Shown here one piece after another: positions 1 through 64,000 of a DNA stretch of 64,000 bases; position 1 is the first letter of the stretch; each line of letters starts with the position of its first letter. Both the position numbers and the translations under genes were made by a program. Below the pieces are notes generated by a model. The model saw only the letters and a list, made by a program, of their open reading frames with translations. It was not told the DNA's origin and did not search any database. This stretch comes from an uncultured Alphaproteobacteria bacterium. GTDB lineage: Bacteria > Pseudomonadota > Alphaproteobacteria > CAAGCB01 > CAG-977. Where the stretch lies: contig CAKQWA010000002.1 of assembly GCA_934277945.1 (NCBI GenBank), positions 162,410-226,409 of the forward strand. Direction: 5' to 3'.

Positions 1-38
1 TTCGACAAGCGGCGATACTTTACATATAAAGAGTCTTT

Positions 39-1133
39 TTGATAGCAAAGGCGAAAAAAATGGCAAAAAGAAAAGAGAGCGATTTTCAGGCGGAAGCGAA
101 AAACTTTCTGAACGGTCTGTTTTTGAAACGTCCCGCCGTTCCTTTCAAACTGCAAGGCACGCGCGAAGAACAAAAGCGCATGACGATGATCATTGACGAG
201 GTTGCGAACAATTCCCCGTTTGCCAAAGAAATTTTGGAAAAAGCGGCGAACGCGGGCTACACCCTGTCCCTGACGCATCTGGGCAACGCCGTCGGTTCGA
301 CGAACGGCAACGCGAAAACCATCATGCTGCAAGAAAGCGCGTCGTCCGAAAAACTGATGTCAACGCTGATTCACGAATCGCGTCACGCGCAACAGTATGA
401 AAACGGCGTCGATTACGAATTCTTTTCCCTGAACGTCAAATCCGAAATCATGGTGCGGCGCGCCATGGAAGCGGATGCGTGCGCTTGCGCGGCGTTCGGC
501 GTGACGCAGATGAAAGAAAACGGCATGGGCGGCGCGTATTTCGCCTATTCCGACGAAAAACCCGACTTGTTCAAATCGCTGGAAGAAGGGCGCAAACAGG
601 GCGGCGACAAAGGGGCTTTGCGCGGCGCGTTCGACGCGTGGTACAAAGACACCAACCAGAAAGCCGCCTATGAAAACCTGTATCTGACCCAGCCGATGCG
701 CCGTGCCGAACAGGATTGGAATTTCATGTTCATGGATTTCTACAAAGACGTGAAATCCGAAGACGTCATCGACAAAATCTGCGCTTTCGGCGACACCCGC
801 TATTTCGACGGCAAGGACGCGCTGGAAGACAAGAAATATCTGGACATTTCCGAACGCACGAAAGAAATCGCGGACAAATTCTTCAAACTGCGCGAAGATA
901 TGCAGTTCATGAAACCCGACAAATCGTACGAGGAACTGCCGACGCGCCAAGCGTCCATGTCGGAATCGCTGACAATGGTGCTGAACGGCTTTGGCGAACT
1001 GGATATGTCGCAGGAAAGCAAAAAAGAAAAAATCATGGAAAACAAGGAACGCTTCATGAAAGCCCAAGCGCCGAAAAAGAACGTTTCCGCTCTGGCGCGC
1101 GCCGCCGCCATGAAAAAGCAAAACGCCCGATAA
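39..1133 (+). CDS. Hypothetical protein with an HExxH (HESRH...QQ) zincin-like motif; possible metalloprotease or effector-like protein
   Basis: 364-aa ORF with coding-like composition. It contains 'LIHESRHAQQYENG', i.e. an HExxH motif followed by Q/E as in zincin-like folds. No TM segment or signal peptide is obvious. It ends just before a bidirectional terminator. Confidence 0.5.
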   Translation: MIAKAKKMAKRKESDFQAEAKNFLNGLFLKRPAVPFKLQGTREEQKRMTMIIDEVANNSPFAKEILEKAANAGYTLSLTHLGNAVGSTNGNAKTIMLQESASSEKLMSTLIHESRHAQQYENGVDYEFFSLNVKSEIMVRRAMEADACACAAFGVTQMKENGMGGAYFAYSDEKPDLFKSLEEGRKQGGDKGALRGAFDAWYKDTNQKAAYENLYLTQPMRRAEQDWNFMFMDFYKDVKSEDVIDKICAFGDTRYFDGKDALEDKKYLDISERTKEIADKFFKLREDMQFMKPDKSYEELPTRQASMSESLTMVLNGFGELDMSQESKKEKIMENKERFMKAQAPKKNVSALARAAAMKKQNAR

Positions 1134-1149
1134 TTTCTCTGTCAGGCAA

Positions 1150-1180
1150 CAAAAAATCCCCGTGCAAACGGGGATTTTTC
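1150..1180. terminator. Bidirectional rho-independent terminator between convergent genes
   Basis: Sequence aaaaaATCCCCGtgcaaaCGGGGATttttc forms a GC-rich hairpin flanked by an A-tract on one side and a T-tract on the other. It lies between the convergent ORF 39..1133 (+) and yidE-like 1209..2861 (-). Confidence 0.6.
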
Positions 1181-1208
1181 ATATCCGGTTCAAACGCCGC
1201 GCAAACCG

Positions 1209-2861
1209 CTACATCAGCAAAAGCGCGAGCAACTGCGCCGAAATAATACGCAATCCCGTCACCAGCGGATACACCGTCGCGTATCCCAAAACGCCCGCGT
1301 CCGACGTCGACAGGCTGTTGATGAACGACAAGGCGGACAGGTTCGTAATCGAGCCCGACAGCGTGCCGCACATGGACAGGTAATTCATCTTCATCACGAC
1401 GCGCGCGTAAATGCCGGCGAGAATCAGCGGCACAATCGTGATAATCAGCCCGTAGCCGATCAGCCGCAAGCCTTCCCCGTCTTGAAGCGATTGGAAAAAC
1501 GCCCCGCCGGAAGCCAGTCCGACAACCGCCAAAAACATAATGATGCCGAAATCTTTCAGTGCGCCGACGGCAAGCGGGGGCATATAGAAAATCAGCCGCC
1601 CCAAAGAGCCGCGATACGACAAAAGCAGGGCGACGATCAGAGGACCGCCCGCCGTCCCCAAACGCAACGGCATCGACACCCCCGGAATGTGAATGGGAAT
1701 CATGCCCACGAAAATGCCCAGCGTCATGCCGACGAAAAACGGCACGAAACGCATCAGGTTCATCGCCGTCGAACTGTTGCCCAAAAAGCGCACCAACGGC
1801 AGCACGTTGACCGTTCTGCCGACCGCAATGACCGAATCGCCGAACGCCAGTTCCAAATCAGGCTGGGCGGGCAAAGACACGCCGTGACGAATCACGCGCG
1901 AAATCACCCATTGATGCCGCCCGTCGCCCATAATTTTTTTCAGCGGCAGACCGACGCGCGACGGACGCGTGACGCGAATGGTCGTCGATTGAATCTGATC
2001 CGCCGACTCGACCATCAAATCGTGTTCGGGATCCAGTTGGAACAGCAGGGACACGGTGGAAAAGTAGGTTTTCGGACCGAACAGCAAAAGCACGTCGCCG
2101 ACTTTCATTTTCGTTTGCGGATTCGGCACAAGGTATTCGTCGCCGCGTTTCATGCGCGACACGACGACCGCGTTGTTGACCATTTTCGTGAAATGCCCGA
2201 TTTCGATATTGTTGAAATTCGGGTTGTTGACAACGACGTTGAACGCCTCCATTTGCGGATTGTCCTGCGCTTTTTTAAATTCGTAGGACGTCACTTCGTC
2301 TTCGATTTTCACCCGCATGGCAAATTTCAAAAGAACGAAAACGAACAAAGCGCCGATAATCGTGAACGGATACGCCAGCGCGTAAGCCAGACTCGTCTGC
2401 GCCAAAGCCTCGACGCCGAAGCCCAGTTCCGTCAGCACCTGCTGACCCGACGCCAAAGACGGCGTGTTTGTCACCGCGCCGGAAACCAGACCCAGTAAAA
2501 TCGGCAGTTTAATGTCGGCGCACTTGAAAATGACAACGGCGGTCAGCGTGCCCGCCGCAACAACCAAAAAAGCCAGCCCGTTCATCGCCCAGCCGTTTTT
2601 CTTGAACGACGCAAACACGTTGGGACCGATTTGAAGCCCCATGGAATAAATGAACAGAATCAAGCCGTATTCACGGATGAACGCCAGCACTTCGGGATTC
2701 AGCAAAATCTGCGATTTATCCAAAAAATGACCGACAATCAGCCCCGCGAACAAAACGCCGCCGACGCCCAGACCGATGCCCTTGAACTTTAAATTCCCCA
2801 AGAGAAACCCCGTAAAAGACGTCACGGTCAGGCATAAAATGGTAATAACGGTCTGCGACAT
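1209..2861 (-). CDS. YidE/YbjL-family putative transporter (duplicated AspT/YidE permease domains with central TrkA-C/RCK_C domains)
   Basis: 550 aa. The N-terminus 'TVITILCLTVTSFTGFLLGNLKFKGIGLGVGGVLFAGLIVGHF' and a repeated hydrophobic half are typical of the YidE/YbjL family. The middle soluble region resembles RCK_C domains. Confidence 0.7.
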   Translation of the reverse strand: MSQTVITILCLTVTSFTGFLLGNLKFKGIGLGVGGVLFAGLIVGHFLDKSQILLNPEVLAFIREYGLILFIYSMGLQIGPNVFASFKKNGWAMNGLAFLVVAAGTLTAVVIFKCADIKLPILLGLVSGAVTNTPSLASGQQVLTELGFGVEALAQTSLAYALAYPFTIIGALFVFVLLKFAMRVKIEDEVTSYEFKKAQDNPQMEAFNVVVNNPNFNNIEIGHFTKMVNNAVVVSRMKRGDEYLVPNPQTKMKVGDVLLLFGPKTYFSTVSLLFQLDPEHDLMVESADQIQSTTIRVTRPSRVGLPLKKIMGDGRHQWVISRVIRHGVSLPAQPDLELAFGDSVIAVGRTVNVLPLVRFLGNSSTAMNLMRFVPFFVGMTLGIFVGMIPIHIPGVSMPLRLGTAGGPLIVALLLSYRGSLGRLIFYMPPLAVGALKDFGIIMFLAVVGLASGGAFFQSLQDGEGLRLIGYGLIITIVPLILAGIYARVVMKMNYLSMCGTLSGSITNLSALSFINSLSTSDAGVLGYATVYPLVTGLRIISAQLLALLLM

Positions 2862-2878
2862 GATTTTACTCCATCAAG

Positions 2879-3577
2879 TCAAAAACGGGAACGGCGGACG
2901 ATAAATTCGTCAAACAGCGTTTTAATCCCGTTCAGGTACTCTTTGTCAAAGTATTTTTGAATTTCCCGCGCGTCCGGAGAATCTTTTTCTTCGGGGAATG
3001 AATGATATTCCTGCACGGCGTAGGTTTTCACGCCCATGCCGGACAATTCGCGCGCCAAAACGGGCAGTTCGTCAACGGCGATCGTGCGCGGATCGAGCGT
3101 CGTGCGCACCTCGAACGGCACGCCCGACTCGATGACGGCTTGCAGGGAATCGCGCACCGTTTCCCCGTTTGAAAGCGGGATTCTCTGCGCATATTTGTCG
3201 AACGGCGCTTTGATGTCGAATCCGACCCAGTCGATTTGCGGCAGGACGGCGCGCAAACGCGGCGCGAACATTCCCGACGTGTGCAGTCCCGCCAGAAAGC
3301 CCATTTCCTTGACGGCGCGCACCGCGTCTTTAAGATTTTTCTGCATCAGCGGCTCGCCGCCCGAAAAAACGACGGCGTCCAGCAGACCTCTGCGCGTTTG
3401 TAAAAATTCGACCGCCGTTTCCCAAGGCACAGCGGTCTTTGTCTTTTGCGGCGGCTGTAATTCGGGATTGTGGCAGTACGGGCATTGCCACGCGCATCCC
3501 TGACAAAAGAAAACGGCGGCCAACTTCCCCGGATAGTCTATCGTGGTGAAAGTTTGAATACCGCCGATTGTAATCAT
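2879..3577 (-). CDS. nrdG: Anaerobic ribonucleoside-triphosphate reductase activating protein (radical SAM)
   Basis: 232 aa with 'CQGCAWQCPYCHN', a CxxxCxxC radical-SAM cluster motif in an NrdG-like context. It lies immediately downstream of nrdD on the same strand. Confidence 0.8.
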   Translation of the reverse strand: MITIGGIQTFTTIDYPGKLAAVFFCQGCAWQCPYCHNPELQPPQKTKTAVPWETAVEFLQTRRGLLDAVVFSGGEPLMQKNLKDAVRAVKEMGFLAGLHTSGMFAPRLRAVLPQIDWVGFDIKAPFDKYAQRIPLSNGETVRDSLQAVIESGVPFEVRTTLDPRTIAVDELPVLARELSGMGVKTYAVQEYHSFPEEKDSPDAREIQKYFDKEYLNGIKTLFDEFIVRRSRF

Positions 3578-3608
3578 GGCACATGCCTTTTAAAACAAAG
3601 TGAGCGCC

Positions 3609-3794
3609 TTATTCCGCCGCCATCGCGCAACGCGTTTGCAAAGCCTTAACTTCGCTGAAACATTTTCTTTCCGCGTATTCGGATTTTTTGCCGATGTTGA
3701 ATTCGGAAACGGGACGGAAATATCCCATTACGCGCGTCCAGACTTCGCAAGGTTGGCGTTCTTCGTCGGAAATGGTGATGTTGTCTACTGTCAT
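3609..3794 (-). CDS. Small stand-alone glycyl-radical domain protein (class III RNR C-terminal 'RVxGYxRPV...NxGKxxE' motif)
   Basis: 61-aa ORF 'MTVDNITISDEERQPCEVWTRVMGYFRPVSEFNIGKKSEYAERK'. It matches the class III RNR glycyl-radical C-terminus, a motif that the upstream 682-aa NrdD ORF lacks. It has its own ATG, 54 nt downstream of the nrdD stop, with an upstream purine-rich stretch 'aaagagatagaacc'. Confidence 0.55.
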   Translation of the reverse strand: MTVDNITISDEERQPCEVWTRVMGYFRPVSEFNIGKKSEYAERKCFSEVKALQTRCAMAAE

Positions 3795-3847
3795 GGTTCT
3801 ATCTCTTTGCTAGGGTTAACAATCTTCAATCCTCGGCGCGTCCCGCA

Positions 3848-5896
3848 TCAGCAGGCACACGCCTGTTCCTTCTTCACGGCGATCAGTTCTTCGTCGCAGT
3901 ACGGGCAGAATTTGTGTTCGCCTGAAATGTACCCGTGCTTCGGACAAATTGAGAACGTCGGCGTCACCGTTACATATGGTATACGATAATTCTCTAAAAT
4001 TTTCTTAAGAAGATTGCGGCAAACGTCGGCGCTGGAAATTCTTTCGCCCATGTACAAGTGCATGACCGTGCCGCCCGTGTACTTCGATTGCAGGGATTCC
4101 TGCAAATTCAGCGCGGTGAACGGGTCGTCCGTGAAGCCGACCGGCAACTGCGACGAGTTCGTGTAGTACGGCGCTTCTTTCGTGCCCGCCTGAATAATGT
4201 CGGGATAGCGTTTCTGGTCTTCTTTCGCCAGACGGTAGGTCGTGCCTTCCGCGGGCGTGGCTTCCAGATTGTACATATGCCCTGTTTCCTGCTGGAATTC
4301 GACCATTTTGTTGCGGATGTACTCCAAGAAGCGATTCGCCATCGCCTGACCGTAATCGTCGGTGATGTCGTGTTCGTCGTTCGTGAAGTTGCGGATCATT
4401 TCGTTAATGCCGTTCACGCCGATCGTCGAAAAATGGTTGCGCAACGTGCCGAGGTAGCGTTTCGTGAACGGGAACAAGCCGCCGTCGATGTGGCGCTGAA
4501 TGACTTTGCGCTTGATTTCAAGCGTCGTGCGCGCCAAATCCATCAATTCGTCCAAACGGTTCATCATGCCGGCTTCGTCGCCTTTGAACAGATAGCCCAA
4601 ACGCGCGCAGTTCAGCGTCACAACGCCGATGGATCCCGTCTGCTCCGCCGAACCGAACAGCCCGTTGCCGCGCGCCAGCAGTTCGCGCAAATCCAACTGC
4701 AAACGACAGCACATGGAGCGCACCTGACCGGGTTTCAGGCTGGAATTGATGAAGTTCTGGAAGTACGGCAGACCGTATTTCGCGGTCATTTCAAACAGCA
4801 GGTTCGCGTTTTCGCTTTCCCACGGGAAATCGGGCGTGATGTTGTACGTCGGAATCGGGAACGTGAACAGGCGTCCTTTCGCGTCGCCCGCCGTCATGAC
4901 TTCGATATACGCCTTGTTGATCATGTCCATTTCGACCTGCAAATCGCCGTAGGTGAACGGCATTTCCTCGCCGCCGATGACGGGCACCTGTTCGCGCAAA
5001 TCTTCGGGGCAGACCCAGTCGAACGTCAGGTTCGTGAACGGCGTCTGCGTGCCCCAGCGCGACGGAACGTTCAGGTTGTAGATGAATTCCTGAAAATGCT
5101 GTTTGACTTTTTCATACGGCAGATTGTCCTTGCGGATGAACGGCGCCAGATAGGTGTCGCACGACGAGAAAGCCTGCGCGCCCGCCCATTCGTTCTGCAA
5201 AGTGCCGAGGAAGTTGACCATTTGACCCAAAGCGGAACTCAAATGTTTGGGGATGCCCGATTCGACCTTGCCCGGAACGCCGTTCAAGCCTTCTTGCAGC
5301 AGGTTGCGCAAGGACCACCCCGCGCAGTAGCCCGACAGCATATCCAGATCGTGAATGTGGAAATCGCCGCGGCGATGCGCTTCGCCCGCCGCCGTCGGAT
5401 AAACGTGGCTCAACCAGTAGTTCGCGACGATTTTGCCGGACACGTTCAGAATCAAACCGCCCAGAGAATAGCCCTGATTGGCGTTCGCGTTGACGCGCCA
5501 GTCGGCTTTTTCCAGATATTCGTTGACGGAGGACGCGACGTCGACCAGCGTTTTGTGATCCTGACGCAGTTTGCCGCGCTGTTCGCGGTACACGATGTAC
5601 GCGCGCGCCGTCTTGTAATAGTTGGCGGAAATCAGCACCTGCTCGACGATATCCTGAATCTGTTCGATTTCGGGCATTTTCGTCGCGGAAAAACGGTGTT
5701 TCAGCACTTTCAGCACCTGCGTGGTCAGCAGGGAAGCCTCGTCTTCGTCGAATTCTCCGGTCGCTTCACCGGCGCGGCGAATCGCGGAAAGAATTTTGTC
5801 CGAATCGAAAACGACTTGCGTGCCGTCGCGTTTGACGATGCGGGACAAATCCCCGTCCTGTTGAACTTCCTGCGTTTGCGCGGCGTTTTCCGACAT
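3848..5896 (-). CDS. nrdD: Anaerobic ribonucleoside-triphosphate reductase, class III, large subunit; ends after the Zn-ribbon without a glycyl-radical motif
   Basis: 682 aa with an ATP-cone-like N-terminus ('VKRDGTQVVFDSDKILSAIRRAG'), a class III RNR core, and a C-terminal Cys cluster 'CPKHGYISGEHKFCPYC...ACAC'. It ends before any RVxGY glycyl-radical motif. Confidence 0.85.
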   Translation of the reverse strand: MSENAAQTQEVQQDGDLSRIVKRDGTQVVFDSDKILSAIRRAGEATGEFDEDEASLLTTQVLKVLKHRFSATKMPEIEQIQDIVEQVLISANYYKTARAYIVYREQRGKLRQDHKTLVDVASSVNEYLEKADWRVNANANQGYSLGGLILNVSGKIVANYWLSHVYPTAAGEAHRRGDFHIHDLDMLSGYCAGWSLRNLLQEGLNGVPGKVESGIPKHLSSALGQMVNFLGTLQNEWAGAQAFSSCDTYLAPFIRKDNLPYEKVKQHFQEFIYNLNVPSRWGTQTPFTNLTFDWVCPEDLREQVPVIGGEEMPFTYGDLQVEMDMINKAYIEVMTAGDAKGRLFTFPIPTYNITPDFPWESENANLLFEMTAKYGLPYFQNFINSSLKPGQVRSMCCRLQLDLRELLARGNGLFGSAEQTGSIGVVTLNCARLGYLFKGDEAGMMNRLDELMDLARTTLEIKRKVIQRHIDGGLFPFTKRYLGTLRNHFSTIGVNGINEMIRNFTNDEHDITDDYGQAMANRFLEYIRNKMVEFQQETGHMYNLEATPAEGTTYRLAKEDQKRYPDIIQAGTKEAPYYTNSSQLPVGFTDDPFTALNLQESLQSKYTGGTVMHLYMGERISSADVCRNLLKKILENYRIPYVTVTPTFSICPKHGYISGEHKFCPYCDEELIAVKKEQACAC

Positions 5897-6123
5897 ACCG
5901 AATCTCCTTAAAAAACTGTTTTCAATTTTTGTAAAAAAAACGCACTAAACTAACGTTTGTGTGTTTCATGCCCTTCGGATAACAATATCTAGTAAGGACA
6001 AAACGTCAAGAAAAAATGTGCGTTAAAAATTTTTTCTTTATAACCTACTGTAAACGAAAGTGAATTTTATACTGCACGCCTGTATAAATACCCTGCTCCG
6101 CCGACACGCGCCCGAACGCCGCG
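5897..6123 (-). promoter_or_regulatory. AT-rich nrdD upstream region with an imperfect inverted repeat (CACtAAACtaacGTTTgtGTG) as a candidate operator
   Basis: A 227-bp AT-rich non-coding region lies 5' of nrdD. An inverted repeat at about 5942..5963 sits some 45-65 bp upstream of the start. Promoter hexamers were not confidently assigned. Confidence 0.3.
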
Positions 6124-7134
6124 TCACTTCAATTCGTCGGGGAGCGGCGCGGGAATTTTGCCCGCTTTCCACTCTTTTCTGTGCGCGTAAAGCCATTTTT
6201 CGCCGGCTTTGGAATCGGGCCAGCGTTTGTGCAGCCACAGCCACTGCGCCGGATCGTCCCTGATCCAGCGTTCAAAAATCTGATTCATTCGGCACAGTGC
6301 GTTGTAGATATCCGCCTGCTTGTCGCCGGTGCTTTCAAAGTAAATCAGCGGTTCGCACGTCAGACGGTAGCGCGCGCCTTTCAGCCGCTGAATCCGCACG
6401 GGCATAACGGGGATGCCGTATTTCAGCGCCAGATGCGCCAGCGCGGGAGTCGTCATGGCGTTGCGGTTGAAAAACGGCACGGAATCGCCTTTGTTCATCT
6501 TCTGGTCGATAATCAGCCCCAAATGCTCTTTCTTTTTGATTTTTTCGACCATGATGCGCATACTCGCCAGACTTTTGGGAATCAGTTCGCCCTTGCTTTT
6601 GGAGCGGAAGTAGCGAAACAGCCATTCGGCAAGCGGATTGTTCGCGTAGCGGTACACGCGATGCACGGGAATGTCCAGCATATTGATGATGACGCTTGAC
6701 GTTTCCCAGTTGCCGAAATGCCCCGAAAACAAAATGCCCGCCTTGCCGTCGTTTTTCATTTCCAAAGCGTGTTCCATGCCGATCACTTCGGTCAGATGCT
6801 GTTTTTTCGTCACGATGTCGCGCAAATGCGGATATTCCAAAAACGTGCGCCCAACGTTGTCCCACATATCCGCGACGATTCGGTCAATTTCCTGCGGCGA
6901 TTTTTCGGGATACACGCGCATTAAATTGTAGCGCGCCGCCCACGATTCGCGCACGCGCGGTCCGATGTGCCGCCCCAAAAATCCGCCGATTGCGGACGCG
7001 GCGTTCAGCGGCAGCAAACGGAAAAGCGCGCAGAACGGTATCAGCAAAACCAGTTGCAACGGATACGAAACGCAGATTTTAAACCACGATTTCGGCGAAC
7101 GTTCGATTTTAACGGCGGCTTCGGTTGAGGACAT
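6124..7134 (-). CDS. Lipid A biosynthesis lauroyl/myristoyl acyltransferase (LpxL/HtrB/MsbB family)
   Basis: 336 aa with an N-terminal membrane anchor and an LpxL-family core. It is the last gene of the waaA-lpxK operon, 12 bp after lpxK. Confidence 0.7.
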   Translation of the reverse strand: MSSTEAAVKIERSPKSWFKICVSYPLQLVLLIPFCALFRLLPLNAASAIGGFLGRHIGPRVRESWAARYNLMRVYPEKSPQEIDRIVADMWDNVGRTFLEYPHLRDIVTKKQHLTEVIGMEHALEMKNDGKAGILFSGHFGNWETSSVIINMLDIPVHRVYRYANNPLAEWLFRYFRSKSKGELIPKSLASMRIMVEKIKKKEHLGLIIDQKMNKGDSVPFFNRNAMTTPALAHLALKYGIPVMPVRIQRLKGARYRLTCEPLIYFESTGDKQADIYNALCRMNQIFERWIRDDPAQWLWLHKRWPDSKAGEKWLYAHRKEWKAGKIPAPLPDELK

Positions 7135-7146
7135 CGCGCTTCCTTT

Positions 7147-8130
7147 CTAGCAAAAACGGCGCAGCGCCGCCATCAGCGCGTCCGTCGTGTCCCAAACCAT
7201 ATACGCGGGAATTTCGCGCACGCGGTCGCGGAAAGCGGCGGGAACGCGGACGTAATCTTTCGAGGTCGTCAGCAATACGGCGTCCAGACGGGAGGCTTCC
7301 TCGACCAAGCGGTACAAATCCGCGTCCGTATAGGCGTAATGATCCGGAAACGCTTTCGTCGCGACAAGATTCACGCCGTACTCTTTGAGCATATCAAAGA
7401 ATTTTTCCGGCAGACCGATGCCCGCGAACGCCAACGCCCGCGCCCCGTCCAAAGACGAAACGACGGCGGCGTCCTGCTCGACGTGCGTGGCGAAAAACGG
7501 CAATTCCGGAAAATCGCGTTCGATCCGTTCGCGCAAAGCCGTCCTGTCCCTGCCGACGATTAAAAAAGCGTCCGCGCGCGCCAAGCCGTCTTTCATCGGC
7601 TCGCGCAAAGGACCTGCGGGGAAAACGCATCCGTTGCCGCGCCCCAGCCGCCCGTCGAACACGACGACGGAAAAATCTTTGCGCAGATGCGGGTTTTGAA
7701 ATCCGTCGTCCATGATAATCAAATCCGCGCCCAACCGTTCGGCGTATTTCGCCCCGCGCTTGCGGTCGGAATCGACGATTGTCGGCGCGACGCGCGCCAA
7801 AAGCAAGGCTTCGTCGCCGACGTCCTTGGCGGTGTGCTTGTCCAAATCGACCAAAACGCCGGTCAGACCGCCGCCGTACCCTCTGGTCAGGAAGACGGGC
7901 TTTTTGCCGTTGATTTTGTAAAATTCGGCAAAAGAAACCGCCAGCGGCGTTTTGCCCACACCCCCCATCATCAAATTGCCGATGCAAATCACGGGGATTT
8001 TCGCTTCATACGGCTTGGCTTTTTGACGGCGCACCCTGCCCGCGAAAGCGTACAAAGCCGCCAGCGGCGACAATATCTTTGAAACGGCGCCGCGTTTTTT
8101 GTTCCAGAACGACGGAGATGAAAACGGCAT
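7147..8130 (-). CDS. lpxK: Tetraacyldisaccharide 4'-kinase
   Basis: 327 aa with the P-loop 'CIGNLMMGGVGKTP' typical of LpxK. Its start overlaps the waaA stop as TAATG, a 1-nt overlap. Confidence 0.8.
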   Translation of the reverse strand: MPFSSPSFWNKKRGAVSKILSPLAALYAFAGRVRRQKAKPYEAKIPVICIGNLMMGGVGKTPLAVSFAEFYKINGKKPVFLTRGYGGGLTGVLVDLDKHTAKDVGDEALLLARVAPTIVDSDRKRGAKYAERLGADLIIMDDGFQNPHLRKDFSVVVFDGRLGRGNGCVFPAGPLREPMKDGLARADAFLIVGRDRTALRERIERDFPELPFFATHVEQDAAVVSSLDGARALAFAGIGLPEKFFDMLKEYGVNLVATKAFPDHYAYTDADLYRLVEEASRLDAVLLTTSKDYVRVPAAFRDRVREIPAYMVWDTTDALMAALRRFC

Positions 8131-9449
8131 TATTCTTTGTCCTTTTGCGATTTTTTCGCTTCCGCGCCCGACGGCTGAAACGGCAGATGCGGCGCCATTT
8201 CGTCTGTCAGGCGGTCAAGCACGCCCATTTCGGATTTTGCGAAAGCGGCGGCGTTCGCCTGACTTTTCGCCAATTTTTTAGGATGCGTCAGCAACGTTTC
8301 CAGCCTGTCCGCCAGTTCGTCCCTGTCCTTGACGACGCAAACCGCGTCCGCGTCAACCGCGCGTTCCATGATTTCCTTGAAATTGAACGTGTGAGGTCCG
8401 GAAATGACGGCTTTGCCCATACGCGCGGGTTCCAGCACGTTCTGCCCGCCGAACCGGATCAGCGACCCTCCGACAAACGCGACGGACGCCAGTTTGTAAA
8501 ACAGCCCCAGTTCGCCGATCGTGTCCGCCAGATACACGTCCGTCTGCGACGTGATTTTTTCGCCGAGAGAACGGCGGTTGATTTTGATTTTCGCCTTTTT
8601 GAACAATTTTTCGACTTCCTCGCCCCTTTGGGGATGACGCGGCACGACAATCGTCAGCAAATCGGGCAACTTCTTTTTCAGCCGCTGATGCGCGTACAGC
8701 ACGTCCGCCTCCTCGCCGCGATGCGTGCTTGCCGCCACCCAGCAGGGACGGTCGCGCAACTGCAAAAACAGGCTTTCGTATTCTTTGGAATCGACGGGAA
8801 GCGGCGCGGCGGCGCATTTGATGTTGCCGACGCACAGCGCGTTCTTCGCGCCCAAAGCGCTCAATCTGCCGGCGTCCGCCTGCGTCTGACCGAACGACAT
8901 GGTGAACGCTTCCTGAATTTGCGCGGACAGGCGCGGAAAACGCTTCCACGACGCGAAAGATTTTTCAGACACGCGCCCGTTGATTAAAAACAGCGGTATC
9001 TCCCGTTCCTTGATAACGGACAGGATGTTGGGCCAAAATTCCGATTCCAGCCACATCACCGCGTCGGGCTTCCAGTAATCGACGAAACGGCGCACGAACG
9101 GAAAGCAGTCGATGGGAATGTATTGGTGAAAAGCGCGCTTGGGCAGGCGTTTTTCAAGCAGGCACGCGGAAGTCACCGTGCCGGACGTGACCATGATGTG
9201 CAGGGCGGGATATTTTTTCAACAGCGCGTCAATCAGCGGCAGGGCGGACAGCGTTTCGCCGACGCTCGCCCCGTGAATCCAAAGCAATTCGCCCGCCGGA
9301 CGCTTTTTTTCCGCCAAGCCCAAACGTTCGGGAAAGCGTTCCAAATCCTCTTTGCCCTTTTTCTTCCTGAACGCCAGATAAACGCCCAGAAAAGGCTTTA
9401 AAAGCGTGCTTGCCGCACGATACCAAGCCATAGAAACCGGCAACTTCAT
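8130..9449 (-). CDS. waaA: 3-deoxy-D-manno-octulosonic acid (Kdo) transferase
   Basis: Glycosyltransferase N-terminus '...WIHGASVGE...' followed by a GT-B C-terminal domain. The start was chosen at the internal Met 'MKLPVSMAWY', whose ATG overlaps the upstream stop as TGATG. The track ORF extends to 9548, which is probably a spurious N-terminal extension. Confidence 0.8.
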   Translation of the reverse strand: MKLPVSMAWYRAASTLLKPFLGVYLAFRKKKGKEDLERFPERLGLAEKKRPAGELLWIHGASVGETLSALPLIDALLKKYPALHIMVTSGTVTSACLLEKRLPKRAFHQYIPIDCFPFVRRFVDYWKPDAVMWLESEFWPNILSVIKEREIPLFLINGRVSEKSFASWKRFPRLSAQIQEAFTMSFGQTQADAGRLSALGAKNALCVGNIKCAAAPLPVDSKEYESLFLQLRDRPCWVAASTHRGEEADVLYAHQRLKKKLPDLLTIVVPRHPQRGEEVEKLFKKAKIKINRRSLGEKITSQTDVYLADTIGELGLFYKLASVAFVGGSLIRFGGQNVLEPARMGKAVISGPHTFNFKEIMERAVDADAVCVVKDRDELADRLETLLTHPKKLAKSQANAAAFAKSEMGVLDRLTDEMAPHLPFQPSGAEAKKSQKDKE

Positions 9450-10216
9450 CACGCGCCCTCCTTTAAAAAGTCCGGAACTTTCCTGCCCGCGCGTTCTTCC
9501 GCCTTTGCGGTCAACGCCAGCAGACGCTTTTCCAATTTTTCGCGCCATTCGTCAATCTGTCCGTCCGTCAAATCGGCGGGCAGAAAAACGGGCTCGTCCA
9601 AAATCACGACGCCTTTGCCGAACGGAAACGGCAAAAAGAAGCGGTCCCACGTCTTCAAACGCTTGCCGCGCGACGTGGCGGACGCCGCCAGATACACGGG
9701 CTTTTGCGCCTGCGACGCCAGACGGATGATGCCTTTCGTCAACTTGTAACCGGGTTTGCGCCCGTCCGGAGCCATGAACAGAATGGACGATTCTTCCATC
9801 AGGCGAATAATGGCGAGTCCCGCCGCGACCCCGCGCTTTTTGGCGGAACCGTCAATAACGTCGCCGCCGAACATCCGCGCCGTTTTGGCGACGATGCGCC
9901 CGTCGCGGTGCAGGGAAGCCAGCAGATACCACTTGCATTTCTGCTTTTTCGCCGCGTCGTACTTGAAGCCGATAAAGGGCGGCGTCAGCAAATGCCCGTG
10001 CCAGAACGTCACGAAGAACGATTCGCCCGCTTCGCGCTTGTCTTCGGGCCAACCGACAAATTCCCAGCGGTTTGTCGCGTACACCAAACGCGCGTAATAG
10101 TACAGGGCGGCGCCCAAAATTGACGCGGTGACCCCGCTTGCCCCGATTTGTTTGATTTTCGCTTTGATTTTTTCCGACAACGCCATGACCGCACGCTTAA
10201 AAAATTGAAATTGCAC
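9449..10216 (-). CDS. DUF374-family lysophospholipid-acyltransferase-like protein commonly found upstream of waaA
   Basis: 255 aa with an LPLAT-like fold, translationally coupled to waaA. The real start may be the internal 'MALSEKIK'. Confidence 0.5.
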   Translation of the reverse strand: MQFQFFKRAVMALSEKIKAKIKQIGASGVTASILGAALYYYARLVYATNRWEFVGWPEDKREAGESFFVTFWHGHLLTPPFIGFKYDAAKKQKCKWYLLASLHRDGRIVAKTARMFGGDVIDGSAKKRGVAAGLAIIRLMEESSILFMAPDGRKPGYKLTKGIIRLASQAQKPVYLAASATSRGKRLKTWDRFFLPFPFGKGVVILDEPVFLPADLTDGQIDEWREKLEKRLLALTAKAEERAGRKVPDFLKEGA

Positions 10217-10262
10217 CGTTTTTTATCATAATCGGAAAAAAATCTAAAAACCGTTAACGTTT

Positions 10263-11180
10263 TTATTGATTGTCAAAGGAAACGTTCCGCGCTTCGTCCA
10301 TCTCCTTTTTCTGTTCCCGCAAAGCGCGCTCTTTCGCCTCCTTGATCGCCTCCGCCGTGTAATCGGACAAAAGCGTGACGCTGATGCGCCTGTTTTGCGG
10401 CGCCGTCGTGTCGTTCGGCAGATACGGCTTTTTGTCGGCGTATCCCGCCACGCGCACGATTTGCTTCGGATTCACGTTCAGCGCCAACATTCTGCGGCGG
10501 AACGCCAGAGCGCGATCGACGGACAGTTCCCAGTTCGTGTAATTTTTCGCGCCCGAAAACATCACCGAATCCGTATGCCCCTCAATCGCCATTTGCTGCG
10601 GCATTTGGGACAGGACTTTCGCCAGCATCGCCGTCAGACGCAAGCCGTTCGCCGTCAGTTTGTCCGACCCCGACGCGAACAGGTTGTGATCCTGCTGGTC
10701 GATCAGCTGAATGTTCAAACCTTCGGGCGTTTTGGTCACGACCAGATTGTCGATCAGCGCGTACAGGGAGGGATCGGCGTGCAAAGCCTCCTCCAACGCG
10801 ATTTTGGCGCGGTCGAACAGTTCCTGTTCGCGATTGGCGAAATAGCGGCGCTGTTCGTCGTCCATCATGTAGGGCGCGACGTGCGACCCGTCGAAACCGA
10901 CGAACATGGACGTCGCGTTCGCCGTGCCGATTTCCGTTTGTCCCGACAAAATCGTGGGCGCGCCGCCCGCCGCCGAATCCATGACGGAACCCGTCGTAAA
11001 GTAATAGGAAATTGCCTCTTTCTGCTCGTCGGAAGCCATGTTCAACAGCCACATCAGCAAAAAGAACGCCATCATGGCGGTCATGAAGTCGGCGTACGCG
11101 ACCTTCCACGACCCGCCGTGTCCGCCGTGTTCCGCCTTTTTCGGTCTTTTAACAATAACGACTCTTTTGTTTCCCGCCAT
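10263..11180 (-). CDS. motB: Flagellar motor stator protein MotB (OmpA-like C-terminal peptidoglycan-binding domain)
   Basis: N-terminus 'SWKVAYADFMTAMMAFFLLMWLL' is the canonical MotB plug/TM region. The C-terminus 'EGHTDS...NWELSVDRALAFRR' is OmpA-like. It lies directly downstream of motA. Confidence 0.75.
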   Translation of the reverse strand: MAGNKRVVIVKRPKKAEHGGHGGSWKVAYADFMTAMMAFFLLMWLLNMASDEQKEAISYYFTTGSVMDSAAGGAPTILSGQTEIGTANATSMFVGFDGSHVAPYMMDDEQRRYFANREQELFDRAKIALEEALHADPSLYALIDNLVVTKTPEGLNIQLIDQQDHNLFASGSDKLTANGLRLTAMLAKVLSQMPQQMAIEGHTDSVMFSGAKNYTNWELSVDRALAFRRRMLALNVNPKQIVRVAGYADKKPYLPNDTTAPQNRRISVTLLSDYTAEAIKEAKERALREQKKEMDEARNVSFDNQ

Positions 11181-11195
11181 TTTTCACCCGTCTTG

Positions 11196-12062
11196 TCAGC
11201 CGTTCGGCAATTTCAATTCCTGACACATCTTGTCGACTTCCGCAAACGTCGGGCGGATGTCGTGCGGCAGGGCTTTGCGGGCGAATTCGACGGAAATCTG
11301 CGGCGCATAGCCTTGAATATGCCCCATCAGCCCCGCGCGAATGACTTTCAGATATTCCAGTTCGGGAACGGTCACGTTCGCCACCGCGTTCGACAAAGGC
11401 GCGATAAAGCCGTACGCCAGCAAAACGCCGAAAAACGTGCCGACCAACGCCGCCGCAATCAAATGCCCCAGCACTTCGGGCGGTTCGTTAATCGCGCCCA
11501 TCGTGTGAATGACGCCCAGCACCGCCGCGACGATGCCCAATCCGGGACAGCCGTCGGCGACGCGGTTCAGCGCGGCGCTCATTTCCATTTTTTCATGCTC
11601 GATCGTTTCGATTTCCATGTCGATCACGGCTTCGATTTCATGCGGTTCGGGCGATCCGAACGTCAGCAAACGCAAATGCCCGCACAAAAAATCCATTGCC
11701 TCCGCGTTTTTCATAATCGTCGGAAACTGCTTGAAAATTTCGCTGTTCGCGGGATTGTCGACGTGCTGTTCCAAAATCATGTTGCCGCGCGTTTTCGCGT
11801 ATTTGAAGAAAACGAACAGCATGGCGAGCGTTTCGGTGAAACTCTTTTTGTTGTATTTCGGCGGCATAAAGATTTTCGGCAGCGTTTTCAGCGTGGCGAA
11901 CACCGTCGCGGGCGGAGTCGCAATCAGAAAAGCGCCGAATGCCGCGCCGCCGATGATTAAAAATTCGCTGGGCTGAAACAGGGTGCCAAAGTGACCGCCG
12001 CCCCACGCGAAACCGCCGGCGACGCTTCCGATGACAACCAACAAGCCGATTAAAGGGAACAT
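11196..12062 (-). CDS. motA: Flagellar motor stator protein MotA
   Basis: Strong MotA similarity, e.g. 'GIVAAVLGVIHTMGAI' and 'YAPQISVEFARKALP', with 4 TM segments. The start was set at 'MFPLIGLLVV', which is preceded by GGAGAaatcgaaATG. The track ORF extends 8 codons further upstream. Confidence 0.8.
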   Translation of the reverse strand: MFPLIGLLVVIGSVAGGFAWGGGHFGTLFQPSEFLIIGGAAFGAFLIATPPATVFATLKTLPKIFMPPKYNKKSFTETLAMLFVFFKYAKTRGNMILEQHVDNPANSEIFKQFPTIMKNAEAMDFLCGHLRLLTFGSPEPHEIEAVIDMEIETIEHEKMEMSAALNRVADGCPGLGIVAAVLGVIHTMGAINEPPEVLGHLIAAALVGTFFGVLLAYGFIAPLSNAVANVTVPELEYLKVIRAGLMGHIQGYAPQISVEFARKALPHDIRPTFAEVDKMCQELKLPNG

Positions 12063-12194
12063 TTCGATTTCTCCGAACAGACACAATTCTATACACTTAT
12101 ATATCTATCATCTTTTTATTAAAGATAAAAACCTTTTTATTTTTTTTCGGAACGGGGTAAAAATAGAGCATCCAACATACGAAAGGACGAAAAA

Positions 12195-13649
12195 ATGCCG
12201 CCGTTTGATTTTGTCGATTCCGTTTTTTTCAACAACACGCCGCTGGACAAGGACAAAGCTCTGCTTTTGTTAAGGCGGGCGGCGGGCAAGTGCGACGACG
12301 CGGATTTGTATTTACAGCAAAAAACGTCCGAGCATTTCGTTTTCGACGACGGCAGGATTAAAAGCGCGGGGGCGGACTTCACGCGCGGCTTCGGACTGCG
12401 CGTCGTGCAGGGCGACACGTTCGCGTACGCCCATTCGACCGACATCGGCGAAGACGCTTTAAAGCGCGCGGTGCAAAACGTCCTGCCCGTTCACGCGGAA
12501 GCGTCCTGCGGGGAAATTTCACCCGATACGCCGGAACGCGAAACCTCGCTTTACGCGCCGCAGGATTCCGCCGCATTGTACGCCGGCGCGCAAAAGACGG
12601 CTTTTCTGGCGCAGGTCGACGCTTACGTCCGCGCGCAAGATCCGCGCACCGTGCAGGCGACGATATCCCTGTCGTTTTCTTTCGATACGGTGAAAATCAT
12701 GCGTCCCGACGGATTTGAAGCGCAGGACGCCCGCCCGCTTGCGCATTTCAGCGTGCGCGTCGTGCTGGAAGAAAACGGACGGCGCGAAACCGGCTCGTGC
12801 GGATTCGGCGGCAGATACGGCTATGACCGGATATTCGACGAAGCGGCGAACGGAGGCGCGTGGAAAAAAGCGGCGGACGCGGCTTTGGCGCAGGCGCGGG
12901 TCAATCTGTCCGCCGTCAACGCGCCCGTCGGGGAGATGCCCGTCGTTTTGGGCAACGGCTGGTGCGGCGTTCTGCTGCACGAAGCGGTCGGTCACGGCTT
13001 GGAAGGCGATTTCATCCGCAAAAAGACGTCCGTTTTCACGGACAAAATCGGCGAACGGGTGTGCGCCAAAGGCGTGACGATTATTGACGACGGTTCCGTT
13101 CCCGAACGGCGCGGCTCTTTGAACATCGACGACGAAGGCACGCCGACCCGCCGCAACGTTCTGGTGGAGAACGGCGTTTTGAAAGGCTATATGCACGACC
13201 GCATGAACGCCCGCCTGACGCGCGCCTTGCCGACGGGAAACGCGCGCAGGGAATCGTTCGCCGCACCGCCGCAGGTGCGCATGACCAACACGTTCATGCA
13301 AAGCGGCGAGTGCGATTTTGAAGATATGCTGAAAGGCGTCGACAGCGGCATTTACGCCGCGTCGTTTTCGGGCGGGCAAGTCGACATCGTGTCCGGCGAT
13401 TTCGTGTTCTGCACGTCGGAAGCCTATAAAATCGAAAACGGCAAAATCACGACGCCCGTTAAAAACGCCATGCTGATCGGCAACGGACTGGGCGTCATGA
13501 ACGCCATTGACCGCATCGGCAACGATTCGTGTCTGGACGACGGCATCGGGTCGTGCGGCAAAGGCGGACAAAGCGTTCCCGTCGGCGTCGGTCAGCCGTG
13601 CGTGCGCCTGTCGAAAATCACGGTCGGCGGCGCGGCTGACAAGCCTTAA
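12195..13649 (+). CDS. tldD: Metalloprotease TldD
   Basis: 484 aa with 'HEAVGHGLEGDF' and the overall TldD/PmbA family pattern. A good RBS, AAAGGAcgaaaaaATG, precedes the start. Confidence 0.85.
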   Translation: MPPFDFVDSVFFNNTPLDKDKALLLLRRAAGKCDDADLYLQQKTSEHFVFDDGRIKSAGADFTRGFGLRVVQGDTFAYAHSTDIGEDALKRAVQNVLPVHAEASCGEISPDTPERETSLYAPQDSAALYAGAQKTAFLAQVDAYVRAQDPRTVQATISLSFSFDTVKIMRPDGFEAQDARPLAHFSVRVVLEENGRRETGSCGFGGRYGYDRIFDEAANGGAWKKAADAALAQARVNLSAVNAPVGEMPVVLGNGWCGVLLHEAVGHGLEGDFIRKKTSVFTDKIGERVCAKGVTIIDDGSVPERRGSLNIDDEGTPTRRNVLVENGVLKGYMHDRMNARLTRALPTGNARRESFAAPPQVRMTNTFMQSGECDFEDMLKGVDSGIYAASFSGGQVDIVSGDFVFCTSEAYKIENGKITTPVKNAMLIGNGLGVMNAIDRIGNDSCLDDGIGSCGKGGQSVPVGVGQPCVRLSKITVGGAADKP

Positions 13650-14773
13650 TAACGGGCGCGCGCTTTAAATTTGCGGAAAGTCTGCACGCGCGGACGCGAC
13701 GGCTCCGACTGCTGTTCCGTCGCGGGACGGGCGGCGGGCGCATCTTCGACGGATTCGCTTTGAGCAGGCTGTTCCGGCGCGGCGTTTTGCTCCGGTTGAG
13801 ATTCCGGCGCGGTTCCGGCAGACTCGGCGGCTTCCGTTTGCGGTGCGGACGCATCGTCAGCCGGCTGTTCCGGCGCGGTTTCGGCGGATTCGCTTTGAGC
13901 CGGCGGCTCGTTTTCAAACAGCGGTTCTTCGCCCTCGTTTTGCGCAATCCATTCTTCAATCGCGGCGTTCAGACGCTTCTGCTTTTCCACGGGGTCTTTC
14001 ATCAGACGGTTGAAATTTTCAACGAATTTCGGTCTTAAATGGCGGCATTGCGACATTTTCGACCATGCGGCGAACAGTTTGATGGAACGCAACGGCGTTT
14101 GCGAAATGTGCAAACGGTCGTACACTTTGAAGCGTCTGGCTTCCGCCACCGCCGCATAAGGCGACGAAATCATGAAATCCGCCTGACCGGTCAGCAACCG
14201 CTTGAACGCTTCGCGAGGACCGTCCACCCAATCGACTTTGGTGTCCGTCGGCAAAGCGGGCTGAATCAGCTGGCGGATGCCTTCTTCGTTGCGCACGACG
14301 CCGCGCAGACCGCTCAACGCGTCGAACGAAGACACGTCCAGCGGCTTTTCCTGCAAGGAAACGACCACGAACGGATTGCCGAAATAAGCGGGGAAAATGT
14401 AATCGACGTTGGACTTCTTTTCGTCTTCATAGTAAGCGGTGAAAAAAACGTCCGCCTTGCCGTGTTTGATTTCGCGCTTTAATTTTTCATAATCGTCCTG
14501 AAAATAATCTTGAAAAACGATATCCGCCTCTTTCAAGGAATCCTTGACGGTGTCGTACACAAAGCCGCGATATTCGTAGCGGTTCAGGTATTCTTCGTCC
14601 CCCTTGAACGTCATGACTTTCCACGAAAACGGCGGATAGTTCGTATATCCAGCCGTCACGACCGGCATATCTTTCGTGCCGCAGATGTTTAAGATCTCCT
14701 TTTGACTTTGCGCAAAAGCGGCGGATGAAAAAAGCGTTTGCGCGGCAAACAGCGTCATAAGAAATTTTTTCAT
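13646..14773 (-). CDS. Secreted periplasmic substrate-binding-like protein with a Pro/Glu/Gln/Ala-rich low-complexity C-terminal tail
   Basis: Signal peptide 'MKKFLMTLFAAQTLFSSAAFAQ'. The central domain resembles family-3 solute-binding proteins. The C-terminal ~110 aa is PEQPA/ESA-rich. Confidence 0.4.
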   Translation of the reverse strand: MKKFLMTLFAAQTLFSSAAFAQSQKEILNICGTKDMPVVTAGYTNYPPFSWKVMTFKGDEEYLNRYEYRGFVYDTVKDSLKEADIVFQDYFQDDYEKLKREIKHGKADVFFTAYYEDEKKSNVDYIFPAYFGNPFVVVSLQEKPLDVSSFDALSGLRGVVRNEEGIRQLIQPALPTDTKVDWVDGPREAFKRLLTGQADFMISSPYAAVAEARRFKVYDRLHISQTPLRSIKLFAAWSKMSQCRHLRPKFVENFNRLMKDPVEKQKRLNAAIEEWIAQNEGEEPLFENEPPAQSESAETAPEQPADDASAPQTEAAESAGTAPESQPEQNAAPEQPAQSESVEDAPAARPATEQQSEPSRPRVQTFRKFKARARY

Positions 14774-15195
14774 TGCTCGGCTCCCTGTTCAAATCCGTCG
14801 ACAAGCATATCGTCCAAAACGTCCTGCACCTTGAACGCCCAATTCAAAGCAGTCTCCATTTTACCCGAAAAATGCGCCAAACGCACCCTGATTGCGTCCG
14901 CGCGGGCGAAATTGTACGCGACTTCCATGCCGACGCAGAAATCGGGCGTTTCAAAAACGCCTTGAAACAAGCCGTCGGGAAGAATGTACAAACGCGCGGA
15001 TTCGTCGTCGTCCGGCGAAAAATCGTAAATCATTTCCGGCTGTTCGCGTTTTTCCCCGACGCTCGCCGCATCGCACGCGCCGCGCTGTTTTCCCGCCTCC
15101 ACCAAAGAGCAAGCCAGAGTCGCGAATTTATAAATCAGCGTGTCCGCGTCCGTCTGTTCACCAAGGGTTTCGCCCGTTTCTGTCATTTCGTTCAT
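14770..15195 (-). CDS. Hypothetical acidic protein
   Basis: 141-aa ORF whose stop overlaps the downstream start as ATGA. It has coding-like periodicity but no recognised motif. Confidence 0.4.
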   Translation of the reverse strand: MNEMTETGETLGEQTDADTLIYKFATLACSLVEAGKQRGACDAASVGEKREQPEMIYDFSPDDDESARLYILPDGLFQGVFETPDFCVGMEVAYNFARADAIRVRLAHFSGKMETALNWAFKVQDVLDDMLVDGFEQGAEQ

Positions 15196-15280
15196 TTTTT
15201 CAACTCATCTTTAACAAATTCGTTTTTTAATATACCATAGATATAGCATTTGGAACTTTTTTTACAGGAGTTTTTACGTC

Positions 15281-15685
15281 ATGACCCTCAATCCGTACGC
15301 CGCCGCCGATGTTTCCGCCAAGCCGCAAAATGAAATGGAAGCGCGCGCCTTGGTGCGAACCGCCTCTCGTTTAAACGCCCTGAAAGAAAACTGGCCCCCC
15401 AAAAAAGAGGATTTGAACACGGCGCTGGAACTCAACCGGAAACTCTGGGCGTTCTTTTTAAGCGAAGTGTGCGACGAAAGAAACCCCCTGCCGCACGACA
15501 TCAAGCAAAACATCTTCAATCTGGCGCATTTCATTTTCAAACACACGTTCAACATTCAGGCGAAGCCCTCCGCCTCGTCGCTGGACGTGCTGATCAACAT
15601 CAACATGAACATCGCGCGCGGTTTGAACGAACAATCGAAATTCAAAGCGGAACAGGCGGCGAAATCCGGCGGCGCGACCGCGTAA
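15281..15685 (+). CDS. flaF: Flagellar biosynthesis regulator FlaF-like protein
   Basis: 134 aa. The pattern 'NPYA...NRKLWAFFLSEV...NPLPHDIKQNIFNLAHFIFKHT...INMNIARGL' matches the alphaproteobacterial FlaF family. Confidence 0.5.
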   Translation: MTLNPYAAADVSAKPQNEMEARALVRTASRLNALKENWPPKKEDLNTALELNRKLWAFFLSEVCDERNPLPHDIKQNIFNLAHFIFKHTFNIQAKPSASSLDVLININMNIARGLNEQSKFKAEQAAKSGGATA

Positions 15686-15878
15686 GGCGGTCTTTAACGC
15701 CCTGAAACGCAAACGCGCCCCTGAAAGCGCGGACGATTCCCGAAATAAAGCGCTCGCTCAAAACGCAAGCGCGCCCGACAAAATACGGCAAGCCTTAAAC
15801 ACACAGCCGCGCCCCGCAAAAAGCGCCGGCGCACCCTCTCCGAAATGCAAAAAAGCGGCTTTTTCGCCGCTTTTTTTA

Positions 15879-16856
15879 TTATGTCACTTCCGTCACCGCG
15901 CGGATGTTGCCCTGACGGTTGATTTGCACCACGCGCAACTTGTCGTGCATTTCGGCAATCGTCTTTTCGCGGTCGATTGTCGGATAGCAGTGCAGAATAC
16001 GGTCGGTGAACGCCTTGTAAGCGGCTTCGGAGTTTTCGGCGTGGATGGTCGCAAAGCAGTTGTCGTGCCCCGACCCCATCAGTTCCCACAGCGCGCCCGC
16101 GTTCGCCGTTGAAATTTCGCCGCCGATAATCGCGTCGGGAGTGAAACGCACGACCAAGTCGATCAGTTTCGGGTAAGTCATCGTGTTCGTCTGTTCGGTA
16201 CGCGACAGCACCAGATGAACGTGATTGGGATGCGGAACCATCAATTCGCGCGTATCTTCAATGGTGATGACGCGTTTGTGAATGTCCAGAATGGTTAAAA
16301 GGTTGTTCAAAAAAGTCGTTTTACCGGTCGCCGTCGCACCGGAAACCAAGATGTGATCGCCGCGCTTGATTGACAAAATCAGACGTTCGTACGGGTCTTC
16401 GGGGTTTTCCACTTCTTTCAAACGGTTCAGTTTCTGCAAGCGTTCGCCGGCTTTCAATCCGTAATCCCCCAGTCCGAATTTCAATTCTTCGGAGTGGACG
16501 CGGACGCACATGGCGATGCCGCCCGTCAAGTCTTCGTTGTCGTACATGACGTTTTTGCCGGCGATGCCTGTGAAACGGTGATCCCCCGGCAAAGTCGCGT
16601 ACACGGCGGGCGAGCCTTGTTCGGGGTCAAACGGCAGTTCAAACGTGTTGGCGATGATGTGCATGATGTCCGTCAGATAGGTGCGCGACAGGTTTTTGTC
16701 CGCCTGCGCCGCCCATGGATGCGCGCGCCGTCCGCGCAAACGCAGCCAGATTTCGTTCGGGCGGTTGATGGAAATTTCTTCCACATTGTCCTGTTCGTAC
16801 CAATAGGACAAATACCGCAATGTCGACTTTAAAACCTTAAAAGCATCCGTAGACAT
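15879..16856 (-). CDS. virB11: Type IV secretion system ATPase VirB11
   Basis: 325 aa with Walker A 'GATATGKTT', 'RFTPDAIIGGEIS' matching the VirB11 'RPDRIIVGEIRG' box, and the His-box 'CFATIHAENSEAA'. It is the last gene after the virB10 homolog. Confidence 0.8.
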   Translation of the reverse strand: MSTDAFKVLKSTLRYLSYWYEQDNVEEISINRPNEIWLRLRGRRAHPWAAQADKNLSRTYLTDIMHIIANTFELPFDPEQGSPAVYATLPGDHRFTGIAGKNVMYDNEDLTGGIAMCVRVHSEELKFGLGDYGLKAGERLQKLNRLKEVENPEDPYERLILSIKRGDHILVSGATATGKTTFLNNLLTILDIHKRVITIEDTRELMVPHPNHVHLVLSRTEQTNTMTYPKLIDLVVRFTPDAIIGGEISTANAGALWELMGSGHDNCFATIHAENSEAAYKAFTDRILHCYPTIDREKTIAEMHDKLRVVQINRQGNIRAVTEVT

Positions 16857-16875
16857 TTCAACCTCGCTTTACGCA

Positions 16876-19800
16876 TTAAAACAGTTCGGGAATCCCCTCG
16901 TCCTCCGCCGCCGCGGGCGCTTTCGCCGCCGCCTGAGCCGCCGCTTTCGCCGCCGCGTTCTTTGCGTTCGTCTGCTGCGGCGTTTTCGGCGTTTCAAGCG
17001 TCGTTTGCGGCGCTTGCTGTTGCTGGTTCGGCATATTCGGATTGTAGCCGTAATACGCGTTCGCCGGCATTTGCGACGGGGACTGCTCGACTTCGGCGCC
17101 GCTTGTCAGTTTCTGGGAGGAAGCGTCGATTTCACGCTGTTTCTGCTCTCTCAATTCCTGTTCGCGCTTGTCGATCAGTTTTGTCGTCTTTTCGCTCTGA
17201 TAATTCATGTCGTCTTCTTCGTCTTCCGTTTCCGTGCGCAACCACAAATCCTGATTGGCAAAAACGGTGATGCGCGTTCCCGACGGCACGAAAGAGCCGG
17301 ACGAAATCTGTTGCAGTTCGGAGAAGATCGCGTCGAAAATCTCCTGCATTTTGTCGGAGAAGTTGGAACGCGCGTCGTCCAAAGCCTGCTGTTTGCCGGT
17401 CGTCGTCGTCGTCGTACTGCCACCGGAAGCCGTTTCGACGGTCGTGCCGCCGTCCGCCATCATCCACAAAGCCGCGGATTCGACGACCGTTTCCAAAAGC
17501 GGCAGACCGAAGCGTTTCAGCAACTGCAAGTCCAAATAAGCGGGGATGCCGCCGCGTCCCTGCGCGTCGCCCGAAGATCCTTCCGGTTCGAACACGAATC
17601 CGACGCCGTCCGGACGAATCAAACGCGTCCACACGATAGCGATTTTCGACGCCGCCATCGGTCCCGCGCCGCTCTTGCCATCGCCGCCGGAGCCGATTTT
17701 CCCGATCAGGCGGCTGCCCGCCGGAATCAGAATGTTTCTGCCCGTTTCGGAATAAACGTTTCTTTCAACCACGGCGGAAACCGGCACGTTCGTATAGCGC
17801 GAATCAATGGAGCGCACCAAAACGGCGGGAATCGCCTTGTCCGCCAGAATCATGCGGCTCATGTCGACACGGTAGGAGGACGCGGTTTTCTTGATGCCCT
17901 GATCGCTCCAATCCTTGCTGACTTTCTGTTTGCGCCGGCGCTGTTTCTCGATATCGCTCTGCGACGCGCTTTGCAGTTGCCCCATGCTCATGGATTTGCG
18001 GCGCGCTTCCTGCATCGCCTGCAACTGCGCGATTCTTTGCGCGGAATAGCGTTCGCTGCGCCCCTGTCCGTAGCCTTTGATGCCGTACGCACCGCCGGAT
18101 TTGATGCCTTTACCGGCGGGAATTTCCGCCCCGCCCGTTCTTTTGGCTTCGCGCTCGGCATCGATTTTCGCCTGTTCCTCCGGCGACGTCTGCGTGCCGA
18201 TGATATTGCCGTCCGCGTCAATGATGTCGCCGTTTTCGTTGACGTAGCCGATGATGTTGCCGTTTTCGTCGACAACCGTGCCGTCGTCCAGAATGATGCC
18301 GAGTTTTTTACCCGTTTTAGAATAGGCGTATTTCGGTTTCGCCGCGTCGTTCGCGGGCGTAAAAACGCCGTCGTCCCAAGAACCGATGACGTTGCCGTTG
18401 ATGTCGACAATCTGACCGTCGGCGTTAATTCTGCCGATTTCCACGCCGTTCAGATTGACGACGCGGCCGTCGGGCAAAATCAGTCCGATGATGTTGCCGT
18501 CGGCGTCGCGCAACGGTTCGCCCTCCATGACCGACCCGATGACGTTGCCGTTCATGTCGACGACCGTGCCGTCGGGCAAAACTCTGCCGATGATGTTCCC
18601 TTCGTTGTCGCGCACATAGCCGTCCGCGCCGACAATGCCCAAGAACTCGCCGTTTCTGCCGATTGCCATTTTCACGGTTTCGTTGCCGGAAACGGCGGAC
18701 ACCTGACCGATGACGTTGCCGTCCAAATCGACGACCGTGCCGTCTTCCAGCACGCGCCCGATGATGTTGCCGTTCTCATCGCGCACAAAGCCGTCTTCGC
18801 CGACCGTGCCGATGACTTTGCCGTCGGGTCCCAAAACCTGCCTGCCGACAAATTTTTCGCTTGCGCCGACCTGCCCCAGAATGTTGCCGTCCATATCGAC
18901 GACCGTGCCGTCGTCCAGCACTCTGCCGATGACGTTTCCGTTCGCGTCGCGCACCAGACCGTCCGCGCCGACCGTGCCCAAAAGCGTGCCGTCAGGACCG
19001 TACACCTTGCGTCCCTCGAACGTCGCCTGAACTTTGCCGATGGGATTGCCGTTCATATCAACGACCGTTCCGTCCGGCAGAACTCTGCCGATGACATTCC
19101 CGTTCGCGTCGCGCACCAAGCCGTCCGCGCCGACCGTGCCCAAAAGTTTGCCGTCGGGTCCGTACACCTTGCGTCCCTCGAACGACGGCGCGACCTTGCC
19201 GATCGTTTTGCCGTTCATGTCGACGACCGTGCCGTCGGGCAGAACCCTGCCGATGACGTTCCCGTTCGCGTCGCGCACCAAACCGTCCGCGCCGACCGTG
19301 CCCAAAAGTTTGCCGTCGGGTCCGAACACCTGTCTGCCCGCGTAAGAGGGCGCCGCCTTGCCGATGACGTTGCCGTTCAAATCGACGACCGTGCCGTCGG
19401 GCAAAACTCTGCCGATGACGTTGCCGTTCGCGTCGCGCACCAAGCCGTCTTCGCCGATCGTGCCCAGCACTTCGCCGTTCGGTCCCAGAACCTGCTGATT
19501 GGCGAACAGGGAAGCCGGCACGCCGTCTTTCGTGTTCATCATGGAAATCCAGCACAAGTCCGTTCCGTCCTCTTTCACCGCCTTGCCGTTCGCCAGCAGT
19601 TTGCCCAGCACTTCGGAAGCCGTGTTGACGATTGAACCGTCATAATGCACCTTACCGACGGCGACGCCTTTCATTTTACATTCTTCGCCGATAGGCACGA
19701 CGCGCCCCAAGAATTTCTTGTCCGGCGTCAGCGTGCGCATTTCGGACGTGACGTAGCCCAAATCCTTGCCTTTGACGTTAACCACGCGTCCGTAGGGAGT

Positions 19801-22800
19801 CACCGTGCCGACCACGTCGCCCTTTTTGGAAATGACCAGTCTGCCGAAAGGCACTTCCACACCGATTTCCTGTCCGCTTTTGTAAACGGCTTTGCTTTGC
19901 TCGTTGACGACGCCCAGCGCGAAGCCCGTCACGGGATGCACGACGTAGCGGTTGCCGAACACGCGCCCGAGAACACGCCCGTGTCTGTCAACCAGATAAC
20001 GCCACCCCGCCGCCGCGCCGATGATGTTCTTTTCGGCGTCCAGCACCATGCCGTCCTGCGTGAAGCATCCGAGCGGATTGCCCTGATAGTCGATCACTTC
20101 GCCGTCGCCGACCGTGCGTCCGAACGACGAGCCGTCAAACGTGACGACCACGCCTTTCTGCACCAGTCTGCCGAGATTTTTGCCGCGTTTGTCGCGCACG
20201 ACGCCGTCGAAATCGACGCATCCGATTTCATCCATGCGCCCGTTCAGCACGCGCCCCTCGGCGTTCAGATTGCCGACGACCTCGCATTGAGAGCCGACCA
20301 CCGCGCGCGGTGAAACGACCAGACCGATCAAAGAGCCGTCGTTGTCGATCACGCCGCGGTCGTACGTCATGCGGGCGATGTTTTTGCCGTTTTTGAACAC
20401 TTCGCCCGTATCCATGCTCAACACGCCCGCGTCCATGTTGCAGGACGGCGCCAGAACGTACGGATCCATCACGCCGTAGCCGATGACGGCGTTCATTTTG
20501 TCCGTGACCGTTTCGTCGGGCAGGAACTTGCCGACCGTGCCGCGCTGTTGATGCACGACGTCGCCGCGCATGGAAATGCGTCCCAAAAAGTCGTTGGACG
20601 GCGTTAAAGCCAAGCCCGAAGACGATTTGAAGCCGACGACCTGACGTTCCGCGTCCGTCTGCATTTTGCCGATAATTTTGCCGTTGAAGTCGGCGACCGT
20701 GCCGTCCGTCCAGACGCGCCCGATGATTTTGCCTTTGAAATCGCGCACCAGAGCGTCGCGTCCGACAACGCCGAGCGGCTTGCCGTCGAAATCGACCGCC
20801 TGTCTGTTGATGTACTGCGCGGGCGGGTCGATTTGCCCGATGATTTTATCCTTGTCGTCCTCAACCGTGCCGTTGGGCAGAACTTCGCCCAAAACGGCGT
20901 TTTGACGGTCGACGACGTTGTTGTCGTTGTCAACGCGCCCGATGATGTTGCCCGTTTCGTCGTAAGCGCGCAGGGAAACGCGCCCGATGACGCGCCCGTT
21001 CAAATCAAGCACCGTGCCGTCGCGAATGACGCGCCCGATGATTTTGCCGGAGGAATCGCGCACCAGACCGTCGGCAAACACGACACCCAGCACCGTATCG
21101 CCCTGTTGCGAATACACGTCGTGATCCACGAAATTCGCGGGGGCTTCCAACTGCCCGAACACCTTGTTCGCGGAATCGTTGACCAAGCCGTCGGAATCCG
21201 CCGTGCCGACGATTTTGCCATCGTCGGAAACGACTTTGCTGTTTTCGTCCGTCTTGCCGATGAACGTGCCGAAAGAATCGTACGCTTTCGTTCCCACGGC
21301 GGGTTTGACGGAAAGCACTTTTTTGCCCTGCGCGTACTGCCCGATGACTTTTCCGGAAGCGTCCAGCACTTCGCCGGTCGCGGACACATAGCCGATGATG
21401 TTGCCGTTCGCGTCCATAATCGGTTCGCCGACGGCGACGATTTCGCCGATTTCGCGTCCCTCTTTGTCGAAAACGCGGTTGGACATATCGGCGTAACCGA
21501 TGATGTTGCCGTTCAAATCGACGACCGTGCCGTCCGGCAGAGCCGTCCCGATGACTTCGCCGTTTTTGCCGATGACCTGACGCACGCCCATGAACACGCG
21601 CCCGACCGTCGCGCCGTTTTTATCGACGACGCGTCCGTCCGGCAACTGCAAATTGCCCAGAAATTCGGATTTCTTGTCCAGAGCGATCCCCTCCGGCAGA
21701 ATACGCCCGATAATCGCCATGGAAGCGTCGAAAACAGGCACGCCCGCGGGAATGACGCCCGCGATTTTAACGTGTTCCGCGTCTTCAATGTAGCCGGTGC
21801 TGACGACGCGTCCCAAACGCTTGTCGCCGCCCAAAGTCAACGCTTCGCCGCGTTCGTTGCCGCGCCCGAACAGAACGCTGTCCTGATTAAGAGCCAAACC
21901 GGTGGAAAGAGGCGTCCCCAAAAACGCGGGCTTGCGCCCCAGCATACTGATCAGACCGTCCGCGCGCAGACAGCCGACGGGCTTGCCCTCCTCGTCGATC
22001 AGTTCGCCCTTGTAGTTCGTATAGCCCAGATACTCGTTCCGGTTGCCCAAAACGCTGCCGCCCTTGACAACACGTCCGATAAACTTGTCCTTATCGTTGA
22101 AAACGGCGTTATTATCCTGAATGTAGCCCAAACGCTCCATGCGCGAATTGACGATGCGCCCGTCGGGAATGATTCTGCCCAGCGGCAGACACGGCATCTG
22201 CATCGCGTAAGCGTCGCGCGGCACGACGCGCCCGACTTTCGAGCCCGAAGCGTCAACGACGACACCGTCGGAGAACACGCGCCCCAAAACCGCGCCTTTG
22301 ATATCCGTCGCCATCGCGTCGGGAGCGACAAAACCGACGGAACGCCCTTTGGCGTTGATGACGCTGTAATTCGGCAACAGTCCGCCCAGCACGACGTTTG
22401 TGGAATCAATGGCGAGGCGCGACGGATCCATACAGCCGATGACCATGCCTTTCTTATTGACGACCTTGCCGCTTTCGTTGGCGAAGCCTTCCACTTCCCC
22501 CGATGAACCGACGACAATCGGCGTATACGGTATCGCGCCGGTCACCATGCCGTCTGCCCCGAAAACATCTCCCGAAGAACTCAACGAACCTTCCACCTGA
22601 CTTGTCGAAACGGAAACGATCTTGCCTTCCGAGTCAAGATACCCCAAGACTTCACAGCCGGCTCTGACGGCAACGGGAACATCGTCGTTCACCCAAGCGC
22701 CCGTCACCTGCCCCGTCGACGACAGAAAAGCACCGTCGGGCTGAATGCGCCCTTTCAGTTCTCCGCCCGAAACAACCGCGCCGTCCGGCATAATCCGTCC

Positions 22801-24411
22801 GATAAACGCGCCCCGCCGTCCGACGACAACCCCTTTGGGACGGACGCTGGCGATAATTTCCATATCAGAGTTTAAAACGGTGGATTGCGGGGTCAGGCAC
22901 CCCAGCGGATCGCCTTTGTGATTGATCGGCGTGCCGTCCGTGTCAATGCGCCCGATGATGTTGCCGTCCCAGTCCAGCAGCGGACCTTCCTGCACCAAAG
23001 AGCCGACCGGATTGCCGTTCAAATCCAGAATGACGCGCGTGGAGGTCATGTGACCGACAAGTTTGTTGTCTTTCAGCACGGAGCCGTCCGTGCTGACGCG
23101 CCCGAGAACGCGGCATCCGGATCCGACGGCGATACCGGTTTGCACCGTGCGGCTGATGATGTTTTTATTGCTGTCAATAATCAGACCGCCGGGCAGAGCC
23201 TTGCCGATGACCGTGCCGTCTTCGTTGACGACGCGGCCGTCCGGCAGAACGACGCCGAGCGAACGCCCCATGCCGTCCACGACGCCCCCTTGCGGCACCA
23301 GCGTGCCGAGAGGCTTGCCTTCCAAATCGACAACCGTGCCGTCGGGGTTCAAATAGCCTATCAGATTTCCCGTTTCATCGACGACGCGGCCGTCCGGCAG
23401 AACTTTGCCGATGACGTTGCCCTTTTTGTCGTACACGTTGCCCGCCGCAATCGCCGAGCCGATGACGTTGCCGTTCAAATCCACGATCGTGCCGTCGCGC
23501 AACGCCCTGCCGATGACGTTGCCGTGCGAATCAACGACGCGCCCGTCGGGCAGAACCGTGCCGATGACTTCGCCGTTCGGTCCCAAGGCGATTTTCTGCC
23601 CCTCGACGACGCCGATGATGTAACCGTCCGCGTCCACAACGGTGTTGTCGGGCTGAACCATGCCGATTTTCTTGCCGTCCAGACCGATGGCGACGCCGTT
23701 TTCGTCGGCGTACCCGATCGGTTTGCCGTCCAGACCGAGAATCAAGCGTCCCTTGTCCTGCAAATTTTCAATCATCGTGCGTTTTTCGCCCGACGGACTT
23801 TCCACGTTGTCGCAAACGCCGCACATACTTGTGTCGATTGCGGTCGCGGAAACGGGAATGACGACTTTTTTACCGATGATGCCGAAAGTTTCGTCGCGCC
23901 AGCGCACCGCCAGATTGTTTTGAATGGAGCGCGCCTGCTTGGGCTCCCAGCGCACGACGACGTTGCAAACCGCGTCGCCGGTCAAGATTTCGTTCGCCTT
24001 GCACTTGTTTTCCAGCGTAAAGCCGTCTTTCTGGACTTCTTCAAAATCGACGGAAATGATGCTGACCTTGCCCGACGAACTGGACAGCGAAACGGTCGCT
24101 TCCGCCTCGGTGTTCAGCACGACCTGATCGAAACGGATCGCTTCGGGGGTCGCCACGACGCGCACCGTCGTTTTTTCAGGCATGTTGATTTGCAACTGGT
24201 CGACGCCGGTTCCCGTCACGCCGGACGACGCGTCAACACCGTCGCCGACGGTTAGCTTTGCGTCCTCCTTGACCGTTTCGACGCCGCCCATCAGAATAAC
24301 CAACCCGATCAGAAACGCGAACAACGCTCCCAATCCGACGAACAGAATCGTCCGGTTTGTCTTTTTCAAATATGTTTCAGACGAGCTGAGATATTCTTCT
24401 TCGTCAGACAT
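16876..24411 (-). CDS. virB10: Giant VirB10/TrbI-family T4SS protein (2511 aa) with a huge internal tandem-repeat array; CagY/DotG-like architecture
   Basis: Short cytoplasmic N-terminus plus one TM ('ILFVGLGALFAFLIGLVILMGG'). The C-terminal region 'VPVSAVVERNVYSETGRNILIPAGSRLIGKIG...IAIVWTRLIRPDGVGFVFEPEGSSGDAQGRGGIPAYLDLQLLKRFG' matches the VirB10/TrbI barrel domain. About aa 225-2075 consists of ~17-aa 'LPDGTVVDLNGNVIGKV'-type repeats. A Q/A/K-rich tail follows. Confidence 0.8.
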   Translation of the reverse strand: MSDEEEYLSSSETYLKKTNRTILFVGLGALFAFLIGLVILMGGVETVKEDAKLTVGDGVDASSGVTGTGVDQLQINMPEKTTVRVVATPEAIRFDQVVLNTEAEATVSLSSSSGKVSIISVDFEEVQKDGFTLENKCKANEILTGDAVCNVVVRWEPKQARSIQNNLAVRWRDETFGIIGKKVVIPVSATAIDTSMCGVCDNVESPSGEKRTMIENLQDKGRLILGLDGKPIGYADENGVAIGLDGKKIGMVQPDNTVVDADGYIIGVVEGQKIALGPNGEVIGTVLPDGRVVDSHGNVIGRALRDGTIVDLNGNVIGSAIAAGNVYDKKGNVIGKVLPDGRVVDETGNLIGYLNPDGTVVDLEGKPLGTLVPQGGVVDGMGRSLGVVLPDGRVVNEDGTVIGKALPGGLIIDSNKNIISRTVQTGIAVGSGCRVLGRVSTDGSVLKDNKLVGHMTSTRVILDLNGNPVGSLVQEGPLLDWDGNIIGRIDTDGTPINHKGDPLGCLTPQSTVLNSDMEIIASVRPKGVVVGRRGAFIGRIMPDGAVVSGGELKGRIQPDGAFLSSTGQVTGAWVNDDVPVAVRAGCEVLGYLDSEGKIVSVSTSQVEGSLSSSGDVFGADGMVTGAIPYTPIVVGSSGEVEGFANESGKVVNKKGMVIGCMDPSRLAIDSTNVVLGGLLPNYSVINAKGRSVGFVAPDAMATDIKGAVLGRVFSDGVVVDASGSKVGRVVPRDAYAMQMPCLPLGRIIPDGRIVNSRMERLGYIQDNNAVFNDKDKFIGRVVKGGSVLGNRNEYLGYTNYKGELIDEEGKPVGCLRADGLISMLGRKPAFLGTPLSTGLALNQDSVLFGRGNERGEALTLGGDKRLGRVVSTGYIEDAEHVKIAGVIPAGVPVFDASMAIIGRILPEGIALDKKSEFLGNLQLPDGRVVDKNGATVGRVFMGVRQVIGKNGEVIGTALPDGTVVDLNGNIIGYADMSNRVFDKEGREIGEIVAVGEPIMDANGNIIGYVSATGEVLDASGKVIGQYAQGKKVLSVKPAVGTKAYDSFGTFIGKTDENSKVVSDDGKIVGTADSDGLVNDSANKVFGQLEAPANFVDHDVYSQQGDTVLGVVFADGLVRDSSGKIIGRVIRDGTVLDLNGRVIGRVSLRAYDETGNIIGRVDNDNNVVDRQNAVLGEVLPNGTVEDDKDKIIGQIDPPAQYINRQAVDFDGKPLGVVGRDALVRDFKGKIIGRVWTDGTVADFNGKIIGKMQTDAERQVVGFKSSSGLALTPSNDFLGRISMRGDVVHQQRGTVGKFLPDETVTDKMNAVIGYGVMDPYVLAPSCNMDAGVLSMDTGEVFKNGKNIARMTYDRGVIDNDGSLIGLVVSPRAVVGSQCEVVGNLNAEGRVLNGRMDEIGCVDFDGVVRDKRGKNLGRLVQKGVVVTFDGSSFGRTVGDGEVIDYQGNPLGCFTQDGMVLDAEKNIIGAAAGWRYLVDRHGRVLGRVFGNRYVVHPVTGFALGVVNEQSKAVYKSGQEIGVEVPFGRLVISKKGDVVGTVTPYGRVVNVKGKDLGYVTSEMRTLTPDKKFLGRVVPIGEECKMKGVAVGKVHYDGSIVNTASEVLGKLLANGKAVKEDGTDLCWISMMNTKDGVPASLFANQQVLGPNGEVLGTIGEDGLVRDANGNVIGRVLPDGTVVDLNGNVIGKAAPSYAGRQVFGPDGKLLGTVGADGLVRDANGNVIGRVLPDGTVVDMNGKTIGKVAPSFEGRKVYGPDGKLLGTVGADGLVRDANGNVIGRVLPDGTVVDMNGNPIGKVQATFEGRKVYGPDGTLLGTVGADGLVRDANGNVIGRVLDDGTVVDMDGNILGQVGASEKFVGRQVLGPDGKVIGTVGEDGFVRDENGNIIGRVLEDGTVVDLDGNVIGQVSAVSGNETVKMAIGRNGEFLGIVGADGYVRDNEGNIIGRVLPDGTVVDMNGNVIGSVMEGEPLRDADGNIIGLILPDGRVVNLNGVEIGRINADGQIVDINGNVIGSWDDGVFTPANDAAKPKYAYSKTGKKLGIILDDGTVVDENGNIIGYVNENGDIIDADGNIIGTQTSPEEQAKIDAEREAKRTGGAEIPAGKGIKSGGAYGIKGYGQGRSERYSAQRIAQLQAMQEARRKSMSMGQLQSASQSDIEKQRRRKQKVSKDWSDQGIKKTASSYRVDMSRMILADKAIPAVLVRSIDSRYTNVPVSAVVERNVYSETGRNILIPAGSRLIGKIGSGGDGKSGAGPMAASKIAIVWTRLIRPDGVGFVFEPEGSSGDAQGRGGIPAYLDLQLLKRFGLPLLETVVESAALWMMADGGTTVETASGGSTTTTTTGKQQALDDARSNFSDKMQEIFDAIFSELQQISSGSFVPSGTRITVFANQDLWLRTETEDEEDDMNYQSEKTTKLIDKREQELREQKQREIDASSQKLTSGAEVEQSPSQMPANAYYGYNPNMPNQQQQAPQTTLETPKTPQQTNAKNAAAKAAAQAAAKAPAAAEDEGIPELF
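18190..23740 (-). repeat. Coding tandem-repeat array inside virB10
   Basis: The array is roughly 17-aa DGxVVDxxGNVIG units, on the order of 100 copies. They are grouped into 54-aa super-repeats. A sub-region near 18.75-19.5 kb holds near-identical 162-bp DNA copies. Confidence 0.7.
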
Positions 24412-24415
24412 GGTG

Positions 24416-25954
24416 TCATTGTGTCCTTATCACCGTGCAGGCGACGCCGCGGCGTCCCAACTGCGAACATAACGAGTTGCCCTCTTTCAGACTTTCGACG
24501 GGTCCGATGCGCAAACGGAACAGATCCTTGCCGTCGCCGTCCGCCGAAGCGTCAATCGAATAGAACGGCGTGAATTTGCCCAGCAAATCCTTGTTCTTGC
24601 GGGAAATGTTGCCCCACAAGCGTTCCAAATTCGCAATTTCGGCGTCGCTGCCGAATTCGACGGAAATCTTTTCGGGCAGGTTCTTCGCCGCCGGACGCTT
24701 GACATAGCCGTCCGACACCCCTGCACAGCCGGCGCAATTCATTTGAGCCAAGCCCGCCATCGCCTGCGCCGCCGTCATCGGCGCGCCGCTTGTCATCGTG
24801 TTCTTGATTGTCGCGCCGCCCGTCATGTTCAGCCCCGACGTTTTCGGATTGATCGGCGCGGGGACGTATTCGGGCTGGACGGCGGGATCGTAACTGACCC
24901 ATTCCGTGCCGAAAGCGGGATCTTTGCGGATGCGCAGGCAGACAATCCGCTTGCCGTTGCGCAAAACCATGTCGCCAACGCCCTCGACCACAATCAAGCG
25001 GCTGTGCGGTCCCCGAGTTCTGAAACCGACGGGAACTTCGGAGCCCTGCACCAAAAGGTTGACAATCGGACGTTGCAACATGCTCAACGCCTTGGGTCCC
25101 AAGTCGATATAGGTGAAAATTTCGTCGCGCCACACGCGTTCGGGGGCGATTTCAATGTCGTCGGGGTTCGGAATGAACACGTCGATGTCGAAACGCAGTT
25201 TTTCCGGATCGACGGGAATATCGTCAAGCCAGCCGTCGCCGGCGGGATTCGTTTTCGTCGTTCCGCCCTTGCCGACGGCGGAAGAACCGCCTTTGCCGTT
25301 GCGGGAAACGCCGCCGCCCGCGCCTTTCGCCACCGTTCCCGCCGCCATGGGCGTCGTGCCGGAAGCGTCGGGCGTGTAATTCGCGTCGTTGACGACGATG
25401 TCGACGACCGCGTTCGTGATGCGGTCGGTGTTAAACGTTTCGCTTCTTAAATAAAAGACGTATCTGTTGCCCGACCGTCCCATGACGACCATGTTGCTGT
25501 CCACGCCGACGAAGCCGGAGGAGGCTTCCGCGTAAACCAGCAGGGCGTTCGGCGCGGCGAACGTCGTTGAAAAAGCGACCTGATCGCCGACCCAGACCGT
25601 GTCCAGCAATTCCCAAGACGGAAAATTGATCAGCGTGACCATGCCTTCGCGAATGCGCAGCGGCAGAACCAGATCCGGCGTCCATTGATAGCGCGAATAT
25701 CCCGGTTTCGTCTGCCCCTCGCCCAGATGCTCCATCGGCTTGTTCCACGCCTTTTGCTGCATCCCCCAAGACGACAGATGACTGATGTCCATTTCGGAAT
25801 ACTGCCCGTTCGACTGTTCGATTGCGGCGTCCATTGATTCGTAAGAGGACGGGGCGGCTTGCGCGAAAGAGCGCGACGGCAGGCAGGACAGCCCGAAAAC
25901 CGTTGCGGCGAGAATGGATTTTTGAATAAATGTTTTCACGGCAGCACCTATCAT
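24416..25954 (-). CDS. virB9: VirB9/CagX/TrbG-family T4SS outer-membrane core protein with a C-terminal SPOR (peptidoglycan-binding) domain
   Basis: Signal peptide, then a VirB9 N-domain ('RIREGMVTLINFPSWELLDTVWVGD...NRYVFYLRS'). After a Gly-rich linker comes a VirB9 C-domain ('EIFTYIDLG...LRNGKRIVCLRIRK'). The last ~80 aa, 'ISVEFGSDAEIANLERLW...DLFRLRIGPVESLKEGNSLCSQLGRRGVACTVI', is SPOR-like. The start overlaps the virB8b stop by 1 nt. Confidence 0.7.
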   Translation of the reverse strand: MIGAAVKTFIQKSILAATVFGLSCLPSRSFAQAAPSSYESMDAAIEQSNGQYSEMDISHLSSWGMQQKAWNKPMEHLGEGQTKPGYSRYQWTPDLVLPLRIREGMVTLINFPSWELLDTVWVGDQVAFSTTFAAPNALLVYAEASSGFVGVDSNMVVMGRSGNRYVFYLRSETFNTDRITNAVVDIVVNDANYTPDASGTTPMAAGTVAKGAGGGVSRNGKGGSSAVGKGGTTKTNPAGDGWLDDIPVDPEKLRFDIDVFIPNPDDIEIAPERVWRDEIFTYIDLGPKALSMLQRPIVNLLVQGSEVPVGFRTRGPHSRLIVVEGVGDMVLRNGKRIVCLRIRKDPAFGTEWVSYDPAVQPEYVPAPINPKTSGLNMTGGATIKNTMTSGAPMTAAQAMAGLAQMNCAGCAGVSDGYVKRPAAKNLPEKISVEFGSDAEIANLERLWGNISRKNKDLLGKFTPFYSIDASADGDGKDLFRLRIGPVESLKEGNSLCSQLGRRGVACTVIRTQ

Positions 25955-26670
25955 CAGTCGGTTACGCTTTCAATGGAATATCCGTCGACGGAAAAGCCGA
26001 GCGGATTTTTCAAACGGTTGACATATTTCACTTCGTTTTTGGCGAAGTACCGTACCATGACCTGCACTTTCCAGCGGGACAAAGCGGGTTCTTCGGCTTC
26101 GGGAAGCATATCGCGCGTTTGCAGATACACCACCCACAAATTTTGCTGGCGCACGACGGATTCGATACGCACTTCGCGGGTCAGCCCGTCGATTTTGATG
26201 CGTTCCAGCCAATCGCGCAGAGTTTTGTTGAATTCGTTGTAAACGCGGTCGGACGACATCCAGCGGATCGGACCGTCGACGCCCCAGCGGAACGACATTT
26301 CGTCGATATCGGCGACCATGGTGTTGCGCAACAGGACGTACTGGCGGATCAACGCTTCGGTAATGATGTCGGAAGCCGCCAGATTCGCGCTGAGCGGCTG
26401 GACGCGCACGACCTGTTCGTCGCGGCTTTGGAACGTCAGCAGATACGGCTCGACGCGCTTTAACGGCAGCAAATTCCCTATGGCGAGCATTAAAACGATG
26501 TTCGCGCTCAAAGCCACGCCCGACACAATGGCGAAAGCGCGCGCCGTCCACAAATAGCGGCGTTCGCGCAACGCGTCGACGGACACTTCGGAAATTTCGG
26601 GCGTCGGAATTTTCGCCTTCGCCTTTCCGGAAGCGTTGTTTTTCTGTGCGGGAGCGGCGGGTCTAGCCAT
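25954..26670 (-). CDS. virB8: VirB8-family T4SS inner-membrane protein, paralog b
   Basis: Bitopic protein with a cytoplasmic N-terminus, the TM 'AFAIVSGVALSANIVLMLAI', and a periplasmic NTF2-like domain ending with the VirB8 hallmark 'NPLGFSVDGYSI'. Confidence 0.7.
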   Translation of the reverse strand: MARPAAPAQKNNASGKAKAKIPTPEISEVSVDALRERRYLWTARAFAIVSGVALSANIVLMLAIGNLLPLKRVEPYLLTFQSRDEQVVRVQPLSANLAASDIITEALIRQYVLLRNTMVADIDEMSFRWGVDGPIRWMSSDRVYNEFNKTLRDWLERIKIDGLTREVRIESVVRQQNLWVVYLQTRDMLPEAEEPALSRWKVQVMVRYFAKNEVKYVNRLKNPLGFSVDGYSIESVTD

Positions 26671-26691
26671 AGCGTTTCATCCTCGGTCAGA

Positions 26692-26871
26692 TTACGACAT
26701 CAACCATTCGGGCAAACCGGGTTTCAAGTCGATTTGCATACAGGCGCACGGCGATTTTTTCAATTCGGAATAATCGGGTCCTATGCCGACGGGTTCGGTT
26801 TCATAAATCGAACTGCACGCGCCCAGCGCGGCGGTCAATGCGAAAATTAAAATCAATCCTGTTTTTTTCAT
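26692..26871 (-). CDS. Small lipoprotein (59 aa), VirB7-like by position and size
   Basis: Not in the ORF track (<60 aa). The minus-strand ORF reads 'MKKTGLILIFALTAALGACSSIYETEPVGIGPDYSELKKSPCACMQIDLKPGLPEWLMS'. It has a lipoprotein-type signal with Cys at position 19 (LGAC lipobox) and sits between the two virB8 paralogs. Confidence 0.45.
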   Translation of the reverse strand: MKKTGLILIFALTAALGACSSIYETEPVGIGPDYSELKKSPCACMQIDLKPGLPEWLMS

Positions 26872-26935
26872 CGCGTTCTTCCTGTCTGTCTTTTTTTCTT
26901 TTATCCGTTTATCGACCTTTTGTCCATGAGAAAGC

Positions 26936-27640
26936 CTATTTTTTCTGCTTGGCGACGTTATATTGCATCACCGTGAAGCCCATCGGGTTTTTCAAACGGC
27001 GCGCCATGATGGCGTTAAAGGCGAAATAGCGGAATTGAATGGTGGCGATCCAGCTGGTGACAACCGGTTCGACCGCGCCTTCTTTCAGTTCGCGGGTGTC
27101 GAAAAACACCTGCCAGTTGTTCCAGCCGTCCTTGATAATGCGCTTCATGTCGACTTCGACGGTCTGTTCAATGGCTTTTTTGCCGTCGACGATGTCCTCG
27201 ACGTAGCGTGTGGCGAATTTTTCGTACACGGACGGAATGGACAGCGAAGCGATAACCCCGCCGTAGCCCCAGTTGACTTTCATTTCGCGCAGATTCTGCA
27301 CGACGGAGTGGCGAACGGACACATATTGACGCACATACATTTCCGCCAGCGTGTCCATTTTGGGCGCGTCGGCGTGAAGCGGCTCGAAATAAGCGAGATT
27401 TTCGGAAAAAGTCGGCGACGTGACGACGAACGTGTTCGCCTCCGCCTCGCCCGCCAGATGCAGCAGCATCAGGGACAAAAGCGCGGAGGTCGCCGTAAAG
27501 AAAAAGCACAAAGCGCCGAAAATGCGCGATATCCACATAAACTGCGTGGCGCGGTTTTCGGCAATGGCTTCCGCGCGGCGTTTTGCGGCGTTAATGGCGG
27601 CGTTTTGAGCCTTTTTAAGTTGCGTATAATTTTTTTCCAT
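26936..27640 (-). CDS. virB8: VirB8-family T4SS inner-membrane protein, paralog a
   Basis: 234 aa with the TM 'IFGALCFFFTATSALLSLMLLHL' and a periplasmic domain ending 'NPMGFTVMQYNV', the NPxGF VirB8 motif. It is the first gene of the cluster. Confidence 0.7.
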   Translation of the reverse strand: MEKNYTQLKKAQNAAINAAKRRAEAIAENRATQFMWISRIFGALCFFFTATSALLSLMLLHLAGEAEANTFVVTSPTFSENLAYFEPLHADAPKMDTLAEMYVRQYVSVRHSVVQNLREMKVNWGYGGVIASLSIPSVYEKFATRYVEDIVDGKKAIEQTVEVDMKRIIKDGWNNWQVFFDTRELKEGAVEPVVTSWIATIQFRYFAFNAIMARRLKNPMGFTVMQYNVAKQKK

Positions 27641-27680
27641 TCTTCTATATTGTGCTTATTTCGTTAAAAATATCTTTCTT

Positions 27681-28388
27681 TTACGCGCCGGAAACGAACT
27701 TTTCCAAAGAGACCGCAAGCGCGGCGAACGCTTCGCCGTCAATGCAGTGCCCCATGCCGTTCACGGCGTGGAACGAAACGTCGCATCCGGCGGATTTCAG
27801 GAAACTCCGCGTCAGTTCGCAGGCGGGATACGGCACGACGGGGTCGGCGGTGCCGTGAATCAGCGCGACGGGCGGGGTCGAGCGCACGCTTTCCCTGTCG
27901 AACAGCGGGGGACAAAACACCGGACAGCAGGCGGACATACCGATAATGCCCGCCGCTTGCTCTTTTGCAAGCAATCCGGTCAATATGGCAAGCAAACCGC
28001 CCTGCGAAAAGCCCGCCAGCACGATTTTCGACATCGGCAGGGAACACGCTTTTGCGATTTGAGCGACGTAATCCGCCGTCAGTTCCGCCGCCTTCAACGC
28101 GTCGGGCATCAGTTCAAAAAAGATGTCGCGCGGATTGCGCCCCGCTTCGACGTCCTCGAAAAAATGCGGCAAATCGAACCACGCGCGCATATTGACGAAA
28201 GCGGGCGTGTTCGGCACGTCTTCGGGCGCGTCGGGAAAGAAAAAGGCGGTGTCGGGGACTGCGCGCGCCAAATACGGCGCCAATTCCGCCAAATCCGAAC
28301 CGTTCGAGCCGTATCCGTGAAAGAACACGGCGGCGGATGACGGATTTGCGGCGCCCTTGCGCACGGTTGTCAAAGAAAAAGCGGTCAT
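27681..28388 (-). CDS. Phospholipase/carboxylesterase-family alpha/beta hydrolase
   Basis: 235 aa with the nucleophile elbow 'GFSQGG' and His in a C-terminal 'GMGH' motif. It is co-oriented with virB8a and lies 40 bp upstream of it. Confidence 0.65.
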   Translation of the reverse strand: MTAFSLTTVRKGAANPSSAAVFFHGYGSNGSDLAELAPYLARAVPDTAFFFPDAPEDVPNTPAFVNMRAWFDLPHFFEDVEAGRNPRDIFFELMPDALKAAELTADYVAQIAKACSLPMSKIVLAGFSQGGLLAILTGLLAKEQAAGIIGMSACCPVFCPPLFDRESVRSTPPVALIHGTADPVVPYPACELTRSFLKSAGCDVSFHAVNGMGHCIDGEAFAALAVSLEKFVSGA

Positions 28389-28484
28389 AAAAATCCCCCT
28401 TGCGAACGAAAAAAGTTTACAAAACGGCGGTTTTGTTTTTTTATGGATTTAACGGATTTTATACTGAAAAAGGAGCGCGCTTCA

Positions 28485-29030
28485 ATGTTAATTGACAGAA
28501 ACGATTCAACTTTGCTGATTATCGACGTGCAAGAGCATCTGACGCCCGCGCTGAAAACGCCGCGCGATGTCATCACGGGGACGGAAAGACTGGCGAAAGG
28601 TGCGAAAATGCTGGGCGTTCCGGTCATTGCGACGGAGCAGTATCCCAAAGGGCTTGGTCCGACGATGTTCGACGTGCGTTCGGTTCTCGCGCCGGAAGAT
28701 TTCTTTGAAAAATGCGCGTTTTCGGTCTTGGCGCAGGACGGGTTCAAGGAACGTCTGGAAGCGCACGGCAAAAAGCAGGTGATTATCACGGGCGCGGAAA
28801 TGCACATCTGCGTTCTGCAAAGCGCGATCGCGTTAAAAGAAAGCGGCTATTTTCCGTTTGTGGTTGAAAACGCGTGTTCCAGCCGCTTCGACCGCGATTT
28901 TCTGGCGGCGAAAGACCGCCTGACGCAAGAGGGGATTCCGCTTGTAACGGTTGAAATGGTGCTGTTCGAGTGGTTGCGCACGTCAAAAGCGCCGGAATTC
29001 AAACAGGTGCAGTCGCAACTGGTTTATTAA
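28485..29030 (+). CDS. Isochorismatase-family cysteine hydrolase
   Basis: 'STLLIIDVQEHLTP' followed by a 'GAEMHICV' segment typical of the isochorismatase fold. The start was set at the internal 'MLIDRNDS'. Confidence 0.6.
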   Translation: MLIDRNDSTLLIIDVQEHLTPALKTPRDVITGTERLAKGAKMLGVPVIATEQYPKGLGPTMFDVRSVLAPEDFFEKCAFSVLAQDGFKERLEAHGKKQVIITGAEMHICVLQSAIALKESGYFPFVVENACSSRFDRDFLAAKDRLTQEGIPLVTVEMVLFEWLRTSKAPEFKQVQSQLVY

Positions 29031-29039
29031 GGGAAAGCG

Positions 29040-29735
29040 ATGTCGAAAAAGCAAGTCGTGCTGTTGCCCGCGCTGTTGTGCACGCCGGAAATTTTCATCA
29101 ATCAGATTCACGCGTTGCAGCCGCACGCGGACTTTCACACGCCGGACACGACGAAGCGCGCGGATATTGCGTCTTTGGCGAAAGACATTCTGGACGGCGC
29201 GCCGGAACGGTTCGCTCTGGCGGGGATTTCAATGGGCGGCTACGTCGCGTTCGAGATTCTGCGTCAAGCGCCGGAACGCGTGACGGATTTGATATTGATG
29301 GACACGTCCGCCCTGCCCGACGCGCCGGAAAAGCGCGCGAAACGGGCGCAGATTGTGGAATTGGCGAAAGCGCGGGGCATTGAAAGCGTCGTGCCCGCCG
29401 TTTTGCAAAGCCTGCTCGCCCCGCAGTATCGCGACTTGTCGCAGTTGGGGCGTTTCATGACGTTCATGGCGCAGACAATCGGCGTTCAGGGGTTCGCCAA
29501 TCAGCAAAGCGTCATCGCCTCGCGTCCTGATTCGACGGATTTGCTGGGACAAATCGACATTCCGACAACGGTGGTCGGCGGCGCGTGCGACGAAGTGACA
29601 CCGATTGACAAAATGCGCGAACTGGCGGCGCAAATTCCGCACGCGCGCTTTGTATCCGTCGCGGACAGCGGGCATCTGCCGCCTTTGGAAAATCCGGCGG
29701 CGGTCACCCGCATCTTCCAAGACGCGTTACTTTGA
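29040..29735 (+). CDS. Alpha/beta-fold hydrolase
   Basis: 231 aa with 'GISMGGYVA' (GxSxG) and Asp/His residues in the C-terminal half. It starts 9 bp after the isochorismatase gene. Confidence 0.65.
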   Translation: MSKKQVVLLPALLCTPEIFINQIHALQPHADFHTPDTTKRADIASLAKDILDGAPERFALAGISMGGYVAFEILRQAPERVTDLILMDTSALPDAPEKRAKRAQIVELAKARGIESVVPAVLQSLLAPQYRDLSQLGRFMTFMAQTIGVQGFANQQSVIASRPDSTDLLGQIDIPTTVVGGACDEVTPIDKMRELAAQIPHARFVSVADSGHLPPLENPAAVTRIFQDALL

Positions 29736-30716
29736 TTTCCTGTTTTTCTCGCGGAAAGCCTTGATGCGCGCCTGCTGGCGTTCCTTGTAGAGTTGCTTTT
29801 TGGACTTCGGCGTGCCGTCGTCGTTGTACAGGCGGATGCCGTATTCGTCTTTCAAAGCGGACACGTCGTTGCCGGTGATTGAAGCGGACGGCGCGGACGC
29901 GGCGGGCGCGTTCTGGACGGCGGTTTCAGCCGCCTGATTGTTTTTCGCGCTCTGTTTCGCGTTTGACTTTTTAGCGTTTTTCGACGCGGGCTTTGTCTGT
30001 TTCGCCGTTTTGTCGTCTTTGACGGCGGCTTTCTTGCCGGCGGCGTTCTTCAAGTCTTTGGCGGGCTTCGCTTCTTTTTTCTGCGTATCGGCGGATTGAA
30101 CGGCGGACGCTTTTTTCATCTTGGTGACAGCCGCGCCGGAAACGCACTCCTTGCCGCTCCAATACGGCGTTTTGCGGTTGCAGATGTCGCATTTTTGGAA
30201 TTTGACGCACACAAGCGTGCCGTCGTCGTCAATGCCGGAAACGGCTTGATCGCCGGCGTCTTCACCCTCGACGGAAGCGTTCTGCGGCGCGGGCGCGGCG
30301 GATTTTTCAGAAGCCGCCTCCTCCTGCTTTTTCTGTTTTTCCTCGGCGGCTTTTTGCTTGGCAAGATCGGCTTCCTGCTGTTTGCGCAACTTGCGCAGGC
30401 GTTCGACTTCCTTGCGCGCTTCTTCTTGCTTGGCTTCAAATTCCTTGCGGTATTCGGTGTGCGATTTCACCGCCTGCCCGCCGCCCAAAACCCACGGTTG
30501 AGCGCGCCGGCGGGAGTGAATTCCCAGCATATCCTCGGCGGTGGTGTCGGTCGTGTCGTATCCGGCGCGGTCGTCATTTTGGATTTGTTCGGGCGTGTAG
30601 ACGGCATACGCGCCGCCGACGCCGGTCGGATCGCCGGAAGAACCCAAACGCTGTTGCGCGTGCGCGGGCAAGCCGGCGGCAATCAGCAAAGCGGAGAAAA
30701 GAAACCATTTTTTCAT
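29727..30716 (-). CDS. Secreted Lys/Ala/Glu-rich low-complexity protein with a CxxC...CxxC-like cysteine cluster
   Basis: Signal peptide 'MKKWFLFSALLIAAGLPAHA'. It has coiled-coil-like KQEEA repeats and the cluster 'CVKFQKCDICNRKTPYWSGKEC'. It is the third gene of the cluster that follows the 2141-aa protein. Confidence 0.45.
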   Translation of the reverse strand: MKKWFLFSALLIAAGLPAHAQQRLGSSGDPTGVGGAYAVYTPEQIQNDDRAGYDTTDTTAEDMLGIHSRRRAQPWVLGGGQAVKSHTEYRKEFEAKQEEARKEVERLRKLRKQQEADLAKQKAAEEKQKKQEEAASEKSAAPAPQNASVEGEDAGDQAVSGIDDDGTLVCVKFQKCDICNRKTPYWSGKECVSGAAVTKMKKASAVQSADTQKKEAKPAKDLKNAAGKKAAVKDDKTAKQTKPASKNAKKSNAKQSAKNNQAAETAVQNAPAASAPSASITGNDVSALKDEYGIRLYNDDGTPKSKKQLYKERQQARIKAFREKNRKSK

Positions 30717-30728
30717 GACAAATCTCCT

Positions 30729-31559
30729 TTACAAACAGGATCTGTAACGCACGACGCAGGACGCGCCCTTGTATTTCAGCAATTCGACGGCGACCATGTA
30801 CTTTTCAAGCGAGGTGACGCCCTCTTGCGCGCGAATGAAGTTGACGACGCCTTTGGGCAGGAAAACGGCGTTTTTGTCGTCGATGCCCTTGGCGTAAATG
30901 CGGTAGACGGTGGAAGCCTGATCTTCGCCGCCGGAAAATTCGGTGAACGTGCCGTCGTCGTTTCTGGTCATGCGCTTTAAGAAGCCCAAATGCTTGCTCC
31001 CCGGTTCGCGCAAATCGACGGCTTGGAACAGATAGTGCATACTTTTGGTGGCGTAGCGGTAGGGCACGCGCCCGTAAGTGACGACCATGGCGACGGTGTC
31101 GTTGTTGTCGGCGGACAGACTGCACTCGGCGTTGTCGACGGCGGCGGTCAGCACGGGCTCGTCGATTGTCCCGCGCACGCAGAAGTACGCGCTGGTGAAG
31201 CCGTCCGCCATTTTAAGATATTTGTAGGCGTTGATGTGATATCTGCCGCCCTCCGCCAGTTCGGAATTTCCGGCGACTTTGCCGTTCGCGCCGACGGTGA
31301 AGATGATTCCGGAATCGGCGGGGTATTTGGGTTTTGCCTCGCCGACAATGACGGAGGACGCACCCTGCTTTATGGCTTTGTCGTAAACGGTCAGTTTTTT
31401 GGTCGCGTATTCCGCCGCCATTTTGTTTTGTTGCAGCATGGACGACACCATGGCTTCGTACACGGGGACGACGTAATCGTCGGGAGCCTTGGCGACTTCG
31501 CCGAATTTCCCCCATGCGAGCATGGAAATCAAGCTGGCTAAAACGACCCAAAAAAACAT
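30729..31559 (-). CDS. Hypothetical protein with an N-terminal hydrophobic anchor or signal
   Basis: 276 aa with the N-terminus 'MFFWVVLASLISMLAWGKFGEVA'. It lies 56 bp downstream of the giant TadE-like gene. Confidence 0.45.
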   Translation of the reverse strand: MFFWVVLASLISMLAWGKFGEVAKAPDDYVVPVYEAMVSSMLQQNKMAAEYATKKLTVYDKAIKQGASSVIVGEAKPKYPADSGIIFTVGANGKVAGNSELAEGGRYHINAYKYLKMADGFTSAYFCVRGTIDEPVLTAAVDNAECSLSADNNDTVAMVVTYGRVPYRYATKSMHYLFQAVDLREPGSKHLGFLKRMTRNDDGTFTEFSGGEDQASTVYRIYAKGIDDKNAVFLPKGVVNFIRAQEGVTSLEKYMVAVELLKYKGASCVVRYRSCL

Positions 31560-31615
31560 GGCGTTAATCCTTTTGTTGCAGGCGGGGCGTTCGCGGGGAA
31601 CGTCCCGCCCGTTCG

Positions 31616-34600
31616 TTATTTATGCTTCATGAGCAGATTCGGGTTGTCAACCGGTCTGACGCGCCGCTGTTCGTAATCCATGTACGCGTTCGGGAAGTTG
31701 AAGTTCTGCGGATCGAAGTAGCAGTAGGTGTGCACCAGCGCCTGCATCGAGCCGGAGAAAATGCCGCCCATGTTCCAGAAGTAATCCGGCGAAGTGGCGG
31801 ACGTTTTGACCTTGTTCGGCGTCACGGTGCCCATGGCGACCGCCCAACCGCACAAAGTTTTCCCGCCGTATGCACCGCAATCGTAACGGGTCGTATCGGT
31901 GCGCAACCTTGTATCCATTGTAATTTGCAGACAATTTGCCGGCGAGTTCGCGCACAGCGGCTTCGCGGCGACGGCGATGCGCGTCGCGGGCTGGTAGATG
32001 AACGGCACTTCCGTGCGGTAGTCCTGATGTCCGAAGTTCTGGAAACGCCGGCTTGTCTGAATGACGTCCGCCAGATACCTGTTCGGCTGATCGGGATCCG
32101 TATGCGCCTCCCAACCGTAAGTGGGGTCGCCCTCTTGCGAGTCGTCTTCTTCGACAATGGGCAGTTTGCTCAAATCGTTCACGACGTAAAATTCGCCGCC
32201 CGTCGTCGTCGGACCGATAGGAATGGTGCTTGCCGTCGAATTCGACCCCGCGTCGATGAAGATGACCTTGCCCACGTCGAACGCTGTCGGCGTGACGGTC
32301 ATAACGGGCAGATAACCGGCGGGGCAAATGCCTGCCAAATGGTCGTCAATCCCGACAACGCTGCTTCTGCTTGAAGAGTTATACGATGTAAAGCTCACAT
32401 ACATCCCCGGCGCCGGCACGACCCCCATGAACGGGTGGGTCAGACAGCCCGCGGACGACCCGCCGGAACAATGGTAATAATTGTTCGCGGCGTAGGACAC
32501 GAACATGGAACGCGGGTTGACGTTGTACGCCTTGTAGCCGCTTGCGTTCAGCGTGCAGTAGTTTTTGTACCCGAAGCGGTTCATCAGCGAGCAGTCGGTT
32601 TCCCACGCCTCCATGTAATAACTGTTGCGGCTGGCATAGTGGTACTTGTCCAACGTGGCGTTGTTCGTGTCCATATACCGAGCCGGCTCTTTCGCCAATC
32701 TGCCGCGCGGCACGACGAACGAGCAGTTTCCGGGGTTGGAGTTGTAGTAGTTGTAATAACCGTCTTTCCAACCGTCTTCTTTATACATATTTCTTGTCGT
32801 CGCATCGGTTGTGTCGCAGGGCCACGGACCTTTCGCGTATTGGTTGGTTAATGTGTAGATCGACTTCAACACATAGTTCGGCAGAATGTCGCTCAAATTC
32901 GCACCGCCGCGGCTGGTCAGCTTGATGTCGTTCATGACGGACACATACGCGGGGTCCAAACGGAAAGCGTCATAGATTTCCTTGGGTACGTTGGATGTAC
33001 TGCCGTATCTGAACATGGAGGAAGTCGGCTGATACGACTGACCGTCGCCCAGCGCATAACTGTCCCTGCGTCCCGTGGAATAGTTGTAACCGCCGGTTGC
33101 AGTGTCGTTGTCAATCTTTCGAACCTGACGGAACGTCTCGCTGCTGGTATAAGTGTAATATGTCGCATTGTTCCTCCAGTTTATCGTTTGATCCACAGTA
33201 TCGCCGAACTTGCGGGCTTCGTCCCTGTTGACTTCGATGTAGCCGTCCCTGATTTTCCAGTAGCGCGTATCCAAGTCGATGCCTGCCTGACCGTTTCCGG
33301 CAAGTTGCAATCTGCCGTACGACGTGGTTGCCGAACCGTTCCAAGAAGTGTTCGCGGGCTGGTGGACGATTGTCGAAAATTCGGCGATCGGCGGCGTGCC
33401 GTGCGTCGTGTCCGAGCCGTATTGCGACGTGATAATCAAACCGCCGATGATTTTGTTCTGCGCGCCCATGGTGTAGAAACGGGGATCCGCCCTTGTCGCG
33501 TACCTCGGTACGTCAGAACTTAAAGATACGGAGTTCACCAGCGTCGGATTCGGCATGAAATTTTGCGAAACGACGCTCGACTTATTCGGAAGTTTATAAA
33601 AACGCGTATCCGCGCTATTCGTTGAAATTCTGCCGAACGGCGCCCCGTTCAAACCCGAACCGACAGCGTTAATCTGCTCTCTTTGGGTTATAAAGCCGAA
33701 TCTGGCATTTTGCCAGCCTTGCGGCGAATTCGCCGTAAATGCAGTATCAAGCGTTTGTTCGCCCGTACCGACCACAACGCCGGCGGTCGCCCCCAACTTC
33801 AAGTTCATGCCGACGGCGGAAAAGTCGTTCCAAGCAGTACTGTCCGGAACGCGCACAATGTTGCCAAGCAAACCGGACGTGACGTGTATGCCCGAATCGC
33901 CGATCGCCATATAGTCTTGACGGTACGACACGTCGGAAAGCAACTGGCTCTGCGCAAATCTTCTCATTGACGTGCCGGGGGTTTGCGACACGGCAAGCGT
34001 CGTCAAATCGGACGTCGCCGTCAGCAAATTGAAAGTGTCGTAATGGATGCCGCCGGTGCTTCCCGCCGTCATGTTCAACGAAGCGCGCTCCGTCGTATAC
34101 TGTCCTGTCGCTTTGAAAAAGTCGGACGTGGCGCGGTGCTGGTTCTGCCATTCCTCAATGTTGCGGAACGGCGTGCGCGGGTCGAAAAGCACGCGTTCCG
34201 TGCGCAACGAGGAACGCAGTTGCGGCAAAGCGGTGTCCTGAACGCTCGCGTACGAGTCCATTTCCAGCGTCGACCCTTGCAACAGACCGGTGGAGCCGTA
34301 TTCGTCTTCACCCGTAATGTTTTCAGCCACGGCGACCGCCGACAAGTTCAGCGACGGAATGTAGGACAAATGATACCAAGAGTTGTATTGCGCATCCCGT
34401 TTATGATCCGAACGCGGTTGCGACAGCGAGTGCGACCGCAATTTCAACTGCGCCGCCTTTGTCAGCGATTTCCATACTTCGTTGTTGCGCGCGGCTTCCG
34501 AAACCTGTCCGCTTAAAATGTACCCTTTGTGCACGTCGGACGAAACGGCGGACAAAGTCGCCACAGGCGAAGCCGGTTGCATGGCGTCCTGATACGACGA

Positions 34601-37600
34601 GGAAATCGACCCGATGCCCGACGAGCCGACGCCGCCCAGTGCCAGCAAATTCAACTGGCTTGACAAATCCAACTGGGCCTCGCCGGTATCGCGGTTGCCG
34701 CCGGCGGCGTGCGCCGCGTTTGTCGCGTAATAAGCGGAATTCACGGCTTGCGGAACAAAAACGCCGTCGGCATTATAATAACCGCCGCGCTCATACTCGG
34801 TTAAAAGTTCGCTTGTAACAGCCCCCTCATACGAAGACGTCAAACGCGTGCGCGCCTCGCCCAAATAAGTGCCGGCGCTTGTATTCGTTTCTTCAAACGG
34901 CACTTCGTCGTATGTGGACTGGTAAATCTGATTGTGCTCCCGAGAATCGCCCTCTAAAACTTGGGTTTCCAAGCCGCCTTTGAACACATAGTCGTAGTTG
35001 CGCGCCCGACCGTAGCCGCCGATGGAGTTGCCGGAAACAAAGCCTCTGTCCGCATCCTCGTCGCCGTAGTATCTGACGAACAAAGACGCTTTCGGGTTTT
35101 TCTCATACGCGTACATTTTCAAATTCGCGTCGGCATAAGAATTCGCCGCCGCAAAATTAGCGGCGTCATATTGCGCCCCCAGACGCACGGACGGCGCGAT
35201 TCTGTCATTCGCTCCGTAAGCGATGTTTTCCATGTTCAACGACGTCGTCACAACTGCCAAATCGCCCGCCGTCGTACTGTTTCCGGCAAGTTCTCTTGTT
35301 TTCATGGCAATGCGGGAAGAAGAACTGCCAAAGCCTTGCGTGTTTATTTTGGCATACATTCTCAAACCGTTTCGCATTTCGTCATAGTCGCTTTGAGCGA
35401 TGTCCGTTTTGCGATGAATATGTTGCGACCCGCGCGTATCCATGTACTTTTCGTAATCGACGTTTTCCTCGCCGTACGTTTCAAAACGTCCCGACATGGC
35501 GGAAATAAAGGCTTTTGAATCGACATATCTGGAAAGCGCTTCTGAAACAAGGGACGCGGTTTGCGGGGCATACGACATATCTGCGGAATTTGTCGCCGTG
35601 GGCGACAACCCTTTGAACGCTCCGAAACGTCTGTCTTGCCTGTTGTATTCCAATCCGACGAAATACATATCCGAAAGGGGAAGCGCCGTATCGTCGCTGC
35701 CCAAAGCAATATAGTCGTTTAAACTTTTAGGCATTTCCTTTTTCAAACGGGTGGGATTGTTCAATGCAACATACCCCGCCCCCAGTTTTCCGGCGCCCGT
35801 TGACATATCTTGTTTGGCTTCATTGAGGCGGGCGGAGGTCACCATGCCTTCCAATCCGGAATAACGCCTTTCAGAATAATATCCCGAATGGAACGTGTAA
35901 TCGGAACCTATGCTAAACCGTGTCGGCGGCATAAAGCTGTCAGTATATCTGTATCGACTGTTTGTACTGCTTGATTGAAACGGCAGTTCGTCCAATTTAA
36001 CATACGAACGCGTTTCCGTCAGCGTACCGGTGTCAGCCGCGTGTATTTTTGTCGAATAAAGATAAGCTTTGTCAAAAAATGACGAGGAGGTGGAGGAAAA
36101 ATCCAATCCGCTTGCAATGACATTATCGGTTCGGCTCGGTCTATAATTCCTGTAATGTTCCAAAGACAAAGACGGAATTTCATTTCCGTTTCCCGCTCTG
36201 AAATACTGCACGCTGTTCGCCATGACGGATCTGGGCACGTTCACCAACTCGTCAACGTAATTGCTGTACGCGCGCGCATACAATCCGGATTTATAATCGG
36301 TCAGATATCCCGCACCGCCGTGAAACATGGTCGTATTTGCGGACGCGCCCAAACTGTAAGTCGGGTTAAATCCGCGGGAAGCCGCAGAACCGATGGCGCC
36401 GGAATCCGTCAACGTCGGATACACAACCGTTTCATTCGGCTTCATTTCCAGACTGATTGTGCTGTTTTGATTGGCGGCATTCCCCGTTCCTTGTTCATAG
36501 GTGTTGACGCCTGTCGATAAATTGACGTGCGGAGACCTTCCTTGGAAAGAACTGGAAAGAGGAAAAAGAAGATTTTCCGCGCGGGAATCTATTCTTTCGG
36601 AGGCGTTAATATCCAACTTCGCCGTCGTTTCATACCTGTATGTGTCGTTGACGCCGCCTAATTGAAAACCCGAATTGAACGACATTCCGGAAAGCGTTCC
36701 CGCTGTCGTCTGGTCGGCGGGAATTTCGGGCGCCGAAACCGATAAATCCGCATTTGCCTGCGCCGCTCCCGACACATAACGAAAACCGCCCGGTGCGCGA
36801 TACAACCACGTCGCCGCGTTTCTGTGTTCTTTATGGGAAACTCTTGTTTCACCCTCTTGCGTATACCCGTCGTCGTCCAGATTGTGACGGATGCGGTGTT
36901 CTTTGACGTAGCCGTCGTCATTCACCGCGTATTCGCCCGTCGACATGGTTTGACGCGTGAACTGCGCCTGCGGCTTCAAAAGCGCGCGCGTCGCCGAATT
37001 GTAACTTTCGTAATCGGAATCCCCCGGCAACGTCGTGTTGCGCGGCAGGGCGCGCACATACAGCCCCCCGTCGCTCGCCATGAATATGCCTTTCGCGCCC
37101 TTAATGTCGTGCGGCGTGCCGCGACCGTAATCTTCGTCCGTCACCGTGCCGTCGTCGTCGTTCGGAACGCCGACTCTGCCCGCCATGTCCAAATCCGTAA
37201 ACATGGCGTTGCCGCCCTCGACGCTGGTCGGTTTGCGGTACAAAAATTCGCCCAGATTCGAGTTGCCTTTATAAACCGTCGTCACCGCGACCTGTCCGCG
37301 TCCGGGCTGCCACGACGAATTCGCCGCGAAAAAGTCCGTCACGTCCGGAATTTCCCAAATGCCCTGCGCGCCCAAAACGCTGACTTTCGACGCGTCGCCC
37401 GTCACCGCCGCCATGTTCGCCGACGGAATGAAGCCGCCGTCCGCCCCGATCATCGCCGCAATGCGCATCGCGCGCCGGTCCGTAATCTCGTTCGCCGTGC
37501 CGTTGTCCGCGCGCGGTCCCGACACGACCAGAACCGTATAGTCAAACGGCTTGCATTCGTCCGTGCGCTGTCCCGCCGCGTCCCTTGTGTCGCAGGAGTG

Positions 37601-38041
37601 CTGACGCACAATCGCCGCGCGGTAGTTGTCCGCCAGTCTGTTCTGAAACACGCACGTCCCGTTTTCTTCCAGACAGAATCCGGGGGGCAGGAATTTCGCA
37701 AGTTGTCTGTTGTCCAAAACCAGCGATTGCTTTTCCCCGTTCGCCCCCGTGTAACCGCCTCCGAACGCGCCCGAAGCCGACGTGTCCCCCAACGACCCCA
37801 AGTTCGCGTCAATGTACGACATCGCCGCGTCGCGCAACATTTTCATTTGTCCCGCGACCGTGACTTCTTCCACTTCCTGCGTCTTTTCCGACGTCTGCTT
37901 GACAAGCATCGGGCTCATCAGCGTCATCAGCCCCAGAAGCGCAATCGCTTCCAGCATCAGCGCGCCGCGTTCGTCCGAACGCTTTTGCGTATGTGATTCA
38001 ACTCGCGTCTTGCTCATCAGGGACATAAAACGGGACAACAT
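31616..38041 (-). CDS. Giant (2141 aa) S/T/N/Y/G-rich protein with a TadE/pseudopilin-like class III N-terminal signal; putative pilus-associated adhesin
   Basis: The N-terminus 'MLSRFMSLMSKTRVESHTQKRSDERG|ALMLEAIALLGLMTLMSP' has a charged leader ending in Gly, Glu at +5, and a ~18-aa hydrophobic stretch. This resembles the TadE_N 'RGAxxVEFAL' pattern of prepilin-like proteins. The rest is beta-rich and low in charge, with a Cys-rich C-terminal ~250 aa. Confidence 0.55.
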   Translation of the reverse strand: MLSRFMSLMSKTRVESHTQKRSDERGALMLEAIALLGLMTLMSPMLVKQTSEKTQEVEEVTVAGQMKMLRDAAMSYIDANLGSLGDTSASGAFGGGYTGANGEKQSLVLDNRQLAKFLPPGFCLEENGTCVFQNRLADNYRAAIVRQHSCDTRDAAGQRTDECKPFDYTVLVVSGPRADNGTANEITDRRAMRIAAMIGADGGFIPSANMAAVTGDASKVSVLGAQGIWEIPDVTDFFAANSSWQPGRGQVAVTTVYKGNSNLGEFLYRKPTSVEGGNAMFTDLDMAGRVGVPNDDDGTVTDEDYGRGTPHDIKGAKGIFMASDGGLYVRALPRNTTLPGDSDYESYNSATRALLKPQAQFTRQTMSTGEYAVNDDGYVKEHRIRHNLDDDGYTQEGETRVSHKEHRNAATWLYRAPGGFRYVSGAAQANADLSVSAPEIPADQTTAGTLSGMSFNSGFQLGGVNDTYRYETTAKLDINASERIDSRAENLLFPLSSSFQGRSPHVNLSTGVNTYEQGTGNAANQNSTISLEMKPNETVVYPTLTDSGAIGSAASRGFNPTYSLGASANTTMFHGGAGYLTDYKSGLYARAYSNYVDELVNVPRSVMANSVQYFRAGNGNEIPSLSLEHYRNYRPSRTDNVIASGLDFSSTSSSFFDKAYLYSTKIHAADTGTLTETRSYVKLDELPFQSSSTNSRYRYTDSFMPPTRFSIGSDYTFHSGYYSERRYSGLEGMVTSARLNEAKQDMSTGAGKLGAGYVALNNPTRLKKEMPKSLNDYIALGSDDTALPLSDMYFVGLEYNRQDRRFGAFKGLSPTATNSADMSYAPQTASLVSEALSRYVDSKAFISAMSGRFETYGEENVDYEKYMDTRGSQHIHRKTDIAQSDYDEMRNGLRMYAKINTQGFGSSSSRIAMKTRELAGNSTTAGDLAVVTTSLNMENIAYGANDRIAPSVRLGAQYDAANFAAANSYADANLKMYAYEKNPKASLFVRYYGDEDADRGFVSGNSIGGYGRARNYDYVFKGGLETQVLEGDSREHNQIYQSTYDEVPFEETNTSAGTYLGEARTRLTSSYEGAVTSELLTEYERGGYYNADGVFVPQAVNSAYYATNAAHAAGGNRDTGEAQLDLSSQLNLLALGGVGSSGIGSISSSYQDAMQPASPVATLSAVSSDVHKGYILSGQVSEAARNNEVWKSLTKAAQLKLRSHSLSQPRSDHKRDAQYNSWYHLSYIPSLNLSAVAVAENITGEDEYGSTGLLQGSTLEMDSYASVQDTALPQLRSSLRTERVLFDPRTPFRNIEEWQNQHRATSDFFKATGQYTTERASLNMTAGSTGGIHYDTFNLLTATSDLTTLAVSQTPGTSMRRFAQSQLLSDVSYRQDYMAIGDSGIHVTSGLLGNIVRVPDSTAWNDFSAVGMNLKLGATAGVVVGTGEQTLDTAFTANSPQGWQNARFGFITQREQINAVGSGLNGAPFGRISTNSADTRFYKLPNKSSVVSQNFMPNPTLVNSVSLSSDVPRYATRADPRFYTMGAQNKIIGGLIITSQYGSDTTHGTPPIAEFSTIVHQPANTSWNGSATTSYGRLQLAGNGQAGIDLDTRYWKIRDGYIEVNRDEARKFGDTVDQTINWRNNATYYTYTSSETFRQVRKIDNDTATGGYNYSTGRRDSYALGDGQSYQPTSSMFRYGSTSNVPKEIYDAFRLDPAYVSVMNDIKLTSRGGANLSDILPNYVLKSIYTLTNQYAKGPWPCDTTDATTRNMYKEDGWKDGYYNYYNSNPGNCSFVVPRGRLAKEPARYMDTNNATLDKYHYASRNSYYMEAWETDCSLMNRFGYKNYCTLNASGYKAYNVNPRSMFVSYAANNYYHCSGGSSAGCLTHPFMGVVPAPGMYVSFTSYNSSSRSSVVGIDDHLAGICPAGYLPVMTVTPTAFDVGKVIFIDAGSNSTASTIPIGPTTTGGEFYVVNDLSKLPIVEEDDSQEGDPTYGWEAHTDPDQPNRYLADVIQTSRRFQNFGHQDYRTEVPFIYQPATRIAVAAKPLCANSPANCLQITMDTRLRTDTTRYDCGAYGGKTLCGWAVAMGTVTPNKVKTSATSPDYFWNMGGIFSGSMQALVHTYCYFDPQNFNFPNAYMDYEQRRVRPVDNPNLLMKHK

Positions 38042-38295
38042 CGCCTTTACTCCTTTGTTGTGCGGTCGCTTTAAACGCCGCGCCGCCCTGCCATCTTAAA
38101 CGAACTTCCTTAACAACCTTTAAAAAACATCGCTTGATTGCAAGGCGGGCTTAACACTTTTACTTATTGTCAGGCTAGCAAAGCGCGTTTGTCAAAAACA
38201 ACAAAAAACGTGTATATCTGAATCCATAACCCGCGCAAATCCGCCGTTTCAGACGGATATATCTTTGGTCATATACGGTAAAATATCTTTTTATA

Positions 38296-38733
38296 TCAAC
38301 AACTTAAATAATTTTGAAGTTGTTTTATCAGCACTTCGTCCGCCGGCGGCAGACGCTTCACCGCGCCGTTTGAATCCGGCATTTGCATCGCGATGTCGCG
38401 CGCGTTCACGAACGCCGCCTGCTGATTTTCCAAAGGAATCGGATTGCCCGTCCATTCGCGGCAGGCGAAAAACAGCATCACCAAGTGAAAACGCGCGTAC
38501 GAATACGACACAAAGCCGACTTCGCGCAAATCCGACTCGGAAACGCCGATTCCCAATTCCTCTTTCAATTCGCGGCACAGCGCGGCTTGCGGCGTTTCGC
38601 CCGTTTCAATCTTGCCGCCGGGGAATTCCCAGAATCCCGCGAATTCCTTGCCTTCGGGACGCGAGCACATCAGCACCCGCCCCTCCGCGTCAATCAGCGC
38701 GCCCGCAACGACGTAAACAATCTTTTGCATCAC
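38296..38733 (-). CDS. Nudix hydrolase (MutT-like)
   Basis: 145 aa with the Nudix box 'GGKIETGETPQAALCRELKEELGI'. Confidence 0.75.
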   Translation of the reverse strand: MMQKIVYVVAGALIDAEGRVLMCSRPEGKEFAGFWEFPGGKIETGETPQAALCRELKEELGIGVSESDLREVGFVSYSYARFHLVMLFFACREWTGNPIPLENQQAAFVNARDIAMQMPDSNGAVKRLPPADEVLIKQLQNYLSC

Positions 38734-39944
38734 TGGTATCTCAACGCTTCAATCGGATCCAATTTCATGGCTTTGTACGCCGGAAACACGCCCGACACCA
38801 CGCCCACGAAACTCGACACCGTAAACGACAATATCACGGGCCACAGGCTGAACGGCACCGCCGTGTCGTACAAATAGCCGCCCAACTGCGACAAGCCGAC
38901 GCCCAAAATCAGCCCCACCGTGCCGCCCAGCACCGATATCAGCACGGATTCCGCCAAAAACTGCATCATAATCCAGCGGTTCGGCGCGCCCAGCGCTTTG
39001 CGGATGCCGATTTCGCGCGTGCGCTCCGTCACCGACACAAGCATCATGTTCACAATGCCGATCGCCCCCACGACCAGAGAAATCGACGCGATCGCCGACA
39101 GCAGAATCGACAGCACCGTGCCGATCAGTTTGATGTTTTCCACCATTTCCGCCACGTTGAAAATGCGGAAATCGTTGTCGTCCTCGTCTTTAATCTTGTG
39201 CCGCGCGCGCAAAAACCGCGTAATGCGCTGTTCGACGATGTTCAAATCCTCGTTTTCGTTGAATTTCACGGCGATGTGGTTCACCGCGTTCAGTTTCGCA
39301 TAGCGGTTGAAGCGTCTTTGCACCGTCAAAAGCGGCATCATCACGGACGCGTCCTGATTCGCGCCGCCGGAACTCGACCCTTTTTCCTTTAAAATCCCGA
39401 CAACCGTGAACGGCTGGTTGCCGATGCGGATGTTTTTGCCGAGAGGGTCGTCGTACGGAAACAACTCGGAAGCGACTTCCGCGCCGATGACGACACTGGA
39501 CGTGCCTTTTCTGATGTCCTGTTCGTCCAAGCCGCGACCGCGCGCAATCTCCCAGTTCGCCGTCTGCATATACTCCGGCGTCGAACCGATGATCGATACG
39601 CTCCAATTATACGGACCGTTCACCGCCTGCGCGTTCGTGCTCAACACGGGCGCAATCACGTTCATGCCGCGCAAAGCCCGCATCGCCAGCGCGTCGTCCA
39701 GCGTAATGGAAGTCGTCGGACCGGACGTTTTCACCGTCGCTTTCGGACGTTCCGAACGGATAATCAGCAAATTCGCGCCCATTTCCACAAAGCGTTCCTG
39801 AATGATGTTCTGCACCGCCTGCCCCGCCGCCACCATCATCACGACCGCGCACACGCCGATGATGATGCCCAGCGTCGTCAGAAACGAGCGCATCTTGTTG
39901 CCCGTCATGGATAAAAACGCTTCGTACAAAACGGATTTAATCAT
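38730..39944 (-). CDS. ABC transporter permease, MacB/FtsX family
   Basis: It has an N-terminal TM, a large periplasmic MacB_PCD-like domain, and a C-terminal FtsX 3-TM region ('...GIRKALGA...'). The start was set at 'MIKSVLYEAF', whose ATG overlaps the ATPase stop as ATGATTAA. The track ORF is longer upstream. Confidence 0.75.
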   Translation of the reverse strand: MIKSVLYEAFLSMTGNKMRSFLTTLGIIIGVCAVVMMVAAGQAVQNIIQERFVEMGANLLIIRSERPKATVKTSGPTTSITLDDALAMRALRGMNVIAPVLSTNAQAVNGPYNWSVSIIGSTPEYMQTANWEIARGRGLDEQDIRKGTSSVVIGAEVASELFPYDDPLGKNIRIGNQPFTVVGILKEKGSSSGGANQDASVMMPLLTVQRRFNRYAKLNAVNHIAVKFNENEDLNIVEQRITRFLRARHKIKDEDDNDFRIFNVAEMVENIKLIGTVLSILLSAIASISLVVGAIGIVNMMLVSVTERTREIGIRKALGAPNRWIMMQFLAESVLISVLGGTVGLILGVGLSQLGGYLYDTAVPFSLWPVILSFTVSSFVGVVSGVFPAYKAMKLDPIEALRYQ

Positions 39945-40662
39945 CTGATTCTCCGTGAAAACCTTTGTAATCCGACACTTTGCCGTCATACGCGATCGTG
40001 CCGTCGACAATGCGCACCAGCCGGTCGGCGTACATCGCCACGTCGGGTTCGTGCGTGACAAGCACAATCGTAATGCCCTGCTCTTTGTTCAAATTCTGCA
40101 AAAACAGCATGATTTCGTCGCTGGTTTTGGAATCCAGATTCCCTGTCGGTTCGTCCGCCAAAATCATTTCGGGCGAATTGACCAAGGCGCGCGCAATCGC
40201 GACCCTTTGCTGCATACCGCCGGAAATCTGATTGGGAAAACGGCTCGCAAAATTCTTCAAACCGACCAGCGTCAGCATCTCTTTCGCGCGCTGTTCGCGC
40301 TCCGGCTTGTCCATGTCGTTCGCGTAAATCAGCGGCAAAGACACGTTGTCGGTCAGCGACCGGCGCATCAGAAGATTGAAGCCCTGAAACACGAATCCGA
40401 TCATGCGGTTGCGCACATACGCCAGATCGTCGTCGTTCATGTCGGAAACGACTTTGCCGCCCAGAACGTACTTGCCCGACGTGGGACGGTCAAGACAGCC
40501 CAAAATGTTCATAAAAGTCGACTTGCCCGCGCCCGACGGTCCCATAATGGCGACGAATTCGCCCTTTTCAACGGTCATATTGACTTTTTTCAGGACGTCC
40601 TGCTTCATGCCGCCCGCCATAAAGTACGTTTTGCAGACGTTTTTGATTTCAATGACGCTCAT
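39937..40662 (-). CDS. ABC transporter ATP-binding protein (MacB/LolD-like)
   Basis: Walker A 'GPSGAGKST', signature 'ISGGMQQRVAIARAL', and Walker B 'ILADEPTGNLD'. Confidence 0.85.
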   Translation of the reverse strand: MSVIEIKNVCKTYFMAGGMKQDVLKKVNMTVEKGEFVAIMGPSGAGKSTFMNILGCLDRPTSGKYVLGGKVVSDMNDDDLAYVRNRMIGFVFQGFNLLMRRSLTDNVSLPLIYANDMDKPEREQRAKEMLTLVGLKNFASRFPNQISGGMQQRVAIARALVNSPEMILADEPTGNLDSKTSDEIMLFLQNLNKEQGITIVLVTHEPDVAMYADRLVRIVDGTIAYDGKVSDYKGFHGESDD

Positions 40663-41819
40663 GGAGGTCCTCCGCGCTTAACGGACACTTTCGTCGTCAA
40701 ATCTTCGGTCACGACGGAATCACCCTCTTTCAGCCCCGACACGATTTCCGTGTAGACCAGATTGGAAATGCCTTTGACGACTTTCGTCGCGACGGGCGTG
40801 TCGTTGACCAGTTTGTAAACAATCGCCTCGTTTTTCTTCAATTCCTTACGTTCTTCGCGAATACGCATCTTGTCGATGTTCGACTTTTTGCCGTTGTTTG
40901 TATTCGGCGTCACGGGGCGGAACTGAAAAGCCATGTTCGCCAGTTTCAGCACGTCGTCGCGTTCGTCGACGTTGACCGTAATGTAGGCGGTCATGCCGGG
41001 GAGCAGACGCAAATCGTCGTTTGAAATCGACACGACGACCGTGTACATCACGACGTTTGAATCTTCCGTCGGCTGCAAACGCACCTGCGACACCGTGCCG
41101 CTGAACGTGTCCGCCGGATAGGTGTCGACCGTGAATTCGACGGGCAGTCCTGCTTTAACGGGTCCGATGTCCGCCTCCGACACGCTCGCCTCTATCTGCA
41201 TTTTCGTCAAATCTTCCGCGATTGTGAACAGTTCGGGCGTTTGGAAACTGGACGCGACGGTCTGCCCCTCCTCGACCTCTTTGGTGATGATCGTGCCGGA
41301 AACGGGGGAGATGATGTTCGCATAGCCCAAATTGCGCTGGGCTTTTTTGACTTGCGCCACCGCCCGATCGTAATTCGAGCGCGCGGTCACGACGTCGATG
41401 TCCGACTGCTCCCATTCCGATTTGGAAATGAAGTTGTTTTCGTACAATTCCTTGTTGCGCTTCGCCGTCAAAATCGCGTAGTCCAGTTTGGATTTGTAAT
41501 CTTTCAGCAAAGCCTTCGCCTCGTTCAAATCCTGTTCAAGCGTGAACGTTTCCAACTGGGCGATCAACTGCCCCTTGACGACCTGCGAATTGTAATCGAC
41601 GAACACTTTTTCGATAATGCCGGACACCTGCGTGCCGACGGAAACCACGTTGACGGGCTGGATTGTCCCCGTCGCCGTCACGTCGACCCGCAAATTGCCT
41701 TTCGTCACGGTCACATAATCGTAAACGATTTTTTCTTTGCGCGGGAAAAAGTGGCGATACCCCGAAAAACCGGCGGCACCCAGAATGACGACAATCAGAA
41801 AAACGGATAATTTTTTCAT
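40659..41819 (-). CDS. Efflux periplasmic adaptor (membrane fusion protein, HlyD/MacA family)
   Basis: 386 aa with an N-terminal TM, a coiled-coil hairpin region, and lipoyl/beta-barrel MFP domains. Its stop overlaps the ATPase start. Confidence 0.75.
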   Translation of the reverse strand: MKKLSVFLIVVILGAAGFSGYRHFFPRKEKIVYDYVTVTKGNLRVDVTATGTIQPVNVVSVGTQVSGIIEKVFVDYNSQVVKGQLIAQLETFTLEQDLNEAKALLKDYKSKLDYAILTAKRNKELYENNFISKSEWEQSDIDVVTARSNYDRAVAQVKKAQRNLGYANIISPVSGTIITKEVEEGQTVASSFQTPELFTIAEDLTKMQIEASVSEADIGPVKAGLPVEFTVDTYPADTFSGTVSQVRLQPTEDSNVVMYTVVVSISNDDLRLLPGMTAYITVNVDERDDVLKLANMAFQFRPVTPNTNNGKKSNIDKMRIREERKELKKNEAIVYKLVNDTPVATKVVKGISNLVYTEIVSGLKEGDSVVTEDLTTKVSVKRGGPP

Positions 41820-41822
41820 ATC

Positions 41823-43211
41823 TTACAGTCCCTTATCGGTCTTGAACGGGTCGATCAGTCCCATGGAGCGAATCAAATTGCTTTTGGAAATCAGCAGGTT
41901 GTAGAACGAGCGGCTTTTGGACGTGCGCGCGTCCGCCAGTTTCGACTGCGCGTCCAAAACGTTCAGAATGTTGCCTTTGCCCGCCTTGTACGCCCCCAAA
42001 GCGACATTCGCGCTCTGCGACGCGCTTTTCAGCAGGGTCAGACTGATTTCGTGCGTTTTTTTCGCCGTGTTGAACGTCTGGTAGTTTTCCCACACGTCGC
42101 TTTGCACGCTGTTTTCCAATTCTTTGAGTTCGGCGCGTTTTTGCTCCGCCTGATAGCGCGCGCGGGTGATTTTGTACTGGTTTTTAAAGCCCGTGAACAG
42201 CGGAAGGGTCATCGACAGCCCAACGCGGCTGGAATACTCCTTGTCGCCGCCTTTGGTCAAATCGTCCGTGGCGTCCAGCCCCGCGGTCATGGAAAAAGAC
42301 GGGGCGTTCTGCGCTTTTTCGTAATTCAGCGTCGCAAGGGATTGCTTCAAATCGGCTTTTTTCGCCAGAATGTCCGAACGGTTTTGAAGCGCGATGTCCA
42401 GCAGGCTTTCGATTTTTTCGTCGATTTCCAGATTTTCAAGCGTGTAGGGTTGCGGTTCCAGCAAAAAACTCTTTTGCGGCGGATAATTCAGCAAAACCGC
42501 CAGCGCGCCCTTTGTCAAAGACAGGGCTTCCTCGGCTTCGGCGGCGGTCAGTTGCGCTTGCGAGTACGACGTTTCCGCCTGCAATTTGTCGCTTAAAGCC
42601 GCCAATCCGAGTTCATAGCGTTTTGCCGCCGCGTCGTAGGCGGATTTCGCGGCGTCGACCGTCGCTTGCGAATTGGCGTATTCCTCCTGCGCGGCGAAAA
42701 GGCGGTAATACGCGCGCGTCACTTCAAAAATCAGCGTTTGAAGCGTGTCGGAGCGCGTGAAAGAGGACGAAATCAACGCCTGACGCACGGCTTCCGTATT
42801 TTGCGCGCGCCCGCCGAAATCGTACAAAAGCCAGTTCAAAGACAGCGAGCCGGACAGCCCCGAAGAATTGGAATCGTGACGCGAATTGTCAGCTTCCGTG
42901 TTTGATGTTTTGACATCCGCGCTTAAATCCGCCGTCGGCAGATAATCGGCTTTCGCCTCGCCGAACGCGGCGGCTTTCTGCATGGCGGCGGCGTATTGCG
43001 CCGCGGTTTGCGGATTGTTGCACAGCGCGAGATTCACAACGTCCGACAAAGTGAGCTTTTTATCGGCGATATCGGCGGAGCACACGGGTTCGCGCACCTG
43101 CGTTTCGACCGATTGCGCCGTGTTGAACGGATCGCCGCCGAACGCGAACGCCCGCGCCGGACTCAACAAAGCCGCCATAAAGAGCCATTTTGCAAACTGT
43201 CCTGATTTCAA
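41823..43211 (-). CDS. TolC-family outer-membrane efflux channel
   Basis: 462 aa with a signal peptide and a duplicated TolC-type alpha-helical/beta-barrel repeat. It heads a four-gene efflux operon. Confidence 0.75.
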   Translation of the reverse strand: MKSGQFAKWLFMAALLSPARAFAFGGDPFNTAQSVETQVREPVCSADIADKKLTLSDVVNLALCNNPQTAAQYAAAMQKAAAFGEAKADYLPTADLSADVKTSNTEADNSRHDSNSSGLSGSLSLNWLLYDFGGRAQNTEAVRQALISSSFTRSDTLQTLIFEVTRAYYRLFAAQEEYANSQATVDAAKSAYDAAAKRYELGLAALSDKLQAETSYSQAQLTAAEAEEALSLTKGALAVLLNYPPQKSFLLEPQPYTLENLEIDEKIESLLDIALQNRSDILAKKADLKQSLATLNYEKAQNAPSFSMTAGLDATDDLTKGGDKEYSSRVGLSMTLPLFTGFKNQYKITRARYQAEQKRAELKELENSVQSDVWENYQTFNTAKKTHEISLTLLKSASQSANVALGAYKAGKGNILNVLDAQSKLADARTSKSRSFYNLLISKSNLIRSMGLIDPFKTDKGL

Positions 43212-43288
43212 AGCCGTATCCTTTGTCTTTTCATGATATTTTCGTTCATCTTTACGTTAATACGCAAAGCGGGCAAGATGTCTTTCGT

Positions 43289-44713
43289 TTAAAATACACT
43301 ATTTTCGCTTTCGGCGGACATTTTTTTATAATGAATCATCTGGCGGCGGAAAATTTCAAGCGCGCACAGGAAAGCGACCGCGTCCGAAACGGGAATGGCG
43401 GCATACACGCCGCGCAATCCGAAATAATGCGGCAGGATGTGCAAAGCGGGCACCAAAAACAGCAGTTGACGCGACAGTACAAGAAACATCGCCGTTTTCG
43501 TGCGCTTCGTCGCCTGCAAAAACAGGCTGGTCGCAATCTGCATCCCGACGGTGCAAAGCCCTGCGGAAGCCGTCGGCAGAGCGATCAGCGCGACTTTCAG
43601 CCATTCCTCGTCCGCCGGATTGAACAGCAGGGCGATCGCGCGGGTTTGCGTAAAGATCACGGTTTGCCCGACGATGCACAAAAGCGTGGACACGCCCGTC
43701 GTCGTCATGAACACGCGGCGCAGGCGGTCGTACTTCTTCGCGCCGAAATTGAACGCGATAATCGGTTGCGCCCCCTCGCACAGACCGATGACGAACATCA
43801 GCATGAACAGAACCGTCGACGTGGACACGCTCATCGCCGACAAAGCGTCGTCGCCGCCGTACGCGCGCAGAGAGCGGTTCAGAATCGTCTGGACGAACCC
43901 CGCGCAAATCTGAATGGCGAACTGCGCCATGCCCGTGTTGACAATCGCCAGAACGACGTTCAGGCTCAACATCAGGTTGCGTCGGCGCACCTTGAACGGC
44001 GAGCGTTTGACAAAGAACGACGCGGCGAACAAAAACGACAGCACCTGCGAAATGACCGTCGCCTGCGCCGCGCCCGCAATGCCCCTGTTCAGCACGAAAA
44101 TGAAAATCGGGTCGAGCACCGTGTTCGCGACCGCGCCGACCATCAGCGTCATCATCGCGTATCGGGGATGCCCGCACGCGCGGATGAAGTTGTTTAAAAC
44201 CATGTTCGTCATGTACAGCGTGCCGCTCAAAAGGCAGATGCGCACATACGTTTCGGCGTAGGGCAAAATGGTTTGCGTCGCGCCCAAAAACAGCAAAATG
44301 TCTTTCAAAAAAACGCGTAAAAGCAGGCTTGTCACCGCGCCGGCGATGAAAATCAGCACAAAAGCGTTCGCCATGATGCGTTCCGCCGTCGGAATTTTAT
44401 TCTGTCCCAGCCGCACGGAAAAATTCACGCTGCCGCCGACGCCGACCATCATCGCGACCGCCATCATGAAAATAAAGACGGGATAACTGACGGCGACCGC
44501 GCCCAGCCCGACGGAGCCGACGCCGTTGCCGACAAAAATGCGGTCAACCAGATAATACAGTGAATTGACGACCAATCCGGCAATGGCGGGCAAGCCGAAC
44601 CGCCAGAGCAGTTTCGATATTTTTTCGTTCGCCAGATCCTTTTGAATGTCCGCCGCGTCGTTTTTCATGTCTTTTTCTTTCACGAAAACCCCCTTGCCTT
44701 TATTGAAAAGCAA
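43289..44713 (-). CDS. MATE-family multidrug efflux transporter
   Basis: About 12 TM segments with MATE/NorM-like repeats. The true start may be the internal 'MKNDAAD'. Confidence 0.7.
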   Translation of the reverse strand: MLFNKGKGVFVKEKDMKNDAADIQKDLANEKISKLLWRFGLPAIAGLVVNSLYYLVDRIFVGNGVGSVGLGAVAVSYPVFIFMMAVAMMVGVGGSVNFSVRLGQNKIPTAERIMANAFVLIFIAGAVTSLLLRVFLKDILLFLGATQTILPYAETYVRICLLSGTLYMTNMVLNNFIRACGHPRYAMMTLMVGAVANTVLDPIFIFVLNRGIAGAAQATVISQVLSFLFAASFFVKRSPFKVRRRNLMLSLNVVLAIVNTGMAQFAIQICAGFVQTILNRSLRAYGGDDALSAMSVSTSTVLFMLMFVIGLCEGAQPIIAFNFGAKKYDRLRRVFMTTTGVSTLLCIVGQTVIFTQTRAIALLFNPADEEWLKVALIALPTASAGLCTVGMQIATSLFLQATKRTKTAMFLVLSRQLLFLVPALHILPHYFGLRGVYAAIPVSDAVAFLCALEIFRRQMIHYKKMSAESENSVF

Positions 44714-44738
44714 GGGGGTTTGTCAAGAGCGTCTTTTG

Positions 44739-45494
44739 TTAAAAAGCGATTTTGAAATTCGCCCCCACGGAAAAACCGGACGTGTCGACGCCCGTGTCGT
44801 GAAACAGATACGATCCGTTCACGCCGACCGCCATTCTGTCGGACAGGACGTATTCCGCTTCGCCAAAGACGGAATAAGCCTGCTCTCTGGCGTCTTCGTG
44901 GCGGTAGGAAGCGTCGAAGCCCGCGCGCACGGCGACGGTTTCCTTAATCATGGAATAGCCCGCCACGCGCACGTCGTAGTACGCTTCGTTGCGGTCTTTG
45001 CCGTAGTTGACCGGCTGTGTGAAGCGGAATTCGGCATACGGCATGACCACCGCGTCGGGCGTGTAGCCGACGCGCACGAAAGCCGACAGGTCGCGGTGCG
45101 ATCCCTCCTGCTTGTACGACGCGCCGATCAGCGTCAGAATGTCGGGGTATTGCGCCATGTCAAGCGCGTACACGCCGCCGAATCCCCAATAAACGTTGCG
45201 CATATCCTCGCTGGCTTCAAAACGGTTGCCGAGCGTGCCGGTCAGAGCGAAATTGTTGGAAACGCCGAAGCTGAATTCTTCGTTCAGATAAGTTTCCTCG
45301 CGTCTGTCCGTGCCGAAGCCGTACTTGTAATCGTCCCTGTGATACACCAGCGACGTGTGCGACAAAGCCCTGTTTTTCAGCGGCATATAAAACGGATTGG
45401 TGATGTCGCCGTACACGTTGGCGTCGACTTGTTCCTGCGCGTTCGCGGCGGAGCAAATCAAAATTCCGGTCAAAATCAGTAAAATTTTTTTCAT
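44739..45494 (-). CDS. Putative outer-membrane beta-barrel protein
   Basis: Signal peptide 'MKKILLILTGILICSAANA' and an aromatic-rich alternating sequence ending in '...FKIAF', a C-terminal Phe. The start was set at the internal Met. Confidence 0.45.
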   Translation of the reverse strand: MKKILLILTGILICSAANAQEQVDANVYGDITNPFYMPLKNRALSHTSLVYHRDDYKYGFGTDRREETYLNEEFSFGVSNNFALTGTLGNRFEASEDMRNVYWGFGGVYALDMAQYPDILTLIGASYKQEGSHRDLSAFVRVGYTPDAVVMPYAEFRFTQPVNYGKDRNEAYYDVRVAGYSMIKETVAVRAGFDASYRHEDAREQAYSVFGEAEYVLSDRMAVGVNGSYLFHDTGVDTSGFSVGANFKIAF

Positions 45495-45550
45495 GACAAG
45501 GTACTCCCCAAAATTACGCACATTGTAGGGAAACTGTGTTAACAAATCTT

Positions 45551-46291
45551 TTATCCGTTCGATTTTTTATCCCACGCCATCGCAATTCGGGCAAATTCCC
45601 TGCCGTCCGGCGCGCAGACGCTGTGAAACGTTTCGTTGCCGGTAAAGAGGACTTTCGAGATGATTTCATCGTCCGCGACGGCGGATTTTTTAAATTCGAC
45701 ACGGATTTGACGCAAAACGTTGTCTTTCAAAAAGTCGGCAGACAGCGCGTCCTGCGCGTACACGGGGTAAATCGAATTGTTCACATGGCCGTTCATGTCG
45801 ATGTCGTCGTAGCGCACGCTTTGGCGTTTTTCAACGTCCCACGTTTCAGGAAGCGGCAGACGCGCGAACGGCTCGTCAACGACGCGCTCCGGCACGACCT
45901 GATATTTGTCCGTCAGATTTTTGACGACGGACACGGGGCGCAAACGGACGGCGTCCAGCATGGCGAAGCGGCACGACGCGTTGACAAGGGCTTCCCCGTC
46001 CTGCGTTTTCATCTGCAATTCGCGCACGGCGATCATTGTCGTCGTTTCGCTGGGCCACGTCGTCAGCACGACTTTTTCGTCCCACGTCGGCAGGCGCGCG
46101 ATGCGGATGTCGTAAGACACATACACCCAGAAAACGCCTTTCGCCGCCAAATCGTAAAATCCGACACCCAGCCTGTCGGCGTGATCCGTCGCCGCCGCCT
46201 GCAACAGATTGAACAGCGACACCAGACGCAAGGTCTTTTGCGCGTCGCACTCGTAAGTGCGAATCGTGTAAGGAATTGAATACTTTTCCAT
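45551..46291 (-). CDS. Acyl-ACP thioesterase-like (double hot-dog) protein
   Basis: About 246 aa. 'YTIRTYECD...' and the second-half 'RYDDIDMNGHVNNSIY' resemble the acyl-ACP thioesterase family. The start was set at 'MEKYSIPY'. Confidence 0.55.
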   Translation of the reverse strand: MEKYSIPYTIRTYECDAQKTLRLVSLFNLLQAAATDHADRLGVGFYDLAAKGVFWVYVSYDIRIARLPTWDEKVVLTTWPSETTTMIAVRELQMKTQDGEALVNASCRFAMLDAVRLRPVSVVKNLTDKYQVVPERVVDEPFARLPLPETWDVEKRQSVRYDDIDMNGHVNNSIYPVYAQDALSADFLKDNVLRQIRVEFKKSAVADDEIISKVLFTGNETFHSVCAPDGREFARIAMAWDKKSNG

Positions 46292-46362
46292 TTTCCGCTC
46301 CGAACCGCCATTAACACGGCGCATTAGTCATCTGATAATATGAACACCGTTAAAACGGATTT

Positions 46363-47970
46363 TCAAGCGTTTTGCAAAATTTTTTCGGCGCACCTGAATC
46401 CGTCCGCGCCCGCCGACACAATGCCGCCGGCGTAACCCGCGCCCTCGCCGCACGGGTACAGTCCCGCGCAGGACACGCTTTCGCACGTCGCCGCGTCGCG
46501 CACGATGCGCACCGGAGAGGACGAACGGGTTTCAACGCCCGTCAGCACCGCGTCCGGACAATCGAATCCTCGCATTTTCCGCCCCGCCTGCACCAAACCG
46601 TCTTTTAAAGCCTCGTGCATGAAAGCGGGCAGGCACGCGCGCAAATCGCACGGCTGAACGCCGGACGGAAAAGACGGCGCAACGCTTTGAAACGCTTTTG
46701 TTTCGCGATTTTTTAAAAAATCCTCCGCCCTTTGCGCCGGCGCTTTGTACGATTTTCCGCCCGCGATAAAGGCGGTGCGCTCCATTTGCCGCTGAAACTC
46801 CACGCCCGCCAGCACGTCGCCGGACGGAAAATCGTCGGGCGTCACGTTGATTAAAAACGCGCTGTTCGCGTTCTCGCCGTCGCGCGCGTAATAACTCATG
46901 CCGTTCGTCACGACGGAATTTTCCTCGCTCGCCGCGCCGACGACCACGCCCCCCGGACACATACAGAACGAATACGCCGTCCTGCCCGACGCCAGATGAA
47001 GCACCAGTTTGTAATCCGCCGCGCCCAGCGGAAAAGGCGGCGTTTCGCGCCCGTACTGGATTTTGTTGATCAGCGACTGCCTGTGTTCGATGCGCACGCC
47101 CGCCGCAAACGCCTTGCGCTCCATGACGACGCCCGCGTTTTTCAGCATGGCGAACGTGTCGCGCGCCGAATGACCGATCGCCAGAATCAGACGATCCGCC
47201 GCGATTTCGTCCCTTTTGCCGTCGGACGAAAGCGTTTCAACGCCTGTCAGTCTGCCGTTTTGCATGCGCAAACCGCTCAATTTCGTTTCAAAGCGGTATT
47301 CCCCGCCCATCGCGACGACTTTTTCGCGCCAATTCTTCACGACGACCGCCAGATTATCCGTGCCGACATGCGCTTTCGCCAGATAAACGATTTCTTCGGG
47401 CGCGCTGCAATCGACAAACATGGCAAGCAGTTTTTCAATGTAAACGTCGCGTTTGTTGCCCGTATTGAGTTTGCCGTCGGAAAAAGCCCCCGCGCCGCCT
47501 TCGCCGAACTGCACGTTGCTTTCGGCGTTCAGCACGGATTTTTCCCAAAAAGTCCGCACGTCCGCCTGCCTTTGCGCAATCGGCTTGCCGCGCTCCAAAA
47601 TAATCGGACGCGTTCCCGCCGCCGCCAAAGCGAACGCCGCCGCCATGCCCGCGGGTCCCGTGCCGCACACGACGGGGCGGTTTTTCAAAACGGTTTTCGG
47701 GAAATCAAGCGGCGGTTCGGGCGCGTGCAATGCGGCGTACGGATACGAAATCCGGCGCAAAACGTCTTCTTCGCCGCCGTCGACCGACACGTCGAACGAA
47801 AACAGAAAGCGGATGTTGCTTTTCCGGCGCGCGTCGACGGATTTTTTCACCACGCGGCAGGACCGGATGTTTTGAATGCCCGTTTTGCGCGCAATCAGGC
47901 TTTCGTACTCCGACGGCTTGATTGTCAGCGGCGCGTCAATGTTGGAAATGCGAATCATGCGCCCTCTCAA
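46363..47970 (-). CDS. FAD/NAD(P)-binding oxidoreductase (uncharacterised FAD-dependent dehydrogenase family)
   Basis: Rossmann motif 'VVCGTGPAGMAAAFALAAAG' and FAD-dependent dehydrogenase-like regions. Confidence 0.6.
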   Translation of the reverse strand: MRGRMIRISNIDAPLTIKPSEYESLIARKTGIQNIRSCRVVKKSVDARRKSNIRFLFSFDVSVDGGEEDVLRRISYPYAALHAPEPPLDFPKTVLKNRPVVCGTGPAGMAAAFALAAAGTRPIILERGKPIAQRQADVRTFWEKSVLNAESNVQFGEGGAGAFSDGKLNTGNKRDVYIEKLLAMFVDCSAPEEIVYLAKAHVGTDNLAVVVKNWREKVVAMGGEYRFETKLSGLRMQNGRLTGVETLSSDGKRDEIAADRLILAIGHSARDTFAMLKNAGVVMERKAFAAGVRIEHRQSLINKIQYGRETPPFPLGAADYKLVLHLASGRTAYSFCMCPGGVVVGAASEENSVVTNGMSYYARDGENANSAFLINVTPDDFPSGDVLAGVEFQRQMERTAFIAGGKSYKAPAQRAEDFLKNRETKAFQSVAPSFPSGVQPCDLRACLPAFMHEALKDGLVQAGRKMRGFDCPDAVLTGVETRSSSPVRIVRDAATCESVSCAGLYPCGEGAGYAGGIVSAGADGFRCAEKILQNA

Positions 47971-48512
47971 AAATAAATGCGGATTTTCGCCATGACGGTT
48001 TCCGCGTCGAATTTGTTTTTCGTGATTTCGCCCTCCGCATCGGATTTGATGCGGCGGTATTCCGCGCCGATCGACAGATTTTGTCCCAGCGGCAGTTCAA
48101 CGCCGCCGATGTATTGAATCATGTCCGTCGTCACGCCGTCCCAGTCGCCGCGCCCGAAGCCGATGCCGCCGTACAGAAACTCGCCCAGATAGTAATTGTT
48201 GAAAACGCCGTGCAGTTTGTACGTCGCCTTGTCGTTTCCCGTCGGTTCGGCGGGCGTGTCTTTCTTGTCGATGTTCAGGTATTCCAGTTCCAGCCGGAAA
48301 AACGGAAAGACGACGCCGAACGCGCCCGAATACGCCGCGCGGGACGTGTTTTCGTTCAGCGTCGCGCCGCCCGCGCCCGATATGTAGCCGCTCATGCGTC
48401 CGTAGCGCATCATTTCGGACGCGTATTCCCCCGCCAAAGAACGCGCCCGCGCAACGTTCGCGCTCATCAGGCAGGCACAGCAGGCAATCAGGAAAAAAGC
48501 AATCTTTCTCAT
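47967..48512 (-). CDS. Small outer-membrane beta-barrel protein (OmpA-like / Opa-like porin family)
   Basis: Signal peptide, alternating Tyr/Gly-rich strands, and a C-terminal '...AKIRIYF'. The gene is coupled to its neighbours by ATGA overlaps. Confidence 0.55.
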   Translation of the reverse strand: MRKIAFFLIACCACLMSANVARARSLAGEYASEMMRYGRMSGYISGAGGATLNENTSRAAYSGAFGVVFPFFRLELEYLNIDKKDTPAEPTGNDKATYKLHGVFNNYYLGEFLYGGIGFGRGDWDGVTTDMIQYIGGVELPLGQNLSIGAEYRRIKSDAEGEITKNKFDAETVMAKIRIYF

Positions 48513-49054
48513 ACGCCCAACTCGGCGAAAATGCGGTCGATGTCATCCGTGTAGGTCGCAAGAAAAGCGTCTTCCTCCTGCACGAAATTGTTTTGAATCA
48601 GCGCGTTGACGCAGTTGCGGAAATCGTCCCAAAAACCGTTTTTGTTGTAAAAGAAGACGGGCTTGTTCTGCTCGCCGATTTGTTTCAGCACCAGAATTTC
48701 CGACGCTTCGTCCAGCGTGCCGAGTCCCCCCGGAAGCACGCAAAAAGCGTCCGAAGCCGCGTACATCGCGTCTTTGCGTTCGTGCATACTGGCGAATTGA
48801 TACACTTTTGTCAGCTCGAACCTCTGCAATTCGCGCTCCAAAAGATAATCGTTGATGTAGCCGACGACCGTACCGCCCGCCGCCATGCAACTTTTCGCCG
48901 CCGCGCCGATGACGCCGGACTGCCCCGCGCCGTAGTTCATGACAATGCCCTTTTGCGCCAGACGCTGCCCCAAAAGCACCGCACCGTCGTGATACACGGG
49001 GGAATTCCCCATGGCAGAACCGCCGAAAACCGCTATGGATTTAATTTCGCTCAT
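48509..49054 (-). CDS. LOG-family protein (cytokinin riboside 5'-monophosphate phosphoribohydrolase-like)
   Basis: 'AVFGGSAMGNSPVYHDGAVLLGQRLA', 'PGGLGTLDEASE' and 'GYINDY' match LOG/TIGR00730. Confidence 0.75.
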   Translation of the reverse strand: MSEIKSIAVFGGSAMGNSPVYHDGAVLLGQRLAQKGIVMNYGAGQSGVIGAAAKSCMAAGGTVVGYINDYLLERELQRFELTKVYQFASMHERKDAMYAASDAFCVLPGGLGTLDEASEILVLKQIGEQNKPVFFYNKNGFWDDFRNCVNALIQNNFVQEEDAFLATYTDDIDRIFAELGV

Positions 49055-49135
49055 TTTAATTTTTCCTTAAAAAACTTTTGCTTAAATATAGGCAAACGAG
49101 ATGTGTCTGTCATTATTTTTTGCGATTTTTTCCTG

Positions 49136-49912
49136 ATGAAAACTCTTTTTTTCGCCCTGATGTTCTCTTTGGCTCCGATGGAAGCGCGGGCGCAAAACGA
49201 CCCGTCCCTGCCCTCTTTGGGCGGCAACATCGGCGAGGGCGCGGAAGACGGCGAAGTGTTGAGTTTTATGGAATTGCGCCGTAAAAACATCAACTATTCA
49301 TCAAATGTTGATTCTTTTGACGTTGCGGGCTTGAAAATCGGGGAAAATCCGACTGCCGTCATCGCAACGGCGGAAGCGAACGGATTTCGCCTGAAACACA
49401 CGATTAAGAAAATCCCGACCTTTCTGGAATGGCAGCACAAGCGCGATTGCCTGAAAGACAAGGGACCGTCCTACGCGACTTTAAAAACCTGCGTCATGGG
49501 CGCGGCGGAAGACCACAATCAGCGTTACGTCGAAACGCTCGTCTTTGAAAAGCGGGAAATGAAAGAAAAACTGACAGTGTCGTTCACCAGCCCGTTTCAA
49601 GACAACGTCGCATACCGCATCGTGTACAAAAGCACGGGCAACCATTCTTGGAATTCGTCCGAAGAGGGACGCTATTTAAAGCAGAAACGCTGGATTGACT
49701 TTTGGACAATCGTCGCGCGCAAATACGGCACGGCGGACGATGAAGAATTGATGGTGTGGGGCAACAGCGAAGAAGGCGCGACTCTGCAAATCAAAATGAC
49801 GCCGTCGAATCTGGACGCTTACGTCACATTGGAAAATCTGACAATGCTGGATCGCGACACGGAAAATCAGAAATTGTCCGACCAAACGACCATGAACAAA
49901 TTCAGTTTTTAA
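49136..49912 (+). CDS. Secreted hypothetical protein
   Basis: An internal start 'MKTLFFALMFSLAPMEARAQ' gives a signal peptide, about 258 aa. A rho-independent terminator follows. Confidence 0.5.
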   Translation: MKTLFFALMFSLAPMEARAQNDPSLPSLGGNIGEGAEDGEVLSFMELRRKNINYSSNVDSFDVAGLKIGENPTAVIATAEANGFRLKHTIKKIPTFLEWQHKRDCLKDKGPSYATLKTCVMGAAEDHNQRYVETLVFEKREMKEKLTVSFTSPFQDNVAYRIVYKSTGNHSWNSSEEGRYLKQKRWIDFWTIVARKYGTADDEELMVWGNSEEGATLQIKMTPSNLDAYVTLENLTMLDRDTENQKLSDQTTMNKFSF

Positions 49913-49928
49913 TCTTTCCGACGAAAAA

Positions 49929-49955
49929 GCCCCTGAAAACAGGGGCTTTCGTTTG
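49929..49955 (+). terminator. Rho-independent terminator
   Basis: GCCCCTGaaaaCAGGGGC hairpin followed by TTTCGTTT. Confidence 0.6.
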
Positions 49956-50211
49956 CCGGAAACGGATTACTTGTACGTCCATGTAAGTTTGTTGCTTGTT
50001 TTATTTCCGCAAGCAGATGCGACTTCCGCCAAAGGCGGCGGCAACGGTTTGCCCGTATCGCCCAAATATTCTCTTTGACGCAGGAAAAACACGTCCGCGC
50101 GCCGCAAACGCCGCGCCCGCAACACAGACGAAAAGGCGGTAAAGCCCTGTACTCCGCTTCCCCTTTCCCGTGCGCCCCTCGCAAACACCCCTTTTGTCCG
50201 CCGCGCGCAAA

Positions 50212-50248
50212 CAAAAACCGCCGGAGAAAAACTCCGGCGGCTTTTTTC
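50212..50248. terminator. Bidirectional rho-independent terminator downstream of rpoC
   Basis: CCGCCGGAGaaaaaCTCCGGCGG hairpin with an A-tract 5' and a T-tract 3'. Read from the minus strand it gives a hairpin plus TTTTTGT after the rpoC stop. Confidence 0.65.
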
Positions 50249-50261
50249 TTCATAAGATCAA

Positions 50262-53200
50262 TCACTCTTCCTGAACGGGCGTGACGATTTCTTCGTTCTG
50301 ACCGGCAATAACCGGCGCTTCGATCGCTTCTCTGGCTTCCTTGTCGCGTTCGGCGGCAATGCGGCGCATTTTGCTGATGACCGAACCCGTGCCCGCCGGA
50401 ATCAAACGACCGACAATCACGTTTTCTTTCAGCCCGATCAAATCGTCTTCGCGGCCCGACACGGCGGCTTCCGTCAACACGCGGGTCGTTTCTTGGAACG
50501 ATGCCGCGGAAATGAACGAATCCGTCTGCAAGCTGGCTTTCGTAATACCCAGCAGGACGGGCACGGCCGTCGCTTCGCGTCCGCCGGAAGCCAACGTCTT
50601 GGCGTTTTCCTTTTCCAGCGTCGCTTCGTCGATCTGTTCGCCCGCCAGCAACGTCGTGTCGCCGGGGTTGACGACTTCCAGTTTCTGCAACATACGGCGC
50701 GCAATCACTTCAATGTGCTTGTCGTTGATTTTCACGCCTTGCAGTCTGTAAACCGCCTGAATTTCGCGAACCATGTATTCGGCGAACGCTTCAATGCCCT
50801 TGACGCGCAAGATGTCGTGCGGATCTTCCGAACCCAGCGTCATCATATCGCCTTTTTTGACCGTATCGCCTTCCTGAACCAGAATCAGTTTGTCCTTGGG
50901 CACGGGGTATTCGCGTTTTTCGCCGTCCGCGCCTTCGATAATCAGGTTCTGTTTGGCTTTGTAGTCCTTGCCCAGTTTCACGACGCCGTCGATTTCCGCG
51001 ATAATGGCGCAATCTTTCGGGCGGCGGGATTCAAACAATTCCGCCACGCGCGGCAGACCGCCCGTAATGTCGCGGGACTTACGTTCGATTTCAATCTGCG
51101 CGTAAACGTCGCCGAATTTGACCTGCGCGCCGTCGGCGACCATAATCGTCGATTTCGCCGGCAGGTTGTACGAACGAGCCGCCTGACCGTCGATTTCAAT
51201 GACAATCTGCGCCTTTTTCGCCGTTCCGTGCGTTTCAATCACATGAATCTGGCTCAAACCGGTCGCTTCGTCGCGCACTTCGTGAATGGTTTCGCCTTCG
51301 ACGAAGTTTTCAAACTTCACCGAGCCCGCCATGTCGACAAAGTACGGAATGACGTACGCGTTCCATTCAGCCAAGCGCGTGCCTTTTTCGATTTTGTCGC
51401 CCGTCTTGACCGCGACGACCGCACCGAACGGCACATGATAGTGCGTTTTGACAACGCCCTTGTCGTCGACAATCGACAATTCGCAGTCGCGCGCCGTGAC
51501 AATCGCTTCGCCCTTGGTGTTGATTTCGGGTTCGACGGAGAACTTCACAACGCCGTCCGCACCCGCTTCAATCGCGGACACTTCGACGTTTTGAGCCGTA
51601 CCGCCGACGTGGAACGTACGCATGGTCAACTGCGTCCCCGGTTCGCCGATGGACTGCGCCGCGATGACGCCGACCGCTTCGCCGATGTTCACGGGCGTGC
51701 CGCGCGCCAAATCGCGACCGTAGCACTTCGCGCAAACGCCGTTGTGACATTCGCAGGTCAGCGCGGAACGGACGTAGACTTTGTCAATGCCCGCTTTTTC
51801 AATCGCTTCCGCGTCGTTTTCGTCAATCAGGTGACCTTTGACCATCACGTCCGTCGTTTCATGGATTTCGTTCGTATCCATGTGAACGTGCGATTTTTTG
51901 ACAACCAGCGGTTTGCCTGTCGCGGGATCGATCACGTCTTCCTGAATCGTGCGTCCCAAGATGCGATCCGCCAGCGAAGCGACAACCGTCGCGCCGTCCA
52001 TGGCGGCGGAAACCCAGATGCCTTTTTCCGTGCCGCAATCGTCTTCGACGATAATCGCGTCCTGCGCCACGTCGACCAGACGGCGCGTCAGGTAACCGGA
52101 GTTCGCGGTCTTCAAAGCCGTGTCGGACAAGCCTTTGCGCGCGCCGTGCGACGAATTGAAGTATTCCGCCACGGTCAGCCCCTCTTTAAAGTTGGAGATG
52201 ATCGGCGTTTCAATGATTTCGCCGTTCGGCTTCGCCATCAAGCCGCGCATACCGCCCAACTGCTTCATTTGAGCCGCGGAACCGCGCGCGCCGGAGTGAG
52301 CCATCATGTAGACGGAGTTCAGCGGTTTGCTCGGATCGTCCTTGGAAATTTCCTTCATCATTTCGTCGGTGACCAGATCCGTACATTTCGACCACGCGTC
52401 AATGACTTTGTTGTATTTTTCACCTTGCGTAATCAAGCCGTCCTGATACTGCTGTTCAAATTCCTTGACCTGCTTTTCCGTCGCTTTAATCAGTTTCGTT
52501 TTCGCTTCGGGGATGATCATGTCGTCCTTGCCGAACGAAATGCCCGAAACGGCGGCGTATTTGTAGCCCATGTTTTTGATTTTGTCGGCGAAAATGCACG
52601 TCGCTTTCTGACCGCAGTGGCGGTACACGATGTCGATGATTTCCGTGACTTCCTTTTTACGCAACAGTCTGTTGAACAGGCTGAACGGAATGTTCGGATG
52701 CTTCGGCACAATCTGCGACAGTAAAACGCGCCCCGGAGTCGTGTCGAACACCTTTTTGACGATTTTGCCGTTGTCGTCCATGACTTCCAAGCGGCATTTG
52801 ATTTTCGACTGGTAGTTGACCAAGTGTTCAAACAGCGCCATTTCGACTTCGTTGACGCCGGAGAACATCATGCCCTCGCCGGGCTGTCCGTCGCGCGCCA
52901 AAGTCAGATAGTACACGCCCAAAATCATGTCTTGCGTCGGCACGATAATCGGCTTGCCGTTCGCGGGGGACAGAATGTTGTTCGTGGACATCATCAAAAC
53001 GCGGGCTTCCAACTGCGCTTCCAGCGACAAAGGGACGTGAACGGCCATTTGGTCGCCGTCGAAGTCGGCGTTGAACGCGGTGCAGACCAGCGGATGCAAC
53101 TGAATCGCCTTGCCTTCGATCAGCACGGGTTCAAAAGCCTGAATACCCAAGCGGTGCAGCGTCGGCGCGCGGTTCAGCAGAACGGGATGTTCGCGGATGA

Positions 53201-54443
53201 CTTCTTCCAGAATGTCCCAGACTTCCGGACGTTCTTTTTCGACCGCGCTCTTGGCGGATTTCAGGGTCGACTGACCGTACATCTGCAATTTTGCCAAAAC
53301 GAACGGCTTGAACAGTTCCAAAGCCATTTTCTTGGGAATGCCGCATTGATGCAGTTTCAGTTCGGGACCCACGACAATCACGGAACGACCGGAATAGTCG
53401 ACGCGCTTGCCGAGCAGGTTCTGACGGAAACGCCCCTGTTTGCCTTTCAGCATATCGGCAAGAGATTTCAGCGGACGTTTGTTCGCGCCCGTAATCGCGC
53501 GACCGCGGCGACCGTTGTCGAACAAAGCGTCGACGGATTCCTGCAACATACGCTTTTCGTTGCGCACGATGATTTCCGGCGCGCGCAGTTCCAGCAAGCG
53601 TTTCAAACGGTTGTTGCGGTTGATGACGCGGCGGTACAAATCGTTCAAGTCGGACGTGGCGAAACGACCGCCGTCCAAGGGAACCAACGGACGCAAATCA
53701 GGCGGAATGACGGGAATGACGTCCAGAATCATCCATTCGGGTTTGGAACCGGATTCCAAGAACGCTTCGACCAGTTTCAAGCGTTTGATCAGTTTTTTGC
53801 GGCGCGCTTCCGAATTCGTCGAACGCAATTCGGCGCGGATGGTCTCCGCTTCCTGTTCCAGATTGATGGACGACAGGATTTCTTTCAACGCTTCGGCGCC
53901 GATGCCCGCGCGGAACGAATCTTCGCCGTATTCCTCAATCGCTTTCTGATACTGGTCTTCGGTCAGCAGTTCGTTGACTTTCAACGGCGTCAGACCGGGT
54001 TCGATGACGATGTATTTTTCAAAATACAGCACCGCTTCCAAGTCTTTCAGCATCATGTCGACCAGCAGACCGATGCGGCTCGGCAGGGATTTCAAGAACC
54101 AGATGTGCGCGACGGGCGCCGCCAGTTCAATGTGTCCCATGCGTTCGCGGCGCACTTTGGAGGTCGTGACTTCCACGCCGCACTTTTCGCAGACCAAGCC
54201 TTTGTATTTCGTGCGTTTGTACTTGCCGCACAAACATTCGTAGTCCTTGACGGGTCCGAAAATGTGCGCGCAGAACAGACCGTCGCGTTCGGGTTTGAAC
54301 GTGCGGTAGTTGATCGTTTCCGGCTTTTTGATTTCGCCGTACGACCACGAACGGATACGATCGGGCGACGCCAGAGAAATCTTGATGTGATCGAAAGATT
54401 TGGGCTTTTCGACCGGATTGTAAGTTTTCATAACTTCGTTCAT
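50262..54443 (-). CDS. rpoC: DNA-directed RNA polymerase subunit beta'
   Basis: 1393 aa with '[14 protein letters not shown]', the Zn-binding CxxC motifs, and other unmistakable beta' motifs. Confidence 0.97.
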
Positions 54444-54469
54444 GTTTTTCCTCTTTTTTCAAAAAGCGA

Positions 54470-57400
54470 TCAGTCCAACTCGACGTTCAAGCACAAGGAA
54501 CGCATTTCGTTGACCAAAACATTGAAAGATTCGGGAATGCCCGCCTCCATCTTGTCGTCGCCGCGCGTAATGGCGTTGTAAACCGCCGTACGTCCCGCGG
54601 TGTCGTCCGATTTCACGGTCAAAATTTCCTGCAACGTGTACGCCGCGCCGTAAGCCTGCAAAGCCCACACTTCCATTTCGCCGAAACGTTGTCCGCCGAA
54701 TTGCGCCTTGCCGCCCAAAGGCTGCTGCGTAACCAGCGAGTAAGGACCCGTCGAACGCGCGTGGATCTTTTCGTCGACCAAGTGGTGCAGTTTCAACATA
54801 TAGGTGATGCCGACGGTGACGGGACGTTCAAACGCTTCGCCCGTTCTGCCGTCAAACAGCTGAACCTGACCCGAAACGGGCAAGCCCGCCATTTTCAGCA
54901 TCTCGTTGATGTCGGCTTCGCGCGCGCCGTCGAAAACGGGCGTGGAAATCGGCAGACCGTTCTTCATGTTGGAGGCAATCTCGACAATGTCGGAATCGTC
55001 CAGTTTTTCCAACTTCGCGGCGTATTCCTTCTTGCCGTAGACTTCCGCCATTTTCGCGCGCAGGTCGTCCATCGTCGCCTTGCCGCTCTGAACGTCTTGC
55101 AGCAAAGCGTAGATCTGCTGACCGAGTTTGCGGCAGGACCAGCCCAAGTGACATTCCAGAATTTGCCCGACGTTCATACGCGACGGCACGCCCAGCGGAT
55201 TCAGCACCAGATCGACGGGAGTTCCGTCCGCCATGTGCGGCATATCTTCAATCGGCAGAACGCGGGAAACGACGCCCTTGTTGCCGTGACGACCCGCCAT
55301 TTTGTCGCCCGGTTGCAGTTTGCGCTTCACGGCGATGTAGACTTTGACCATCTTCAACACGCCCGGAGGCAGTTCGTCGCCGCGGCGGACTTTTTCCGCC
55401 TTGTTTTCAAAGCGTTCCTGCAAACGTTCAATGCCCGCGTCGAACACTTTGCCCATTTTTTCAATGTCGCTCATGACTTCGTCGTTTTCGACCGCCACTT
55501 TGCGCCACTGATAACGCGGCAGAGCGTTCAAATCGTCTTCGGTGATGACTTTGCCGGCTTCAATCTTCGAGCCTTTCGTCGCCGTCTGACCGACCAGAAC
55601 GTCTTTCAAACGCTGGAAGAAGTCGTTTTCCAAAATGGATCTTTCGGCGTCGCGGTCTTTTTCCAAAGACTTGATTTCTTCCTGTTCAATCGAAATGGCG
55701 CGTTCGTCCTTGTCGACGCCGCGGCGCGAGAACACGCGGACTTCGACGACCGTGCCGGAAATTCCGGGCGGCACTTTCAAAGACGTGTCTTTCACATCCG
55801 CCGCTTTTTCGGCGAAAATGGCGCGCAACAATTTTTCTTCCGGCGTTAGCTGGGATTCGCCTTTCGGCGTCACTTTGCCGACCAGAATGTCGTGTTCTTT
55901 GACTTCCGCGCCAATGTGAATGATGCCCGCTTCGTCCAACTGACGCAGTTTTTCTTCGCCGACGTTGGGAATGTCGCGGGTGATTTCTTCCTGACCCAAC
56001 TTCGTGTCGCGCGCCATCACTTCAAATTCGTCGATGTGAATGGACGTGAACACGTCGTCGCGGGAGATGCGTTCGGAAATCAAAATCGCGTCTTCGTAGT
56101 TGTAGCCGTTCCAAGGCATATAAGCCACCAGAACGTTGCGCCCCAAAGCCAGTTCGCCCAACTGCGTCGAACCGCCGTCCGCGATGATGTCGCCTTTGGC
56201 AACGATGTCGCCGACGCGCACCAACGGACGCTGCGTAATGCAGGTCGACTGGTTCGAGCGCTGGAATTTGCGCATGCGGTAGATGTCAACGCCGGATTCG
56301 TCGGCTTTCAGTTTGCCGGTCGCGCGGATAACAATGCGCATACCGTCGACGGACTGCACGACGCCGTCGCGTTTGGCGGCAATCGCCGCGCCCGAGTCGC
56401 GCGCCACGGCGTCTTCAATGCCGGTGCCGACCAGCGGAGCGTCCGCCTGCAACAAAGGAACGGCTTGACGCTGCATGTTCGCACCCATCAAAGCGCGGTT
56501 CGCGTCGTCGTTTTCCAAGAACGGAATCAAAGCCGCCGCGACGGAAACCAACTGCTTCGGCGAAACGTCGATCATGGTGATTTCTTCGGGCTTGCACAGC
56601 ACGAATTCGCCGTTTTTGCGGCAGCTGACCAACGCTTCCTTGAACTGACCTTTGGAGTCGAGTTCCGCGTTCGCCTGCGCGATGACGTATTTGTTTTCTT
56701 CCATCGCGGACAGGTAGACGACTTCTTTGGTGACTTTGCCGTCGACAACTTTGCGGTACGGGGCTTCGATGAAGCCGTACTTGTTGACGCGGGCGAACGT
56801 CGCCAGAGAGTTGATCAAGCCGATGTTCGGACCTTCGGGGGTCTCGATCGGGCAGATGCGGCCGTAGTGGGTCGGATGCACGTCGCGGACTTCAAAGCCG
56901 GCGCGGTCGCGCGTCAAACCGCCGGGTCCCAAAGCGGACAAACGGCGTTTGTGCGTGATTTCGGCAAGCGGGTTGTTCTGGTCCATGAATTGCGACAACT
57001 GCGACGAACCGAAGAATTCGCGGACGGCGGCGGCGGCAGGTTTCGCGTTAATCAAATCCTGCGGCTTCAAGTTGTCGATTTCGCCCGAGCTCATGCGTTC
57101 GCGAATCGCGCGTTCCATGCGCAACAGACCGATGCGGTACTGGTTTTCCATCAATTCGCCGACGGAGCGCACGCGGCGGTTGCCCAAGTTGTCGATATCG
57201 TCGATTTCGCCGTGGCCGTCTTTCAGTTCGACCAGCACGCGCACGATTTCCAAAATGTCCTCTTTGCGCAGGATGCGGACGGTGTCGGGTACCTGTTCGG
57301 CGTCGAAGCCCAGACGGGAATTCATTTTCACGCGGCCGACGGCGGACAAATCGTAGCGTTCCAAATCGAAGAACATACCGCGGAACAAAGCGTCGGCGGA

Positions 57401-58633
57401 TTCGACGGTCGGCGGTTCGCCGGGGCGCATCACTTTATAGATGTCTACCAAAGCGTCTTCGCGGCAGGTGTTCTTGTCGGCCGCCATCGTGTTGCGGATG
57501 TACGGACCGTGATCGGAGTCGATTTTCAAAACCGCGATTTCGGTGTCGCCGTTTTCTTTCAGCGCGTCCAAGATTTCCTGCGTGATTTCGTTGCCGGCTT
57601 CAATCAGGATTTCGCCCGTTTTTTCGTTAATCATGTCTTCGGCGATGTAACTGCCGACGATGCGTTCTTCGGGAACGTACAACTGTTCAACGTTCGCTTT
57701 TTTCATTTTCGCGATGCGGGAAGCCGTAATCTGTTCGCCGGCGGCGATCATCACTTCGCCCGTTTTGGCGTCGATCACGTCGTACGGATATTTTTTGCCT
57801 TTCAGGTTTTCGGCGATGAACGGGGTCGTCCATGTGCCGTCTTTCAGCGTGAAGACAATCTTGTCATAGAAATAGGACAGGATTTCCTCTTGGCTCATGC
57901 CGCGCACTTCAGTCAGATTGACGGAACGGCCCTGCGCTTCGCGTTCTTTGCGCAAAGCGTGCGTTTCGGCGGATTCCAAAGCGTACAAAAGCGTCGTCAC
58001 CGGCAGTTTGCGGCGGCGGTCGATGCGGACGTAAACCAAGTCTTTGGCGTCGAATTCAAAATCCAGCCACGAGCCGCGATAGGGGATGATGCGCGACGAG
58101 AACAGATATTTGCCTGACGAATGGGTTTTGCCTTTGTCGTGGTCGAAGAAAACGCCGGGGGAGCGGTGCATCTGCGACACGATGACGCGTTCCGTGCCGT
58201 TGACGATGAACGTGCCGGTTTCGGTCATCAGGGGCATATCGCCCATGTAAACGTCCTGTTCCTTAATGTCTTTGAGCAGGCGCGCGCCCGTGTCTTCGTT
58301 GATTTCCCAAACGACCAGACGGAGCGTCACGCGCAGGGGGGCAGCGTAGGTCATGCCGCGTTGCAGACATTCTTCAACGTCGTACTTCGGTTCATCAAGC
58401 TCGTATCTGAGAAATTCGAGTTCGCCGCGTCCCGAAAAGTCCTTAATCGGAAAAACGGATTTCAGCACTTCCTGCAAACCCGTATCCGTGCGGTCTTCGG
58501 GTTTGACGCCTGTTTGAAGGAATTGGTCGTAGGAACTTTTCTGCACCTCGATCAAGTTGGGCATAGCCGCAACTGACGGGATTCGTCCGAAGTTTTTGCG
58601 TACACGCTTGCGTCCTGTAAAGGATTTAACCAT
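54470..58633 (-). CDS. rpoB: DNA-directed RNA polymerase subunit beta
   Basis: The start was chosen at the conserved '[19 protein letters not shown]...'. The track ORF has a 37-codon upstream extension. The sequence carries canonical beta-subunit motifs throughout. Confidence 0.95.
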
Positions 58634-58794
58634 ATTGCTTCCCCATAAAAAAGAATCTGTTTTGCGTCGTTCTTTGGCTTTTTTGTGTCCGAACGACAGG
58701 ACACGACTCTTAAAGACAACTTCAAGGACTGGGGAAAAAGACACCGTTCAGGATGCCTTTTTCGACCAGCCCTCCAAGTTCACGCGAAGTAAAA

Positions 58795-59160
58795 TTACTT
58801 CACTTCGACTTTTGCACCGGCTTTTTCCAGCTGTTCTTTCATCTTGGCGGCGTCTTCTTTGGACACGCCTTCTTTAACAGTCTTGGGAGCGCCTTCGACC
58901 AAGTCTTTCGCTTCTTTCAAGCCCAGAGCCGTGATAGCGCGGACTTCTTTAATAACGGCAATCTTGTTCGCGCCGGCGTCAACCAGAACGACATCAAATT
59001 CCGTTTTTTCTTCCGCAGGAGCGGCAGCGCCGGCCGCGGCGACAGCCACGGGAGCGGCGGCGGAAACGCCCCATTTTTCTTCCAGCATTTTGGACAATTC
59101 AGCAGCTTCAATAATTGTCAGAGAGGACAATTCTTCAACGATTTTGGCGAGATCAGCCAT
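58795..59160 (-). CDS. rplL: 50S ribosomal protein L7/L12
   Basis: '[37 protein letters not shown]...' is the alphaproteobacterial type. Confidence 0.97.
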
Positions 59161-59247
59161 TTTAATATACTCCGTTTAATAAAGTTTATATATGTCGCAA
59201 GGACATAAAATTCAACACTCGGGAACAATTCCCGAAAACAAGTCTGC

Positions 59248-59763
59248 TTACGCAGCCTCTCCCTTGTCGGCATAGGCTTTGAAAACGCGGGCGATTTTGC
59301 CGGCGGGCGCTTGGATAAGCCCGACCAGTTTACCGCGCATTTCATCCATGGAGGGCAGTTCGCCGAGGGCTTTAACTTCCTCAACGGACATCAGTTTGCC
59401 GTCCATGATAGCGCCGCGAATGACCAGTTTGTCATTCTTTTTCGCAAACGCGACAACGGCTTTGGCGGCGGCAACGGGGTCTTTCGAGAAAGACACCGCC
59501 GTCGGACCTTTCATCAGGTCTGCCAGCAATCCGTGCTGCGTTTCGGCAAGGGCAAGACGAGTAATGCGATTCTTTGTAACACGGAACTTTGCGCCGGATT
59601 TACGAACCGCATTGCGCAATTCGGAAATTTCAGCGACCGTCAACCCTGTGTAGTGGGTCACAACGATCAGTTCCGCATCGCGAAATTCGTCGTTCATCGT
59701 CGAAAGCAACTGTGTTTTTTCTTCTCTTTTCACTTTCGTCTCCGCTTCAAGTCTTTCGGACAA
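59248..59763 (-). CDS. rplJ: 50S ribosomal protein L10
   Basis: '...VVTHYTGLTVAEISELR...' followed by the L10 core. The true start may be an internal GTG at 'VKREEK'. Confidence 0.9.
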   Translation of the reverse strand: MSERLEAETKVKREEKTQLLSTMNDEFRDAELIVVTHYTGLTVAEISELRNAVRKSGAKFRVTKNRITRLALAETQHGLLADLMKGPTAVSFSKDPVAAAKAVVAFAKKNDKLVIRGAIMDGKLMSVEEVKALGELPSMDEMRGKLVGLIQAPAGKIARVFKAYADKGEAA

Positions 59764-59999
59764 TCGCCGAAAGAACGGTTAAAATGAACTTTGACACCAT
59801 GCCAAAGCCCTGTTTCTGTCCCGGAAGCACAAACTTAAAGACCACAACGGAGCAGTCTGAATTTTGTTCTACCGTCTATGCCGGCGGCGTAACGCCATTA
59901 AACGCCTTGCGGCGAACCGAGCAGTCTCGGACAGTTGTCAAGAAAGTCCGAAAACTTTCTTGAAGACCGGCTCCGGCAAAAGCCGAAGCCGGAATTTTC
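59764..59999 (-). promoter_or_regulatory. rplJ leader region (probable L10(L12)4 autoregulatory leader)
   Basis: A 236-nt untranslated spacer lies between rplA and rplJ, as in other bacteria where it forms the L10-binding leader. No structure was modelled here. Confidence 0.4.
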
Positions 60000-60710
60000 T
60001 TACTTCGCGCTCATCAAAGCGACGAACTCGGGCAAGGACAACTTAATGCCGACGCCCTGCGTCGTGCTCAACCCGACATGATTGACATAAGAGCCTTTCA
60101 CGCTGGCGGGCTTGGCTTTCATAATCGCCTGAGCGAACGCAATGATGTTTTCTTTGATTTTCGCTTCGTCAAAGCTGACTTTGCCGACGGCGGCGTGAAT
60201 CTGACCGGCGGATTCCACACGGAATTCAACCTGTCCGGCTTTCACCGCTTTGACGGCGCCCGCGACGTCCATCGTCACGGTGCCCAGCTTCGGGTTCGGC
60301 ATCAGACCGCGGGGACCCAAAACCTTACCCAAGCGACCGACGACGCCCATCATGTCGGGCGTGGCGATGCAGCGGTCGAATTCGATTTTACCCGCCAAAA
60401 CGGTTTCCATCAAATCTTCCGCGCCGACCAGTTCCGCGCCGGCTTTTTTCGCGTCTTCGGCTTTCGGACCTTTGGCGAACACGGCAACGCGCACGGTTTT
60501 ACCCGTACCGTTAGGCAGTCCGACAACGCCGCGAATCATCTGGTCCGCCTGACGCGGATCGACGTTCAAGCCCATGACGATTTCGACGGATTCGTCAAAT
60601 TTCGCTTTCGGAGCGTTTTTCAACAAAGAGATGGCTTCGTCCAGCTGATAGGCTTTCAAAGCATCGACGGTTTTATAAGCCGCCGTCAAACGTTTTCCCT
60701 GTTTAGCCAT
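60000..60710 (-). CDS. rplA: 50S ribosomal protein L1
   Basis: 'MAKQGKRL...' with the L1 core. Confidence 0.95.
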
Positions 60711-60714
60711 GACG

Positions 60715-61143
60715 TTACTCCACCACTTCGACGCCCATGGAACGAGCCTGACCCGCCACCATAGCCATAGCGGCTTCGACGGTCGAGCAGTTCAAGTCCG
60801 GCATCTTCTTTTCAGCAATTTCTTTGACTTGCGCTTTTGTCAGCTTGCCGACTTTCGTACGGCCGGGTTCTTTGGAACCTTTCGGCAGTCCGGCGGCTTT
60901 CGTAATGAAGTAGCTGACGGGGGGCATTTTCGTAATGAACGAGAACGTGCGGTCGGCGTAAGCCGTAATCACGACGGGAATCGGCATCCCCGGTTCCAGT
61001 TTCTGCGTCGCGGCGTTGAACGCCTTGCAGAATTCCATGATGTTCAAACCGCGCTGACCCAGCGCAGGACCGACAGGAGGCGACGGGTTCGCTTTGCCTG
61101 CCGGGATTTGCAATTTAATAAACCCGACAATTTTTTTTGCCAT
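60715..61143 (-). CDS. rplK: 50S ribosomal protein L11
   Basis: '[44 protein letters not shown]'. Confidence 0.97.
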
Positions 61144-61279
61144 TGTTAAGACCTTTTATTTACTTCGGTTTGCCCCGATCACCCTGACCGGTAAAGGTTT
61201 GCGGTGCGATAAAATGGCTTATCTTCCGCAAGAAGCCCCCGCGCCGCAAACCGATCGGCGAAAGGGCGTTGTTTCCAAA
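61144..61279 (-). promoter_or_regulatory. rplK-rplA leader (probable L1 autoregulatory site and promoter)
   Basis: 136-nt spacer between nusG and rplK. Its position matches the L11-operon leader known in other bacteria. Confidence 0.35.
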
Positions 61280-61810
61280 TCAGACTTTTTCGACCTGCGC
61301 GAAATCCAAATCGACAGGCGTCAAGCGGCCAAAAATGGAAACGGAAACTGTCAAACGGGATTTTTCCTCGTCAACGGTTTCAACAACCGCGACGCAAGAA
61401 GCAAAAGCGCCGTCCGTGATGCGCACCTGTTCGCCGATTTCGTAAGCCACGGCGACTTTGGGCGACTCGACGGTTTCCTGCATACGATTCAGGATGCGGT
61501 CGGCTTCGGCTTCCGTAATGGGAGTCGGGCGTTCGCGTTCGCCCAAAAAGCCCGTCACTTTCGGCGTGTTTTTAACCATGTGCCACGATTCGTCCGTCAG
61601 ATTCATCTTGATCAGGACGTAACCGGGGAAGAACTTGCGTTCGGCGTTGACTTTCTGCCCGCGGCGCACTTCAACCACCTTTTCAGTCGGAACGCGGATA
61701 TCTTCAATATAATCCTCCATTCCTTTCTGACGGGCGATTTCCATCACCGACTCGGCGACTTTCTTTTCAAAACCTGAATAAACGTGCAAGACATACCAAC
61801 GCGCCGCCAT
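61280..61810 (-). CDS. nusG: Transcription termination/antitermination factor NusG
   Basis: 176 aa with an NGN domain 'RWYVLHVYSGFEKKV' and a KOW motif at the C-terminus. Confidence 0.95.
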   Translation of the reverse strand: MAARWYVLHVYSGFEKKVAESVMEIARQKGMEDYIEDIRVPTEKVVEVRRGQKVNAERKFFPGYVLIKMNLTDESWHMVKNTPKVTGFLGERERPTPITEAEADRILNRMQETVESPKVAVAYEIGEQVRITDGAFASCVAVVETVDEEKSRLTVSVSIFGRLTPVDLDFAQVEKV

Positions 61811-61813
61811 GAT

Positions 61814-62011
61814 TTACGCTCCAAACCCCAAAATCAATTTTACGACATACGCCAAAACCTGATCGACCACGAAAAAGAACGTCGCGGCCATCAGCGTAAA
61901 GACCAAAACCATAGCCGTAGACATCATCGTTTCACGACGCGTGGGCCACGTCACTTTGCTGATTTCCTGCGACACTTGACGGAAAAACAAAACAGGACTG
62001 ACTTTTGCCAT
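61814..62011 (-). CDS. secE: Preprotein translocase subunit SecE
   Basis: The start was set at 'MAKVSPVLFFRQVSQEISKVTWPTRRE', giving 65 aa with a single C-terminal TM. The track ORF's upstream extension overlaps tRNA-Trp and is rejected. Confidence 0.85.
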   Translation of the reverse strand: MAKVSPVLFFRQVSQEISKVTWPTRRETMMSTAMVLVFTLMAATFFFVVDQVLAYVVKLILGFGA

Positions 62012-62047
62012 AAGAAACTCTACTTTAAAAATGTAACCCCTCGGTGC

Positions 62048-62123
62048 TGGCAGGGGCGGCAGGGATCGAACCCGCAACCCCCGGTTTTGGAGACCGGTGC
62101 TCTACCAATTGAGCTACACCCCT
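62048..62123 (-). tRNA. tRNA-Trp (anticodon CCA)
   Basis: The minus-strand sequence AGGGGTGTAGCTCAATTGGTAGAGCACCGGTCTCCAAAACCGGGGGTTGCGGGTTCGATCCCTGCCGCCCCTGCCA forms a cloverleaf with anticodon loop CUCCAAA and an encoded CCA. Confidence 0.9.
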
Positions 62124-62149
62124 AGCAACCGCAGTCACCCGTTTCGACT

Positions 62150-62187
62150 CTATAAAAAGAAACGAGATAGGTAAACCTACCTATCTC
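62150..62187 (-). terminator. Hairpin plus U-tract downstream of tuf (terminator or attenuator before tRNA-Trp/secE)
   Basis: GAGATAGGtaaacctaCCTATCTC inverted repeat. On the minus strand it is followed by GTTTCTTTTTAT. Confidence 0.5.
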
Positions 62188-62258
62188 GTCACAGAAAATC
62201 AAGAACTTTCATCAATATTTTGAATTTTTTTTTCAAAATATCAAATCAGCGGCGTTCC

Positions 62259-63449
<1,191 letters not shown>

Positions 63450-63510
63450 TTGATTTCCCTGTCAAATCTGTATACAAATAAAGCACCCTTTCGGGTACCT
63501 TCGGAAAACT

Positions 63511-63584
63511 TGGAGCGGGTGATGGGAATCGAACCCACGTAGTAAGCTTGGAAGGCTTCTGCTCTACCATTGAGCTACACCCGC
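63511..63584 (-). tRNA. tRNA-Gly (anticodon UCC)
   Basis: Minus strand GCGGGTGTAGCTCAATGGTAGAGCAGAAGCCTTCCAAGCTTACTACGTGGGTTCGATTCCCATCACCCGCTCCA, with anticodon loop CUUCCAA. Confidence 0.9.
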
Positions 63585-63585
63585 G

Positions 63586-63671
63586 TGGTGGATGGGGGTA
63601 GATTCGAACTACCGTAGACAAAAGTCGGCAGATTTACAGTCTGCTGCCATTAACCACTCGGCCACCCATCC
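63586..63671 (-). tRNA. tRNA-Tyr (anticodon GUA) with a long variable arm
   Basis: Minus strand GGATGGGTGGCCGAGTGGTTAATGGCAGCAGACTGTAAATCTGCCGACTTTTGTCTACGGTAGTTCGAATCTACCCCCATCCACCA. It lies 1 nt from tRNA-Gly. Confidence 0.9.
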
Positions 63672-63804
63672 GTTACGTTTCTTCAAACGCGGTGTTTAGT
63701 GAATAGGAAATTTTATCGCCGCTGTCAATTAAAAAAATAAAATATCGCTGTTTTTCTTGTTTAAAAATGATACAACAAGGGAAATTTCAACGAAAGGGAA
63801 ACCC
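63672..63804. promoter_or_regulatory. Divergent promoter region (tRNA-Tyr/Gly-tuf operon on minus, rlmB-like gene on plus)
   Basis: AT-rich 133-bp spacer between divergently oriented genes. No confident -35/-10 assignment. Confidence 0.3.
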
Positions 63805-64000
63805 ATGTCGAACGACAAAAATCACCGCAACGCGCGGAAAAATCGCGATTCACGTCCCGCAAACGCTTCGGGGGCTGACATCTGGCTGTACGGCTATCAC
63901 GCCGTCATCGCCGCTCTGAAAAACAAGAATCGCGCTGTTTTGCGCCTGCTGACGACGTCGGAAACGGCGAAAGAACTGGCGCAGGAGCGAATCGAGGCGC
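63805..64000 (+). CDS. TrmH/SpoU-family rRNA 2'-O-methyltransferase (RlmB-like), N-terminal fragment truncated by the window edge
   Basis: ATG at 63805. '...ADIWLYGYHAVIAALKNKNRAVLRLL' matches the RlmB N-terminal substrate-binding domain. The ORF continues past the window end. Confidence 0.5.
   Translation, partial: MSNDKNHRNARKNRDSRPANASGADIWLYGYHAVIAALKNKNRAVLRLLTTSETAKELAQERIEA

Follow-up and report, generated by a model that had tools for sequence, protein, structure and literature searches.

The window, by which we mean the whole 64-kb stretch of DNA analysed, carries a tightly packed operon on its minus strand in the order virB8b-virB7-virB8a-virB9-virB10-virB11 (Table 1), and this order is kept in about 70 species. 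Only 4 nt separate the virB9 stop from the virB10 ATG, which has an AAGGA sequence 13 nt upstream, and the virB10 reading frame then runs uninterrupted for 2,511 aa. This giant homologue had been picked out in an earlier note on the DNA, and its intact ORF is reproduced in independent assemblies (see below). The virB9 and virB11 genes adjoin virB10 in 76–82 loci, and the virB7-like gene is conserved in 70 of 82. VirB11 aligns with the TIGR02788 VirB11 model over positions 1–306 of 308 (E = 4e-42) and is 70–96% identical across the clade. The [KI]KSP plus Cys motif of the VirB7-like lipoprotein, and the site of its gene between two virB8 copies, are as in Rickettsia RvhB7 and ComB7 (PMC2653234). 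All of the T4SS components in the cluster score under their NCBIfam equivalog cut-offs.

The locus contains one CagX-domain gene only, has housekeeping genes around it and is passed on vertically. Pfam searches of all large ORFs in the window and in the 10 kb past either end (~84 kb) found no VirB4, VirB6, VirB2/3/5 or VirD4. Likewise, neither VirB4 nor VirD4 was found among the cluster-flanking ORFs of the other species examined (Pfam) or by scanning 340 large ORFs for the Walker-A motif. Beyond virB11, flaF is encoded on the opposite strand; a link to the flagellar genes (flaF, with motAB nearby) was rejected because the synteny is limited to close relatives. A giant pilin-like ORF is situated 7 kb from virB10.

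Table 1. Features of the virB cluster and of the VirB10 homologue. Coordinates are positions in the 64-kb window.
Feature	Residues or length	Coordinates	Strand	Basis and remarks
virB11 homologue	325 aa	15879..16856	(-)	Pfam T2SSE; 19 nt downstream of virB10
virB10 homologue, whole	2,511 aa (~264 kDa)	16876..24411	(-)	Intact ORF; same or near-same ORFs in independent assemblies
Low-complexity tail, acidic then Q/P/A/K-rich, ends IPELF	aa 2392-2511	16879..17238	(-)	Sequence
VirB10/TrbI beta-barrel domain	aa 2188-2391	17239..17850	(-)	
Antenna projection, predicted helices around Thr/Gly-rich loop (aa 2319-2338)	aa 2296-2318 and 2339-2368	17308..17526	(-)	AF2
Charged, partly helical linker	aa 2074-2187	17851..18192	(-)	AF2 helices with low-pLDDT gaps
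Beta-flower beta-hairpin repeat array, 109 unit positions, 75 clearly detectable	aa 218-2073	18193..23760	(-)	Pfam, position matrix, AF2, dN/dS
Six 54-aa (three-hairpin, 162-bp) super-repeats	aa 1635-1960	18532..19509	(-)	TRF, unit list
ASH/PapD-like (Ig-like) beta-sandwich, then CxxC	aa 85-192	23836..24159	(-)	Four conserved Cys in all
Single TM helix	~aa 21-43	24283..24351	(-)	Hydropathy peak aa 19-48; AF2 helix aa 10-42, pLDDT ~90
N-terminal cytoplasmic tail	aa 1-20	24352..24411	(-)	..SSSE.Y.KK.NR motif conserved in 31 homologues; precedes only TM segment
virB9/CagX homologue with C-terminal SPOR domain	512 aa	24416..25954	(-)	Pfam CagX E 9e-13; SPOR aa 435-510
virB8 paralogue a	238 aa	25954..26670	(-)	Pfam VirB8 E 1e-19
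virB7-like lipoprotein	59 aa	26692..26871	(-)	Lipobox LGAC, KKSP-C motif (...LGAC...LKKSPCAC...)
virB8 paralogue b	234 aa	26936..27640	(-)	Pfam VirB8 E 9e-14

Domain organisation and the repeat array

The VirB10 homologue comprises, in order, a cytoplasmic tail, a TM helix, an ASH/PapD-like domain, a 1,856-aa repeat array, a helical linker, a VirB10/TrbI barrel with its antenna, and a low-complexity tail. Hydropathy analysis reveals a single strong hydrophobic segment in the whole protein (aa 19–48), overlapped by an AF2 helix (aa 10–42). The protein is bitopic, with a short cytoplasmic N-terminus and one inner-membrane TM helix, as had been read from the sequence; the ASH/PapD-like domain between the TM helix and the repeats had been overlooked. 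At the other end, the Pfam TrbI profile (PF03743) matches aa 2188–2391 over profile positions 2–188 of 188 with an E-value of 8e-31 and 107.8 bits (cut-off 35), which bears out the C-terminal VirB10 domain assigned in the earlier note. A phmmer search with the C-terminal 474 aa returned ComB10, CagY, VirB10, TrwE and TraF chains, the best sequence match among solved structures being ComB10 of the H. pylori competence system. The NCBIfam VirB10/ComB10 equivalogs score below their cut-offs (92.2 bits against 220 for NF038091, and 90.7 against 300 for NF038092), and for this reason sequence comparison marks the 2,511-aa protein as a divergent member of the VirB10/TrbI family.

The AF2 model predicts a beta-barrel fold with a two-helix antenna projection, the helices (model residues 444–466 and 487–516) being separated by a low-pLDDT loop. 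In TraF (3jqo), the outer-membrane channel is made by the equivalent antenna helices. The linker preceding the barrel contains a conserved segment, GERY..R.A.L.A.Q..RR, evident in the columns of two homologue alignments. The Q/A/K-rich tail previously noticed after the barrel occupies aa 2392–2511, and most of 82 loci share its terminal [VI]P[AEQ]LF.

The proline-rich periplasmic linker of VirB10 is not found; in its place are the ASH domain and 1,856 aa of hairpins, with a proline content of 3.8%. The array thus occupies aa 218–2073, between the TM anchor and the barrel, where the earlier note had located it. A position matrix derived from the protein detects 75 non-overlapping 17-aa units in aa 218–2073, compared with 0.2 expected in shuffled sequences (maximum 2), and 40 of the 74 GxxhG spacings are exactly 17. 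With room for 109 units, about a third of them degenerate, the original estimate of "on the order of 100" was a fair one, and the consensus given by the matrix, V-L-P-D-G-T-V-V-D-x-N-G-N-V/I-I-G-x, agrees with the ~17-residue unit first proposed by eye. The array matches PF21785 in 21 stretches with an E-value of 6e-135 and 441.9 bits (cut-off 38), and further matches are to PF21784 (145.2 bits) and PF12396 (149.9 bits). The motif [DNEQ]xxG occurs 116 times in aa 218–2073 and is a semi-conserved hairpin-tip motif of the beta-flower fold (PMC10584680). In the AF2 models, DSSP assigns alternating strands of 3–5 residues in a strand-turn-strand pattern with pLDDT values of 84–94, at a low pTM of 0.36–0.43.

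Judged by profile matches and predicted structure, the repeats are 17-residue beta-hairpin units of the Pfam beta-flower/DUF3659 families PF21785, PF21784 and PF12396, and the family is already catalogued rather than new. The suggestion of an independently evolved beta-solenoid or beta-hairpin module survives as regards the predicted hairpin unit but not as regards its being uncatalogued. The beta-flower families were described by Durairaj et al. 2023, and the fold is known only from AlphaFold models (PMC10584680); our search of solved structures in the PDB found none that resembles it. The hairpins may be arranged in closed 4-, 5- or 6-petal barrels, or in an open sheet or solenoid. Autocorrelation of the array shows periods of 17, 34 and 51, and of 54 and 108, with no 85-aa (five-unit) periodicity visible. 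The peaks at 54 and 108 are confined to aa 1635–1960, where TRF finds a 162-bp period with 3.6 copies and 86% matches. The 54-aa super-repeats described earlier are real, but they are a local feature of six copies and not the organising principle of the array. A Rhs-like cocoon was unsupported, since neither the weak RHS/YD-repeat profile matches nor a Foldseek match to Rhs (E = 0.7) is significant.

Conservation across the clade and relation to known systems

Among Alphaproteobacteria of the gut and rumen, about 70 species-level MAGs carry homologues of 1,273–2,683 aa, the smallest member being that of locus L020 (1,273 aa), and representatives of 1,000–2,400 aa are present in a library of 1.84 billion proteins. 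VirB10 gigantism is a conserved, clade-wide trait and is not peculiar to this genome. No match in the homologous-protein collection exceeded 830 aa; this collection seems to lack very long products, and its lengths were therefore not counted as evidence on size. On the question of repeat number among orthologues, raised in the earlier note, homologue length varies across species, and same-species assemblies have six or four super-repeats, a difference that may be an assembly collapse.

In 51 of the ~70 species-level MAGs, two genes take the place of one, the first encoding an inner-membrane half and the second a half with a signal peptide. The first 217 aa of the window protein are homologous to the upstream gene in 51 of 53 split forms; this N-terminal half keeps its inner-membrane anchor, and the product of the downstream gene carries a separate signal peptide. 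The summed lengths of the split forms are 2,549–3,131 aa and those of the unsplit forms 2,032–2,683 aa. An in-frame stop or readthrough as the origin of the two-gene form was rejected, with only 14 of 55 pairs sharing a frame and a signal peptide on the downstream gene. The dN/dS ratio is 0.08 and 0.03 in the repeats versus 0.19 in the barrel region, and the repeats are under strong purifying selection. Across the clade, the array is conserved and of roughly constant total length.

Canonical VirB10 proteins (VirB10, TraF, TrwE, ComB10) are of about 380–480 aa. The protein described here resembles them in its cytoplasmic tail, single TM, periplasmic linker, barrel and antenna helices, and in having virB9 and virB11 as neighbours. 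It differs in the ASH domain and hairpins that stand in place of the proline-rich linker, and in the added 120-aa C-terminal tail with its conserved PELF end. CagY, the VirB10 homologue of the H. pylori Cag T4SS, has ~1,900 aa and is exceeded in length both by this protein (2,511 aa) and by the largest of the clade (2,683 aa). No similarity to the CagY repeats was found, matches to the CagY chain being confined to the TrbI domain (query positions 148–277 of the C-terminal 474 aa), and the operon is rvh-like and not cag-like. Furthermore, the CagY repeats recombine to modulate function, whereas the 17-aa hairpins are under purifying selection. The CagY/DotG-like gigantism initially proposed therefore stands in the sense of a repeat-expanded VirB10, but the evolution of the array (dN/dS 0.03–0.08) is unlike that of CagY.

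DotG (IcmE), the type IVB VirB10 homologue of Legionella and Coxiella (1,000 to >1,500 aa), has the TrbI C-terminal domain in common with this protein (Foldseek matches 9ngw and 7muq) and likewise possesses a repeat-rich middle region of variable length, proposed to form a periplasmic collar. The DotG repeat is a ~10-aa [KR]xAG[FY]xxxx[LI] or pentapeptide-like unit, in contrast to the 17-aa DG/NG hairpin here, and the protein gave no Pentapeptide Pfam match. We therefore agree with the earlier view that the repeat is neither DotG- nor CagY-like. The DotG system is of type IVB with ~27 components, and Dot/Icm genes are absent here.

The cluster resembles islet C of the Rickettsiales rvh system in its virB8-virB7-virB8-virB9-virB10-virB11 order with a duplicated VirB8, in a VirB7 lipoprotein that has, besides its lipobox Cys, a second Cys adjoining a [KI]KSP motif, and in being chromosomal, vertically inherited and alphaproteobacterial. 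It is unlike rvh in that both the virD4 that follows virB11 and the second (truncated) virB9 are absent. The rvh genes are scattered in five islets, islet C having the gene order given above, and a repeat-expanded RvhB10 is not described in that work (Gillespie et al. 2009, PMC2653234). The only Rickettsiales-labelled relative that we found (P0102, 725 aa) has no beta-flower Pfam match on record.

Described beta-flower proteins are single small domains of 8–12 strands (~96 aa) and sometimes lipoproteins (PMC10584680). The array is like these proteins (PF21784/PF21785/PF21786, clan CL0395) in that it matches their profiles strongly, carries [DNEQ]xxG at its hairpin tips and has antiparallel strands that are short, but it concatenates ~218 strands inside a secretion-system subunit. 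Beta-flower arrays are also inserted in an OmpA-like protein and in CpaB/RcpC, the periplasm-spanning connector of the Tad pilus, where the same repeat family follows the N-terminal SAF region and precedes the RcpC domain (P0151, P0153–P0166). CpaB/RcpC differs in the machine it serves, in its anchor domains and in having far fewer repeats (680–755 aa in total). Literature searches found nothing that links beta-flower/DUF3659 with VirB10, or "RF32" (a guessed clade name) with type IV secretion, and a repeat-expanded VirB10 of the beta-flower type appears undescribed in the literature searched.

Proposed role of the array

On balance, the protein probably serves as VirB10 in a T4SS of the rvh/ComB-like kind that is chromosomal and inherited vertically, with the array as a large periplasmic scaffold or collar. 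The host is an uncultured gut alphaproteobacterium. VirB4, VirB6, VirB2/3/5 and VirD4 are not encoded at the locus, and a complete T4SS is therefore assumed by analogy with the scattered Rickettsiales one. With an inner-membrane anchor on one side, an outer-membrane barrel on the other and no further TM segment, the array would by its topology be periplasmic. Each protomer would contribute ~1,850 residues, or roughly 21 five-hairpin modules if the Pfam tiling is right. Canonical outer-membrane cores have ~14 protomers, and this amount of protein, multiplied ~14-fold, is far too much for a simple stalk, so that a large periplasmic ring, cage or collar round the secretion channel is most likely. 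Such a role would accord with that put forward for DotG and CagY, whose repeat regions are unrelated to this array and whose proposed collar is missing in systems without a repeat domain (bioRxiv 10.1101/2023.03.22.533729). Through its SPOR domain, VirB9 may fasten the assembly to peptidoglycan. In many species the protein comes in two pieces, one held in the inner membrane and the other secreted to form the outer-membrane part, which suggests that the hairpin modules associate non-covalently and would act as a scaffold or spacer and not as a covalent tether.

It is doubtful that the virB7–11 module is instead no secretion system at all, having been co-opted as a stand-alone envelope-spanning tether or spacer, or as a ComB-like DNA-uptake apparatus, without a VirB4/VirB6 core. 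VirB4, VirB6 and VirD4 are indeed missing from the ~84 kb searched, the best match among solved structures is ComB10, the VirB7 motif is common to ComB7, VirB9 bears a peptidoglycan-binding SPOR domain, and the locus is inherited vertically amid housekeeping genes. However, with the Rickettsiales T4SS genes scattered over five islets, one of them with the same gene order, the absence of these components from a single locus is expected. Moreover, VirB11 is present and well conserved (70–96%), whereas ComB systems, to our knowledge, lack VirB11.

We give rather less weight to the idea that the array is threaded to the cell surface, as an adhesin or antigen that makes contact with a host or target cell or coats a pilus. 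For CagY, which has this same topology, decoration of the surface has been reported, and it has been proposed for the variable regions of DotG (PMC6761968); the organism lives in the gut, the pilin-like ORF is close by, and the number of super-repeats differs between same-species assemblies. Against this, the default topology of the array is periplasmic, the N-terminal half of the split forms remains in the inner membrane, and selection on the repeats is strongly purifying, not diversifying. In addition, four of the five full-length same-species assemblies share about one length, and the difference in copy number (6 versus 4) may be an assembly collapse, since it is located exactly where short-read assemblies break. 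One assembly (L084) is without aa 1702–1809, exactly two super-repeats (108 aa); the closest orthologues, L001 and L002, have 100-N scaffold gaps within the same zone; and five Logan contigs stop inside it, at aa 1664–1708. Programmed frameshifting or pseudogenisation in L001 and L002 was rejected, the apparent frameshifts being these gaps. Four independent gap-free assemblies of the species encode 2,507–2,511 aa (one identical protein, two with 16–17 substitutions and one of 2,507 aa), confirming a contiguous reading frame, and what uncertainty is left in gene length concerns only the number of super-repeats, 4 or 6. Although the gaps, the broken contigs and the one shorter protein might point to a length produced by mis-assembled or expanded repeats, or to a decaying gene, this reading is essentially refuted by the gap-free assemblies, by the intact ORFs of ~70 species and by purifying selection along the whole array.

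Beyond the favoured periplasmic scaffold, a more far-reaching proposal, which we regard as unlikely in its entirety, is that of a new architectural class of envelope-spanning machine, defined by the conserved virB7–11 islet with 2,000–3,100 residues of beta-flower hairpins per VirB10 or VirB10 pair and confined to an order-level clade of gut Alphaproteobacteria. The beta-flower modules would self-assemble into a megadalton periplasmic cage, made of one polypeptide or of two complementary halves and with its size set by the conserved total repeat length, and the machine would possibly work without a canonical VirB4/VirB6 core.

As far as we know, repeat-expanded VirB10 proteins have so far come from two pathogen systems only, CagY and DotG, for whose repeats a periplasmic collar is the current proposal. 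The clade described here adds a third such expansion, which arose independently and is larger (up to 2,683 aa). It is built of a different module predicted with confidence to be folded, and dozens of commensal gut species have kept it under purifying selection. The clade also offers a natural experiment, in which the same protein exists unsplit or as inner- and outer-membrane halves of similar total length, and which bears on whether VirB10 must be one continuous polypeptide from membrane to membrane. Finally, the orphan beta-flower fold gains its first concrete cellular context, in the periplasmic connectors of trans-envelope machines (VirB10, CpaB and the OmpA-like protein).

Architecture of the repeat-expanded VirB10

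The single open reading frame proposed by the earlier note is uninterrupted, with its ATG lying 4 nt past the stop codon of the upstream gene, an AAGGA sequence 13 nt before that ATG, and 19 nt separating its end from the next gene. The protein has one strongly hydrophobic segment (aa 19-48), and an AlphaFold2 model of aa 1-440 (mean pLDDT 77.6) places a helix at aa 10-42, in agreement with the single N-terminal TM expected. This helix is followed in the model by a disordered stretch (aa 44-80), a beta-sandwich (aa 85-192) and at least 12 hairpins (pLDDT 84-94). A second model, covering aa 1853-2420 (45-sequence alignment, mean pLDDT 73.7), contains 13 strand-turn-strand hairpins (pLDDT 84-90), a partly helical linker and then a barrel in which helices at aa 2296-2318 and 2339-2368 flank a Thr/Gly-rich loop, equivalent to the VirB10 antenna projection. 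Sequence searches of solved structures with the C-terminal 474 aa retrieved ComB10 (2bhv, E 8e-14), CagY (8cb2, E 5e-8), X. citri VirB10 (6gyb), TrwE (7o3j) and TraF (3jqo), which together with the Pfam match establishes the predicted VirB10/TrbI C-terminal domain. Domain content, fold, topology and genomic context all place the protein within the VirB10/TrbI family. The proline-rich linker is absent, and its matches to the NCBIfam models of the VirB10 and ComB10 domains score below the equivalog cut-offs.

Features of the giant VirB10 and its neighbourhood
Feature	Position	Strand	Description
Giant virB10 ORF	16876-24411	(-)	ATG start; 2,511 codons, no internal stop
TrbI (PF03743)	VirB10 aa 2188-2391		Pfam E 8e-31
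VirB10 repeats			Pfam: Bflower_2 (PF21785), E 6e-135, 21 stretches; also DUF3659 (PF12396) and Bflower (PF21784)
VirB10 tail	16879-17238	(-)	~120 aa of low-complexity sequence C-terminal to the barrel
VirB11 homologue	15879-16856	(-)	End-to-end alignment with VirB11 model TIGR02788
VirB9/CagX homologue	24416-25954	(-)	CagX; C-terminal SPOR (aa 435-510) preceded by a long Gly/Thr-rich linker
Alpha/beta hydrolase	27681-28388	(-)	Phospholipase/carboxylesterase type; directly upstream of virB8b
Isochorismatase and second hydrolase	28443-29735	(+)	Opposite strand to the T4SS islet
2,141-aa ORF	31616-38041	(-)	Prepilin-like N-terminus, ERG/ALMLEAIALLGLM, Gly at -1, Glu at +5

A position matrix built from the protein detects 75 non-overlapping 17-residue units in aa 218-2073 (consensus V-L-P-D-G-T-V-V-D-x-N-G-N-V/I-I-G-x), against a mean of 0.2 and a maximum of 2 in shuffled sequences, and the spacing of GxxhG anchors is exactly 17 in 40 of 74 cases. 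The region fits 109 units, about a third of which are too degenerate for calling. The tandem unit of the earlier note is therefore upheld, as is its Q/A/K-rich tail; the 54-aa super-repeats that it described are real, being recovered by TRF (period 162 bp, 3.6 copies, 86% matches) and as autocorrelation peaks at 54 and 108 that no other zone of the array shows, but are limited to six copies at aa 1635-1960. The end of the tail, [VI]P[AEQ]LF (IPELF in the window), is kept clade-wide in nearly all of the homologous loci L001-L082 and may act as a docking peptide.

The repeat resembles neither that of DotG nor that of CagY and can be assigned to the catalogued beta-flower family, the array having 116 [DNEQ]xxG motifs and the expected strand pattern. 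This fold was first described from AlphaFold models (Durairaj et al. 2023, PMC10584680) as 8, 10 or 12 short antiparallel strands that form a shallow barrel; its hairpin 'petals' bear a semi-conserved [DNEQ]xxG tip motif, and the fold has no known PDB relative and no known function. The 109 hairpins may close into ~21 discrete flowers, in line with Pfam's 21 stretches, or may make up an open sheet; no five-unit periodicity is visible by autocorrelation. Beta-flower arrays are also found in CpaB, the Tad pilus periplasmic connector (680-755 aa; proteins P0151 and P0153-P0166), where they are inserted between its SAF and RcpC domains, and within an OmpA-like protein. Envelope machines thus contain the module repeatedly in their periplasmic parts, which suggests that beta-flower arrays serve generally as a periplasmic spacer or scaffold.

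Because the array is sited between the inner-membrane anchor and the outer-membrane barrel, we infer that it is located in the periplasm; the rival placement is exposure of the repeats on the cell surface. Canonical VirB10 cores contain ~14 protomers (solved complexes such as 3jqo). With that many copies, the arrays would together supply ~26,000 residues folded as beta-hairpin modules, far beyond the needs of a periplasm-spanning stalk, and the best-supported reading is thus that they would form a large periplasmic ring, cage or collar. A periplasmic collar has been proposed for the repeat regions of DotG and CagY, and is missing in conjugative systems without repeats (bioRxiv 10.1101/2023.03.22.533729).

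Operon context and comparison with known systems

The operon runs virB8b, 59-aa lipoprotein, virB8a, virB9, virB10, virB11, an order kept in ~70 loci, and is flanked by the housekeeping genes nrdD, lpxK, kdtA, motAB, rpoBC and tuf. It matches the virB8-virB7-virB8-virB9-virB10-virB11-virD4 order of Rickettsia rvh islet C, except that virD4 is not nearby. No VirB4, VirB6, VirB2/3/5 or VirD4 was found in the window or 10 kb past either end, nor adjoining the cluster in further species that were sampled; in Rickettsiales these genes are sited in other islets (PMC2653234). The lipoprotein bears the [KI]KSP-Cys motif common to RvhB7 and ComB7 (Gillespie et al. 2009, PMC2653234), and a non-secretory or ComB-like machine is a rival to a secretion system here.

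VirB11 is 70-96% identical clade-wide, a conservation far above that of VirB8, VirB9 and VirB10; NCBI records label it 'Flp pilus assembly ATPase TadA', and public MAG annotations call such VirB10s 'TrbI/VirB10 family protein'. The peptidoglycan-binding SPOR domain is an unusual VirB9 fusion, which suggests that the core complex is tied to the cell wall. The hydrolase upstream of virB8b is syntenic in the closest relatives. The 2,141-aa ORF, 7 kb from the islet, has no Pfam or NCBIfam match and is kept at 2,133-2,136 aa in same-species contigs; it could represent a giant pilin-like adhesin.

Distribution, split forms and integrity of the gene

Scanning one genome per species returned at least 556 relatives. 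The best 80 all come from MAGs of uncultured Alphaproteobacteria of the gut or rumen, with labels such as 'Azospirillum sp.', 'Proteobacteria bacterium CAG:495' and Ca. Scatocola, plus two contigs, L005 and L052, which hold the alphaproteobacterial islet but are filed as 'Limosilactobacillus gorillae' and 'Lactobacillaceae bacterium', probably through binning contamination in public records. The number of detectable units varies among these relatives, a comparison that the earlier note had proposed, with TrbI-containing ORFs of 1,273-2,683 aa carrying 27-90 of them. An exhaustive HMMER search recovered 95 proteins at E <= 1e-30 from 1.84 billion representatives; at E <= 1e-46 the full-length representatives mostly measure 1,000-2,406 aa, and a tier of 500-690-aa VirB10s sets in at weaker scores. 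In a separate protein collection, from which very long products are apparently missing, family matches are fragments of at most 830 aa.

In 51 species the giant VirB10 is encoded by two adjacent genes (e.g. L011 3872-7240 and 7244-11959; L013, L021, L050), whose unrelated frames show them to be genuinely separate. The upstream product (1,037-1,574 aa) comprises a cytoplasmic tail, TM, ASH domain and hairpins, and the downstream product (1,409-1,886 aa) a signal peptide (AxA/QEITAIDFNG), hairpins and the TrbI barrel. The first 217 aa of the window protein are homologous to the upstream N-terminus in 51 of 53 cases (E ~1e-28), and the two products together (2,549-3,131 aa) come close in length to the unsplit forms (2,032-2,683 aa; 1,273 aa in one species). 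The split forms suggest that hairpin modules associate non-covalently.

The remaining rival, that the length is an artefact, and with it the chimera or frameshift raised in the earlier note, is essentially refuted by five full-length same-species assemblies, found through contigs encoding identical VirB9; the frame and overall size are solid. One is identical to the window protein, two of 2,511 aa carry 17 and 16 substitutions, one is 2,507 aa, and the fifth (L084 11544-18755; 2,403 aa) lacks exactly aa 1702-1809, two super-repeats. Five further contigs (Logan) stop at aa 1664-1708, at the start of the super-repeat zone; only the super-repeat count is less firm, at six or four, through either strain variation or short-read assembly collapse. 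Both of the closest orthologous contigs (93% and 82-84% nt identity) run collinear with the entire gene, and what looks like a split in them is a 100-N scaffold gap within the super-repeat zone.

Relative to L001, the dN/dS is 0.19 at both termini, 0.08 for the repeats at aa 218-1634 and 0.03 for those at aa 1635-1827, indicating that the array is under strong purifying selection, whereas CagY variation is recombination-driven (PMC6761968). As a repeat-expanded VirB10 this protein probably works most like CagY and DotG, but it lacks their repeat-specific features. In the literature we found no paper connecting beta-flower/DUF3659 with VirB10, and none connecting 'RF32', a guessed clade name, with type IV secretion. 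The giant VirB10 is of clear interest for T4SS structural biology and places the orphan beta-flower fold in a cellular setting.

Follow-up and report, generated by a model that had tools for sequence, protein, structure and literature searches.

In canonical VirB10/TrbI proteins a proline-rich linker leads from the membrane helix to the barrel, and in DotG/IcmE of the Legionella/Coxiella Dot/Icm systems an N-terminal anchor is followed by long internal tandem repeats, viz. pentapeptide repeats, and by a VirB10-like C-terminal domain. The CagY protein of H. pylori carries, "unlike other VirB10 orthologs", a large recombining repeat region; its middle repeat region is built from two kinds of motif, A and B, which are 31-39 residues long, and two membrane-spanning segments flank the surface-exposed repeats (PMC5954226). 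For the rvh system of R. typhi, the operon is given as rvhB8-II / rvhB7-rvhB8-I-rvhB9-II-rvhB10-rvhB11 (PMC4676284). The hairpins of a beta-flower close into a shallow 4-, 5- or 6-fold barrel. The beta-flowers (Pfam clan CL0395) have been described as single domains of small size with 8-12 strands, lipoproteins being among them (Durairaj et al. 2023, PMC10584680).

The giant virB10 gene considered here lies in a stretch of 64,000 nucleotides from an uncultured Alphaproteobacteria bacterium, the whole of which is called the window below. [quoted passage not shown] The genes of this cluster and the parts of the virB10 product are located as follows.

15879-16856, minus strand: virB11 ATPase (Pfam T2SSE; NCBIfam VirB11 3.6e-42, which falls short of the equivalog cut-off)
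16876-24411, minus strand: giant virB10 coding sequence, 2,511 aa (ORF list, translation, Pfam)
16879-17238, minus strand: C-terminal tail, aa 2392-2511, acidic and then Q/P/A-rich low-complexity (from the translation)
17239-17850, minus strand: TrbI/VirB10 C-terminal domain, aa 2188-2391 (Pfam and PDB matches)
18187-23754, minus strand: region of beta-hairpin repeats of the beta-flower type, about aa 220-2075, ~1,850 aa
24280-24348, minus strand: single N-terminal transmembrane helix, aa 22-44 (Kyte-Doolittle maximum 2.92 at aa 22)
24416-25954, minus strand: virB9 (CagX family) with a C-terminal SPOR domain (Pfam)
25954-26670, minus strand: virB8 (Pfam VirB8 1e-19)
26692-26871, minus strand: lipoprotein of 59 aa with an LGAC lipobox, VirB7-like by position (translation; gene called in assembly L001, see below)
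26936-27640, minus strand: second, more divergent virB8 paralogue (Pfam VirB8 9e-14; no NCBIfam match)

The gene order (viz. virB8, virB7-like, virB8, virB9, virB10 and virB11) is kept in relatives, and virB4, virB6 and virD4 were absent among the 18 window ORFs scanned against Pfam. Judged by its genes, the system is a predicted chromosomal P-type T4SS, rvh-like in gene order: both the order and the duplicated, divergent VirB8 match those of the R. typhi operon map (PMC4676284). However, the window cluster is without a virD4 after virB11, the G+C content of the host and its flagellar and LPS genes are further differences, and the passages of PMC4676284 consulted make no mention of a giant RvhB10.

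The gene had been named virB10 in an initial annotation made from the letters of the window, and the domain matches bear this name out. The TrbI profile (PF03743) reached 107.8 bits where 35 are required, with positions 2-188 of its 188 covered, and phmmer against the PDB returned ComB10 (6e-14), CagY (3.5e-8 and 1.7e-7, chains E), Xanthomonas VirB10 and TrwE (6e-5 each) and TraF (3e-3). The VirB10 equivalog of NCBIfam (NF038091) reached 92.9 bits, its cut-off being 220, and PRK13855 reached 21 bits with a cut-off of 374. On these sequence matches the product is a divergent member of the VirB10 family. Plus-strand ORFs over the array described below (e.g. 17005-19635 and 19034-19345) were rejected as shadow ORFs of the G+C-rich repeat, because all domain matches fall in the minus-strand frame. 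Similar to the canonical proteins (A. tumefaciens VirB10, TraF, TrwE, Xanthomonas VirB10 and ComB10), the window protein is predicted to be bitopic and ends in a TrbI domain, and its gene is placed between virB9 and virB11; however, it is about 5-6 times longer (the matched VirB10/TrwE chains have 395-406 aa), and its linker is made up of ~1,850 aa of hairpins and an Ig-like N-terminal domain. With DotG it shares the layout of anchor, tandem repeats and VirB10-like domain, but the Pfam scan of the window virB10 gave no Pentapeptide family match and its neighbours are virB8, virB9 and virB11 (type IVA) rather than dot/icm genes.

The hairpin region is recognised by the profiles PF21785 (441.9 bits, gathering threshold 38) and PF21784 (145.2 bits, threshold 25), and the Pfam matches over the whole product are Bflower_2 (6e-135, in 19 stretches), Bflower, DUF3659 and TrbI (8e-31). 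Its basic repeat has a period of 17 aa or 51 nt, the latter spacing being seen also in the DNA repeat families, and the product holds 51 [DNE]xxGxx[ILV]G motifs with a modal spacing of 17 aa. The semi-conserved [DNEQ]xxG hairpin-tip motif and the period of ~17 aa are those of the beta-flowers (PMC10584680), but the window protein joins over 100 hairpins to a core subunit of a secretion system within a single polypeptide. Relative to CagY, the likeness consists of the homologous C-terminal VirB10 domain with very large internal repeats N-terminal to it, whereas the 17-aa beta-flower hairpins (PF21784/PF21785) are unrelated in sequence to the A and B motifs. The hydrophobic segment at aa 22-44 is preceded by KKTNR, and a bitopic topology, with a short cytoplasmic tail at the N-terminus, was predicted from the hydropathy scan. 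A Kyte-Doolittle scan of the whole product gave no second hydrophobic segment flanking the repeats, the only other segment of at least 1.6 being a weak, Asp-containing one at aa 883-901. Because there is only one membrane helix, the hairpin repeats are predicted to be periplasmic.

Within this region, in the part nearer to the C-terminal domain, a longer repeat of 54 aa is superimposed on the hairpins. Its features are given below.

18499-19485, minus strand: array of a three-hairpin module in six units, aa 1643-1971 (54, 54, 54, 56, 57 and 54 aa)
19324-19485, 19162-19323, 19000-19161, 18832-18999, 18661-18831 and 18499-18660, minus strand: the six units, in order from unit 0
18661-19536, minus strand: variable zone (units 0-4), about aa 1626-1917, with conserved flanks on either side (alignment with the seven closest relatives)
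about 19540 and about 18660: conserved flanks of the zone, encoding ...CWISMMNTKDG and ...NETVKMAIGRNGEF, respectively
19000-19323, minus strand: unit pair 1-2, 146/162 nt identical (90.1 %), the only pair at ~90 %
19283-19324, minus strand: first copy of a 42-nt exact direct repeat, the longest in the gene
19121-19162, minus strand: second copy of this repeat, at an offset of 162

An AlphaFold2 model of the array (pLDDT 86, pTM 0.49) has three hairpins per unit, with dips in confidence at the linkers and an alternation of 3- and 5-residue strands; on this model the 54-aa module is three beta-hairpins. A Foldseek comparison of the model with the PDB gave no meaningful match, as it returned beta-hairpin solenoids (e.g. 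TcdB CROPs and RHS/teneurin) at a TM of at most 0.16, and the array sequence gave only marginal beta-propeller matches in the PDB and none to CagY.

That 162-bp tandem repeats exist in this gene, as the initial annotation had stated, was confirmed by the six units seen at the protein level and by Tandem Repeats Finder, which reported an array of period 162 at 18884-19466 (3.6 copies, 86 % matches). However, the same annotation described at least three consecutive units as almost identical in their DNA and sharing an EGRKVY ending, and this description does not hold: EGRKVY is carried by just two units, and the high identity is confined to units 1-2. For the others the values are 81.5 % (units 0-1), 80.2 % (1-3), 76.5 % (2-3) and 68-78 % (remaining pairs), so that the best pair is indeed flanked by more diverged copies, as had also been proposed. 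The identity above 90 % at a spacing of 162 that was expected from a self-comparison is barely present, just 4 starts reaching at least 90 % over the full 162 nt, with a maximum of 95 % over 100 nt. Elsewhere in virB10, in-frame self-matches over 162 nt go no higher than about 66-68 %. A recent duplication or gene conversion, which had been suggested from the likeness of adjacent units, is not supported. The dS of units 1-2 is 0.29-0.36 and their dN 0.04-0.05 (dN/dS about 0.1-0.2; across unit pairs, dS 0.29-0.73 and dN/dS about 0.1-0.5), and a dS of this size with a dN/dS of about 0.1-0.17 means an old copy that is under purifying selection. Gene conversion as the origin of the 42-nt perfect tract was likewise rejected as a firm conclusion; by a rough estimate a run of this length is not significant when 16 of 162 nt differ, and runs of up to 41 nt occur in the codon-redrawn nulls.

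The repetition of virB10 at the DNA level nevertheless exceeds chance. In its 7.5 kb, exact direct repeats with a length of 16 nt or more form 81 pairs, which average 19.1 nt and do not exceed 42 nt. This is ~8 times the 9.9 +/- 4.0 obtained when codons for the same protein were redrawn according to the usage of the gene; for lengths of 25 nt or more, 8 pairs are present where 0.28 are expected under the codon-redrawn null. Further, at the positions where units 1-2 share an amino acid, 33/42 codons are identical against 21 expected. The offsets of all 81 pairs are divisible by 3, i.e. in frame, which is to be expected because any coding repeat behaves so.

The number of units in an array of this kind can be wrong if short reads were collapsed or expanded during assembly, and the initial annotation had warned that the copy number was for this reason unreliable. 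For the window this warning appears unfounded. No exact repeat is longer than 42 nt, and 16/162 positions differ between the best units; because of this, reads of 100-150 nt with k = 141 resolve every unit and an assembly made at k = 141 is not at risk. Further, two independent assemblies (L001 and L002) match the window at 100 % identity, over 19.8 and 27.5 kb, so that the same sequence was assembled, base for base, in at least two samples; because of this identity, the three assemblies probably represent one strain. The exact virB10 protein is encoded on 5 contigs. In favour of an artefact, the fragmentary gene calls of relatives end in the variable (hot) zone in 11/25 cases against 20 % expected (binomial P = 0.006), and the relatives P0018 and P0281 differ by one unit only; this pair being otherwise 100 % identical, its indel could be an assembly collapse. 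Relatives with near-perfect copies thus merit checks with long reads, whereas the copy number in the window assembly is trustworthy, and an artefactual array in the window is to be regarded as exceedingly improbable.

More than 770 relatives were found, which are VirB10s of 1,500-2,600 aa. All of them belong to uncultured Alphaproteobacteria, and samples of the human gut are the source of several. A scan of JGI metagenomes returned no relative, a scan of GTDB genomes returned relatives at 28-29 % identity only, and in an exact-sequence cluster look-up the protein was absent from the clustered collection. A static array, viz. a residue of an old duplication kept alike by codon bias and strong protein constraint, which has ceased to recombine in this lineage and has a fixed copy number, would be in accordance with the lengths of most relatives: 16/23 species-level groups have no unit-scale length change, and in the P0005 cluster (141 members) all 15 members listed have 2201 or 2202 aa. 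The inter-unit dS of 0.3-0.7 with low dN/dS and the identity of the locus in the two other assemblies are also in accordance with fixed repeats. However, unit-sized in-frame indels are present in 7/23 groups, in 6 of these 7 within the zone homologous to that of the window. They are seen in the clusters P0001 (2290 vs 2211/2212 aa), P0009 (2428 vs 2350 aa) and P0029 (2498/2499 vs 2429/2432 aa, with the indel present on each of two haplotype backgrounds), in the P0099 clade (48 aa) and in the pairs P0018/P0281 (79 aa), P0033/P0304 (69 aa) and P0038/P0310 (66 aa). One example of such a change was followed at a junction in the DNA, where the short allele is a chimera, with copy A to the left, copy B to the right and the changeover within 71 nt of perfect identity, and this chimera was recovered with MEGAHIT k141 and SPAdes alike.

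In the relatives whose arrays changed, the copies resemble each other no more closely than those of the window do (84-88 % identity, perfect runs of 26-71 nt), and with 81 exact direct repeats of 16 nt or more the window gene is richer in these than the same relatives (2-38). Further, the number of units in the zone differs among all close species, and the zone is missing from P0007. In view of these observations, repeats of permanently fixed number are an unlikely account of the array, although any variation at the window locus is extrapolated from relatives that are just 41-49 % identical. The same zone is prominent in the family as a whole: recent higher-order repeats (at least 75 % over 40 aa) are present in 45/120 relatives, with unit lengths of 49-81 aa depending on the lineage, and all of them are confined to this zone, being situated 442-898 aa before the C-terminus. 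The last array unit (18499-18660) is kept in all close relatives, and the last two window units are positional orthologues of P0005 units, while the window protein has the strict module motif 6 times and its closest relatives have it 3, 2 and 1 times. These comparisons support the view that the array is a lineage-specific amplification.

The initial annotation had gone further and likened the repeats to those by which H. pylori tunes the function and antigenicity of CagY, through RecA-dependent expansion and contraction in frame. If the window protein were such a switch or rheostat, or a means of antigenic variation, then its repeats should be surface-exposed and frequently rearranged in frame within the host. 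An analogous architecture, with a very large repeat region directly N-terminal to the VirB10 domain, is indeed present; the direct repeats of both proteins permit rearrangement in frame only, and both show unit-scale indels between strains, here in the relatives. The recurrence of these indels (7/23 groups, with two haplotype backgrounds in the P0029 cluster) and the origin of relatives from human gut samples, e.g. Hadza, could be interpreted in the same sense. [quoted passage not shown] The window protein has one membrane helix and not the two flanking segments of CagY (PMC5954226), and the dN/dS of its youngest pair is about 0.1-0.2. Further, the long and short alleles of the relatives are sub-lineages 1-2 % apart rather than clonal variants, and in contrast to CagY the variation in the window family is observed between sub-lineages. 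Gain and loss of modules in the relatives occurs much less often than in H. pylori CagY, and with 16/23 groups invariant in length, CagY-like tuning or antigenic variation is considered very unlikely. The expansion and contraction in frame stands for the relatives, but its dependence on RecA is not supported: in the units of 162 nt no perfect tract is longer than 42 nt, and in the original cagY study the size variants arose without need for RecA (PMC2194252).

The explanation that we consider probable is a lineage-specific amplification of the module, with gain and loss of units in frame by misalignment of repeats, for which the window array would be a modest substrate. The giant VirB10 would form the bridge between the inner and the outer membrane in the T4SS of this uncultured alphaproteobacterium, its proline-rich periplasmic linker having been replaced by ~1,850 aa of hairpins of the beta-flower type. 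The 162-bp repeats are tandem copies of the 54-aa module, five of them variable and one conserved, that occupy the one amplification-prone zone of the protein, ~550-880 aa before the C-terminus and ~220 aa upstream of the outer-membrane barrel domain. Misalignment between direct repeats may then lead to gain or loss of units in frame, either by unequal crossing-over or, more likely, by RecA-independent replication slippage at perfect tracts of ~20-70 nt, the latter being favoured because the units are so short and so diverged, and at a rate that would show when strains or sub-lineages of related species are compared, but not within hosts. The copies in the window have diverged since (dS 0.3-0.7) under purifying selection, and because of this divergence the array would be a modest substrate for recombination; its assembly is reliable. 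The idea of recombination put forward for these repeats is therefore best retained at the level of the family, where it probably takes the form of an occasional, RecA-independent misalignment.

With regard to earlier descriptions, an any-term literature search for beta-flower with VirB10 returned, as its top-ranked papers, papers on VirB10 alone, searches for DUF3659 and for VirB10 with tandem repeats and Alphaproteobacteria returned unrelated material only, and none was found for RF32 with type IV secretion. The family of giant beta-flower VirB10s is apparently undescribed. Its predicted periplasmic linker amounts to about 2,000 aa of beta-flower hairpins, and one defined zone among these has amplified and lost modules repeatedly. 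The number of units may matter for the size of the periplasmic scaffold. It is possible, though rather doubtful, that the zone of variable modules beside the outer-membrane core domain is a convergent counterpart of the CagY repeats, in which the number of modules tunes the size or the binding of the machine and is under selection. If this is the case, then the six-unit array of the window would be one allele of a variable-number module system, and the zone would gain and lose modules of three to five hairpins and in this manner adjust the secretion machine. The family provides a second, independent case for asking why T4SS machines evolve VirB10 subunits of variable length, and through it the beta-flower fold, which was named only recently, acquires a first cellular context.

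The repeat array is contained in a single open reading frame coding for a giant VirB10 protein, which is five to six times the usual size for this protein.

Features of the giant virB10 gene (minus strand) and its neighbours
16876..24411, minus: giant virB10, 7,536 nt, 2,511 aa, single ORF containing the whole array
N-terminus: short, basic tail
aa 22-44: strong hydrophobic helix, the only one
aa 87-168 (23908..24153, minus): Ig-like (choice-of-anchor D) region, weak sub-threshold match
~1,850 aa: 17-aa beta-hairpin repeats, matching beta-flower PF21785 (E 6e-135, 19 stretches), PF21784 and DUF3659
aa 2188-2391: C-terminal TrbI/VirB10 domain, 107.8 bits against a cut-off of 35
after the TrbI/VirB10 domain: low-complexity tail ending the protein
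downstream: virB11
24416..25954, minus, upstream: virB9 (VirB9/CagX homologue) with a C-terminal SPOR (peptidoglycan-binding) domain
upstream, beyond virB9: virB8
between the two virB8 genes: 59-aa lipoprotein, LGAC lipobox
upstream, beyond the lipoprotein: second, more divergent virB8

The C-terminal domain of this protein matches the solved chains of ComB10, CagY, Xanthomonas VirB10, TrwE and TraF, and the placement of the repeats inside virB10 by the initial annotation was thus correct, although this VirB10 is oversized. The stretch linking the membrane helix to the hairpins may contain an Ig-like domain. Some relatives of the protein match the ASH domain (Pfam PF15780). The fusion of a SPOR domain to a secretion-system core subunit is, to our knowledge, unusual. 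Open frames are also present on the opposite strand (17005..19635, 20833..22506 and 22885..24255, plus; 876, 557 and 456 aa), but these are taken to be shadow ORFs, not genes, arising opposite the G+C-rich repeats; every domain match is on the minus strand. The locus lies on the chromosome, close to flaF, motAB, lpxK and rpoB/rpoC, and its gene order (15879..27640, minus) is divergent virB8, 59-aa lipoprotein, virB8, virB9, virB10 and virB11. The Rickettsia typhi rvh islet (viz. rvhB8-II / rvhB7-rvhB8-I-rvhB9-II-rvhB10-rvhB11; PMC4676284) shows the same order; however, the window genome differs in its ~55 % G+C, its nearby flagellar genes and the lack of a virD4 after virB11. An ORF of 2,141 aa (31616..38041, minus), which adjoins the virB cluster in other assemblies too, is without a Pfam match; its N-terminus (…ERG|ALMLEAIALLGLMTLM…) resembles a prepilin-type leader with Glu at +5, and it may encode a giant pilin-like protein.

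Within virB10, the initial annotation described at least three almost identical 162-bp units flanked by more diverged copies. A period-162 array is present at 18884-19466 (3.6 copies, 86 % matches; Tandem Repeats Finder), and at the protein level six successive units (numbered 0 to 5) of 54, 54, 54, 56, 57 and 54 aa are seen at aa 1643-1971 (window 19485..18499). Units 1 and 2 (19323..19000), which are 90.1 % identical in nucleotide sequence, are the only pair at ~90 %; identity is 81.5 % for units 0-1, 80.2 % for 1-3, 76.5 % for 2-3 and 68-78 % for the rest. In a self-comparison at an offset of 162, identity of at least 90 % over a full unit is reached at only four start positions and the best 100-nt stretch is at 95 %, while 162-nt self-matches in the rest of the gene peak at ~66-68 %. 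Hence, the periodicity is upheld, as are the diverged flanking copies and the difference from the remainder of the gene, but "near-identical" describes no more than one pair, all others being 68-82 % identical. Compared with the same protein re-encoded using the codon table of the gene itself, exact direct-repeat pairs are in excess, both at 16 nt or longer (81 observed, 9.9 ± 4.0 expected) and at 25 nt or longer (8 against 0.28), and the DNA similarity of the array exceeds that due to protein constraint and codon usage. In an AlphaFold2 model of aa 1632-1975 (32-sequence alignment; mean pLDDT 86, pTM 0.49), each 54-aa unit forms three beta-hairpins with strands of 3 and 5 residues, and the inter-unit linkers are dips in confidence. 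Beta-flowers are shallow barrels of 8, 10 or 12 strands, i.e. 4, 5 or 6 hairpins (PMC10584680); no solved structure resembling the array model was found.

The copies were earlier ascribed to recent duplication or gene conversion. However, even units 1 and 2 show a dS of 0.29-0.36 with a dN of 0.04-0.05 (Nei-Gojobori counts), their amino-acid differences being concentrated in the third hairpin loop and the linker, and dS for the remaining pairs is 0.37-0.73. The array is neither recent nor being homogenised by conversion, and these values point to an older amplification maintained by purifying selection. It also does not constitute the assembly hazard that was suspected. The longest exact direct repeat in the whole gene is of 42 nt (19283-19324 and 19121-19162), and as the units differ from one another at no fewer than 16 of their 162 positions, any read or k-mer exceeding 42 nt resolves the array. 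Five contigs encode exactly this protein, and the two loci retrieved, which are MEGAHIT (k141) assemblies from different samples, match the window at 100 % identity over 27.5 and 19.8 kb. The copy number of the window array is reliable; because of their identity, these contigs are probably from one strain and uninformative on population variation.

A protein search identified >770 proteins of 1,500-2,600 aa with the same beta-flower plus TrbI architecture, all from uncultured Alphaproteobacteria and some from human gut metagenomes (e.g. Hadza). The best relative is 41 % identical to the window protein in local and 49 % in global alignment, and the synteny virB8, small ORF, virB8, virB9, virB10, virB11 and flaF is kept. 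Of 120 full-length members, 45 contain a higher-order repeat (at least 75 % identity over 40 aa), whose unit length is 49, 51, 54, 58, 69, 73 or 79-81 aa depending on the lineage; in all 45 it is restricted to a stretch 442-898 aa from the C-terminus, the remainder of the ~2,000-aa repeat region having none. When the window protein is aligned with its seven closest relatives, this zone is seen to be bounded by well conserved, unique flanks (left, ...KFLGRVVPIGEECK...C.IS.M; right, ...VK.A.GR.G.FLG.VG.DG.VRD...), between which the module number varies species by species, in every one. In the close relative P0007 (2,015 aa), the whole zone (window aa ~1626-1925) is absent due to an in-frame deletion that starts at the first module and extends to the conserved last one, suggesting either that the zone can be dispensed with or that the P0007 gene is in decay. 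The window protein has six copies of the strict module motif G.VG.DG.VRD..GN.IG.V..DGTVVD..GN.IG, against three in P0005, two in P0001 and one in P0006, and its last two units are as far from the C-terminus as two of the P0005 units. Based on the alignment and these counts, the window array is an expansion specific to this lineage, inside a variable zone (18661..19536) that is ancestral and nearly matches the interval 18750-19530 initially annotated.

Length variation was surveyed in 23 groups, viz. 22 clusters (species-level groups at 90 % identity with at least two full-length members) and one clade of near-identical clusters. Seven of these contain in-frame indels of unit size.

In-frame indels of unit size among related giant VirB10 proteins
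P0001 cluster: 2290 vs 2211/2212 aa, 79 aa
P0009 cluster: 2428 vs 2350 aa, 79 aa
P0029 cluster: 2498/2499 vs 2429/2432 aa, 69-70 aa; two haplotype backgrounds with long and short forms
P0099 clade: 48 aa
P0018/P0281: 79 aa
P0033/P0304: 69 aa
P0038/P0310: 66 aa, N-terminal site outside the variable zone

The remaining 16 groups showed no unit-scale change, differing by at most 1-2 residues or in start-codon calls; one invariant cluster has 141 members, the 15 listed being of 2201 or 2202 aa. In-frame expansion and contraction of the zone, as initially proposed, is thus real in the family and plausible in the window gene. In one lineage, P0038 and P0310 differ by a 66-aa module of hot-zone type (alignment columns 237-302) close to the N-terminal beginning of the repeats, and the C-terminal zone is therefore not a strict limit for module indels. 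The P0018/P0281 difference is possibly an assembly collapse, as these proteins are otherwise 100 % identical. Given this one-unit difference and the fragmentary gene calls of relatives ending inside the hot zone (11/25 against 20 % expected, P = 0.006), real assembly breaks or collapses may occur at this zone in relatives with near-perfect copies.

In the P0001 cluster, where MEGAHIT k141 and SPAdes assemblies yielded both alleles, the long allele carries two 237-nt copies that are ~94 % identical, and the short allele has copy-A bases to position 4459 and copy-B bases from 4531, placing the switch within the sole 71-nt perfect tract. Deletion from a long ancestor appears the more likely direction, because the alleles differ at 1.1 % of sites whereas the copies are ~6 % apart. 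The short allele of P0009 is likewise a chimera, of copies only 84.6 % identical with a longest perfect run of 26 nt. The RecA dependence initially proposed is unsupported for the window: its units are of 162 nt with perfect tracts of at most 42 nt, due to which RecA-independent slipped misalignment would be at least as likely as RecA-dependent exchange, and size variants of cagY were found in a recA mutant too (Aras et al., PMC2194252). We infer the slippage step from short-tandem-repeat work as cited within that paper.

A rapid antigenic or rheostat function similar to that of CagY, the Helicobacter pylori VirB10 orthologue, was also envisaged. The cagY middle repeat region contains 235-302 exact direct repeats that are 16 nt or longer (mean 35-48 nt), allowing 347-443 potential rearrangements, all in frame (Aras et al., PMC2194252). 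The 81 pairs in the window gene are all in frame too, but they are several-fold fewer and, with a mean of 19 nt, half as long; relatives with documented indels have fewer still (2-38). Further, the repeat region of CagY is surface-exposed and flanked by two membrane-spanning segments (PMC5954226), whereas the single membrane helix of the window VirB10 predicts periplasmic hairpins. Together with the low dN/dS and the length-invariance in most related species, these differences argue against such a role. Overall, the initial observation is confirmed in part and its interpretation partly supported. The giant beta-flower VirB10 proteins constitute a large, apparently so far undescribed family, which has a variable-number module zone of conserved position. 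In its position and behaviour this zone resembles the CagY middle repeat region, although its repeats are unrelated to it in sequence.

Follow-up and report, generated by a model that had tools for sequence, protein, structure and literature searches.

That a component of a secretion system can carry a fused peptidoglycan-binding domain is, in general terms, already a familiar idea, and dedicated peptidoglycan binders are known in T2SS, T6SS, type IV pili and, in the form of DotK, type IVB systems (PMC10266036). DotK, which belongs to the outer-membrane complex of the Dot/Icm machine of Legionella, binds sacculi and is required for the polar placement of the machine (PMC10266036; see also PMC7511231). 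For type IVA machines, attachment to the cell wall and placement with respect to it are poorly understood. The canonical VirB9 proteins of these systems, including TraO, TrwF and X. citri VirB9, contain a signal peptide and linked N- and C-terminal domains (Pfam PF03524), and are encoded between virB8 and virB10. They are about 255-295 aa long and terminate with the C-terminal domain (6gyb, the X. citri protein, aligned to residue 254 of 255). The known SPOR domains (PF05036), such as those of FtsN, DamX, DedD, RlpA and CwlC, are carried by divisome proteins or cell-wall enzymes, and RlpA is an existing case of a SPOR protein anchored in the outer membrane. [quoted passage not shown] At the level of gene arrangement, islet C of the Rickettsiales vir homologue (rvh) system is a chromosomal virB8-virB8-virB9-virB10-virB11 module with a duplicated virB8, located apart from virB2-virB6 (PMC2653234).

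Here, we analysed a stretch of 64,000 nucleotides, referred to as the window, in which a virB9 gene encodes a protein ending in a SPOR-like domain (virB9-SPOR, Table 1). Its open reading frame runs from ATG to stop exactly over the interval 24416-25954 and is unbroken within the window. It lies on the minus strand, which the original prediction did not state; stops occur throughout the plus-strand reading of the same interval. The identical protein (100%) was found in independent assemblies (P0001, 3 contigs). The gene belongs to a tight virB8-virB8-virB9-virB10-virB11 operon with overlapping or near-abutting frames: its ATG shares 1 nt with the stop codon of the upstream virB8, and 4 nt separate its end from the start of virB10. 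As in rvh islet C, the module is chromosomal, contains a duplicated virB8 and is separated from virB2-virB6, which were absent from the window; the comparison with the rvh paper covers gene arrangement, and the SPOR tail and a giant VirB10 were seen in the window. In this VirB10, beta-flower and DUF3659 repeats precede the TrbI/VirB10 domain. Neither virD4, virB7 nor another virB9 was found beside the module within the window. At least one relative (L034) has virB4 about 8 kb upstream, and the split from virB2-virB6 is thus not universal.

Table 1 Features of the virB9-SPOR gene and its operon; coordinates are those of the window, and counts refer to the relative loci in which the neighbouring gene was found.
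Feature	Coordinates	Strand	Extent	Basis or remark
virB9-SPOR, complete ORF	24416..25954	-	512 aa	Stop codon at 24416-24418
Sec-type signal peptide	25862..25954	-	Residues 1-31	Inspection; putative cleavage between SFA and QA
Motif preceding the N-terminal domain	25697..25774	-	Residues 61-86	SSWGMQQKAWNKPMEHLGEGQTKPGY; very conserved
VirB9 N-terminal domain	25385..25696	-	Residues ~87-190	Within Pfam CagX stretch 87-340
Gly/Ala/Thr-rich interdomain linker	25226..25384	-	Residues ~191-243	Composition; alignment
VirB9 C-terminal domain	24917..25225	-	Residues ~244-346	Pfam CagX
Low-complexity spacer	24671..24916	-	Residues 347-428	~82 aa
SPOR-like domain	24419..24670	-	Residues 429-512 (~84 aa)	Pfam, predicted fold, alignment
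virB8 paralogue adjoining virB9 upstream	25954..26670	-	238 aa	Pfam VirB8, 71.7 bits; 78/80 loci
Second virB8 paralogue	26936..27640	-	234 aa	Pfam VirB8, 52.2 bits; 76-78/80 loci
Giant virB10	16876..24411	-	2511 aa	TrbI/VirB10 domain at residues 2188-2391; 78/80 loci
virB11 ATPase	15879..16856	-	325 aa	TIGR02788, 144.5 bits, and Pfam T2SSE; 70/80 loci

The original prediction had described a signal peptide, both VirB9 domains separated by a Gly-rich linker, a spacer of about 100 aa and a SPOR segment of about 80 aa, and this layout was recovered with a somewhat shorter spacer. On inspection, a basic n-region and a hydrophobic core lead up to an AxA-type site at the N-terminus (MIGAAVKTFIQKSILAATVFGLSCLPSRSFA, followed by QA), and homologues keep A31/Q32 (alignment A1 of the close family). 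The Pfam CagX/VirB9 profile PF03524 matched residues 87-340 with 48.9 bits (gathering cut-off 34.2) and was covered from position 4 to 195 of 198; both VirB9 halves are thus spanned, with the Gly-rich insert at about residues 191-243. The NCBIfam equivalog of P-type conjugative transfer VirB9, TIGR02781, gave 30 bits, far under its cut-off of 217.7. Judged by these profile scores, the product is a divergent VirB9 and not a P-type conjugation equivalog. It differs from canonical VirB9 proteins by the long Gly-rich interdomain insert, by a conserved motif ahead of the N-terminal domain, and by the additional spacer and SPOR-like domain. The motif at residues 61-86 showed a mean pairwise identity of 82% among 38 homologues, above that of either VirB9 domain, and the interdomain linker had a mean identity of 29% with many indels.

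In a PDB profile search, alignment A1 retrieved no solved VirB9 and only spurious low-complexity matches to alpha-synuclein, which came from the Gly-rich linker. The profile of the next relatives (A3) matched both domains of 6gyb (E 1.7e-13), as well as 7o3j, 2ypw, 3jqo and CagX, and the link from these structures to the window protein is transitive. Its N-terminal-domain matches were X. citri VirB9 (6gyb) and TraO (2ypw), and its C-terminal-domain matches were 6gyb, TrwF (7o3j) and TraO (3jqo/2ofq). Among more distant relatives, PF03524 was matched in 45 of 45.

The assignment of the C-terminal segment to the SPOR family, also part of the original prediction, was confirmed by profile and by predicted fold. 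PF05036 scored 24.4 bits with the complete sequence and 29.5 bits (E 9.8e-7) with residues 420-512 in isolation, against a gathering cut-off of 21, and it was matched by all 33 family C-termini examined (E <= 0.01). The AF2 model of the isolated domain (pLDDT 87.5) adopts a beta-alpha-beta-beta-alpha-beta fold, and an independent full-length run gave the same fold with pLDDT > 90 in this region. The best four Foldseek matches in the PDB were all SPOR domains: 1x60, 6i09, 6i05 and 6ztg, corresponding to CwlC, RlpA (two entries, one of them glycan-bound) and DedD. CwlC and RlpA matched with a target-normalised TM of 0.72-0.77 and an rmsd of 2.3-2.9 A, and DedD far more weakly (TM 0.30, rmsd 6.9 A). 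A fold search with the full-length model reproduced this result and retrieved SPOR matches only. The window domain shares with the SPOR domains of FtsN, DamX, DedD, RlpA and CwlC the profile, the fold, the C-terminal position after a low-complexity linker and an Arg pair in strand 3 (FRLRIGPV, including Arg480 and Arg482); strand 1 is ISVEFGS, which includes Glu433.

Cys496, in helix 2, and Cys506, in strand 4, are invariant across the family and probably form a disulfide. Cys506 is aligned with C312 of FtsN, whose partner is C252 in strand 1, whereas the putative partner here, Cys496, lies in helix 2. Among the 38 homologues, the SPOR part had a mean pairwise identity of 59% compared with 15% for the spacer, and E433, R482, C496 and C506 were invariant, which indicates at the sequence level that the domain is under purifying selection. 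The spacer itself is rich in Ala/Pro/Gly/Thr, has pLDDT < 50 in the full-length AF2 model, and is hypervariable in homologues, where its length ranges from 77 to 220 aa.

Relatives of virB9-SPOR were found in 379 species-representative genomes, and 80 relative loci from gut and rumen Alphaproteobacteria MAGs were compared. All 80 align through the C-terminal domain or as far as the available DNA extends, 78 of them to residue 511 and two (L009 and L025) ending earlier, and the synteny with VirB8, VirB10 and VirB11 was kept in 70-78 of the 80. The motif F[RH]LR.G in the SPOR-like domain was present in 117 of the 120 best homologues, and the same architecture in 117-119 of them. More distant VirB9 proteins, such as that of Microvirga, end in a degenerate form of the domain with two cysteines. 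Of the domain, these distant tails preserve just the two-Cys helix-strand element, together with a GP[YF] motif at HMM position 12, and they are homologous to the SPOR-like domain of the window (hhalign 86%, E 5e-6), although Pfam SPOR was matched in none of the 45. Within this VirB9 subfamily, the SPOR-like tail is ancient and widely distributed, a point that the original prediction had not made. In agreement with the earlier view that such a fusion is not a standard VirB9 feature, as the end of X. citri VirB9 also illustrates, no paper pairing SPOR with VirB9, TrbG, CagX or TraO was found in the literature searched, nor any linking RF32 Alphaproteobacteria with a T4SS. The fusion marks a large, unstudied T4SS family with giant repeat-bearing VirB10 and duplicated VirB8, and this family is widespread among the uncultured Alphaproteobacteria of human and animal guts.

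The reading that we favour, with moderate confidence, is that this protein is the VirB9 of a chromosomal type IVA outer-membrane core and that its SPOR-like tail most likely tethers or positions the machine on the peptidoglycan without any enzymatic activity. The host would be an uncultured, anaerobic gut alphaproteobacterium with a VirB-type (type IVA) secretion system. The disordered spacer would carry the small, disulfide-stapled domain into the periplasm, and each VirB9 of the ring, which may comprise about 14 copies by analogy with known VirB9 rings, would have one domain hanging free at peptidoglycan level. The domains would bind glycan strands non-covalently and multivalently, and such binding may hold the core complex to the sacculus or determine its place there, as DotK does for Dot/Icm. 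Since the VirB9 part was modelled with low confidence (pLDDT 30-57; mean 48.6 in the full-length run), where the tail would lie with respect to the peptidoglycan layer is an inference. The tethering of the T4SS core to the sacculus, as originally proposed, is a reasonable inference.

DotK is the nearest precedent for this tail, as a part of a secretion-system outer-membrane complex devoted to peptidoglycan binding. However, DotK is a separate lipoprotein of a type IVB system with an OmpA-like fold, and it recognises the peptide stem (meso-DAP), whereas the window protein belongs to a type IVA system and has a SPOR-type, presumably glycan-directed, fold fused to VirB9 itself, on a secretion-system subunit and not on a divisome protein or cell-wall enzyme. 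If each VirB9 brings a SPOR-type module of its own, a machine would have about 14 tethers to the wall, and the tail would be a simple handle with which to distinguish anchoring from septal or polar targeting.

The residues of the glycan site bear on the ligand of the tail. At HMM position 8, the Gln of RlpA (Q270), FtsN (Q251) and DamX (Q351), the best-conserved SPOR determinant, is the hydrogen-bond donor to both the lactyl carboxylate of MurNAc and the N-acetyl group of GlcNAc (PMC6895207), and it is reported there to be required for the septal localisation of FtsN and DamX. In the window protein, this position is occupied by Glu433; all 38 homologues have E here, and the next relatives have D. 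At position 12, F274 of RlpA makes a CH/pi contact and bounds the glycan site (PMC6895207), whereas the window protein has Asp437, a position that is D/N/G/S/H across the family. Arg480 and Arg482 are kept in 37 and 38 of 38 homologues, respectively, and are aligned to R309/R311 of RlpA, which, with the equivalent R285 of FtsN, form the basic patch that takes the MurNAc lactyl carboxylate (PMC6895207). The carboxylate of Glu433 would be unable to donate the hydrogen bonds of the Gln and would repel the lactyl carboxylate, and it could instead pair internally with Arg480/Arg482. In terms of its residues, the glycan site is non-canonical, the Gln and the Phe being gone and the Arg pair retained, and the ligand may therefore differ from classical amidase-denuded glycan. 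The binding to denuded glycan strands put forward in the original prediction is weakened by the changes at the Gln and Phe positions. No relevant literature was found on Q251/Q351 point mutants, and the Gln-to-Glu change offers a natural variant for the study of SPOR ligand specificity.

If the domain nevertheless bound amidase-denuded glycan at the septum in the classical manner, it could serve as a localisation device: newly made cores would be captured at midcell and inherited at the new poles, giving a polar T4SS and no general mechanical anchor. We regard this as unlikely, although family membership and fold are consistent with it, and all SPOR domains characterised so far are reported to target septal denuded glycan (PMC6895207). 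The new pole of Sinorhizobium is marked by an FtsN-like SPOR protein and AmiC, as reported in PMC7822825, and the polar placement of Dot/Icm depends on peptidoglycan binding by DotK (PMC10266036). However, the residue most closely tied to septal localisation (Q251 of FtsN, Q351 of DamX) is Glu in every family member, the Phe of position 12 is lost, and no amidase gene was found in the conserved operon.

The loss of the Gln and Phe determinants in favour of an invariant acidic residue could also mean that the SPOR fold was repurposed, with the domain binding a protein (the giant VirB10, VirB8 or a VirB7) or building an extra periplasmic ring, and not binding peptidoglycan. Ring formation is known from the N0 domain of Xanthomonas VirB7 and, in other secretion systems, from alpha/beta ring-building motifs, and the distant tails that miss Pfam SPOR while remaining homologous suggest that a property other than the canonical glycan site has been selected. 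This alternative appears doubtful, since the best profile and structure matches were SPOR and not N0 or ring-building domains, the Arg pair is retained, and a long, hypervariable and disordered spacer is more in keeping with a tether that roams than with a fixed ring. A link of the tail to the giant VirB10 was rejected as well: the Microvirga and P0146 relatives combine a tail with VirB10 proteins of normal size (588 and 565 aa). The Microvirga locus (L081) contains a VirB2-B11/D4 cluster.

A more speculative extension of peptidoglycan tethering, which we put forward tentatively and consider improbable at present, is that VirB9-attached SPOR-like domains form a distinct subclass tuned to another peptidoglycan chemistry and set the site of T4SS assembly on the sacculus. 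The invariant acid beside the retained Arg pair could retune the ligand to N-deacetylated or otherwise modified strands, or to strand ends, and the tail might dictate where, at the new pole or in a remodelled zone, the T4SS with its giant VirB10 is assembled. If so, the tail would be a built-in address label on the type IVA core complex, ancient in the alphaproteobacterial VirB9 lineage.

The suggestion that the tail stands in for a VirB1 lytic transglycosylase did not hold and is very improbable. In its favour, the scanned ORFs of the window cluster, L034 and the Microvirga cluster showed no SLT/VirB1-type domain, but the absence of virB1 says little because virB2-virB6 are also missing from the window. 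Moreover, SPOR is a binding fold of about 75 aa without catalytic residues, and the lytic activity of RlpA resides in a separate DPBB domain (PMC6895207).

Finally, the joining of a separate SPOR gene to virB9 by frameshift or misassembly has a negligible probability, for although defective entries exist in the family, the frame is continuous and the architecture recurs in nearly all of the best homologues, in the 80 independent loci and in independent assemblies of the identical protein. The defective entries (P0222, P0133 and P0135) are chimeric or frameshifted members of this VirB9 family. P0222, considered as a possible different SPOR fusion, was rejected because it is an assembly chimera; its tail corresponds to the C-terminal sequence of one of the family members.

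The virB9-SPOR gene is, in the translation of the window, a single ATG-to-stop open reading frame, and the layout originally predicted for its product (signal peptide, both VirB9 domains, Gly-rich linker, spacer, C-terminal SPOR domain) was recovered in full. The interval proposed for the gene was correct; its strand, which had been left unstated, proved to be the minus strand, and the plus-strand reading is broken by stops. A profile built from broader, more distant VirB9 relatives matched solved VirB9 structures in both domains, namely X. citri 6gyb (E 1.7e-13, N-terminal and C-terminal stretches), R388 TrwF 7o3j, pKM101 TraO (2ypw for the N-terminal domain, 3jqo/2ofq for the C-terminal domain) and CagX. 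The same comparison shows that canonical VirB9 stops directly past the C-terminal domain, whereas the protein studied here continues with a spacer and SPOR. It passes the Pfam VirB9 cut-off and would work like a VirB9; it scored far below the cut-off of the NCBIfam P-type VirB9 equivalog.

Features of the virB9-SPOR gene, its product and the neighbouring genes (nucleotide positions in the window; identity, mean pairwise among 38 homologues)
Feature	Nucleotides	Strand	Residues	Identity	Remarks
virB9-SPOR	24416-25954	-			512 codons
Signal peptide, Sec-type			N-terminus		MIGAAVKTFIQKSILAATVFGLSCLPSRSFA / QA; A31 and Q32 conserved among homologues
Motif SSWGMQQKAWNKPMEHLGEGQTKPGY	25697-25774	-	61-86	82%	most conserved stretch of the protein; outside the Pfam match, just ahead of the N-terminal domain
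CagX/VirB9, PF03524			87-340		profile positions 4-195 of 198; 48.9 bits, cut-off 34.2
VirB9 N-terminal domain				71%
Gly-rich linker (Gly/Ala/Thr-rich insert)			~191-243	29%	splits the VirB9 match into two halves
VirB9 C-terminal domain				76%
Spacer			~82 residues	15%	between VirB9 C-terminal domain and SPOR match; rich in Ala, Pro, Gly, Thr; 77-220 residues across homologues
CAGC cysteine pair	24719-24730	-	~409-412		...QMNCAGCAGV..., in the spacer
SPOR, PF05036			435-510	59%	24.4 bits (whole protein), cut-off 21
First virB8	26936-27640	-
Second virB8	25954-26670	-			stop overlaps virB9 ATG by 1 nt
virB10	16876-24411	-			2511 aa; begins four bases past virB9-SPOR
virB11	15879-16856	-
Abhydrolase_2 gene	27681-28388	-			111.8 bits
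Unannotated ORFs	28385-28807, 29727-30716, 30729-31559
2141-aa ORF	31616-38041	-

The motif at residues 61-86 is also retained by distant relatives (consensus LGLxQxAWxxP...GxxQxxPGY), and the CAGC pair is absent from the homologues in the close-family alignment.

Searching 5.8 billion proteins yielded 1707 relatives, and the 120 best range from 356 to 631 aa in length. Among these 120, the F[RH]LR.G motif was found in 117 and two cysteines within the last 25 residues in 119; the three lacking the exact motif comprise a truncated entry (P0075) and two proteins that bear a variant. A relative is encoded by 379 genomes (GTDB species representatives), and in each of the 80 loci examined the match runs across the C-terminal domain or as far as the locus sequence goes, residue 511 being reached in 78 (L009 and L025 end earlier). 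Nearly all sources are uncultured Alphaproteobacteria from human, ruminant, horse and rabbit gut metagenomes, with named records such as 'Acetobacter sp. CAG:977' and 'uncultured Rhodospirillaceae UMGS1574'. The much higher identity of the SPOR region than of the spacer, together with the variable spacer length, points to a folded domain under selection, carried on a tether that is free to evolve. The fusion is real and widespread, and it is apparently undescribed: a full-text literature search found no paper pairing SPOR with VirB9, TrbG, CagX or TraO, and literature joining type IV secretion, SPOR and peptidoglycan dealt with other topics only. Peptidoglycan-binding modules on secretion machines are in themselves a known theme.

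Several database records were irregular: P0222 is chimeric, with the family SPOR tail behind an unrelated N-terminal part, P0133 and P0135 are frameshifted VirB9s (database artefacts), and four loci (L007, L027, L037, L053) are alphaproteobacterial sequence in genome records mislabelled Limosilactobacillus, Holdemanella or Lactobacillales.

The SPOR assignment was borne out by both profile and fold; neither of the outcomes that had been named in advance as speaking against it, absence of a SPOR profile match or a fold unrelated to SPOR, occurred. Residues 420-512 alone matched PF05036 with 29.5 bits (E 9.8e-7; fragment residues 14-91 on model positions 8-76), as did 33 of 33 homologous C-termini tested (best E 6.6e-8). 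AlphaFold2 predicted a strand-helix-strand-strand-helix-strand topology for the isolated domain (mean pLDDT 87.5, pTM 0.73), and a separate full-length run gave the same SPOR fold (pLDDT > 90), the remainder being poorly modelled and the VirB9 part without confidence. The four best Foldseek matches in the PDB were all SPOR domains: B. subtilis CwlC 1x60 (E 7e-4), P. aeruginosa RlpA 6i09 (glycan-bound) and 6i05 (target-normalised TM 0.76-0.77, rmsd 2.3-2.5 A) and E. coli DedD 6ztg. Generic ferredoxin-like proteins followed with much lower TM, and the ranking was identical with the full-length model. In a PDB sequence profile search with the domain alignment, CwlC was the sole relevant match (E 0.027).

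The RlpA and FtsN SPOR sequences were confirmed against the PDB and aligned with the family, whose residues were counted over 38 homologues. The crystal structure of RlpA SPOR with glycan and previous mutagenesis (PMC6895207) point to several binding determinants: a highly conserved Gln (RlpA Q270, FtsN Q251, DamX Q351; Pfam position 8), a Phe that is frequent at position 12 (RlpA F274), a basic patch (R302, R309, R311; FtsN R285) and numerous contacts via the main chain. Through its amide, the Gln acts as hydrogen-bond donor to both the lactyl carboxylate of MurNAc and the N-acetyl group of GlcNAc. Here, the Gln is replaced by Glu433 (E in 38/38, D in the next relatives) and F274 by Asp437 (D/N/G/S/H across the family), while Arg480 (R309/R285; R in 37/38) and Arg482 (R311; 38/38) are retained. 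A carboxylate in place of the Gln cannot donate the two hydrogen bonds and would lie beside the Arg pair; this suggests that ligand preference may be altered or the site partly self-occupied, and it lowers confidence in canonical denuded-glycan binding. Cys506, the counterpart of FtsN C312, is likewise invariant (38/38), but the other invariant cysteine, Cys496, belongs to helix 2, unlike FtsN C252, which is in strand 1, so that the predicted disulfide staple probably differs. By Pfam profile and by fold the domain remains a SPOR family member, and it lacks two of the family's sequence hallmarks; these binding-site replacements are a mildly surprising twist.

The gene belongs to a tight operon, virB8-virB8-virB9-virB10-virB11, whose order is retained in 70-78 of the 80 loci. 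The two divergent virB8 paralogues, in tandem upstream of virB9, are kept in 76-78 loci, and the giant virB10 adjoins virB9-SPOR in 78 (2831 aa in L034). In the window's VirB10, 19 beta-flower repeats (Bflower_2 matches), DUF3659 and RHS-like repeats, ~2100 residues, precede the TrbI/VirB10 domain (residues 2188-2391); it is reminiscent of H. pylori CagY, although the repeats differ. Neither virB2-B6 nor virD4 was found within the 64-kb window, and a module of this kind is similar to the rvh islet C of Rickettsiales (PMC2653234). L034 has a VirB4 gene ~8 kb upstream of virB8, and after it come five ORFs that match no Pfam family; VirB4 was present within 10 kb in only 4 of 80 loci, indicating that the DNA upstream of the conserved module varies greatly.

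When 1.84 billion cluster representatives were searched exhaustively with a profile, 140 matched at E <= 1e-30, and the ~30 closest of these bear the family's SPOR domain. Many distant VirB9s (among them P0146, P0148, P0149, P0153, P0161 and P0174) have C-terminal extensions of 100-240 residues. None of 45 distant tails passed the Pfam SPOR model; their last helix-strand element, with two cysteines (A...C-x(5-12)-C), is nonetheless that of the family, and profile-profile comparison linked them to the window's domain family (86% probability, E 5e-6). One such protein is annotated TrbG/VirB9 in cultured Microvirga species. Its gene lies in the Microvirga locus L081 (GCA_025460875.1, 1545-15995), within a complete virB2-virB11, virD4 and UvrD-helicase cluster with a normal-sized VirB10 (588 aa), so that the tail is independent of the giant VirB10. 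Another tailed VirB9, in L082, has comparable, conjugation-like surroundings, and neither cluster has an annotated SLT/VirB1 gene. The tail is therefore long established in one lineage of alphaproteobacterial VirB9s, and its form in the gut clade comes nearest to textbook SPOR. Clusters of the L081/L082 type offer a cultivable system for testing it.

VirB9 rings of solved core complexes contain ~14 copies, and RlpA is an example of an outer-membrane-anchored SPOR protein. With moderate confidence, we favour the tail as a putative non-enzymatic peptidoglycan tether: each copy would carry one SPOR-like domain at the end of a ~80-220-residue spacer, a length sufficient for contact with the sacculus under the outer membrane, and multivalent attachment would fix or position the machine. 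Typical SPOR proteins have the same architecture of anchor, low-complexity linker and C-terminal SPOR (PMC6895207). Within type IV secretion, the nearest functional precedent comes from the Dot/Icm core, whose OmpA-like lipoprotein DotK binds sacculi and is required for polar placement (PMC10266036). Classical septal targeting, which would yield polar machines, is unlikely and is weakened by the Gln and Phe replacements. Repurposing as a protein-binding or ring-forming module is about as unlikely: the degenerate binding site and the failure of distant tails to match Pfam SPOR favour it, but the nearest structures are specifically SPOR domains, the Arg pair is kept, and the tether is disordered and hypervariable. 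The original prediction that the tail might stand in for VirB1 is highly improbable, because SPOR has no catalytic machinery, and an assembly artefact is practically negligible, the conservation pattern speaking against a mis-joined ORF.

Outside the tether question, the remaining window is ordinary chromosome (anaerobic ribonucleotide reductase, lipid A and Kdo genes, motAB, a MacAB-TolC-type efflux set). An alpha/beta-hydrolase gene (Abhydrolase_2, phospholipase/carboxylesterase), which forms part of the T4SS operon immediately ahead of the two virB8 genes and was found in 20 of 80 related loci, could encode an effector or accessory enzyme. Three unannotated ORFs and the 2141-aa ORF lie between the T4SS module and the efflux operon; the latter ORF, which had no Pfam match, PDB sequence match or relative in the 80 related loci, is a candidate strain-specific surface protein or effector.
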